A stretch of DNA of 29,069 nucleotides from Candidatus Micrarchaeota archaeon (GTDB lineage Archaea > Micrarchaeota > Micrarchaeia > Norongarragalinales > SBBD01). This document shows positions 1 through 29,069 of the stretch, in pieces. A program made the translations under genes and the position numbers. The notes under the pieces were generated by a model. That model did not search any database. It was given only the letters and a program-made list of their open reading frames with translations, and was not told the DNA's origin. The stretch spans positions 1-29,069 of the forward strand of contig JBDRLB010000020.1 in assembly GCA_043813365.1 (NCBI GenBank). Reading direction: 5' to 3'. The first letter of the stretch is position 1; each line of letters starts with the position of its first letter.

Positions 1-44
1 GCGAGGAGAACGACCCGAGGCAGCGCACCCTCACATCTTATTAA
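1..44 (+). CDS. 3' end of a gene entering from the left (..EENDPRQRTLTSY*), possibly IS200/IS605 TnpA transposase C-terminus with PIP-box-like motif
   Basis: Frame from base 3 is open to TAA at 42-44. The terminal QRTLTSY resembles a PCNA-binding QxxLxxF/Y motif, and an IS200/IS605-like hairpin follows 9 nt later. Only 13 codons are visible. Confidence 0.35.
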   Translation, partial: EENDPRQRTLTSY

Positions 45-45
45 C

Positions 46-81
46 GGGGAAATCCTACGCCTTTAGGCGTAGGTAATTTAA
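46..81 (+). mobile_element. IS200/IS605-family right-end-like subterminal hairpin
   Basis: GGAAATCCTACGCCTTTAGGCGTAGGTAATTTA: perfect stem CCTACGCC(54-61)/GGCGTAGG(66-73) with TTTA loop, in the GAA-stem-TTTA-stem-TAxTT layout typical of IS200/IS605 ends. Confidence 0.55.
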
Positions 82-93
82 GTTGGGAATGCA

Positions 94-183
94 AAAACAA
101 TGGCTCAGATCGTAACTTCGTATCATCAAAACGCCTGAAGAGCGCTTTTCAGGAAGCTCGTTTATCATCATCGCCATTGCTTT
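94..183 (-). ncRNA. C/D box sRNA (2'-O-methylation guide)
   Basis: On the minus strand: terminal stem GCAATGGC(180-173)/GCCATTGT(104-97), C box ATGATGA(171-165), 12-nt guide, D' CTGA(152-149), internal hairpin, C' TGATGA(128-123), 14-nt guide, D CTGA(108-105). Confidence 0.85.
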
Positions 184-367
184 CCTCGAATGAGGGAAAA
201 GCACTGAGCTGGCGATCATGTGATTAGCGGACTTTCCTGAACTCTTTTTCCAATTTCTGCTGCTGGAGCCATCTGAACACCCCCTTTTCCTCCAGCGGCA
301 GATCAAACTAGGCGATAACGGTTAATATTCCGGATCAGGGGTAATTTCGGGTGATTTTCTTTAAGCG

Positions 368-610
368 TTAGCCTCCAGTCGGGTCCGGCATCAGCAACAG
401 CGTGTCATTCTCCTTTATCCCTACTTCCTGCAAGGTGGAATCCGGATTAAGTATTTTATTATCCTGCGTTGCAAGCACAAACCGGTCCTTCAGCTGCAGG
501 GATTCGGTAAGCACTTCCAGCACGGATGAAACCGTGAATTCCGGCTCAACCGCAAGCACGGTCTCCTTTCCGCTTGTTGTATGCGAAACTGTTATGTTGA
601 ATTCTGCCAT
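368..610 (-). CDS. Ubiquitin-like protein (80 aa, beta-grasp, C-terminal GG)
   Basis: MAEFNITVSHTTSGKETVLAVEPEFTV...NKILNPDSTLQEVGIKENDTLLLMPDPTGG aligns by eye with ubiquitin ([41 protein letters not shown]). GGTGG SD-like motif precedes ATG 610. Confidence 0.85.
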   Translation of the reverse strand: MAEFNITVSHTTSGKETVLAVEPEFTVSSVLEVLTESLQLKDRFVLATQDNKILNPDSTLQEVGIKENDTLLLMPDPTGG

Positions 611-671
611 AAGTACCACCTTGAGCTAATAAGCAGCCAACAATATTAATGCCTTTCGCCATAATATCTTC

Positions 672-974
672 ATGGCCGAAAAGAGGAAGCCAAGGGTTGT
701 ATCCGTGAAGAGGAAGCCGCGAGTGGTTGATGAGACGGATTATTCCCTTTTGCTGGAGAACAAGGAGCCGGACAACCTTATTCTTGGAAAGCGGGCCGAA
801 AGGAGGGAAATTCACGATTCCGCCCGTGACAAGCTAAGGGAAGACATGCTTGCAGACATCACCCCGGTGAAGCCGCCGCTCGAGCATCTGGAATTAGAAA
901 GGGAAATCGACGAGGATAGGAAGAAAAGGCATTCCATAGGAAGGAAAATCCGGAAGGTTGTGGGGCTGGAATAG
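672..974 (+). CDS. Hypothetical highly charged protein (100 aa), first gene of the JAB/RING operon
   Basis: ATG start, divergent from Ubl. Lys/Arg/Glu-rich with a duplicated KRKPRVV motif; no family recognised. Confidence 0.65.
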   Translation: MAEKRKPRVVSVKRKPRVVDETDYSLLLENKEPDNLILGKRAERREIHDSARDKLREDMLADITPVKPPLEHLELEREIDEDRKKRHSIGRKIRKVVGLE

Positions 975-1006
975 GCATCGCGTGAAGCAGGTTAAAGTCG
1001 GTAATT

Positions 1007-1552
1007 ATGGCAAGATTCAACGCTTACAGGCCCGAGCGAGAAACCTATCGCCACCTTAAAAAATTAAGTGAGAGAAATCCTGTAGATATAGACGGCATAT
1101 CGAGTTACGATCCGGAAAGGTATGCTCGAATGGCATCCGAAGATCCGGTAAGGACAAATGTTGCACAGCATAAAGTTCTGCTCCGCAAGGTTGTAGGTCG
1201 CGCCAGCGGGACTATAACTGCAACAGCCGCAGAAAAGAAAGCATTATCCGAATTTATCATAAGGGCACACGGGAATCCGCCGCTTTTTAATGTTTTTATG
1301 CCGATGACAGAAAAATATTCCGTTCCCTCCTCAGAACTGGAAAAATTCATTTCCAAGGTTGGAGGAAAGGAAAGGGCTTATCATCTACTAAGGCAATTTT
1401 CAGATAGCATAGCGATGATCGGCCTTCCACTTTCTAACAGAAATAGGATGGAGTCGCCAAACAAGCAGGCATTGCATTTGATGGATCATGCCATGGCAAA
1501 TATTTTATCAATCGCCGTAAAGGCGTGGCAACAAATTAAAGGCAAGGTGTGA
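1007..1552 (+). CDS. Hypothetical protein (181 aa)
   Basis: Long ORF ending 3 nt before the JAB start. Contains no Cys; no family recognised. Confidence 0.7.
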   Translation: MARFNAYRPERETYRHLKKLSERNPVDIDGISSYDPERYARMASEDPVRTNVAQHKVLLRKVVGRASGTITATAAEKKALSEFIIRAHGNPPLFNVFMPMTEKYSVPSSELEKFISKVGGKERAYHLLRQFSDSIAMIGLPLSNRNRMESPNKQALHLMDHAMANILSIAVKAWQQIKGKV

Positions 1553-1555
1553 CGG

Positions 1556-2038
1556 ATGCACGAACCCTATGATGCATACATTTCGGAAACAGCTCTTTCG
1601 AAGGCGGAGAAGCTGTTCGAGCATGCTGCAGCGCAAGGGCTGGAGGCGCTGGGGCTTCTGGTGGGGAATGTTTTCGTCCATAATGGGAAGCAGTATGTGG
1701 TGGTGGAGAATTTCATAACCGCTAAAAACCTTCCAACTGCAGTCAGCGTGAAATTCACAAAAGAAGCATTTACGGAGCTCTCAAAAGCATACAGTTCCCA
1801 TTTCAAGGAGCGCAAGCTCATTGTGGGCTGGATACACTCGCACCCTTCCTATGGCTGCTTCCTTTCACAGACGGACATCAACACCCAAAAACGGTTCTTT
1901 TCCTCCCCGTTCAACATCGCGATGGTTGTGGACCCTTTGCGCTGGAAGGGCGGAAGGATGGAAGAGAGGGTTTTTAGGGTTAGGGGTAATGATTTTTACG
2001 AAATAAGCTTCGCAATAATTCAAAAGAAAAGTGGTTGA
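1556..2038 (+). CDS. JAB/MPN+ (JAMM) metallo-isopeptidase, Rpn11/CSN5-like
   Basis: EALGLLVG ... IVGWIHSHPSYGCFLSQTDINTQ ... AMVVDP gives a full E-x(n)-HxH-x7-S-x2-D JAMM motif. Confidence 0.93.
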   Translation: MHEPYDAYISETALSKAEKLFEHAAAQGLEALGLLVGNVFVHNGKQYVVVENFITAKNLPTAVSVKFTKEAFTELSKAYSSHFKERKLIVGWIHSHPSYGCFLSQTDINTQKRFFSSPFNIAMVVDPLRWKGGRMEERVFRVRGNDFYEISFAIIQKKSG

Positions 2039-3107
2039 GTTGGACGAGATCCAGCAGAAAATTGATGTGGAAATGGAAGTACCCGCCGCAGAGCCGGCAC
2101 CAGCAAAAAAAATCAGGAAGAGGAGGATTTCCGTCCCGAAAGGCGAGGGCAGGCTTAAGCTAACGAAGTTCGATTTCATCCTTTTGCAGCTCATAAAGGA
2201 GGGGAAGAATAATTCCGATGAGCTGAGGGCAATTTTCAATTTGGAAAAGGCGGAATTCGACCGGAGAGTTGCGCAATTGAGGGAAGGGGGGTTTATCAAC
2301 GCCAATCCCGATTCCTCTTCAGTTTTCCTTTCCATGAGGGGGATAAACGATTATTCCATCAAATGGAAAAGCGCTGCGGATGACTGGCTGGGAAGGAAGG
2401 AGAGAAAACCAAGGGTAAGCAAGGAGGCAAAAACGGCCCAAAATGCCTCTGAAACCACAACCACTAATTCCGAACCCCTGCTTGATCTCGAGCATACGAT
2501 CCAATCCAAACTGCCGATTGAGATTTTGTGGAAGGAGCTCTCGCCGATGCATGAGAAAATTCTGGAGCTTCCAGAGGAGAAAAGGGCGCAGGAAACAATT
2601 GACATCATGGACCTGATAAGGAAATACGGCCCGACTGATAAACAAAAGGACCTCCTGAACAAAACTTCCCCATTCGTTGAGAGGCACATGAAGAACGGGG
2701 CTGCAAAGAAAAAAACAGAAGTGAAAAAAACACCTGAAACTCCCAACAGCAAAGGTTTGCCGGCAATTGTCCAACCCCCATCAACCTCCGAAGCGAATAT
2801 TCCCGCCCCTGCTGAAAAGCCTTTTTACAACCGGGCGATTTCAGAACTCTCAAAGCAGGCTGCCGAAATAGAGGAGAAGGGCGAGAAATGCGAGCTCTGC
2901 AAAACCGGCTTCCTTATTTCCGTGAAGCAGGAGGAGCATAACCCCAAGTACGGCCATTGCTTCTGCGGCGCCCCCTACCACAAGGATTGCTATGGGGGAA
3001 TAGTGAACGGCGATAGCAAATGCATCCGCTGCGGCCGCAAGCTCGGAAGCGGAGCTGATTTCAAGGTGGAGGATGCGTTCAAGCAGATACGGGACATATC
3101 ATTCTAG
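2031..3107 (+). CDS. N-terminal winged-helix plus C-terminal RING-variant (C4HC3) zinc-finger protein, putative E3 ligase
   Basis: wHTH-like LTKFDFILLQLIKEG..SDELRAIFNL..FDRRVAQLREGGFI, then a low-complexity linker, then C-x2-C-x19-C-x-C-x4-H-x2-C-x10-C-x2-C at 2889-3032. The GTG start overlaps the JAB stop by 8 nt. Confidence 0.75.
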   Translation: MVELDEIQQKIDVEMEVPAAEPAPAKKIRKRRISVPKGEGRLKLTKFDFILLQLIKEGKNNSDELRAIFNLEKAEFDRRVAQLREGGFINANPDSSSVFLSMRGINDYSIKWKSAADDWLGRKERKPRVSKEAKTAQNASETTTTNSEPLLDLEHTIQSKLPIEILWKELSPMHEKILELPEEKRAQETIDIMDLIRKYGPTDKQKDLLNKTSPFVERHMKNGAAKKKTEVKKTPETPNSKGLPAIVQPPSTSEANIPAPAEKPFYNRAISELSKQAAEIEEKGEKCELCKTGFLISVKQEEHNPKYGHCFCGAPYHKDCYGGIVNGDSKCIRCGRKLGSGADFKVEDAFKQIRDISF

Positions 3108-3138
3108 GCGGGAATCGGGGGCACGGATTCGGAACATA

Positions 3139-3912
3139 TCATCCTGGATGCACTGGGCAGTCCTTCCTTTTCTCAACCGTAAATGCGCGAAAACTATTTT
3201 TCCTTCCGTCATGCATCAGGATTTTGCCCGATAAATTCGGCTCGTTTTTCAGGCTCTCCATCCTCAATTTCAAGAATTCGTTCACCTGCATTGACGCAAC
3301 AATCGAATTAGTGGTGCTGATTGCCGGCATTTTAGGATCAATGAAATCGAGCACCTCCCCAACGCAGGAATAGCGCTGCCAGAGCAATTTGTAATCCGAT
3401 TTGCTCATCCCGCACTCGATGCAGCTTCCGGGCGCATTAACAACCTGCACCTTCCCCAAAAAGCCGGTTGTCCCTCCGTCAATCAGGGGTGCCTTCCCGT
3501 AAATATGCGCATTCAGGTGCAGCCTCGCGTTCAGGTTGTCGAGGCAGGAAAACGCGACATCGAAATTGCCAAAGAATGTTTCCTCCATCTCCTCGATTTT
3601 TTTTATTACCGGGGTGATTTCCGCATTTGGAAATAAGGTTTTGGTTTTTTCCATTATCACTGCCGTCTTCAGCCTCTTATTCTCCGCATCATCCGGCGAG
3701 AAGAAAACGCAGCGGTTCAAATTCGCCTTCACGATGACATCGAAGTCAACAAGCGTGATTTTCTCCACTCCCAGCTGCAATAGTGATTTCACAACCTCGT
3801 TCCCCAATGCGCCCGCACCAACAACAAGTACCCGGGATTCCGTTACGGGCTGCTGCTCCCAATTGCCGATCCTCTTCTGCCTGTCCAGGGGATCCTCGTC
3901 CACATCTGCCAT
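3139..3912 (-). CDS. E1-like ubiquitin-activating enzyme (ThiF/MoeB/E1 superfamily)
   Basis: VLVVGAGALG, VDFD..ANLNR, CLDNLNAR, PLIDGGT, CIEC, putative catalytic Cys in QRYSC (3364-3366), PAISTTNSIVA, terminal CPVH. Confidence 0.92.
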   Translation of the reverse strand: MADVDEDPLDRQKRIGNWEQQPVTESRVLVVGAGALGNEVVKSLLQLGVEKITLVDFDVIVKANLNRCVFFSPDDAENKRLKTAVIMEKTKTLFPNAEITPVIKKIEEMEETFFGNFDVAFSCLDNLNARLHLNAHIYGKAPLIDGGTTGFLGKVQVVNAPGSCIECGMSKSDYKLLWQRYSCVGEVLDFIDPKMPAISTTNSIVASMQVNEFLKLRMESLKNEPNLSGKILMHDGRKNSFRAFTVEKRKDCPVHPG

Positions 3913-3961
3913 GAATAACTATTGGCGCCATTTTTTTAATATCCTTGCTATTACCTTCCTC

Positions 3962-4807
3962 ATGCCAACGATCATGTTCAGCAAAGGCAACCTCGCAGGC
4001 GAAACCATTGCGAAAAAGCTAATCGCAAACCACGGTTTCAATGAGAGGGAGCCATTCAAAACAGCAGATGGGAAATTCGAATGGAAAACGTGGTCGGATG
4101 GCAAATTGAAAATGTATGAGCTCACAACAATGCATATTTTTTCCGACGAGCTCTCGAAATACCCTCTTTTCAACGAAACCGATCTGATAGTGATGCTCTC
4201 CACCCACAAAAGTGAGAGCAACACCGCATCCGTAAGCGTGCATTCGTGCGGCAATTTCGGCAATTCCAGCAAATTAGGGGGCAACCCCTTGGAGTTGGGG
4301 CATTCATCAGGCGCGGCTATAAAAATAGGTTACAATTTCCTTCTTGGCAATCCTCTTCCCTCTTTCGCAATTGCTATGGAAGCAACCCACCACGGCCCCA
4401 CCACCTGGAAACCCCCGATTGTCTGGGTGGAAATAGGGAGTGGGGAGAAGGAATGGACAAATGGGGAAGCAGGGGCGCTTATGGCAAAATGCGCCCTTGA
4501 GATCTGCGGCAAATGGAAAAAAGGGGAAAAAGCGCAGCCGGAAGATAAAGTGGCAATTGGTTTCGGCGGCACGCATTACTGCCCCAAATTCTCCAAATTG
4601 ATGATGGAAAACGGATACGAGTTCCCCTACATCTGCTCGAAGCACAATCTGGAGGATGTAAATGCGGAAATCATCAAGGAGGCGCTGGAAAAAAGTTCGG
4701 AAAAAATTGAAGTTGCGCTGATAGAGAAAAAGAGCATGAATGCGGCTTTGAGGGAAAAGGCAATCGCCACGCTAAAGGAAATCGGTTTGCCCTACGAATT
4801 GGTTTAG
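3962..4807 (+). CDS. dtdA: Archaeal-type D-aminoacyl-tRNA deacylase
   Basis: STHKSE, SVHSCGNF, MEATHHGPT, VEIGSGEKEW, AIGFGGTHYCPKF motifs. True start taken as ATG 3962 (MPTIMFSKGNLAG). Confidence 0.9.
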   Translation: MPTIMFSKGNLAGETIAKKLIANHGFNEREPFKTADGKFEWKTWSDGKLKMYELTTMHIFSDELSKYPLFNETDLIVMLSTHKSESNTASVSVHSCGNFGNSSKLGGNPLELGHSSGAAIKIGYNFLLGNPLPSFAIAMEATHHGPTTWKPPIVWVEIGSGEKEWTNGEAGALMAKCALEICGKWKKGEKAQPEDKVAIGFGGTHYCPKFSKLMMENGYEFPYICSKHNLEDVNAEIIKEALEKSSEKIEVALIEKKSMNAALREKAIATLKEIGLPYELV

Positions 4808-5451
4808 CGTCCTTCCTCTCCGAGTATGTCTGGGAAGTGATCCAGTTTCTTCACTTTTGTTCTTAGCTGCGTTTCGTTGAGCTTATCAACCGGTGCGATC
4901 AAAGGCTCGCGAGTAATTACGATTCCGGAATCCTCAAGCGGCTTGATTTTTCTGGGGTTGTTCGTGAGCAACGTCGCTCTCGCGATCCCGAAGTCCTTCA
5001 TTATTTTTATTGCGTTTTTATAGCTCCTTTTATCAACTGGCAATCCTAAGGCCTGGTAGGACGATACCGTATCGTGCCCCTGATCCTGTTTCATATATGC
5101 CCTAAAATGATCCCTGAAGCCGACGCTCCTGCCCTCATGCGACCATGCATATATCAATAAGCCCGCTTGGCTCTTCGAAATCCTTTCCTTAGCCAGGTCG
5201 AATTGCGACTTGCAATCGCATCTTTGTGAATCGAACACGTGCGCGAAACTGCAGGCGGAATGGATGCGTACAAGCGGCTCTTTCGACATCCACACGTTGC
5301 CTTTTTCCAGCACGTAGTATTTGTCCTTGCCGAACCTGTAAAACCACAATTTGAACTCTTCCGTGCGGCCATTAGACATCTTGCTCGGAAGTCTCATCGG
5401 GCCCAGTTTTTCTCCCCACTTTAACTTTGCGATCAAACTGGATAATGGCAT
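4804..5451 (-). CDS. ribA: GTP cyclohydrolase II (stand-alone)
   Basis: PLVRIHSAC..FDSQRCDC Zn motif, EGRSVG, AYMKQDQGHDTV, LLTNNPRK. Confidence 0.85.
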   Translation of the reverse strand: MPLSSLIAKLKWGEKLGPMRLPSKMSNGRTEEFKLWFYRFGKDKYYVLEKGNVWMSKEPLVRIHSACSFAHVFDSQRCDCKSQFDLAKERISKSQAGLLIYAWSHEGRSVGFRDHFRAYMKQDQGHDTVSSYQALGLPVDKRSYKNAIKIMKDFGIARATLLTNNPRKIKPLEDSGIVITREPLIAPVDKLNETQLRTKVKKLDHFPDILGEEGR

Positions 5452-5479
5452 AATCAGATTGCGAAGCGGAAGTTTATAA

Positions 5480-5749
5480 TTATTTCAACTCCTTCTTCAA
5501 TTCCTTCTCGAACTTCTCCAGCTCGTCCTTCAGCTTTTCAACGGCTTTCTTCATCTCCTTGTGGGGGTTCTTCGCCTTTATTTTGATGATGGGGTTGCCC
5601 TTCAGGGGATGCTCGTACGAGCTAGCTGCAAAAGTGACAGATTTGCTCTCGAGAAGCTTCTCGACTACCAAATTGGCGAATCCCATATCCTCCCCGGTAA
5701 TCATCAGTTCGAGATATTCGTCCTCATCCTTGAGTGTTTTCACATCCAT
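5480..5749 (-). CDS. rpoL: DNA-directed RNA polymerase subunit L (Rpo11)
   Basis: LELMITGEDMGFANLVVEKLL..VTFAASSYEHPL..PIIKIK signature; 89 aa. Confidence 0.9.
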   Translation of the reverse strand: MDVKTLKDEDEYLELMITGEDMGFANLVVEKLLESKSVTFAASSYEHPLKGNPIIKIKAKNPHKEMKKAVEKLKDELEKFEKELKKELK

Positions 5750-5757
5750 GCTTCCAC

Positions 5758-5952
5758 CTATTGCACCGGAGCCCTCACGACCTGGAGTGGCAGCGCGTTC
5801 TTCTCATACTCGAACATCGCGAGCTTCACGGCATTGAAAATGCCCTTCGGCGACTTCACAAGGCACGGCGCGCCCATTGCGAGCTGGAGCGACCTTGCGC
5901 CAATGAGCCTTGCGAGCTCGTATTTCGTCAAAACCATATGCTGTTTGGCCAT
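5758..5952 (-). CDS. rpoK: DNA-directed RNA polymerase subunit K (Rpo6)
   Basis: LTKYELARLIGARSLQLAMGAP ... AMFEY..NALPLQVVR signature. Start taken as ATG 5952. Confidence 0.93.
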   Translation of the reverse strand: MAKQHMVLTKYELARLIGARSLQLAMGAPCLVKSPKGIFNAVKLAMFEYEKNALPLQVVRAPVQ

Positions 5953-6077
5953 AAGCGACACCTGAAACATTATACCGATTGAGATGCTTACAACTAGTAA
6001 AACGCGTCATTCTTTTTGGATAAAGCATTTTTTAAAGGTATCTGGGAGCGTGGAGGGCGCAGCAAGAAGGCAGGAAG

Positions 6078-6148
6078 TGCGGTTGCCGGGAATCGAACCC
6101 GGGTCTCCAGCTTGGGAAGCTAGAATTCTGCCACTGAAACACAACCGC
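6078..6148 (-). tRNA. tRNA-Gly (CCC)
   Basis: GCGGTTG/CAACCGC acceptor stem, anticodon arm CTAGC-TTCCCAA-GCTGG, T arm CCGGG-TTCGATT-CCCGG, discriminator A. 71 nt, no encoded CCA, no intron. Confidence 0.96.
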
Positions 6149-6215
6149 AAAAGAAGGGGTACAATCCGGCAAGAGTAGGGGGATTCTTCCCCCTGGCTTG
6201 CCAAACACAACCGCA
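6137..6215. repeat. 13-bp direct repeat of the tRNA 5' end flanking a GC-rich hairpin
   Basis: AAACACAACCGCA at 6137-6149 and 6203-6215. Between them lies the hairpin GGCAAG..AGGGGGA-TTCT-TCCCCCT..CTTGCC (6168-6202). Confidence 0.7.
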
Positions 6216-6416
6216 TTTGGTGGAATAAGGTTTGGGAAAAACAATTAATAAAACGATTTGCAGAATGCCCAAAAGATTATTCCAGTTAAACCTTGATTTT
6301 TATTCCCTTATACAGCAGGTATTCCGGCATAATAAAAACCACTACACCGTCATAACGTTTTTAAACATTCGATTTGTAAGGTTTGACATATAGGTTATAC
6401 TTCACAGGTGGTAAAA

Positions 6417-6740
6417 ATGGCAGTCAAGCTCTCGCAGCTGATAGGAATGGACATCTACACGGATACCGCGGTTTTCGTGGGAAAGGTTTACGATGTGATA
6501 CTTGATTTGCAGAAAGGCGAAGTTGTGAGGCTCACCCTCGAACCAATAAAGGTTGCAAGCAAGGAGGAGGCGAAGCGCGTATTCCGCGAAAAAACCATCC
6601 TTTACCGCTCAGTGAAGGCCGTCGAGAAGATCATCATCGTCTCCTCAACGGGCAGCGTAGGCGCGGACCTTATTGAAGAGGATGAGAAGCCAGCCACACC
6701 GGAAAAGCCGATGCCCTATTCCTACAGGTACAGGAAATAA
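6417..6740 (+). CDS. PRC-barrel domain protein
   Basis: KLSQLIGMDIYTDTAVFVGKVYDVILDLQKGEV..ILYRSVKAVEKIIIV pattern; AGGTG SD-like motif before ATG 6417. Confidence 0.85.
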   Translation: MAVKLSQLIGMDIYTDTAVFVGKVYDVILDLQKGEVVRLTLEPIKVASKEEAKRVFREKTILYRSVKAVEKIIIVSSTGSVGADLIEEDEKPATPEKPMPYSYRYRK

Positions 6741-7187
6741 ATGGCCGCACCCACCTACCAAAACGGCTCCGAAGAAACCCCATTGGGAGCAACGCAGCAA
6801 AGGATGCGGAAGCAGATATTTGACGAAGCCGAAAAGCACGGCATCAAACCCCTGATAGCAGAGAAAATTACCTACCTCCTTACCCATACGGAGGTTGTGC
6901 CCACCCGATTTTCCATCGGGAAGATAATGGACAAAATCAAAAGCCAAATTGCCGCCGGCAACATTGTCGATGATAAGAAACTCATGAACGTCGCAGGCTT
7001 CTACCTTACCTACGAGCATATCGATAACGGACGGGTCATCCAGGAAAATAAATTCTCCCGTCCAAGGGCTTTCCCTGATTCGAAACTGATCTTATCGGGA
7101 AGGAAACTCAAATTGGAGATTCCCATCAGGAATAGGGAGTATATTCTAGAACAGCTTGCGAGAATAAATACGGTCAGACAACCCTGA
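6741..7187 (+). CDS. Hypothetical protein (148 aa)
   Basis: Starts immediately after the PRC-barrel stop (TAA ATG); no family recognised. Confidence 0.65.
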   Translation: MAAPTYQNGSEETPLGATQQRMRKQIFDEAEKHGIKPLIAEKITYLLTHTEVVPTRFSIGKIMDKIKSQIAAGNIVDDKKLMNVAGFYLTYEHIDNGRVIQENKFSRPRAFPDSKLILSGRKLKLEIPIRNREYILEQLARINTVRQP

Positions 7188-7575
7188 GCTCGATCTTCTT
7201 CCTTATCTCATTCAGGATGTAGCTGTAATCCCTGTAATGCGAAATCGCATAAATCAGGACCGGATACGACCCTTTCGGGACCCTCTGGCCGGAAAACACC
7301 TGCAGCTTCACGTCCTTGAGTTCCCTTGGCGCCAACGTCCCCAGCCTGATTTCCCTTTGCTGCATGAACGCTGATTTGTCCAGGCCGAGCGGCTTCGGGA
7401 CCTGCACAACAATAGAAGTGAGCATCTCCCTTTCCGCAACATTGGTTATTTTGATCTCCAAATCAATGGAATCCGCGCGGTGCGCATTCAGCTTGAACGG
7501 GTGGAACTCTGCCGTGAGCTCATAAATCGTGCCGTGGGAGATGTCTTTTTTTCCAAATAAGTCGAAAATCCCCAT
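7174..7575 (-). CDS. Hypothetical Ig-like beta-sandwich protein (133 aa)
   Basis: Alternating beta pattern IDLEIKITN..LGTLAPRELKDVKLQV..GSYPVLIYA, typical of single Ig-fold archaeal proteins. Confidence 0.65.
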   Translation of the reverse strand: MGIFDLFGKKDISHGTIYELTAEFHPFKLNAHRADSIDLEIKITNVAEREMLTSIVVQVPKPLGLDKSAFMQQREIRLGTLAPRELKDVKLQVFSGQRVPKGSYPVLIYAISHYRDYSYILNEIRKKIELRVV

Positions 7576-7739
7576 AGAATCACCAAAAATAGCAGAACCT
7601 TAAACGTAAGTAAAACGGAATCAAGCTATTTAAAGTTATTGAACAAGGCCCATTTTTTGCTGCCTTTAAGCATACGCGCGTACAAGAGGCAAAGTTTTAA
7701 ACCGGTCAGCCCTAATTTCCAAAACAAAGGAGGAGCCAC

Positions 7740-8723
7740 ATGGGATTGACCGCATCCGTAACTATATTGCTAGTGTCCCTTTTGATACTGGGGCTGACAT
7801 CCAGCCGCACAGTTAGCCTCCTTACTGGCATCTCCACCCGGCTGAGGTTCCCAAAATTCCTGCTTTCTTTCGTCGTTCTTGGTTTGGGCACATCCCTCCC
7901 GGACCTGTTCGTCTCAACAGCTGCCGCATCCCAGAACCAGCCGGACTTAGTGCTCTCCACTATACTGGGCGCAAACATCATCGTCATCTGCCTCATCCTG
8001 GGCATCGTCACGATAATAAAAGGCAATTTCCGTGTCAGGGAGACCACAATCATCGACAACTTCGCCTACATTTTCCTTGTGCTTGCGATCCCGTTCTTCC
8101 TGCTTTTTGACGGCAAGCTCACCCAAACCGACGGGCTGATACTCGTAGTGATATATTTGATGTACATTTTCAACATCAGGGAGCAGGAGTCGATCGCTAA
8201 AAAAGAGGAGCAGGAAACCCACCAGATTTTCATCCAGGGGCTGAAGGTCAAGAGCCTGCCCCGTGCCTTTGGGGAGATGGTGCTTCTCCTCGTGATCGCC
8301 TACTTCTGCTCGAATTACATCGTCGACACCGCCATCAGCCTCGTCAATACCAGCCACATCAATCCGCTCATCATGGGCTTCACCATCCTCTCTTTGGGAA
8401 TTGCAATCCCCGAATTCGCAGTTGACCTGAGCGCCCTCCGGGCGCGTGAAGAGGAGGTAATCTGGGGAGACCTCATCGGGAGCTTCGTCACGGAGCTCAC
8501 TTTCATCCTCGGAGCAGCGGCCATTGTTGGGGGCACGATGGCATTCAACCTCAACTACTTCATCGTGCCATATGCATTCATGGTTTTTGCATTCCTTCTG
8601 GTTTTCTTTTTCGCATTCAAGAAGAAGGAGCTCGCCCGCAGGGAGGGCATCATACTCGTGGTGCTGTATTTCGTTTTCCTCGCGATGCAGATAGACCTCA
8701 TACTTTCGAATGCGGGGCAATAA
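7740..8723 (+). CDS. Sodium/calcium antiporter, CaCA (YrbG-like) family
   Basis: Two alpha repeats LGTSLPDL..LGANII and LGIAIPEF..LIGSFV; about 10 hydrophobic segments. Confidence 0.88.
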   Translation: MGLTASVTILLVSLLILGLTSSRTVSLLTGISTRLRFPKFLLSFVVLGLGTSLPDLFVSTAAASQNQPDLVLSTILGANIIVICLILGIVTIIKGNFRVRETTIIDNFAYIFLVLAIPFFLLFDGKLTQTDGLILVVIYLMYIFNIREQESIAKKEEQETHQIFIQGLKVKSLPRAFGEMVLLLVIAYFCSNYIVDTAISLVNTSHINPLIMGFTILSLGIAIPEFAVDLSALRAREEEVIWGDLIGSFVTELTFILGAAAIVGGTMAFNLNYFIVPYAFMVFAFLLVFFFAFKKKELARREGIILVVLYFVFLAMQIDLILSNAGQ

Positions 8724-8850
8724 TCGGCGGTTATTTTTTTCCCAAAATTAATCCCTCAGGCAATCTCCCAATCCATCAGAAGCCCCCATTTCGCGTTGCT
8801 CTTCATAAATACCTTTTTATACGGAAAACACCTAACGAAAGAGTGGTTTG

Positions 8851-9021
8851 ATGGACCAGAGAGGGCAGACTTCGACCGAATACATTTTGCTCGTCGCATT
8901 GGGGCTTGTCATAGTGCTAGCGGGCATCTCGATTGCCGCGCAGATAAAGGAGGTCGCCGACGTCATTTCCATCCGTATCGAGGCAGATAGGAACTCGATA
9001 ATCGGGATGTTCCTGGAATGA
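8851..9021 (+). CDS. Small type IV pilin with class III signal peptide (56 aa; absent from the ORF track)
   Basis: MDQRG|QTSTEYILLVALGLVIVLAGISIAAQIKEVADVISIRIEADRNSIIGMFLE*; directly upstream of the prepilin peptidase. Confidence 0.85.
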   Translation: MDQRGQTSTEYILLVALGLVIVLAGISIAAQIKEVADVISIRIEADRNSIIGMFLE

Positions 9022-9034
9022 TTAAGCTGAGGGA

Positions 9035-10096
9035 ATGGGCATGTGGGAATTTGCTTTGTTGCTATTCATCGCTCTCGTCTTCTATTTCGACCTCAAATCC
9101 CGCATCATACCCGACCCCATCAATTTCTTCTTCATGTTCCTCGCAATTGCGCTTACAATTTTCCAATACCGTTTTGACATCGATTTTCTCCTCTCGCAGT
9201 TTGCGCCCTTCTTCCTCCTCAACTTCGCATTCGCATATTTCCTCTACAGGCTGGGGGTCTGGGCCGGCGGGGATGTGAAATTCTTCACTGCAATAATGGC
9301 TTTCATGCCCCTTTACGGCGATTTCCGGATGCTCGCTGCCATTCCGGTCTTCCTCCTCTCCGCGTTCCTTCTCATTCCCATCACCCTCCTCTACCATCTT
9401 GATGACCTTCTGCTCCTCCGGCGCGACTTCCACCGCATATTCGTCAATTCAATTGTTTCCGCGGGAAGGGGTACGGTGCTCTCGTTCTCAGCATTGTTCA
9501 TAATCTCCCGCTTCTCCGAAGCGTATTCCTCCCCTCTGCTCGTGATTTTCTTCATCCTCCTCTCCTTCCTCATCCGGATCCCGTTCAAGTTCGCGCTTCC
9601 CTTAATGCTCCTTGGGCTGCTCTTCTTCCGGCTGAACGATTACCTATCACTCCTGCTTTTCCTTTTCTTTGCGGGCCTCGTGCTTCATCTGATGCAGCGC
9701 TCATTCAGCATGATTTTCAAAAGAATACTCACCAAACCCGTGCTTGTTTCCAAACTGCGCATCGGCGACATTCCTGCAGAAACCTATTTCCTCAGGAGGA
9801 AGAAGCTGGAAACGTGGTCCGCCAAGGATGCGCTCAGGCACGCAGCCGCATTGATTGAAAAAGGGAAGGCGCTCTCATTCGAGGCCGCGATGGACGCGCT
9901 AAAACCGAAGGGCACCATCATTGCGGATTCGCTAAAAGCGGCCGGAGTTTCCCTCTCCGAAATAAAAGAGTTAAAAAGGCTGAGGGTGAAACAGATTCTT
10001 GTGAAGGAAAGTTTGCCGTTCGCGCCAGTAATTGCGGCCGCATTCCTCCTTTACAAATACCTCGATATTCTCGTGATTTTGGGCATCGCCCGGTGA
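9035..10096 (+). CDS. A24 prepilin peptidase, EppA-like (extra TM segments)
   Basis: FDLKSRIIPD, WAGGDVKFF and C-terminal LPFAPVI motifs; many transmembrane helices. Confidence 0.88.
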   Translation: MGMWEFALLLFIALVFYFDLKSRIIPDPINFFFMFLAIALTIFQYRFDIDFLLSQFAPFFLLNFAFAYFLYRLGVWAGGDVKFFTAIMAFMPLYGDFRMLAAIPVFLLSAFLLIPITLLYHLDDLLLLRRDFHRIFVNSIVSAGRGTVLSFSALFIISRFSEAYSSPLLVIFFILLSFLIRIPFKFALPLMLLGLLFFRLNDYLSLLLFLFFAGLVLHLMQRSFSMIFKRILTKPVLVSKLRIGDIPAETYFLRRKKLETWSAKDALRHAAALIEKGKALSFEAAMDALKPKGTIIADSLKAAGVSLSEIKELKRLRVKQILVKESLPFAPVIAAAFLLYKYLDILVILGIAR

Positions 10097-10100
10097 AACC

Positions 10101-10520
10101 ATGTCAAAAGGCCAAGGCAGCATAGAATTCTTCCTGATAGCAGGATTCATCCTCCTTGCCACTTCCGTGCTGCTCAACCAGGCTGACAGGCAGATCCAGG
10201 GGACATCCGCTTTGAACAACGTGCTTGTCTCGAGGAGCGCACTTGATTTGGAGGCATCCGCCCTGAAATACGTCTACTATTCCGGCAACCAGACAGCCAT
10301 CACCCACCGGATATTCGTCCCAATTGGGGCGCAATGCTTTTACGTGCTCTCCGGGGAGGCGCGCATGTACTGCATCGTGCCCGGCGCTTCCAAGCGCGTT
10401 GTGGGGGAATACATCGACACCCCGATGCCCGTTGTTAACAATGCATGCTACCGGAGCGGCTGGATCACCGTCACAACGAGGAATGCGGGCGCCGGCTCAA
10501 TAGTAATGGATTGCGCGTGA
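10101..10520 (+). CDS. Pilin-like protein with class III signal peptide
   Basis: MSKG|QGSIEFFLIAGFILLA (Q+1, E+5, hydrophobic helix). Confidence 0.8.
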   Translation: MSKGQGSIEFFLIAGFILLATSVLLNQADRQIQGTSALNNVLVSRSALDLEASALKYVYYSGNQTAITHRIFVPIGAQCFYVLSGEARMYCIVPGASKRVVGEYIDTPMPVVNNACYRSGWITVTTRNAGAGSIVMDCA

Positions 10521-10527
10521 TTTTCCC

Positions 10528-10899
10528 ATGATGCTGAAAGCCCAATCTGCAGCCGAATATGTTACCCTGATGGCGCTCGTGTTCGTGCTTGTCGCATCCC
10601 TTATGCTTGTTGCTTTCCGGCAGCAGGAGGCGAACCTTGCCCTCTCCAGCGCAAGGATCAGCTGCATGGAATACAGCGGCCGCAACTCCTCCATTGCGTG
10701 CTATGAGATGCGCTACTACTACACCGGGCCGCAGAACATCACCATTGTCCCTGTATCGGACGTTGTCGCCCAGTACCAGAGGGACGAGCTCACAGCAATT
10801 ATGGTGGAAAACTGGGGCCAGATATTCAAGCCCGGCACCACTCCAGCCGGAAAATGCCTCACGGCCGCATATTATTCCTACTGCGTAGCATTCCCCTAA
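10528..10899 (+). CDS. Pilin-like protein with class III signal peptide
   Basis: MMLKA|QSAAEYVTLMALVFVLV (Q+1, E+5, hydrophobic helix); four Cys in the globular part. Confidence 0.78.
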   Translation: MMLKAQSAAEYVTLMALVFVLVASLMLVAFRQQEANLALSSARISCMEYSGRNSSIACYEMRYYYTGPQNITIVPVSDVVAQYQRDELTAIMVENWGQIFKPGTTPAGKCLTAAYYSYCVAFP

Positions 10900-10957
10900 T
10901 TTCTACGTCTAGACCTCACGGGTAGTAGAATTCAAAACATTTTTTAACTAAGTTCAC

Positions 10958-12007
10958 GTGCAATATAAGATTGGCGTGGTCGAAAAGGAAAAGTTATTGA
11001 GGGCTTTGGGATATTTTGGCAATATTTATTCAGGTAGCATAGGTTTAGGAGTTATCTATCTGATACTTTTATTTATCATACAATTCCTACCCGCGTACAA
11101 TAGTGTTTTTATCTACAATGTAATCAGCACCATCAACAAAGCCCTATTGCTACTGATTTTCCTCATCTCAATTTATTTACCAATAAAGATACTCAAAGAT
11201 GAGAAGGATAGATTTGTAACCTATGCGACTATCTTCATCTACACTTTTTGCTCAATGCTTATATCCTTCTTACTCTACTATTTGTCATTGATCGATTCAA
11301 GGAACCATCTATTGGAATGGTTAGGCTTATTTTCCCTATTCGTCTTATCTGCAAATCCCGGGGGCATGCTTTTAACGCTTAATTCGAATTTATGCACTTT
11401 TTCAATGCCCCTCCAGGGATGGGGCGTTGGGCAATGCATCGACTCTGGAATTTCTTACCCTTATGATTACCATATTATTGAATTCCTATTTGCCAATTTG
11501 ATCGCAGGAATAATGGCACTAGCCCTGCTCGTGCTGCTTATGAGATATCCTATTCTTGAAAAAATCGATGGTTTGAAGGAAATTCTGAAGCAAAACAAAA
11601 AAGGAATTGCTTTGGTAATTATATGCCTATTTCTTGTTGCCGCAATTGCATTTTACTCAAGCCTGCCTGTCCGGAATCCCAATTTAGTATTTTCCACCTC
11701 AAGATGCGTAAATTTTAATGAAGAATCCCCGACGGATTACCTGATATTGAACCAATCCAACCTCAATGTCAGCTGGAAAAACCAGACGACGTTGGTTATC
11801 GAAGGTATCATCGTAACTCATTGTGGTGGAGATAAGATAACGGGGGATTATTCTGTGGACGGCAATGAAATTACCTTGAAGAGTAAAGTTGAAATGGGTG
11901 CGATAGTTACGGGCTGCATATGCCCGCATAAGGTCACTTACGAACTCCTGAACCTAGAAAAAAAAGACTACTCCATTTCAGTTATATCCGATTTCCCCCG
12001 CAACTAG
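10958..12007 (+). CDS. Low-GC multi-pass membrane protein with C-terminal extracellular Cys-containing beta domain
   Basis: About 6 hydrophobic segments, then ..IVTHCGG..YSVDGNEITLK..GCICPHKVTYEL. GTG start uncertain. Confidence 0.7.
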   Translation: MQYKIGVVEKEKLLRALGYFGNIYSGSIGLGVIYLILLFIIQFLPAYNSVFIYNVISTINKALLLLIFLISIYLPIKILKDEKDRFVTYATIFIYTFCSMLISFLLYYLSLIDSRNHLLEWLGLFSLFVLSANPGGMLLTLNSNLCTFSMPLQGWGVGQCIDSGISYPYDYHIIEFLFANLIAGIMALALLVLLMRYPILEKIDGLKEILKQNKKGIALVIICLFLVAAIAFYSSLPVRNPNLVFSTSRCVNFNEESPTDYLILNQSNLNVSWKNQTTLVIEGIIVTHCGGDKITGDYSVDGNEITLKSKVEMGAIVTGCICPHKVTYELLNLEKKDYSISVISDFPRN

Positions 12008-12447
12008 TTCTTCCCCCTTCCCTTCGCTGCAACTTTCCGCTCCTTCCTCCTTACCAGCAAAAAGCAGATCCCAGCGGATGCAATCAGCCAAACAGTCACT
12101 GAAACTGATGATAGCACCAGCATCTTTTTCGCCGCATACGCCGCGAACTCCGTTATCGCTGCAGGCGAATTGACGATCCCGATGCCCGCGTTGATGCCCG
12201 CAATCCCTCCCTTCACGAACTCATTCAGCACAATCAGCGCAATGATCGCCATCGATATATTGTTCATCACAGCCGCAATCAGCGCAGCTTTCACCGCCTC
12301 AAACCAGTTCCTTGCCGCGAAGGATGAGCTCCCATACCTGATGAGGCTGTAAATCAGCATCAAAATTATGAGCGCCGCAAAATAGAACACCGTGAACGCG
12401 AGCAGCAGCACCAAACTCATTATTGTAAAATCAAGCGCACCAGCCAT
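12004..12447 (-). CDS. Hypothetical membrane protein (about 3 TM)
   Basis: Hydrophobic ORF with basic C-terminal tail. Start taken at MAGALDF (12447) to avoid overlap with the MarC gene. Confidence 0.65.
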   Translation of the reverse strand: MAGALDFTIMSLVLLLAFTVFYFAALIILMLIYSLIRYGSSSFAARNWFEAVKAALIAAVMNNISMAIIALIVLNEFVKGGIAGINAGIGIVNSPAAITEFAAYAAKKMLVLSSVSVTVWLIASAGICFLLVRRKERKVAAKGRGKN

Positions 12448-12520
12448 AAAAATTCCCCCATCGTCTTGAATGCCTGTTGGAAATCCGCTCCTAAACCCCT
12501 CCGTAACCAGGCAACCTTGT

Positions 12521-13108
12521 TCAGCCTCCCAGACCTCCCCTGATAAAGCCCACTGCAACTGCTATAAGCAAGAGCCCGAGCACCTTCGAGGAGATGTTCA
12601 CGACATTCTCCCCGAGCAGCCGGAATACTTTGCCCGAATTCAGCAAGATTACCCAATTCACGAATAGCGACACCAGCGCCGCGCACAGGGTCACCAGGAA
12701 CCCTTCAGAAGCGGAAAGCACAATGAGGCTCGTGATCACTCCGGGTCCCGTGATTAAAGGAACGCCAATTATAGTTGCAGCAACATGGTAATCCTTCCCC
12801 GGCTGCTCCCTTCTCCCGTACCCGAACACCAATTGTGCGCCAAGCACAAGCAGAACCGCGCCTCCCGCAATCCTAAAATCGTCGTAGCTTATCCTGAATA
12901 AGTCCAAAATGCCGTTCCCGAAGAATAGGAACACCAGCACCACTGCTGTTGCAGCAAGCAGCGCCTGATTTGCCGCCTTCACCCTGTTCTCCTCGGTGAA
13001 TTTCTTCGTCACAACTAGGAAGACGGGCAGCGAGCCGAACGGGTCCATGATCGCGAATATGAGCGCGAACGCCTTCAAAAACGACTCCAGCGGGAACAGC
13101 TCTAGCAT
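12521..13108 (-). CDS. MarC family membrane protein
   Basis: FAIMDPFGSLPVF, FRIAGG, GVPLITGPGVI, SKVLGLLLIAVAV motifs; start MLELF at 13108. Confidence 0.9.
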   Translation of the reverse strand: MLELFPLESFLKAFALIFAIMDPFGSLPVFLVVTKKFTEENRVKAANQALLAATAVVLVFLFFGNGILDLFRISYDDFRIAGGAVLLVLGAQLVFGYGRREQPGKDYHVAATIIGVPLITGPGVITSLIVLSASEGFLVTLCAALVSLFVNWVILLNSGKVFRLLGENVVNISSKVLGLLLIAVAVGFIRGGLGG

Positions 13109-13166
13109 GGTAGAAGCAGGGAAACGCAATATAAAAAACCGACGCATCGTAATTATTCGGGGCACT

Positions 13167-14054
13167 ATGGGAAATGCAATTGTGAAGCTGTTCTCGCGCG
13201 ATTTCAGCAAATCAGGTAAGATTTTCAGGCAGAAGGCGCAGCTTGCGCTTTCGGAGGATGCGAATAAGGACCTGACAACCAAAGCCCTGGGGCTGAAGGG
13301 CACCGCCTCCGCCTCCATAATCGCTGAAGAGCAAGGAATTCTCTGCGGCCTTTATGAAGCGAAAGCAGTTCTCTCCAACCTTCAACTCAAAACCAAATTC
13401 AACGAAGGCGACCTCATAAAAAAAGGCGACACCATACTTGAAATTAGGGGCGACATATCCGAAATCCTCCGCTGTGAACGCACTGCGCTCAATTACCTCC
13501 AAATTCTCTCAGGAATAGCAACCAAAACCCACCAGCTGTCCGCAACTCTTGGCCGTAATAAAATCGCAGCCCTCCGCAAGAACCACCCGCTGATGACCGA
13601 ATCCGAGAAAAGAGCTGTTCAAATCGGGGGCGGGCTTTCCCACCGCATTTCCCTCTCCGACGGCTACCTCATCAAGAACAACCACCTCGATTACCTCCGC
13701 AAAAAAATGGGTGTTTCCCCATCAGAAGCGGTCGCGTTTGCAATTGAAAAGCTCCTTTCAGCCCGCAAATCCCGCAGCATTTTCATCGAAATTGAAGTAA
13801 CCTCCAAAGAGGAGGCGCTTGCAGCCGCAACAACCCGCGCTGACGCTATTCTGCTCGATAATATGGAACCCTGGGAAGTAGATGAAATCGCAAAAGCAGT
13901 GCGCAAACTCAACAAGAACATCATCCTCGAAGCCAGCGGCGGCATCACTCCGGAACTGGCTGCGCGCTATTTGGTAGCCGGTGCAGATTTCGTAAGCATG
14001 AGCCACCTTGTTCTCCGGAACAAGCCGCTCTCGATGCACTTACGATTAGATTAG
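13167..14054 (+). CDS. nadC: Nicotinate-nucleotide pyrophosphorylase (quinolinate phosphoribosyltransferase) family protein
   Basis: ALSED..DLTT, ERTALNYLQILSGIATKT, HRISLSD..LIKNNH, IEIEV, ILLDNM, LEASGGIT, GADFVS motifs. Confidence 0.82.
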   Translation: MGNAIVKLFSRDFSKSGKIFRQKAQLALSEDANKDLTTKALGLKGTASASIIAEEQGILCGLYEAKAVLSNLQLKTKFNEGDLIKKGDTILEIRGDISEILRCERTALNYLQILSGIATKTHQLSATLGRNKIAALRKNHPLMTESEKRAVQIGGGLSHRISLSDGYLIKNNHLDYLRKKMGVSPSEAVAFAIEKLLSARKSRSIFIEIEVTSKEEALAAATTRADAILLDNMEPWEVDEIAKAVRKLNKNIILEASGGITPELAARYLVAGADFVSMSHLVLRNKPLSMHLRLD

Positions 14055-14059
14055 AATAG

Positions 14060-16690
14060 TCATTTCTGTTCTTTCCCCCCCACCTTCTTTTGCAGCTCCT
14101 TGTAAAGCAGGTCCATCTCATCCGTATCCTTCTTCCCTTCCGCTCCTTCCGTTTTGGGCTTCTCAGCCTCCTTCTTCAGCTTCAATTTCGCAAGCGCCTC
14201 CTCATCGCTCTTCTCTTCCGGTATTTCTATTTCCTCCTCCTCCCCGCCGGATTTCTTCCCGTACTTCTTGTTCCATTCCCTTAAGGCAGCTTCCGTTTCC
14301 GCCCTCTTCTTGTCCAATGCTACACTCATTGCAACATAAGTCTGCTCATCCACGCTCCCCTTCATCCTCTTGTACTGCAATTGCTGCATCTCCTGCGGTA
14401 TCATCTCCAGTATCCTCCTTAACTCCTTCCCCCTCATCTTCCTCATCCGGTATTTGTTGATCACGGAGAAAAGCGAAACCAAAATCAAAACTGCAGATGC
14501 GAATGTTGCAATGAGGAAAATGTCCCTGTTCTGCTGGTCCACGACCTGAACGCGTGAAATGCTCGCCTTCGCACCCTTCGAAAGCTCAACTTTCAATGTT
14601 CCTCCTCCATGCTCCTTATTCCCAACCAGAATCAGGAAAGTGCCCAATGAGGGGGGCTCTATTTCGCACCACACCTCCGCTTTTGCAGCATCAATTGTGC
14701 ATATGCATTCCCCGCTCTGCTCCGGTCCCTTGCATTTCGCGGTTGTTATTGCCGAGGTGCTCTCAACGGAAAACAATACGGTTACTTTCTCATCGCCCCT
14801 TATTGCGCCTTCCGGCTCATATCTCACTGAAGGGAAGGTGATCTCGTTCGGCCTTTCAACTCCCGAACCAACTGTCAGCTCCCGGTCATCCACATTTTCA
14901 TCGGTTTCCTTAACCGGCTGGGCGGAAGGGGTTGAGATGAATTTCGGCACCGGCTTTACGTCTACAACCTGCTTTTTGCAGTAATCCGTGTTTTCCGTCC
15001 ATTGGAGCTTCCCGCCTATTTCAGCGCAGCAATATTCCTTTTCCCCGCAAGTAAGGATGACGTTATTTGCCTTGTTCTGCTGGTCGCATGGCGCAGGGTT
15101 GGCAAAATCGCATTTGTTCTCATCCGTGCAATACGGTGCAAGCCCCAATAACGCAGTATCAGCGATTGCGCAATTTTCAAAGCATTTCGAATGTTCCGGC
15201 GTGAGCTTGCAGCCTTCTGTTGTGCAGGTTCCTATGCCGCAGCCGGAATCCGCACATGCTTTGGGAGCTTCCGGCTCGCATCTACCATCCTTTTCATAAT
15301 AGCGCTGGAAAACATTGTCCTTGCACGTGTTCTGGCTGGCGCAGTAGGTGTAGGCATCCTTTTTGGTAGCGAATTGGTCGGGGCTGCTTCTCCTGTAATT
15401 GCCGCAAACTCCATTAGCACAGCTTAAAATAAAGAAGAAGTAAGCGGTGCCGTTCTTCAAGTCCTTCAGCTCCACTTTGTGGGATGTGGTAATTGCCCTA
15501 TCCACTGCCTGGATCACCGGATTTGATTCACCATAAAACACCGTCCCATCCGAATTCCTGTCGGTTGTCCATTCTATGGTTGCATAATTGGTAGCTGAGT
15601 TCACGGTTACGCCGGAAATTGCCGGCGCCGAGCCCGCATTTGTTCCTGCATCTGTTATCTCAATGGCAATTGTTGCAGGAGTTGCGGCTGCTGTGACGCT
15701 CGTATTTGAGTAAACAAAAAACGCAGAAATCGTATGCGTTCCAATTGAAGCACTTTCGGTGTTCCATGTGTAAGCGAATGGTTCGGATGCGCCCGGTTCA
15801 AGGTGTTTTGTTATCCTGTCAAGTTCGGATGCCCCATCCCTGAATCCGGCTTGCAAATCCTCCGGAAACGCCCCGTTGTTGCCCAGAATGGCTGAAAGCA
15901 CAATGAGTGCGCCCTTCCCAACCGTTCCCGAAGGGGTGGCACCGAAATTGCTAATGTCGACTTTATGCTGCAGCTCTGGTGAGGGGCTTATGGTCACCGG
16001 CCTTTCCAGCGTCATATTTGAACCAGTCACTTCAGAGCACCCTCCCTCATTGCAGCTTGTTATTTTGAAATAATACGTCGCATTGGCGCTAAGCTGCGAA
16101 ATTGTATGCGAATGGGAAGTTTTCAACGCCGGATCCCATGGCCCCTGCGTATACGCTCCTCCAGAGTAAAGCGGATTAGTCCCGGAATATGTCACATTTG
16201 CGTTCCCCGGAATGTCCGTCTCCCAGCTGATGGTGATGTTCGAATATGTTGCAACGGAATGCACGGAACCGGAAACGATTTTGGGGGTTGGGAGGACGTT
16301 TGCATAAGCCCAGAAGCCGACTCCAGTTGAAACACCCGAAGAATTTTTACATGTTGAAATAACGCTTCCGCTTGGGTTGCTATAATAGATTTTTGCACTT
16401 TTAATAATATACGAGCCAGGATTCGAATAAATGCACGTAGCAAAAGATGATCCACACACTAAATTGTGACTTGCAGGTGCATGGGGAGTCTCGCCATCAT
16501 AACAACTAATGCTTATACTTGAAAAAACTACTCCTTCCTCACAATCAATCTTTAAAGTAATTGGAGCAGCAACATTTTCCCCTCCAATGTAAAACGTATA
16601 TTGATTGGCTTCGTAAGTACAATTAAGTGCAAATGTCGAACTGCTTAAGATAGCAACTACGACCATACTTACTATTAGTGGAAAGCGCAT
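14060..16690 (-). CDS. Large secreted, C-terminally anchored surface protein (FN3-like x2, CARDB-like, Cys-rich region, TM, charged tail)
   Basis: Signal peptide MRFPLIVSMVVVAILSSSTFA; two ITISWETD/ATIEWTTD..SHxxxxxxL...T.Y.F.I.SC units; LEPGASEPFAYTWNT CARDB-like motif; TM IFLIATFASAVLILVSLFSVI. Confidence 0.8.
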   Translation of the reverse strand: MRFPLIVSMVVVAILSSSTFALNCTYEANQYTFYIGGENVAAPITLKIDCEEGVVFSSISISCYDGETPHAPASHNLVCGSSFATCIYSNPGSYIIKSAKIYYSNPSGSVISTCKNSSGVSTGVGFWAYANVLPTPKIVSGSVHSVATYSNITISWETDIPGNANVTYSGTNPLYSGGAYTQGPWDPALKTSHSHTISQLSANATYYFKITSCNEGGCSEVTGSNMTLERPVTISPSPELQHKVDISNFGATPSGTVGKGALIVLSAILGNNGAFPEDLQAGFRDGASELDRITKHLEPGASEPFAYTWNTESASIGTHTISAFFVYSNTSVTAAATPATIAIEITDAGTNAGSAPAISGVTVNSATNYATIEWTTDRNSDGTVFYGESNPVIQAVDRAITTSHKVELKDLKNGTAYFFFILSCANGVCGNYRRSSPDQFATKKDAYTYCASQNTCKDNVFQRYYEKDGRCEPEAPKACADSGCGIGTCTTEGCKLTPEHSKCFENCAIADTALLGLAPYCTDENKCDFANPAPCDQQNKANNVILTCGEKEYCCAEIGGKLQWTENTDYCKKQVVDVKPVPKFISTPSAQPVKETDENVDDRELTVGSGVERPNEITFPSVRYEPEGAIRGDEKVTVLFSVESTSAITTAKCKGPEQSGECICTIDAAKAEVWCEIEPPSLGTFLILVGNKEHGGGTLKVELSKGAKASISRVQVVDQQNRDIFLIATFASAVLILVSLFSVINKYRMRKMRGKELRRILEMIPQEMQQLQYKRMKGSVDEQTYVAMSVALDKKRAETEAALREWNKKYGKKSGGEEEEIEIPEEKSDEEALAKLKLKKEAEKPKTEGAEGKKDTDEMDLLYKELQKKVGGKEQK

Positions 16691-16824
16691 AACATACACT
16701 ACTTCCAAGCCCTATTTAATGATTTCAGTGCCGGTCAATTCTGCCTTTTTATATGTTTATACGACATATGCCGAAGGAAATGTTAATATAGAAAAATCAT
16801 TACAATATAACGTAGGTGAGAGGT

Positions 16825-18894
16825 ATGGAAAATAGAAGTATAACCTTACTCGCATTACTCTTTGTGCTGATTGTACCGTATGCAGCGGCTGCAGTTACAA
16901 CTAGTGTAATTTCTGTTGATGAAGGCTCCACGTTGGCGATAAAGCCGGTTTACAAACCAACAGTCTATTTGAGAGTGATTGTCGACGGAAAATTGCTTGC
17001 GACAATGTCGCCCGAACAAAACCGCTATCATACAGTTTCTGAAAACCAATTGTTAACCTTTTCCTCATCATTACAGAGTGATGACCCAGGCGATTTTTTA
17101 GAAATAATCCCTGAAACGCTACCTGAGGGTGCATCCATGCCTTACGCATCGGGATATACTTATATTTCCTCCGACTTCAGTTGGACACCAAATTATTGTC
17201 AAGGCAGATCGGCTCCTTATGAATTCGATGTTAACTTCTTAGCAAATTCATTTTTTGCTGGGATCGACACCCACTTCATCACCGTCAACAACGTCAACCG
17301 GAATCCGGTAATTACTACTTCCCTTCCAACTTACAATTACACAATTCCGGGAAACACAGTTAGCTTCAGCTTAACGGCAACCGACATTGACAAAACAGAG
17401 TGCAATGACGATTCAATAAGCATGAGCTACAATTCGATCCCTTCGGCTTCGGGTATGAGCTTCACTGACCAGGGGAACGGCAATGCTATTTACAGCTGGA
17501 CTCCCTCAGCAGGGCAATACGGCACGTATGCGGTAACATTCACCGCAACGGATTCCCATTCCGGAACGCATCAGAAAACAGTTAATATAGTTGTGCTAAA
17601 TCCGGACGGCCCCACGACATTCGCCAACATAAACGAGGGGCAATTGCTTGCTTTTGACAAGAGCACCGGCTTCATTTCCGGCTATGATCTGGAAGTAAAG
17701 GCGTTAGCTCCTTTGCCAACTGGAGCAACGTTCACAGCAACTCCAGGAAAGCAATTAAGGGGGCAGGAAGGTTCGGGAAGGTTCAGCTGGACTCCGGACT
17801 ATTGCCAGGGAAAAGTTACCGCCTATCAGGTAAAATTCCAATTCTACAACCACACCTCAATGCCCGGATTGGCATGGAGGAATGAGACGGTAAACATTAC
17901 GGTAAACAACGTCAACCGGAATCCGGTAATCACAACCAACCCCACTTCTCCGGTTTATTTGGCTGTTGGAGGCAACTACCATCAGGTTCTGGCGGCAACG
18001 GATGCGGATGTGAGCTGCGGGGATGATTCAATTGCAATGAGCTACTCCGCGAATCCGGTTACAATTTCAGCCACTTTCTTCGACCAGGGGAATGGGAATG
18101 CGGTTTTCGACTGGACTCCTTCAGTTGGGGAAGTTGGAATTCACACATTGACATTCAAGGCGCAGGATCAATACGGCGGCTACAATGAAAAGCAGGTAAT
18201 TGTTGAAGTATTCCAACCAAGAGGCACCGCAACCTACACCATTAATGAGGGGCAGTACTTCTCATTCGCAAGGAACGTGATGGGCTTCGGCGGTGAAAAC
18301 CTGAAAATAGAGCCGTTGCAATCAGCTTTACCAGCAGGTTCGGCATTCCCAATAGCAACCGGAACCACAGCACTTTCGGATGGTTTCAACTGGAGGCCGA
18401 ATTTCTGCCAGAAGAGCGATGTCCCTTACTCATTCACCGTGAAATACTGGGGAAGCGACCAGAATTACGACACCGAAACAATAAACATCAACGTGAACAA
18501 CGTTAACAGGAAGCCGGTGATGTCCGGAACGCCCTGCTACTTCAAGGCAAGGGCGGGCAGGGATACCGTTACTTTCGATTTCACAATAACGGATGTGGAC
18601 GAGCAGTGCTCTCCCTCTGAAGAGACCGCTGAAGTGCAGGTAGCTCTTGCGGGCACCTACGAGAGGCCCGGCAAGGTAACGAAGAACACTGAAACCAACG
18701 TGTACACCTACCAATGGAAGCCGGACAAGATCAACAGGGGGATGTATTCGTTCACGATAACCGCAACTGATTCGCACGGCGGTGCTTCCATAAAACCTTT
18801 TCAGGTGTATGTGCTGCCCTACAGCTCCACACTGCTCTCCACGGACATGGTGTTCTGGTGCAGGTCGGCTGACGAGGGCCTCGGGGATCGATAG
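16825..18894 (+). CDS. Secreted protein with three tandem paired putative-Ig/cadherin-like repeats
   Basis: Signal peptide followed by three units: I.EG..L/F.F..LP.G..F.W.P.Y/FCQ..I.VNNVNR.PV and A/IT.D.D..C..Y/F.W.P..Y/H.TF/IT.ATD. Confidence 0.82.
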   Translation: MENRSITLLALLFVLIVPYAAAAVTTSVISVDEGSTLAIKPVYKPTVYLRVIVDGKLLATMSPEQNRYHTVSENQLLTFSSSLQSDDPGDFLEIIPETLPEGASMPYASGYTYISSDFSWTPNYCQGRSAPYEFDVNFLANSFFAGIDTHFITVNNVNRNPVITTSLPTYNYTIPGNTVSFSLTATDIDKTECNDDSISMSYNSIPSASGMSFTDQGNGNAIYSWTPSAGQYGTYAVTFTATDSHSGTHQKTVNIVVLNPDGPTTFANINEGQLLAFDKSTGFISGYDLEVKALAPLPTGATFTATPGKQLRGQEGSGRFSWTPDYCQGKVTAYQVKFQFYNHTSMPGLAWRNETVNITVNNVNRNPVITTNPTSPVYLAVGGNYHQVLAATDADVSCGDDSIAMSYSANPVTISATFFDQGNGNAVFDWTPSVGEVGIHTLTFKAQDQYGGYNEKQVIVEVFQPRGTATYTINEGQYFSFARNVMGFGGENLKIEPLQSALPAGSAFPIATGTTALSDGFNWRPNFCQKSDVPYSFTVKYWGSDQNYDTETININVNNVNRKPVMSGTPCYFKARAGRDTVTFDFTITDVDEQCSPSEETAEVQVALAGTYERPGKVTKNTETNVYTYQWKPDKINRGMYSFTITATDSHGGASIKPFQVYVLPYSSTLLSTDMVFWCRSADEGLGDR
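17287..17930 (+). repeat. 26-bp exact intragenic direct repeat
   Basis: AACAACGTCAACCGGAATCCGGTAAT at 17287-17312 and 17905-17930; a diverged third copy lies near 18496. Confidence 0.8.
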
Positions 18895-18907
18895 ACGTCT
18901 GAGCTGA

Positions 18908-18921
18908 TTTTTTTTATTTTT
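18908..18921 (+). terminator. Oligo-T archaeal terminator candidate
   Basis: TTTTTTTTATTTTT just downstream of the stop at 18894. Confidence 0.5.
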
Positions 18922-19048
18922 GACGGCTACTGGAAGGTTTGCATGGGAGATCTATGCAAGGAACATCTGATGCTTGAGGAGAGTTTATTTATATATTAAA
19001 ACTACCAAACATATATATTTATATAATTATGGTTACTTCTAACTATAT

Positions 19049-19696
19049 ATGAAAATACCACTGGAAAAGCGGCTCCGGAAGCAGTCCCATAGGGATTTGG
19101 GCTATTTGCAGGACGAGGCATTGGAAATATTATATTCCATTTCGCCGGATTTCATACTGCATGGCGGCACCGCGATTTGGAGGTGCTTTGGAGGAGGGCG
19201 TTTCTCGGAGGACATAGACCTGTACGCGCCTAAACTGCCGGTTGATTTTGGGGAAAAATTCAAGGGAATGCTTGTTTCAAGGGGCTTGCAAATGCAAAAA
19301 TTCAAAACAACTGAGAATACTGTTTTCTGCAAAATCAAGGGAAACGGGGAGGAGATGCGCATCGAGATCAATATTTCAAAAAAACCGCCGGAATATTCCC
19401 CGATACCTTACGGGAAAATGGACGGCTCTTCGATGATAGCCATCTGCCTCACTGCCGATTCGCTGATCGTTGAGAAGGCATCCGCCTACATTTCGAGGAA
19501 GCTCATACGGGATGTTTACGACGTTTATTTCCTCTCAAACATTGTGGAAAAACCGGAAACAGGAAAGGAGCTGGCAGCACTCCTGCGGAAGTTTCCCGAA
19601 CCGCTTGATGAAAGCACATTGAAAACGCTCATATATTCCGGCACTGTCCCTTCCTTTCCCCAAATGATGGAAATTCTGAGGAGGAAATTCCCATGA
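19049..19696 (+). CDS. AbiEii/AbiGii-family nucleotidyltransferase (type IV TA toxin)
   Basis: ILHGGTAI..GGRFSEDID motif, EKASA..RKLIRDVYDVYFL. Confidence 0.88.
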   Translation: MKIPLEKRLRKQSHRDLGYLQDEALEILYSISPDFILHGGTAIWRCFGGGRFSEDIDLYAPKLPVDFGEKFKGMLVSRGLQMQKFKTTENTVFCKIKGNGEEMRIEINISKKPPEYSPIPYGKMDGSSMIAICLTADSLIVEKASAYISRKLIRDVYDVYFLSNIVEKPETGKELAALLRKFPEPLDESTLKTLIYSGTVPSFPQMMEILRRKFP

Positions 19697-20265
19697 AATA
19701 TATATCGATAATCAGGGAAAGGCTTCGGAAGGAACCTGCATTCACCCGGGGGGACATGAAGCGGCTATTCCCCAAAATATCTTCCAATTACCTAAACCTG
19801 CTCATACACACCCTCCTGAAAAAGAAGGAAATTTTCCGGATTTCCAGGGGAATTTACACCTTCCATGACGATGCGCAGGTTGTGGGGTTCGGCTTCAGGC
19901 CTTTTTACTACGGCTGCCAGGAGGCGCTTTCAATCAGGGGAATCTGGGAGCAGGAAACCAACCCGGTGATCGTGACTCCCCGGAAGGTGCGGGCGGGCAT
20001 GCGGCACTTCGAGGGGGGGAATTACCTTGTGAAACGGATAAGCCGGAGCATGTTTTTCGGCTTTGATTTGGTGAGAATCGGCAATTACTGGGTTTCCGCA
20101 TCGGATTTGGAGAAGACCCTAATTGACATGGTATATTTCAGGCAGCATATCCCCCGGGAAGTCCTGATGGAAATGCGAGGCAAGCTGAGCGTGGGGAAAA
20201 TGGATTCTTATCTGCAAAGGTGCCCCGCACGGGTGGCATCCAAAGTCAGGAGGATGCTTGAGTAA
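19693..20265 (+). CDS. AbiEi-family antitoxin/transcriptional regulator
   Basis: N-terminal wHTH (LLKKKEIFRISRGIY), FYYG.QEALSIRG, VSASDLEKTLIDMVY; ATGA overlap with the toxin stop. Confidence 0.82.
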   Translation: MKYISIIRERLRKEPAFTRGDMKRLFPKISSNYLNLLIHTLLKKKEIFRISRGIYTFHDDAQVVGFGFRPFYYGCQEALSIRGIWEQETNPVIVTPRKVRAGMRHFEGGNYLVKRISRSMFFGFDLVRIGNYWVSASDLEKTLIDMVYFRQHIPREVLMEMRGKLSVGKMDSYLQRCPARVASKVRRMLE

Positions 20266-20395
20266 GGGGAAAATGCCGTTGCGCGGGGTTGCCTCCTCCG
20301 TTTTAGCGCCCAATTTTCTCAGAACTACTATTTATACCTTTCTGGAACCGGGAAGGGTTTTTTAAGCGGATTTCCCAAACACAATTGCTGATGTT

Positions 20396-20498
20396 TTGCC
20401 TCAAGAGGGGGTAGAGGCAACGGAATTGAAGGGGTAGGGCAACACGGTAGGGGAAATCTTCCCCTTGGTGTTGGGGATACTTTCCCCCTGGTGGTGTT
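20396..20498 (+). promoter_or_regulatory. Structured 5' leader of the pur operon
   Basis: Hairpins TTGCCTC/GAGGCAA (20396-20420) and CAACAC..AGGGGAA-ATC-TTCCCCT..GTGTTG (20440-20473). A second copy of the 3' arm (20481-20498) contains the GGTGGTG SD-like motif. Confidence 0.45.
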
Positions 20499-20759
20499 AT
20501 GGAAAAGGAATATTTAGTGGAGATAGCCATCGAGAGCAAGCCGGTGCTGAAGGATCCGGAGGGAGGGGTAATTGCGAACGACCTCATGAGGAGGCACGGG
20601 TTCGAGATGGTGAATGGGGTCCGTGTTTCCAAAATTCTGAAAGTGAGGCTGAACGCCGCGAATGAGCAGAAGGCAATGCAGATTGCGGAAAAGATGGTGA
20701 ATGAGCTCAGATTGGCGAATCCGGTTGCGCAGATTTACACAATAACCGTCAGGAAATGA
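20499..20759 (+). CDS. purS: Phosphoribosylformylglycinamidine synthase subunit PurS
   Basis: KPVLKDPEG, VRVSK, LANPVAQIY motifs; directly precedes purQ. Confidence 0.92.
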   Translation: MEKEYLVEIAIESKPVLKDPEGGVIANDLMRRHGFEMVNGVRVSKILKVRLNAANEQKAMQIAEKMVNELRLANPVAQIYTITVRK

Positions 20760-20783
20760 ATATTTGCAAATTCGTGATATTTT

Positions 20784-21503
20784 ATGCCTAAAATCGCCGT
20801 GATACAGTTCCCCGGGAGCAATTGCGATTTCGATGCGTACCATGTGCTCAAAAACGTGATGCACATGAACGCGGAGCTTGTATGGCATACGGAATTCAAG
20901 GAAAACATGTACGAGGGTGCGATTTTGCCCGGAGGCTTCGCATACGGTGATGCACTTCGGGCGGGAATAATCGCAGCCTACTCGCCTGCAATGAGGGAAA
21001 TAAGGAAGATGGACCGGGAAAAGAAGCCGATTTTGGGGATTTGCAATGGTTTCCAAATTTTATGCGAGGCGGAGCTGTTGCCGGGAGCGCTTTTAAGGAA
21101 TGAGTCGATGCGCTTTGTGTGCAAATGGGTCAACCTGAAAGTAAGCACTTCAAGGAGCGCGTTCTCCAAGAAGTTTGCGAAGGGCGAGACATTCCAGGCG
21201 CCAACTGCCCATGGGGAGGGGAATTATTACATAGAGCCCGAAGGGCTCAGGCAGCTAATGCAGAATGATCAAGTGGTGTTCAAATACTGCGATGAGAAGG
21301 GAATTGAATCGAAGGAGTCGAACCCCAATGGAGCATTGGAGAACATCGCCGGCGTTTGCAATCTGGAGGGGAACGTTGTTGGCCTGATGCCCCATCCCGA
21401 AAGGGCTTCCGAGAGGATATTGAACCCTTACAAAAATGAAAAGGCGAGGCTGGTGTTCGAGAGCGTCAGGGAGTATTTAATGGGCAGAAAAAATGGGTTT
21501 TAA
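20784..21503 (+). CDS. purQ: Phosphoribosylformylglycinamidine synthase glutaminase subunit PurQ
   Basis: FPGSNCD, PGGFAYGDALRAG, GICNGFQIL, AHGEGNY, NPNG, MPHPER. Confidence 0.96.
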   Translation: MPKIAVIQFPGSNCDFDAYHVLKNVMHMNAELVWHTEFKENMYEGAILPGGFAYGDALRAGIIAAYSPAMREIRKMDREKKPILGICNGFQILCEAELLPGALLRNESMRFVCKWVNLKVSTSRSAFSKKFAKGETFQAPTAHGEGNYYIEPEGLRQLMQNDQVVFKYCDEKGIESKESNPNGALENIAGVCNLEGNVVGLMPHPERASERILNPYKNEKARLVFESVREYLMGRKNGF

Positions 21504-21524
21504 TTTTACATTCTGGTGTAATAA

Positions 21525-23744
21525 ATGAAAATATCCGGCGTGGAAGTCGATCTTACAAAGGAGGAAATGAAGCACATCCGTGAAAAGCTCGGAGGAAGGG
21601 ATCCGGGGATGGTGGAGGCGGGCATGCTCGATATTATGTGGAGCGAGCATTGCTCATACAAGAGCTCGAGGCCATTGCTCAAGCTGCTTCCTACAACAGG
21701 GAAGCGTATAATTTTAGGCCCGGGCTTTGATGCTGGAGTTGTTGACATCGGCGACAACCAGTGCATCGCATTCAAAATAGAATCGCACAACCACCCTTCC
21801 GCAATCGATCCTTACTCGGGCGCGGCAACGGGGATAGGAGGAATTATCAGGGACGTGTTGGCTGTAGGCGCTAGACCGATCGCTCTTGCAGATCCCATAT
21901 TTTTCGGAAGATTAAGCTCGCCGCAGGCGAAATGGCTGATGAATTACGTTGTGAAGGGTATAGGCGACTATGGAAATTGCACAGGAATTGCAACAATTGC
22001 AGGGGAGACGAATTTCGACCCCTCCTTCGAGCGCAACTGCTTGGTGAATTGCGCATGCTTCGGGTTGGTGGACCGGGATAAAATTGTATATGCAAAGGGG
22101 AAGGAGGCAGGCGACCTGCTGATACTCGCAGGCAGTTCAACCGGGAAGGACGGCATTCATGGGGTCACATTCGCAAGCAAAAACCTGCATGGGAAAAGCG
22201 ATGATGAGCGCCCAGCAGTGCAGATACCGGATCCGTTCCTCAAGAAGATGATCATCGAAGCAACAATGGAGGCGCTTAAAAGCGGGAAAGTGAAGGCCGT
22301 AAAGGATTTTGGCGGGGGCGGGCTTACATGCGTCACTTCGGAAATGGCGCACAAGGGCGGATTGGGCGCGGAAATCGAGGTGTCGGAAGTGCATCTTCGG
22401 GAGCCGCTTTCGGCTTTTGAAATAATGCTTTCCGAATCGCAAGAGAGGATGCTGTTCTCATGCGGCCCCAAGGACCTGAAGGTGCTCGCGAAAATATTCG
22501 AGAAATACGGCTTGCCTTACAAGGTGATCGGGAAGCTCATCAAGGAGAAAAAATTGATCGTGAAGGAGAAGGGCAAGGTGGTTGCTGATTTGCCAGTTGA
22601 GCTGCTTACGGACGTCCCTACGGTCACAATGCCCGTGAAGAAAGCAGCGTACGTTGAAAAAGCGCTCAAGGAGAGGAAGCCCGCAATCCCCTCAAATTTG
22701 AATGACGTGATGATGAAGCTGCTCAAATCGGAAAACATCGCCAGCAAGCACTGGATATATAGGCAATATGATACCGAAGTCGGGGACCGGACTGTTTTGA
22801 AATGCGGCGAAGCGGATGCGGGTTTGCTCAGGATAAATGACAAGAAGGCGGTTGCAATCAAGAGCGACTGCAATTACAAGCACTGCTATCTCGATCCGTA
22901 TGCAGGTTCTGCCGGCTCCGTATTCGAATGCGCAAGGAACCTTGCTGCAGTCGGTGCAATCCCCATTGGCATGGTGGACAACCTGAATTTCGGCAACCCA
23001 AAGAATCCCGAGGTGTTCTGGCAGTTTTCCGAATCCGTGAAGGGCATGGCTGATGCGCTCAATTCGCTGCAGGTAGCATGCGTCGGAGGTAACGTTTCCT
23101 TCTACAATGAGGATGACGTCACCGGGAAGGCGATAAAGCCCGCCCCTGTTGTGCTGATGGTCGGGCTGCTGGAGAACATGGACCTTATCGTGACCCCGGA
23201 ATTCAAATTGCCCGATGACGTTATTGTAATTTTCGGGGAGACGGCTGCGGAGCTCGGCGGGAGCGAATATTACGCGGTGAACTTCAACATTGACGGCGGC
23301 ATTCCTCCCGCAGTTGATTTCGATTCGGAAAAAGCGGTGCTCTCGCTTGTCCACGAGGCCAACAAGCGCAAACTGCTGACTGCATGCCATGATGTCTCAG
23401 CAGGAGGGATCGGGGTTGCGCTCGCGGAAATGAGCATTAAAAGCAATTTGGGGGCTGAAATTTTCATTGATAAGCTGCCCCAAAAGGCGAAAAGGCTGGA
23501 TCCCGACGATTTGATTTTCTCGGAAAGCTATGGGAGGCTCATCGTCACGACAAGGGAGCCGGACAAGGTGCTCAAGCTGGCAACTGAGAAAGGCGTTAAG
23601 GCCGCCTCTGTCATCGGGAAGGTTACTGCAGAAAAGCGGCTTGTGCTGATGGATTCGCAGGAAAACAGGCGCAGGCTTGTGGACCTTTCGATTATGATGA
23701 TGCGGGACGAGTACGAGAATTCGATTGAGCGGAAAATGCGCTGA
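21525..23744 (+). CDS. purL: Phosphoribosylformylglycinamidine synthase subunit PurL (small type)
   Basis: MWSEHCSYKSS, KIESHNHPS, GAATGIGGIIRD, MLSESQERM, DNLNFGNP, GGNVSFYNE, HDVSAGG. Confidence 0.97.
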   Translation: MKISGVEVDLTKEEMKHIREKLGGRDPGMVEAGMLDIMWSEHCSYKSSRPLLKLLPTTGKRIILGPGFDAGVVDIGDNQCIAFKIESHNHPSAIDPYSGAATGIGGIIRDVLAVGARPIALADPIFFGRLSSPQAKWLMNYVVKGIGDYGNCTGIATIAGETNFDPSFERNCLVNCACFGLVDRDKIVYAKGKEAGDLLILAGSSTGKDGIHGVTFASKNLHGKSDDERPAVQIPDPFLKKMIIEATMEALKSGKVKAVKDFGGGGLTCVTSEMAHKGGLGAEIEVSEVHLREPLSAFEIMLSESQERMLFSCGPKDLKVLAKIFEKYGLPYKVIGKLIKEKKLIVKEKGKVVADLPVELLTDVPTVTMPVKKAAYVEKALKERKPAIPSNLNDVMMKLLKSENIASKHWIYRQYDTEVGDRTVLKCGEADAGLLRINDKKAVAIKSDCNYKHCYLDPYAGSAGSVFECARNLAAVGAIPIGMVDNLNFGNPKNPEVFWQFSESVKGMADALNSLQVACVGGNVSFYNEDDVTGKAIKPAPVVLMVGLLENMDLIVTPEFKLPDDVIVIFGETAAELGGSEYYAVNFNIDGGIPPAVDFDSEKAVLSLVHEANKRKLLTACHDVSAGGIGVALAEMSIKSNLGAEIFIDKLPQKAKRLDPDDLIFSESYGRLIVTTREPDKVLKLATEKGVKAASVIGKVTAEKRLVLMDSQENRRRLVDLSIMMMRDEYENSIERKMR

Positions 23745-23836
23745 TGCCGCCGGGTTCGAAACAACCTTAATAAATCCGCATTCCCAAATTAAATCCGCTA
23801 ATGTTTGTTTTCTACGGGGGTGTACCGGGAGGGAAT

Positions 23837-25927
23837 ATGGGAAAGGAAATTCGCGACAAGTGCGGCGTGCTCGCGATATATTCAGAGAAGGGCGATTCGG
23901 CTGAAGTGCCCTATGACATATACAACGGCCTGATCGCACTCCAGCACCGGGGCCAGGAGTCGGGCGGTATTTCCGTAATTTCTGAAGGGAAAATCGCAAC
24001 CAAGAAGGGCATGGGGCTTGTGACGGACATTTTCACTACTGAGGACATCGAAAAGCTTACCGGAAGGGCGGGCATAGGGCATGTGCGCTATTCCACAACC
24101 GGAAGCTCCACCATCGAGAATGCACAGCCCTTGCTTTACAGGGACAAGGAGCTCGAGATTGCGATTTCGTTCAACGGCAACATCGTGAATTACGAGGAGC
24201 TCAAGCAGCATTTCGAGAATTTGCACCAGATGCCCTTCTCCTGCTCTGCGGATACCGAGCTGATTTTGAAGATGTTCGCAGCGGAATTAAGGAAGGAAAT
24301 GAAGGACGGCAAGGAAAAGCCGCACAACGTTTCCGAATTGCTCCTGCAGAACGAGAAGCCGGAATTCAAGCCGTACTTCAAGGCGATGTATTCCATAATG
24401 AAGCAGCTGGAGGGCGCATATTCGCTCGCGCTGCTTCTCAATGATGGCACCCTAATTGCGGCAAGGGACCCGAAGGGGTTCAAGCCTTTCTCCATAGGCA
24501 GGAAGAAAACGCTTTTAAGCGACACAATTTTCATCGCAAGCGAAACAGCCGGGCTTGATGCACTTGATGCCCAATTCGACAGGGACATACGGCCCGGCGA
24601 AATTGTCGTGATAAGGAACAACGAGGTGCGCACGCAAGTTCTTTTCCACGAGAGGCATTCGCACTGCATGTTCGAATGGGTGTACTTCTCCCGAACGGAT
24701 TCCATAATTGAGGACCGCCCTGTTTACGATGTGCGCGTAAGGTTGGGAGAAGAGTTGGCGAAGGCGTTCAAGCATGAGATTGATGTTGTTATTCCCATCC
24801 CGGATTCCGGCCGCTCGGCTGCAAGGGGGTTTGCCCGCATGGCTGCAGTGCCGATGGAGGAGGGGCTCATAAAGAACCGTTACATACACCGCACATTCAT
24901 AATGCCCGCTAATGACAGGCGCAAAGCGCTTCTCAAGCTGAAGCTGAACCCCGTCAGGAGCGTAATAGAGGGGAAGAGGATTGCGGTTGTTGATGACAGC
25001 ATAATACGCGGGAACACGATGAAGCGGCTCGTGAAGATGCTCCGCGACAACGGTGCGAAAGAGGTGCACCTTCTCGTAAGCTGCCCGCCTGTGATTTCGC
25101 CGTGCTACATGGGAATCGATTTCCCAACCTACAAGGAATTGATCGCCTCCAGCAGGACAATAACGCAAATAGCTGAAGATCTCGGAGCGGATTCGGTCAC
25201 ATACAATGATGTTGATGCGCTTGCACGCGCTCTTGCGCTTTCAGACGGGGACAGCTGCATGGCGTGCCTTACTGGGGTTTACCCGACCCCAAAAATCCAC
25301 GATTATGCGCAGCAGATGAAAAACCGCGGGGAAAGAAAGCCTTACACAATTGCGGTCCTTGCATCGGGAAGGGGCACCAATCTCCAGAGCGTCATTGATA
25401 ATGTTGAGAACAAGAAGCTTGATGCCCGCGTTGCGCTTGTGGTTTCCGACAAGCAGGGTGCGCAGGCGCTTAAAAGAGCGGAAAAGCACGGAATCGAATC
25501 CCTCCATATCGACCCGAAGAAATTCCCTTCAAAGGAGGAGTATGAAAAGGAAATGCTGAAGCACCTGAAGGAAAAGCAGGTTGATTTGATTGTTCTCGCA
25601 GGGTACACGCGCATTGTCGGGAAAACCCTTCTGGACAGATACCGCGACCGCATCATCAACATCCATCCCACATTGCTCCCGAAATTCAAGGGATGCATGG
25701 GGCTCGAATGCCATAAGAAAGTGATCGAGGCGGGAGAGCTTGAAACCGGCTGCACCGTTCACCTTGTAACGGAGCAGGTTGACGGCGGCCCCATAATCGG
25801 GCAGAGGAAAGTGCCTGTTATGAAGGGCGATACTCCTGAAATGCTTTCCGAACGCATCCTGCAGGAAGAGCACATATTGCTGCCTGAAGTGATAGGGATG
25901 TTTGTGAGGGGAAAGCACGGCTGCTGA
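23837..25927 (+). CDS. purF: Bifunctional amidophosphoribosyltransferase / phosphoribosylglycinamide formyltransferase (PurF-PurN fusion)
   Basis: PurF part: DK|CG, LQHRGQE, GHVRYST, CMFEWVYF, VVDDSIIRGNT, PCYMGID, CMAC. In-frame PurN part from about 25343: IAVLASGRGTNLQ, LAGY, NIHPTLLP, TGCTVH, VDGGPII. Confidence 0.93.
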   Translation: MGKEIRDKCGVLAIYSEKGDSAEVPYDIYNGLIALQHRGQESGGISVISEGKIATKKGMGLVTDIFTTEDIEKLTGRAGIGHVRYSTTGSSTIENAQPLLYRDKELEIAISFNGNIVNYEELKQHFENLHQMPFSCSADTELILKMFAAELRKEMKDGKEKPHNVSELLLQNEKPEFKPYFKAMYSIMKQLEGAYSLALLLNDGTLIAARDPKGFKPFSIGRKKTLLSDTIFIASETAGLDALDAQFDRDIRPGEIVVIRNNEVRTQVLFHERHSHCMFEWVYFSRTDSIIEDRPVYDVRVRLGEELAKAFKHEIDVVIPIPDSGRSAARGFARMAAVPMEEGLIKNRYIHRTFIMPANDRRKALLKLKLNPVRSVIEGKRIAVVDDSIIRGNTMKRLVKMLRDNGAKEVHLLVSCPPVISPCYMGIDFPTYKELIASSRTITQIAEDLGADSVTYNDVDALARALALSDGDSCMACLTGVYPTPKIHDYAQQMKNRGERKPYTIAVLASGRGTNLQSVIDNVENKKLDARVALVVSDKQGAQALKRAEKHGIESLHIDPKKFPSKEEYEKEMLKHLKEKQVDLIVLAGYTRIVGKTLLDRYRDRIINIHPTLLPKFKGCMGLECHKKVIEAGELETGCTVHLVTEQVDGGPIIGQRKVPVMKGDTPEMLSERILQEEHILLPEVIGMFVRGKHGC

Positions 25928-25955
25928 TTATAAAAAAAGTTTTTACCCTTTCCAT

Positions 25956-26228
25956 CTATTTCGCATCAAGCACAACAAATATGAGCCCCGCAAGGAGCAG
26001 CAGTTCCGCAATCACATTGCTCAGCTGAAGCGCGAGGAAACCCACATAGCTCAATACGAAAGCAAGTTCCGCAAGTGAGAAGCAGGAGAAAAGCAGCGCG
26101 TACGCCGGCTTCTTTTGCGCAACCGCCCTGCTTGCTAGCCATAACCCGAGCATGATGCCGAATAAATGGAGGACTACATACGCCTCATTCGGAAGCAGAT
26201 TGTAAATCTCCATTCCCCAAGCGGCCAT
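25956..26228 (-). CDS. Small hypothetical membrane protein (3 TM)
   Basis: Hydrophobic 90-aa ORF 12 nt downstream of the Yip1 gene; GGTGAG SD-like motif upstream. Confidence 0.65.
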   Translation of the reverse strand: MAAWGMEIYNLLPNEAYVVLHLFGIMLGLWLASRAVAQKKPAYALLFSCFSLAELAFVLSYVGFLALQLSNVIAELLLLAGLIFVVLDAK

Positions 26229-26240
26229 ATTTGCTCACCA

Positions 26241-26861
26241 TCAGCCTCCCAGCATCGCCATCCTTGCGATTATCACTGCAACGGCTGCCGTAAGCACCGC
26301 TGCAATGAATATGATGAGAACAATGAACGGTATCAGCCAAATCAAAACTGCCCGGAGCGCTGAGAAGCCGTGCACCTCCATCAGCACCAATGTGAGCAGG
26401 TAAAGTGAGTAGAGGTTGGAAAGCGCCACCAGGAAATTCCCTAAAACGGGGACGATCTGCACGGCCGAATTGAAAATTGCCAGCGGCACCACGAAGAGCA
26501 TCGAAAGGTAATATTGCTGCTTGAATTCGCCCTTCCCTCCGAATAGTATTGAGAGAAGGTAAAAGATGCCGACTCCAATAAGGGTGATGATAACCCCTGA
26601 AATCGCATAACCCAGAGGAAGTGAAATCAGCGAAACCGCATCCATCCTCCCCTGCAACCCCATTTTCCCGACAACGATCAGGCCCGCAATCGCAAACCCG
26701 GCAGCAACAAGTTTCACCGCCTCCCATAAATCGCTGTGCGGTTTCCATTTTGAGAAATTCTCCTTCGGGTGCCTGAGCAGCTCCACGAAGAAATCGAAAT
26801 TGAATTGGGGCTGGGAATGCCTTGCCTTTTCCCTTACAGCCGCCTTTTTCCTGACTGCCAT
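26241..26861 (-). CDS. Yip1-domain membrane protein
   Basis: LLRHPKENF, ILFGGKGEFKQ, LYSLYLLTLVLMEVHGFSALRAV pattern with 5 TM segments. Confidence 0.8.
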   Translation of the reverse strand: MAVRKKAAVREKARHSQPQFNFDFFVELLRHPKENFSKWKPHSDLWEAVKLVAAGFAIAGLIVVGKMGLQGRMDAVSLISLPLGYAISGVIITLIGVGIFYLLSILFGGKGEFKQQYYLSMLFVVPLAIFNSAVQIVPVLGNFLVALSNLYSLYLLTLVLMEVHGFSALRAVLIWLIPFIVLIIFIAAVLTAAVAVIIARMAMLGG

Positions 26862-26917
26862 CTGACCACCGAATAACAAAACGGAGGGGTGATATTAATA
26901 TCTGCTGGTCATCCTGC

Positions 26918-28195
26918 TCATTCAGCAATCAAAGAAGTGACCGATGCGGACTTAATTTCAGCAGCAGCGAATTGCCCGATTTCCACCCTCCCCCCATTCC
27001 TTTTTTCCGGAATCAAAACCGCTTTGTAATTGATGCTCCTTCCCTGCATGTACCCTCCCTTCGCTTTTTCTGTAATTAGCACATCAAATCCCCTCCCCAA
27101 ATACCTGCGGTTCTGGTGCAGGGCGATTTCCTTTGCAACCTTGTTCATCAATTCAGCTCTTTCCTTTATCACTTGCGATTTAAGCTGCCTCATTCCCCAT
27201 GCGGCGGTGTTCTTCCTCCGCGAATATTTGGAGAAATTCACAACATCGAATGCGAGTTTCCAGCAGATTTCTAGGGACTCTTCAAATTCCCCTTCCGTTT
27301 CAGTAGGGAATCCGACAATCATGTCCGTTGCAAGCGTCAGGTCGGGAATCTTATTGCGGAATTCCAGCGCAACAACCTCCGCTTCTTCCACGCTGTACCC
27401 GCGCCTCATCTCCCTCAAAATCCTGCTGCTTCCAGATTGCAGCGGCAGGTGAAGGAACTTGTATACTTTGGGAAGGGAAAACGCCTCCACCCACTCATCG
27501 AGGTTTTTCAAGAGGTGCTGTGGGTTTGCCATACCCGCGCGGATGCGGAACCTGCCATCCAGCGCATTCAGCTCATTAAGCAATTCCGGCATGCTTGTTT
27601 TCAAATCAAACCCGTAGCAACCATTGTCCTGCGATGCAAGCTGCAGTTCCTTCGCGCCGTTCCTAATTGCAAGTTTCGCCTCTTCCATTATCAATGCAAG
27701 AGGTTTGCTCCTGAATTTCCCCCTCGCGATTTTCGTTGCGCAGAATGCGCAATTGCTCATGCATCCAGAGGAAACCTGTATTTTAGCCACCAATGATTTA
27801 TGGCTGGGAAGAATGCCGAATTTGGAGGAGAAATCGCCCCCCAGGAATTTGCTACCGGATGCGGTGCTGCCGCTGATGATCTCGGGGATTTTTTGGAAGG
27901 AATTCGGCCCAATGTAGCCCATCGCATGCGGAGCCGCCCTCTTCACTCCGGGGAAATTCTGAACCGGAAGGCAGCCTGCGACAATTATTTTCTTCCCTGC
28001 TCCATCAAGCTTCTTCAAATAGTGCAAAATCTTATTTTCAGTGGTTTCCTTCACGGCGCACGTGTTGACAATTATAATGTCTGCGTCATCTTCAGGAGCC
28101 AATTGATTTCCTTTATCCACTAATAACGCTTCCATCAATTCCGAGTCCGACTGGTTGAGCGTGCAGCCGTACGTCCGGATGAATAATTTTTTCAT
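26918..28195 (-). CDS. MiaB-like radical-SAM tRNA methylthiotransferase (archaeal e-MtaB/CDKAL1 type likely)
   Basis: TYGCTLN, NTCAVK, AGC (MTTase N domain); CMSNCAFC radical SAM motif; HLPLQSGS, IVGFPTET; C-terminal TRAM domain. Confidence 0.92.
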   Translation of the reverse strand: MKKLFIRTYGCTLNQSDSELMEALLVDKGNQLAPEDDADIIIVNTCAVKETTENKILHYLKKLDGAGKKIIVAGCLPVQNFPGVKRAAPHAMGYIGPNSFQKIPEIISGSTASGSKFLGGDFSSKFGILPSHKSLVAKIQVSSGCMSNCAFCATKIARGKFRSKPLALIMEEAKLAIRNGAKELQLASQDNGCYGFDLKTSMPELLNELNALDGRFRIRAGMANPQHLLKNLDEWVEAFSLPKVYKFLHLPLQSGSSRILREMRRGYSVEEAEVVALEFRNKIPDLTLATDMIVGFPTETEGEFEESLEICWKLAFDVVNFSKYSRRKNTAAWGMRQLKSQVIKERAELMNKVAKEIALHQNRRYLGRGFDVLITEKAKGGYMQGRSINYKAVLIPEKRNGGRVEIGQFAAAEIKSASVTSLIAE

Positions 28196-28279
28196 AATTA
28201 ACCTTTGGATGATTCCCTGAAAAAACGCTAAAAAATGCATTGGATTGCCAAATTCCAGAAGGCATTCCACTTCCTTCGG

Positions 28280-28669
28280 CTAGAAAACGAATATTTTCGC
28301 ATTCTTTACCTTGGCATCCCCCCTGAAAGTTGAGAACATGCGCCTAACTTCCGGTGCGGGCCCCTCGACGAAAAATATGTCGATGCAGCCGCTGCTGACC
28401 GGCGAATGCATCTGCGTGCGGATCAGGTGGTCGAACCCGTGATGCATGCCTGCTATCCTGGAATCTGAACCGGCCGAGTGGGAAGCGATGATCACGCCCG
28501 ATACGCTGCCCGTGAAGCCTTCGAGTGCCTTCGTTTCCGAATGGAGCGCTTCGAGCGCCATGCGCAGCAGCTTGGAGCGCGATTCGACGCCCAATTCGTC
28601 CATGAGCGAGGATAGCCTCGCCGACTCTCCCTTCTGCAGGGAAAAGCTGAGTATTTCGGATTTTTTCAA
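28280..28669 (-). CDS. NikR/CopG-like ribbon-helix-helix metalloregulator with C-terminal ACT-like domain
   Basis: ILSFSL..LMDELGVESRSKLLRMAL RHH motif; HHGFDHLIRTQMHS..CIDIFFVEG metal-binding-like segment; TTG start. Confidence 0.82.
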   Translation of the reverse strand: MKKSEILSFSLQKGESARLSSLMDELGVESRSKLLRMALEALHSETKALEGFTGSVSGVIIASHSAGSDSRIAGMHHGFDHLIRTQMHSPVSSGCIDIFFVEGPAPEVRRMFSTFRGDAKVKNAKIFVF

Positions 28670-28679
28670 TTTTCGTCAC

Positions 28680-28747
28680 TTATTAACTTAGCGGGAAAAA
28701 CCTTAAAGAGTTAATAATATTTAAGCCAAAGTTTATTAACTTGCGGG
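28680..28747. promoter_or_regulatory. Putative operator: three TTATTAACT half-sites in the divergent promoter
   Basis: TTATTAACT at 28680-28688, inverted AGTTAATAA at 28709-28717, TTATTAACT at 28733-28741. Both direct copies are followed by T(A)GCGGG. Confidence 0.6.
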
Positions 28748-28761
28748 CACCCATTCCGTGC

Positions 28762-29069
28762 ATGGTTTTGGAATACATCATATTTGCTACAGTCCTCGTC
28801 AGCCTTGCATCCCTTTCCGGCATCATCGTCCTCCAGATCAGGGAGAAATGGGCGAACAAGGTGCTTTTTTTCTTCGTGAGCTTCGCAGCAGGCGCTTTCC
28901 TGGGGGGCGCATTCCTTGACTTGATACCCGAATCGCTTGAGGCGGGGGATGTACGGAACACCATGCTTTCCGTCATTGCGGGCATAGTTGTTTTTTTCAT
29001 CATTGAAAAGGTTATACATTGGCACCACCACCATTCCATGCACCTGCATGAAAGCGAGAAAAAAATCCT
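28762..29069 (+). CDS. ZIP family divalent metal (Zn) transporter, 5' part, runs off the window
   Basis: MVLEYIIFATVLVSLASLSG..VSFAAGAFLGGAFLDLIPES..FFIIEKVIHWHHHH; absent from the ORF track because there is no stop in the window. Confidence 0.9.
   Translation, partial: MVLEYIIFATVLVSLASLSGIIVLQIREKWANKVLFFFVSFAAGAFLGGAFLDLIPESLEAGDVRNTMLSVIAGIVVFFIIEKVIHWHHHHSMHLHESEKKI

Follow-up and report, generated by a model that had tools for sequence, protein, structure and literature searches.

The operon of Ca. Caldiarchaeum subterraneum (Aigarchaeota) contains genes for Ub, E2, E1 and a small RING finger protein (srfp), with an adjacent gene for an Rpn11-like JAMM protease, according to the accessible parts of two reports (PMC5654768, PMC6043591). 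The accessible part of PMC5654768 also states that the loop-4 Pro-Tyr pair of the Caldiarchaeum E2 is necessary for E3 action. The Caldiarchaeum E1 has a separate 60-residue Cys domain (2024 review). The systems of Asgard archaea, as far as the accessible descriptions go, are clusters of eukaryote-like E1, E2, RING and Ub genes, often near ESCRT genes. No published report of a ubiquitin-type conjugation system in DPANN archaea was found.

The DNA analysed here (the window) is a stretch of 29,069 nucleotides from a member of Micrarchaeota, a DPANN lineage. It is very likely that this genome encodes a complete ubiquitin-type conjugation system, in single copy and of the Caldiarchaeum/Asgard kind. 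A small-genome DPANN archaeon would then have a full eukaryote-style ubiquitin tagging kit, retained throughout its order. The sequence-only reading of the window had proposed a Ubl, a JAMM protease, a C4HC3 protein, an E1 and two unassigned ORFs beside the housekeeping genes dtdA, rpoL and rpoK, in a DPANN host. ORF calls and Pfam/NCBIfam matches agree with these assignments, the three housekeeping genes are present beside the cluster, and the nearest named relatives of the host are Norongarragalinales. The features are as follows.

368..610, (-) strand: Ubl gene (ORF call), 80 aa from the ATG at 610
611..671: 61-nt intergenic sequence between the divergent Ubl and orfA genes, A/T-rich at ~642-650
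672..974, (+) strand: orfA, 100 aa, highly charged
1007..1552, (+) strand: orfB, 181-aa orphan ORF between orfA and JAB
1556..2038, (+) strand: JAB, Rpn11-like JAMM/MPN+ metalloprotease, 160 aa (PF01398, E = 8e-13)
2031..3107, (+) strand: putative E3 ligase, 358 aa, with an N-terminal winged helix, a linker and a C-terminal C4HC3 zinc finger
2883..3038, (+) strand: C4HC3 RING-like zinc finger, with ligands C287, C290, C310, C312, H317, C320, C331 and C334
3139..3912, (-) strand: E1, 257 aa (ThiF, E = 2e-46)
~3970-4807: dtdA, neighbour gene
Contig C11, 218-700, same genome, at the contig start and off the window: E2 gene (UQ_con, E = 5e-19), with the HPN motif and the catalytic Cys

The Ubl frame extends back to a GTG at 619, where the listed ORF begins, but the ATG at 610 is the most likely start. 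The product ends with LMPDPTGG and the stop codon follows directly, so the Ubl is mature as made. The exact GG end is found in 14 of 18 relatives, and the Ubl of the other four has an extension. In contrast, Caldiarchaeum makes a pro-ubiquitin that needs to be cut by Rpn11, according to the accessible part of the literature. The PDPTGG tail is invariant in 19/19 sequences. As the sequence-only reading had proposed, the Ubl is not of the MoaD/ThiS/SAMP type. Its Pfam matches are Rad60-SLD (24.5 bits, cut-off 23.8, E = 2.3e-5) and the ubiquitin family (E = 2.1e-4), with no match to ThiS or MoaD at E ≤ 0.1, and the PDB proteins most similar to it are ubiquitin variants (E = 1.6e-6). Conservation is much higher for the Ubl (90-94% identity in close relatives) than for the enzymes of the system (52-77%), and over the order the Ubl is 45-83% identical. 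The divergent layout of Ubl and orfA-JAB is kept in relatives, and the sequence between the Ubl and orfA genes is presumed to be their shared promoter region.

The JAB carries the E...HSHPx7SQTD motif, and the Glu and the HxHPxYGCxLSxxD pattern are invariant in 18/18 sequences. The best solved relatives are Rpn11 (8.7e-15), CSN5 (1.1e-12) and the Rpn11-like protein of Caldiarchaeum, CsRpn11 (6fjv, 4.9e-12), followed by AMSH (1e-5), and an Rpn11-like assignment made earlier therefore stands. As a desampylase, the protein scores 20.6 bits against the NCBIfam equivalog cut-off of 130. The JAB is predicted to remove the Ubl from targets, and it would also process the Ubl precursor where the Ubl of a lineage has a C-terminal tail.

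The E1 is a single ThiF adenylation domain without a separate catalytic-cysteine domain, UFD or rhodanese domain. The lack of a UFD or any other recognisable E2-docking domain in this protein counts against a complete conjugation system. A short crossover loop holds the conserved Cys183, in contrast to the Cys domain of the Caldiarchaeum E1, and a zinc site is composed of C164/C167 and C252/H255. GxGxxG, NLNRC, CLDN, CxxC, C183 and C..H are invariant in 16/16 sequences. Residues 16-169 matched eukaryotic Uba1, Uba6, NAE and SAE2 in PDB (2.8e-23 to 1e-17), and the full length matched MoeB and ThiF (1e-15). Taken over its full length, the E1 also scores better with the NCBIfam profiles of ThiF and MoeB than with that of Ube1, which counts against the ubiquitin-type reading. 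As ThiF, MoeB or UbaA, the protein is below all equivalog cut-offs (94.5/275, 83.6/377 and 77.1/450 bits, respectively). The Micrarchaeota E1s form a clade whose sister in the tree (support 0.853) is a group including E1s from Ca. Caldarchaeum sp. and Thermoproteota. Metagenome E1s were selected with a profile of this sister group and 80 loci were fetched; 26 of these sister-type loci contain E1-Ubl-E2-JAB, on one strand and colinear wherever the layout was read. The separation of the E1 from UbaA/MoeB, which had been proposed from the sequence, is thus retained.

The window appears to have no E2 gene because of an assembly break, as the E2 gene was found on contig C11. HPN and Cys95 are invariant in 19/19 E2 sequences, and the best matches in PDB are eukaryotic, namely UBE2C and other E2s (2e-12). 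The loop-4 pair, P69 and Y70, is also invariant, and this is the Pro-Tyr pair retained in common with the Caldiarchaeum E2. In 18 of 19 related loci the E2 gene immediately follows that of the Ubl on its downstream side, and judging from this synteny it would adjoin the window. The contig ends of the window and C11 showed no overlap, and no alignment to the gap in a same-genus relative. The intact gene order in relatives is E2 <- Ubl, orfA -> JAB -> winged-helix/RING-like protein, and <- E1.

The five-gene set is clustered in 3/3 close relatives and in 12 of the 16 loci taken from ten of the order's families; in the remaining four, the E1 is elsewhere in each genome. This clustering is more than chance. 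Of 49 further genomes sampled from the order (families f1-f10), the E2 was found in 47, the two misses being 76-78% complete; it was found in none of 351 sampled genomes from the other families of the phylum. Co-conservation of the genes, anticipated by the sequence-only reading, therefore holds order-wide. Besides dtdA, the neighbours are genes for GTP cyclohydrolase II, rpoL, rpoK, a PRC-barrel protein and pur genes, and the neighbourhood is housekeeping, with no defence island. Compared by description in the accessible sources, the clustered set of eukaryote-like E1, E2, RING-like and Ub genes resembles those of Asgard archaea. It differs from them in having one copy per component instead of expanded families and in having no link to ESCRT; Snf7 was not found in the genome, which is 88.6% complete.

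The 358-aa protein has a winged helix at ~aa 40-110 and a variable, low-complexity linker in which DLxxLxxKYGP is conserved. It has 39 homologues, and the named ones (11/39) are all from Micrarchaeota or Norongarragalinales. In 27/27 sequences, F47, D48, G58, R79, L83 and all eight zinc ligands are invariant. The spacing of the finger is C-x2-C-x19-C-x-C-x4-H-x2-C-x10-C-x2-C, that is, C4HC3. Across 33 sequences, each ligand is either invariant or replaced by a chemically similar residue (one Cys to His). A hydrophobic residue between C1 and C2 and an aromatic residue after C6 are also conserved. Among 27 members tested, no finger itself reached any Pfam RING cut-off (11.6 bits for the window protein); sub-threshold matches were to Prok-RING_1 in 21/27 (best E = 0.025) and to zf-RING_2 in 14/27. 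A small finger ORF beside a sister-type E1 does pass Prok-RING_1 (32.6 bits, cut-off 29.1), and hhalign aligned it with the window finger at 93% probability (E = 3.3e-7). AF2 modelled the finger twice, with low confidence both times (pLDDT 57.3 and 58.4). Foldseek ranked RING domains first, at E ≥ 0.08 only and with no match at E ≤ 0.001, and VIA-align gave mixed zinc-finger folds at Z ≤ 4.2.

The predicted complex of the E2 and the finger scored 0.52 (runs 0.52, 0.49 and 0.54), versus 0.00 for the best of three controls. At least 97% of contacts are shared between the runs, and the partner's pLDDT is at least 76. Of 157 solved complexes, 116 passed the same mark, as did 2 of 215 mismatches, but with scores of 0.60 or below it was passed by only 18 of the 157 and by both of those mismatches. 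The pass may reflect likeness, because E2-RING complexes are already solved. Binding of the E2 by the C4HC3 finger is predicted, with weak support from this modelling, and the role of the finger as an E3 is putative.

The tree of E1 and the hhalign homology of the finger indicate the kinship of this kit with Caldarchaeum-type operons. The five functions are the same, and the finger has homologues in the small fingers of the sister-type operons. The putative ligase here is a 358-aa protein with a winged helix and a long linker, whereas that of Caldiarchaeum is a small stand-alone RING; srfp is RING-H2 (C3H2C3) in the accessible part of PMC5654768, in contrast to C4HC3 here. The genes form three divergent units instead of one operon, orfA is an extra conserved member, and the host is a DPANN archaeon. 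The sequence-only reading had proposed a distinct architecture. This holds for the winged-helix-plus-RING-like ligase, the conserved and probably disordered partner orfA, the minimal 257-aa E1 and the rearranged, divergent cluster, but not for the lack of an E2.

In such a system, the 80-aa Ubl would be produced with a free GG end. The minimal E1, with a MoeB-sized, dimer-type adenylation domain, would adenylate it and take the thioester on Cys183, and the Ubl would be transferred to Cys95 of the UBC-fold E2. The C4HC3 finger may bind E2~Ubl in RING fashion, while the winged helix and the linker motif of the same protein may select the target or the place of action. The Rpn11-like JAMM protease would take the tag off. 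Each chemical step and the targets are inferred, as is any connection with the 20S proteasome, for which the genome carries alpha and beta genes.

The SAMP/UbaA/HvJAMM1 system of Haloferax and other archaea also has a MoeB-sized E1 with a crossover-loop Cys, a GG-ended beta-grasp modifier and a JAMM protease. To our knowledge, sampylation uses no E2 and no RING-like protein, both of which are present and co-conserved here, and the E1 and the JAB of the kit are far below the UbaA and desampylase cut-offs. It is unlikely that the Ubl and the E1 function mainly as a sulfur carrier and its activator, like Urm1, SAMP2 and UbaA, for tRNA thiolation or cofactor synthesis, with tagging secondary or absent. 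An intact E2, a RING-like protein and an Rpn11-like DUB, which would be useless to sulfur transfer, are co-conserved order-wide. The Ubl matches ubiquitin-type families outside ThiS/MoaD. Although the single-domain E1 aligns over its full length with MoeB and ThiF, it falls with Caldarchaeum-type E1s, no rhodanese domain is present in it or its 40 nearest representatives, and MoaE was not found. On the other hand, it is the sole E1-like enzyme found in the genome (a second copy, on contig C57, is from another strain), and no substitute for the Ubl from the ThiS/MoaD family was found at 88.6% completeness. Because of this sole enzyme and the one PP-loop ATPase in the genome (ATP_bind_3, 358-aa frame), the E1 may have an additional sulfur-carrier role beside conjugation.

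Bil operons contain Ubl, E2, JAB and E1 genes, a content resembled by the kit here, and the sister-type archaeal loci share the colinear four-gene layout with Bil and CBASS Cap2/Cap3. An antiviral module of this kind, tagging viral proteins as the ISG15-like Bil does, is a highly improbable explanation. The E1 matched PADLOC Cap2 E1-E2 models only in the Rossmann part (57 bits, E = 3.7e-16), no PADLOC model matched the E2 or the Ubl, and the genes are separate without E1-E2 fusion and accompanied by a RING-like E3 candidate. An AbiE toxin-antitoxin pair is located 15 kb from the cluster, but the system is single-copy per genome and near-universal in one order with stable housekeeping surroundings, whereas defence islands are patchy and mobile. 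The extreme conservation of the Ubl also speaks against an arms race. The C4HC3 protein could instead be a zinc-finger/winged-helix transcription regulator of the operon, leaving a system of E1 and E2 only, which we consider improbable. Its N-terminal domain does resemble Lrp/AsnC, Lrs14 and Sta1 regulators (Lrp/AsnC winged-helix domains in PDB by profile, E = 0.002), and the finger is below the RING cut-offs with weak fold evidence. The conserved ligands, C1-C2 hydrophobic residue and post-C6 aromatic residue, and the homology to small Prok-RING_1 fingers encoded beside sister-type E1, E2 and JAB genes, argue for an E3; the docking leans slightly the same way. In Caldiarchaeum, E3 activity was shown for the corresponding small RING protein, according to the accessible part of PMC5654768.

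Neither orfA nor orfB has a family match in Pfam, NCBIfam, PADLOC or PHROGs. The orfA protein has short conserved motifs, KPRVV (x2), DYSLL and RDKLREDxLxDITP, and a basic C-terminus. With tblastn, orfA was detected in 3/3 close relatives and 4/16 order loci. In a tiny search space, its profile also matched (E = 2.5e-9 to 0.018) ORFs of 145-440 aa at the same position in L013, L025, L019, L024 and L012. The cluster thus has orfA as a sixth, conserved member. For orfB, tblastn gave no match elsewhere in the genome or among the 106 loci fetched, the window's own copies aside, and Atlas gave no usable match by features and TM ≤ 0.41 by structure. At the orfB site of relatives, orfA adjoins JAB directly or there is a different insert; orfB is genome-specific and outside the conserved kit.

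The ORF listing and the family scans of the window recovered all the genes named by the sequence-only reading at the places where it had put them. The GG-ended ubiquitin-like modifier (Ubl), the JAMM protease (JAB), the C4HC3 protein (finger protein, a putative E3) and the E1 were each matched by ORFs and family scans. Two ORFs described there as belonging to no family, orfA and orfB, gave no match in Pfam, NCBIfam, PADLOC or PHROGs. The cluster is composed of the following genes:

368-619, reverse strand: Ubl, ending in LMPDPTGG and a stop; likely start at ATG 610, giving 80 aa
672-974, forward strand: orfA, no family match
1007-1552, forward strand: orfB, no family match
1556-2038, forward strand: JAB/MPN+ protease (PF01398, E 8e-13) with a complete E...HxHx7Sx2D site
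2031-3107, forward strand: finger protein of 358 aa, with a weak N-terminal winged-helix match and a C-terminal C-x2-C-x19-C-x-C-x4-H-x2-C-x10-C-x2-C pattern
3139-3912, reverse strand: ThiF-domain E1 of 257 aa (ThiF, E 2e-46)

The housekeeping neighbours dtdA, rpoL and rpoK lie beside the cluster as claimed, together with a GTP cyclohydrolase II gene, tRNA-Gly and a PRC-barrel gene. Farther along the window are purQ, purL, an apparent purF-purN fusion, nadC and an AbiE pair. The read datasets listed as containing positions 300-4000 number five, all of them DNA runs with no RNA among them. The cluster is considered to be a genuine case of ubiquitin-type conjugation in DPANN, of the Caldiarchaeum kind and present across the order. 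Its parts are intact as far as sequence can show, and ATP-dependent transfer of the Ubl to substrate lysines through E1, E2 and E3 is predicted.

The Ubl probably has a beta-grasp fold and belongs to the ubiquitin family of modifiers, with Gly-Gly at its C-terminus. The alignment with relatives, together with the DNA sequence, points to ATG 610 as its start. It scores 24.5 bits against Rad60-SLD (Pfam cut-off 23.8), matches the ubiquitin family at E 2e-4 and matches ubiquitin variants in PDB at 1.6e-6. The comparison with MoaD/ThiS proposed earlier favored the ubiquitin side; there is no ThiS match to the Ubl at E<=0.1, and PF02597 (ThiS/MoaD) has no match at E<=1 across the genome of the window (G000, 88.6% complete). 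K18 and the PDPTGG tail are kept in 19 of 19 sequences. In close relatives, the Ubl is far better conserved (90-94% identity) than its enzymes: E2 66-71%, JAB 65-77%, E1 68-76% and the finger protein 52-57%. The GG end is free in 14 of 18 relatives, as in the window. In the other four (loci L018, L019, L021 and L023), the Ubl extends beyond GG, three by 2 to 9 residues (GGFYS, GGNFSNIARE and GGKR) and the fourth by a longer tail. Extended Ubls would need processing, like the pro-ubiquitin of Caldiarchaeum; for L021, a frameshift or read-through could also account for the long tail. The tryptic remnant of the Ubl on a modified lysine is 14 residues long (ENDTLLLMPDPTGG), and thus a diGly search, suggested by the sequence-only reading, is unsuited to Ubl conjugates.

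The 257-aa protein appears to be an adenylating E1 with a catalytic Cys, nearer to the E1s of such systems than to MoeB/UbaA. All 16 sequences compared share, without variation, GxGxxG, NLNRC, CLDN, both zinc pairs (C-x2-C and C-x2-H) and Cys183. Its NCBIfam scores are 77.1 bits against UbaA (NF047750; cut-off 450), 83.6 against MoeB (376.55) and 94.5 against ThiF (275.25). The closest PDB structures to the N-terminal two thirds are eukaryotic Uba1, Uba6, NAE and SAE2 (2.8e-23 to 1e-17), and the full-length protein matches MoeB and ThiF structures at 1e-15. It is minimal, with no recognisable E2-docking domain, UFD or Cys domain. The profile of 11 Micrarchaeota E1s matched 358 proteins at E<=1e-30 among 1.84 billion representatives. 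The best 40 of the 358 have ThiF as the sole domain, without a rhodanese domain, except for one natural ThiF-JAB fusion (P0093, 538 aa). Other E1-like proteins, from an Altiarchaeales genome (another DPANN lineage) and from Bathyarchaeota, carry an unassigned C-terminal extension of about 130 aa (P0066/P0225, 396 aa, and P0071/P0234).

The phylogeny of E1 was constructed with FastTree (LG+gamma, 256 columns, midpoint-rooted) from the 11 Micrarchaeota E1s and 149 of the best 150 matches, one of 145 aa being dropped. The Micrarchaeota clade was sister to six representatives with support of 0.853. One cluster of them comprises four proteins named Ca. Caldarchaeum sp. and one Nitrososphaerota archaeon, and another representative is named Thermoproteota archaeon. 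The proposed check of E1 against UbaA/MoeB separated it from these enzymes by family cut-offs and placed it in the tree beside E1s named Ca. Caldarchaeum and Thermoproteota. A profile of the sister-group E1s was used to fetch 80 metagenome loci; E1, Ubl, E2 and JAB occur together in 26 of them and are colinear on one strand wherever the layout was inspected. E1s of the Micrarchaeota type (315 bits or more) were observed in 20 of the 80 loci, and the finger gene adjoins in all 20. The tree and the sister-type loci with E1, Ubl, E2 and JAB together indicate that the whole gene set is kin to the Caldiarchaeum-type operon.

JAB is probably an Rpn11-like JAMM protease with an intact metal site, and is a predicted deubiquitinase. 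Its closest PDB structures are Rpn11 (8.7e-15), CSN5 (1.1e-12) and the Rpn11-like JAMM of Caldiarchaeum, CsRpn11 (4.9e-12); no archaeal JAMM1-type chain is named among its 41 PDB matches at E<=0.01. All 18 sequences compared keep the metal site unchanged. The score against the desampylase equivalog NF041370 is 20.6 bits, with a cut-off of 130. The system differs from SAMP/UbaA in three components: the modifier is not ThiS/MoaD, and the E1 and JAB miss the UbaA/MoeB/ThiF and desampylase cut-offs. There is a second JAMM of the Prok-JAB type (128-aa frame) on another contig of the genome (C77, 4939-5208); no ThiS/MoaD-type modifier was found in the genome.

The sequence-only reading listed a gene set without an E2. 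In this respect it did not stand, as a UQ_con search of the genome (1.34 Mb, 78 contigs, 88.6% complete) found one E2 on contig C11 (218-700), near the contig start. It scores 68.1 bits against UQ_con (cut-off 27) and has the HPN motif and the catalytic Cys. HPN, Cys95, Trp102 and PNxxxPLN are invariant in 19 of 19 sequences, and the closest solved structures are eukaryotic E2s (2e-12). It is a predicted UBC-fold E2, probably encoded beside the other genes of the system. NCBI automatic annotation names some of these proteins 'ubiquitin-conjugating enzyme E2 [Candidatus Micrarchaeota archaeon]'. A word-index search for E2 homologues returned 19 Micrarchaeota proteins, all close, and so gave no information on distant kin.

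In three of three close relatives and in 15 of 16 E2-centred loci of order genomes (18 of 19 related loci overall), the Ubl gene immediately precedes E2 and has the same orientation. In the window, whose contig is C20, the Ubl gene runs towards the contig start. The simplest reading of this synteny is that C11 and C20 abut in the genome. No overlap between the C20 start and any contig end was found. The DNA between Ubl and E2 is not conserved with a same-genus relative (genome G132, locus L022): about 1 kb there (8487-9543) contains a 148-aa ORF without counterpart in the genome of the window, and when this gap was compared with the genome of the window by blastn and tblastx, the genes were all that matched. 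Both the spacer between Ubl and E2 and that between orfA and JAB look like insertion spots for lineage-specific genes. A second set, comprising a finger C-terminus, E1 and dtdA in the same order at about 65% identity, was observed on contig C57 (locus L003, 1-2718), with an additional ORF between the finger and E1. It is most likely that C57 is a related organism's contig binned into the genome (contamination estimate 3%).

The finger itself reaches no Pfam RING cut-off. Its eight C4HC3 ligands are invariant in 33 sequences save one Cys-to-His change; His309 is replaced by Tyr in several sequences and so is not a ligand. Conservation extends to Leu289, located between Cys ligands 1 and 2, and to an aromatic residue that follows ligand 6. 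In the RING of Caldiarchaeum, I30 and W58 are reported to be needed for E3 action (PMC5654768), and these are the positions to which Leu289 and the aromatic residue would correspond. The window finger scores 11.6 bits against Prok-RING_1 (PF14446; E 0.28, gathering cut-off 29.1), and 21 of 27 family members match it at E<=1 (best E 0.025). An hhalign comparison linked the finger profile (93% probability, E 3.3e-7, 46 columns) to an ORF of 77 aa that immediately precedes a sister-type E1. This ORF and a second similar one pass Prok-RING_1 (32.6 against 29.1 bits). The sub-threshold Pfam matches and the profile link to a true member indicate that the finger is RING-like and homologous to Prok-RING_1 without being a passing member.

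Structure prediction of the finger with AF2 gave pLDDT of 57.3 and 58.4 (18 and 33 sequences), too low for a firm fold call. The first model had no Foldseek match in PDB at E<=0.001, with RING domains ranking first (E 0.08-0.5). A VIA-align search of 48,161 chains returned a mixture of GATA, LIM, ribosomal, C1 and RING fingers, all with Z<=4.2. The predicted complex of E2, two zinc ions and the finger scored 0.52 (runs 0.52, 0.49 and 0.54; best of three controls 0.00), passing a mark reached by 116 of 157 solved complexes and 2 of 215 mismatches; at scores of 0.60 or under, it is reached by 18 of the 157 solved complexes and by both passing mismatches. Between runs, at least 97% of the contacts coincide, and pLDDT of the partner is 76 or more. 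Because E2-RING complexes are already solved, a passing score may reflect likeness alone, and the model lends weak support to a possible E2-finger complex. Taken together, the evidence leans towards a RING.

The N-terminal part of the finger protein, as a winged-helix profile, matches Lrp/AsnC domains (E 0.002), and F47, D48, G58, R79 and L83 are invariant. The linker is variable and low-complexity, with a conserved DLxxLxxKYGP motif. Among the homologues that bear an organism name, the combination of winged helix and finger is seen in Micrarchaeota only. The putative ligase differs from the Caldiarchaeum type by its N-terminal winged helix and long variable linker. Two further differences from known systems are the minimal E1 and an extra conserved partner, orfA. 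The orfA protein is charged and probably disordered, with conserved short motifs such as KPRVV and DYSLL. ORFs of 95 to 440 aa matching the orfA profile lie upstream of JAB in further families of the order. The orfB gene is an orphan insert of this genome, with other DNA at that spot in the same-genus relative and no usable match in Atlas. The distinct architecture claimed by the sequence-only reading holds for the putative ligase with its winged helix and for orfA.

All named homologues of the finger protein and of E1 are from Micrarchaeota, some from Candidatus Norongarragalinales. The phylum sample comprised 401 genomes, in which the listed members of the ten families of the host order (f1 to f10) are all marked as the same genus, family or order. 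The E2 is present in the genome of the window and in 47 of 49 other genomes of these families; the two misses are 76-78% complete. No E2 was found in the 351 genomes of the remaining families, whose listed members are marked as the same class. The synteny proposed for checking is retained. E2 and Ubl point one way, an orfA-like ORF, JAB and the finger protein the other way, and E1 back towards them. All five genes stay together in this layout in 12 of the 16 loci of the order and in each of the three close relatives. The four exceptions (G126, G018, G371 and G233) all encode E1 elsewhere in the genome. The absence of E2 from other sampled Micrarchaeota and the sister relationship of E1 to Caldarchaeum/Thermoproteota E1s suggest a single gain by the ancestor of the order. 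This would fit the view that horizontal transfer shaped Norongarragalinales, put forward in a paper whose main text does not mention ubiquitin (PMC12892359).

The PRC-barrel protein (6408-6740, forward strand) is 62-89% identical in relatives. Its gene and a 133-aa ORF of no known family (7174-7575, reverse strand) lie near the cluster in several order families, on the E2 side in some relatives, which suggests a wider conserved neighbourhood.

A role of the Ubl and E1 in sulfur transfer may exist as a second job. The E1 is the sole E1-like enzyme found in the genome, a PP-loop ATPase is present and no ThiS-family protein was found in this 88.6% complete genome; the sulfur-carrier role, however, leaves the conserved E2, finger and Rpn11-like protease unexplained. 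A function as an antiviral defence module is unlikely. In a comparison with the Bil and CBASS Cap2-Cap3 systems through PADLOC models, the E1 has a partial match to the Rossmann part of Cap2 models only (57 bits), JAB scores 27.4 bits, and neither the E2 nor the Ubl matches a PADLOC model (PADLOC-DB dates from 2023, and newer Bil models may be absent). The cluster is also stably kept across the order, among housekeeping genes. The PADLOC results and the distribution led us to reject the defence reading. Genes for the alpha and beta subunits of the 20S proteasome are present in the genome, and a proteasome link is possible. No Snf7 was found in the genome (88.6% complete), which gives no sign of an ESCRT link.

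Among archaea, Asgard, Aigarchaeota and a few Cren- and Euryarchaeota are the groups for which the literature discusses eukaryote-like ubiquitylation (PMC4327156, PMC5654768, PMC4594999); the toolkits named in a survey of 2015 are those of Cren-, Eury- and Aigarchaeota (PMC4327156). Judging by titles and abstract openings, no published account of a ubiquitin system in Micrarchaeota or DPANN was found; papers linking DPANN, ubiquitin and eukaryotic signature proteins all deal with Asgard or with evolution in general. The word 'ubiquitin' is absent from the main text of two Norongarragalinales papers (PMC12892359, PMC8561730), whose supplementary gene tables could list the genes. As far as searched, the system in DPANN is unpublished. 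A conjugation system of the Caldiarchaeum kind is already known; the architecture of the putative ligase and the conserved extra partner set this variant apart. Near-universal and conserved in one Micrarchaeota order (genome sizes 0.7-1.6 Mb), the full kit extends the 'dispersed archaeal eukaryome' to DPANN. With a 257-aa E1 that lacks UFD and Cys domains, a single E2, a single putative E3 and a Ubl made in mature form, the stripped-down set is an attractive minimal model of the chemistry and evolution of E1-E2-RING systems.

The fusion of winged helix and RING-like finger and the conserved, probably disordered orfA offer a concrete hypothesis on target choice. In a self-contained ubiquitin pathway of one E1, one E2 and one E3, the winged helix would bring the ligase to DNA or a DNA-bound partner, and orfA would be a dedicated adaptor or substrate. 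We regard this full scheme as rather improbable. If true, it would represent prokaryotic chromosome-directed ubiquitylation as a core function across an order of small-genome, possibly free-living DPANN archaea.

Elsewhere in the window, a 708-aa ORF (23801-25927, forward strand) beside purQ and purL contains glutamine amidotransferase, phosphoribosyltransferase (PurF-like) and formyl transferase (PurN-like) domains, and appears to be the PurF-PurN fusion. The G+C content is low at 10958-12007 (0.39) and 16001-17000 (0.42), against about 0.50 elsewhere. The former stretch includes a 349-aa ORF without Pfam family and may be foreign DNA. At 19049-20265 (forward strand), an AbiEii-like nucleotidyltransferase toxin gene precedes an AbiEi-like antitoxin gene, whereas in the usual AbiE order the antitoxin comes first.
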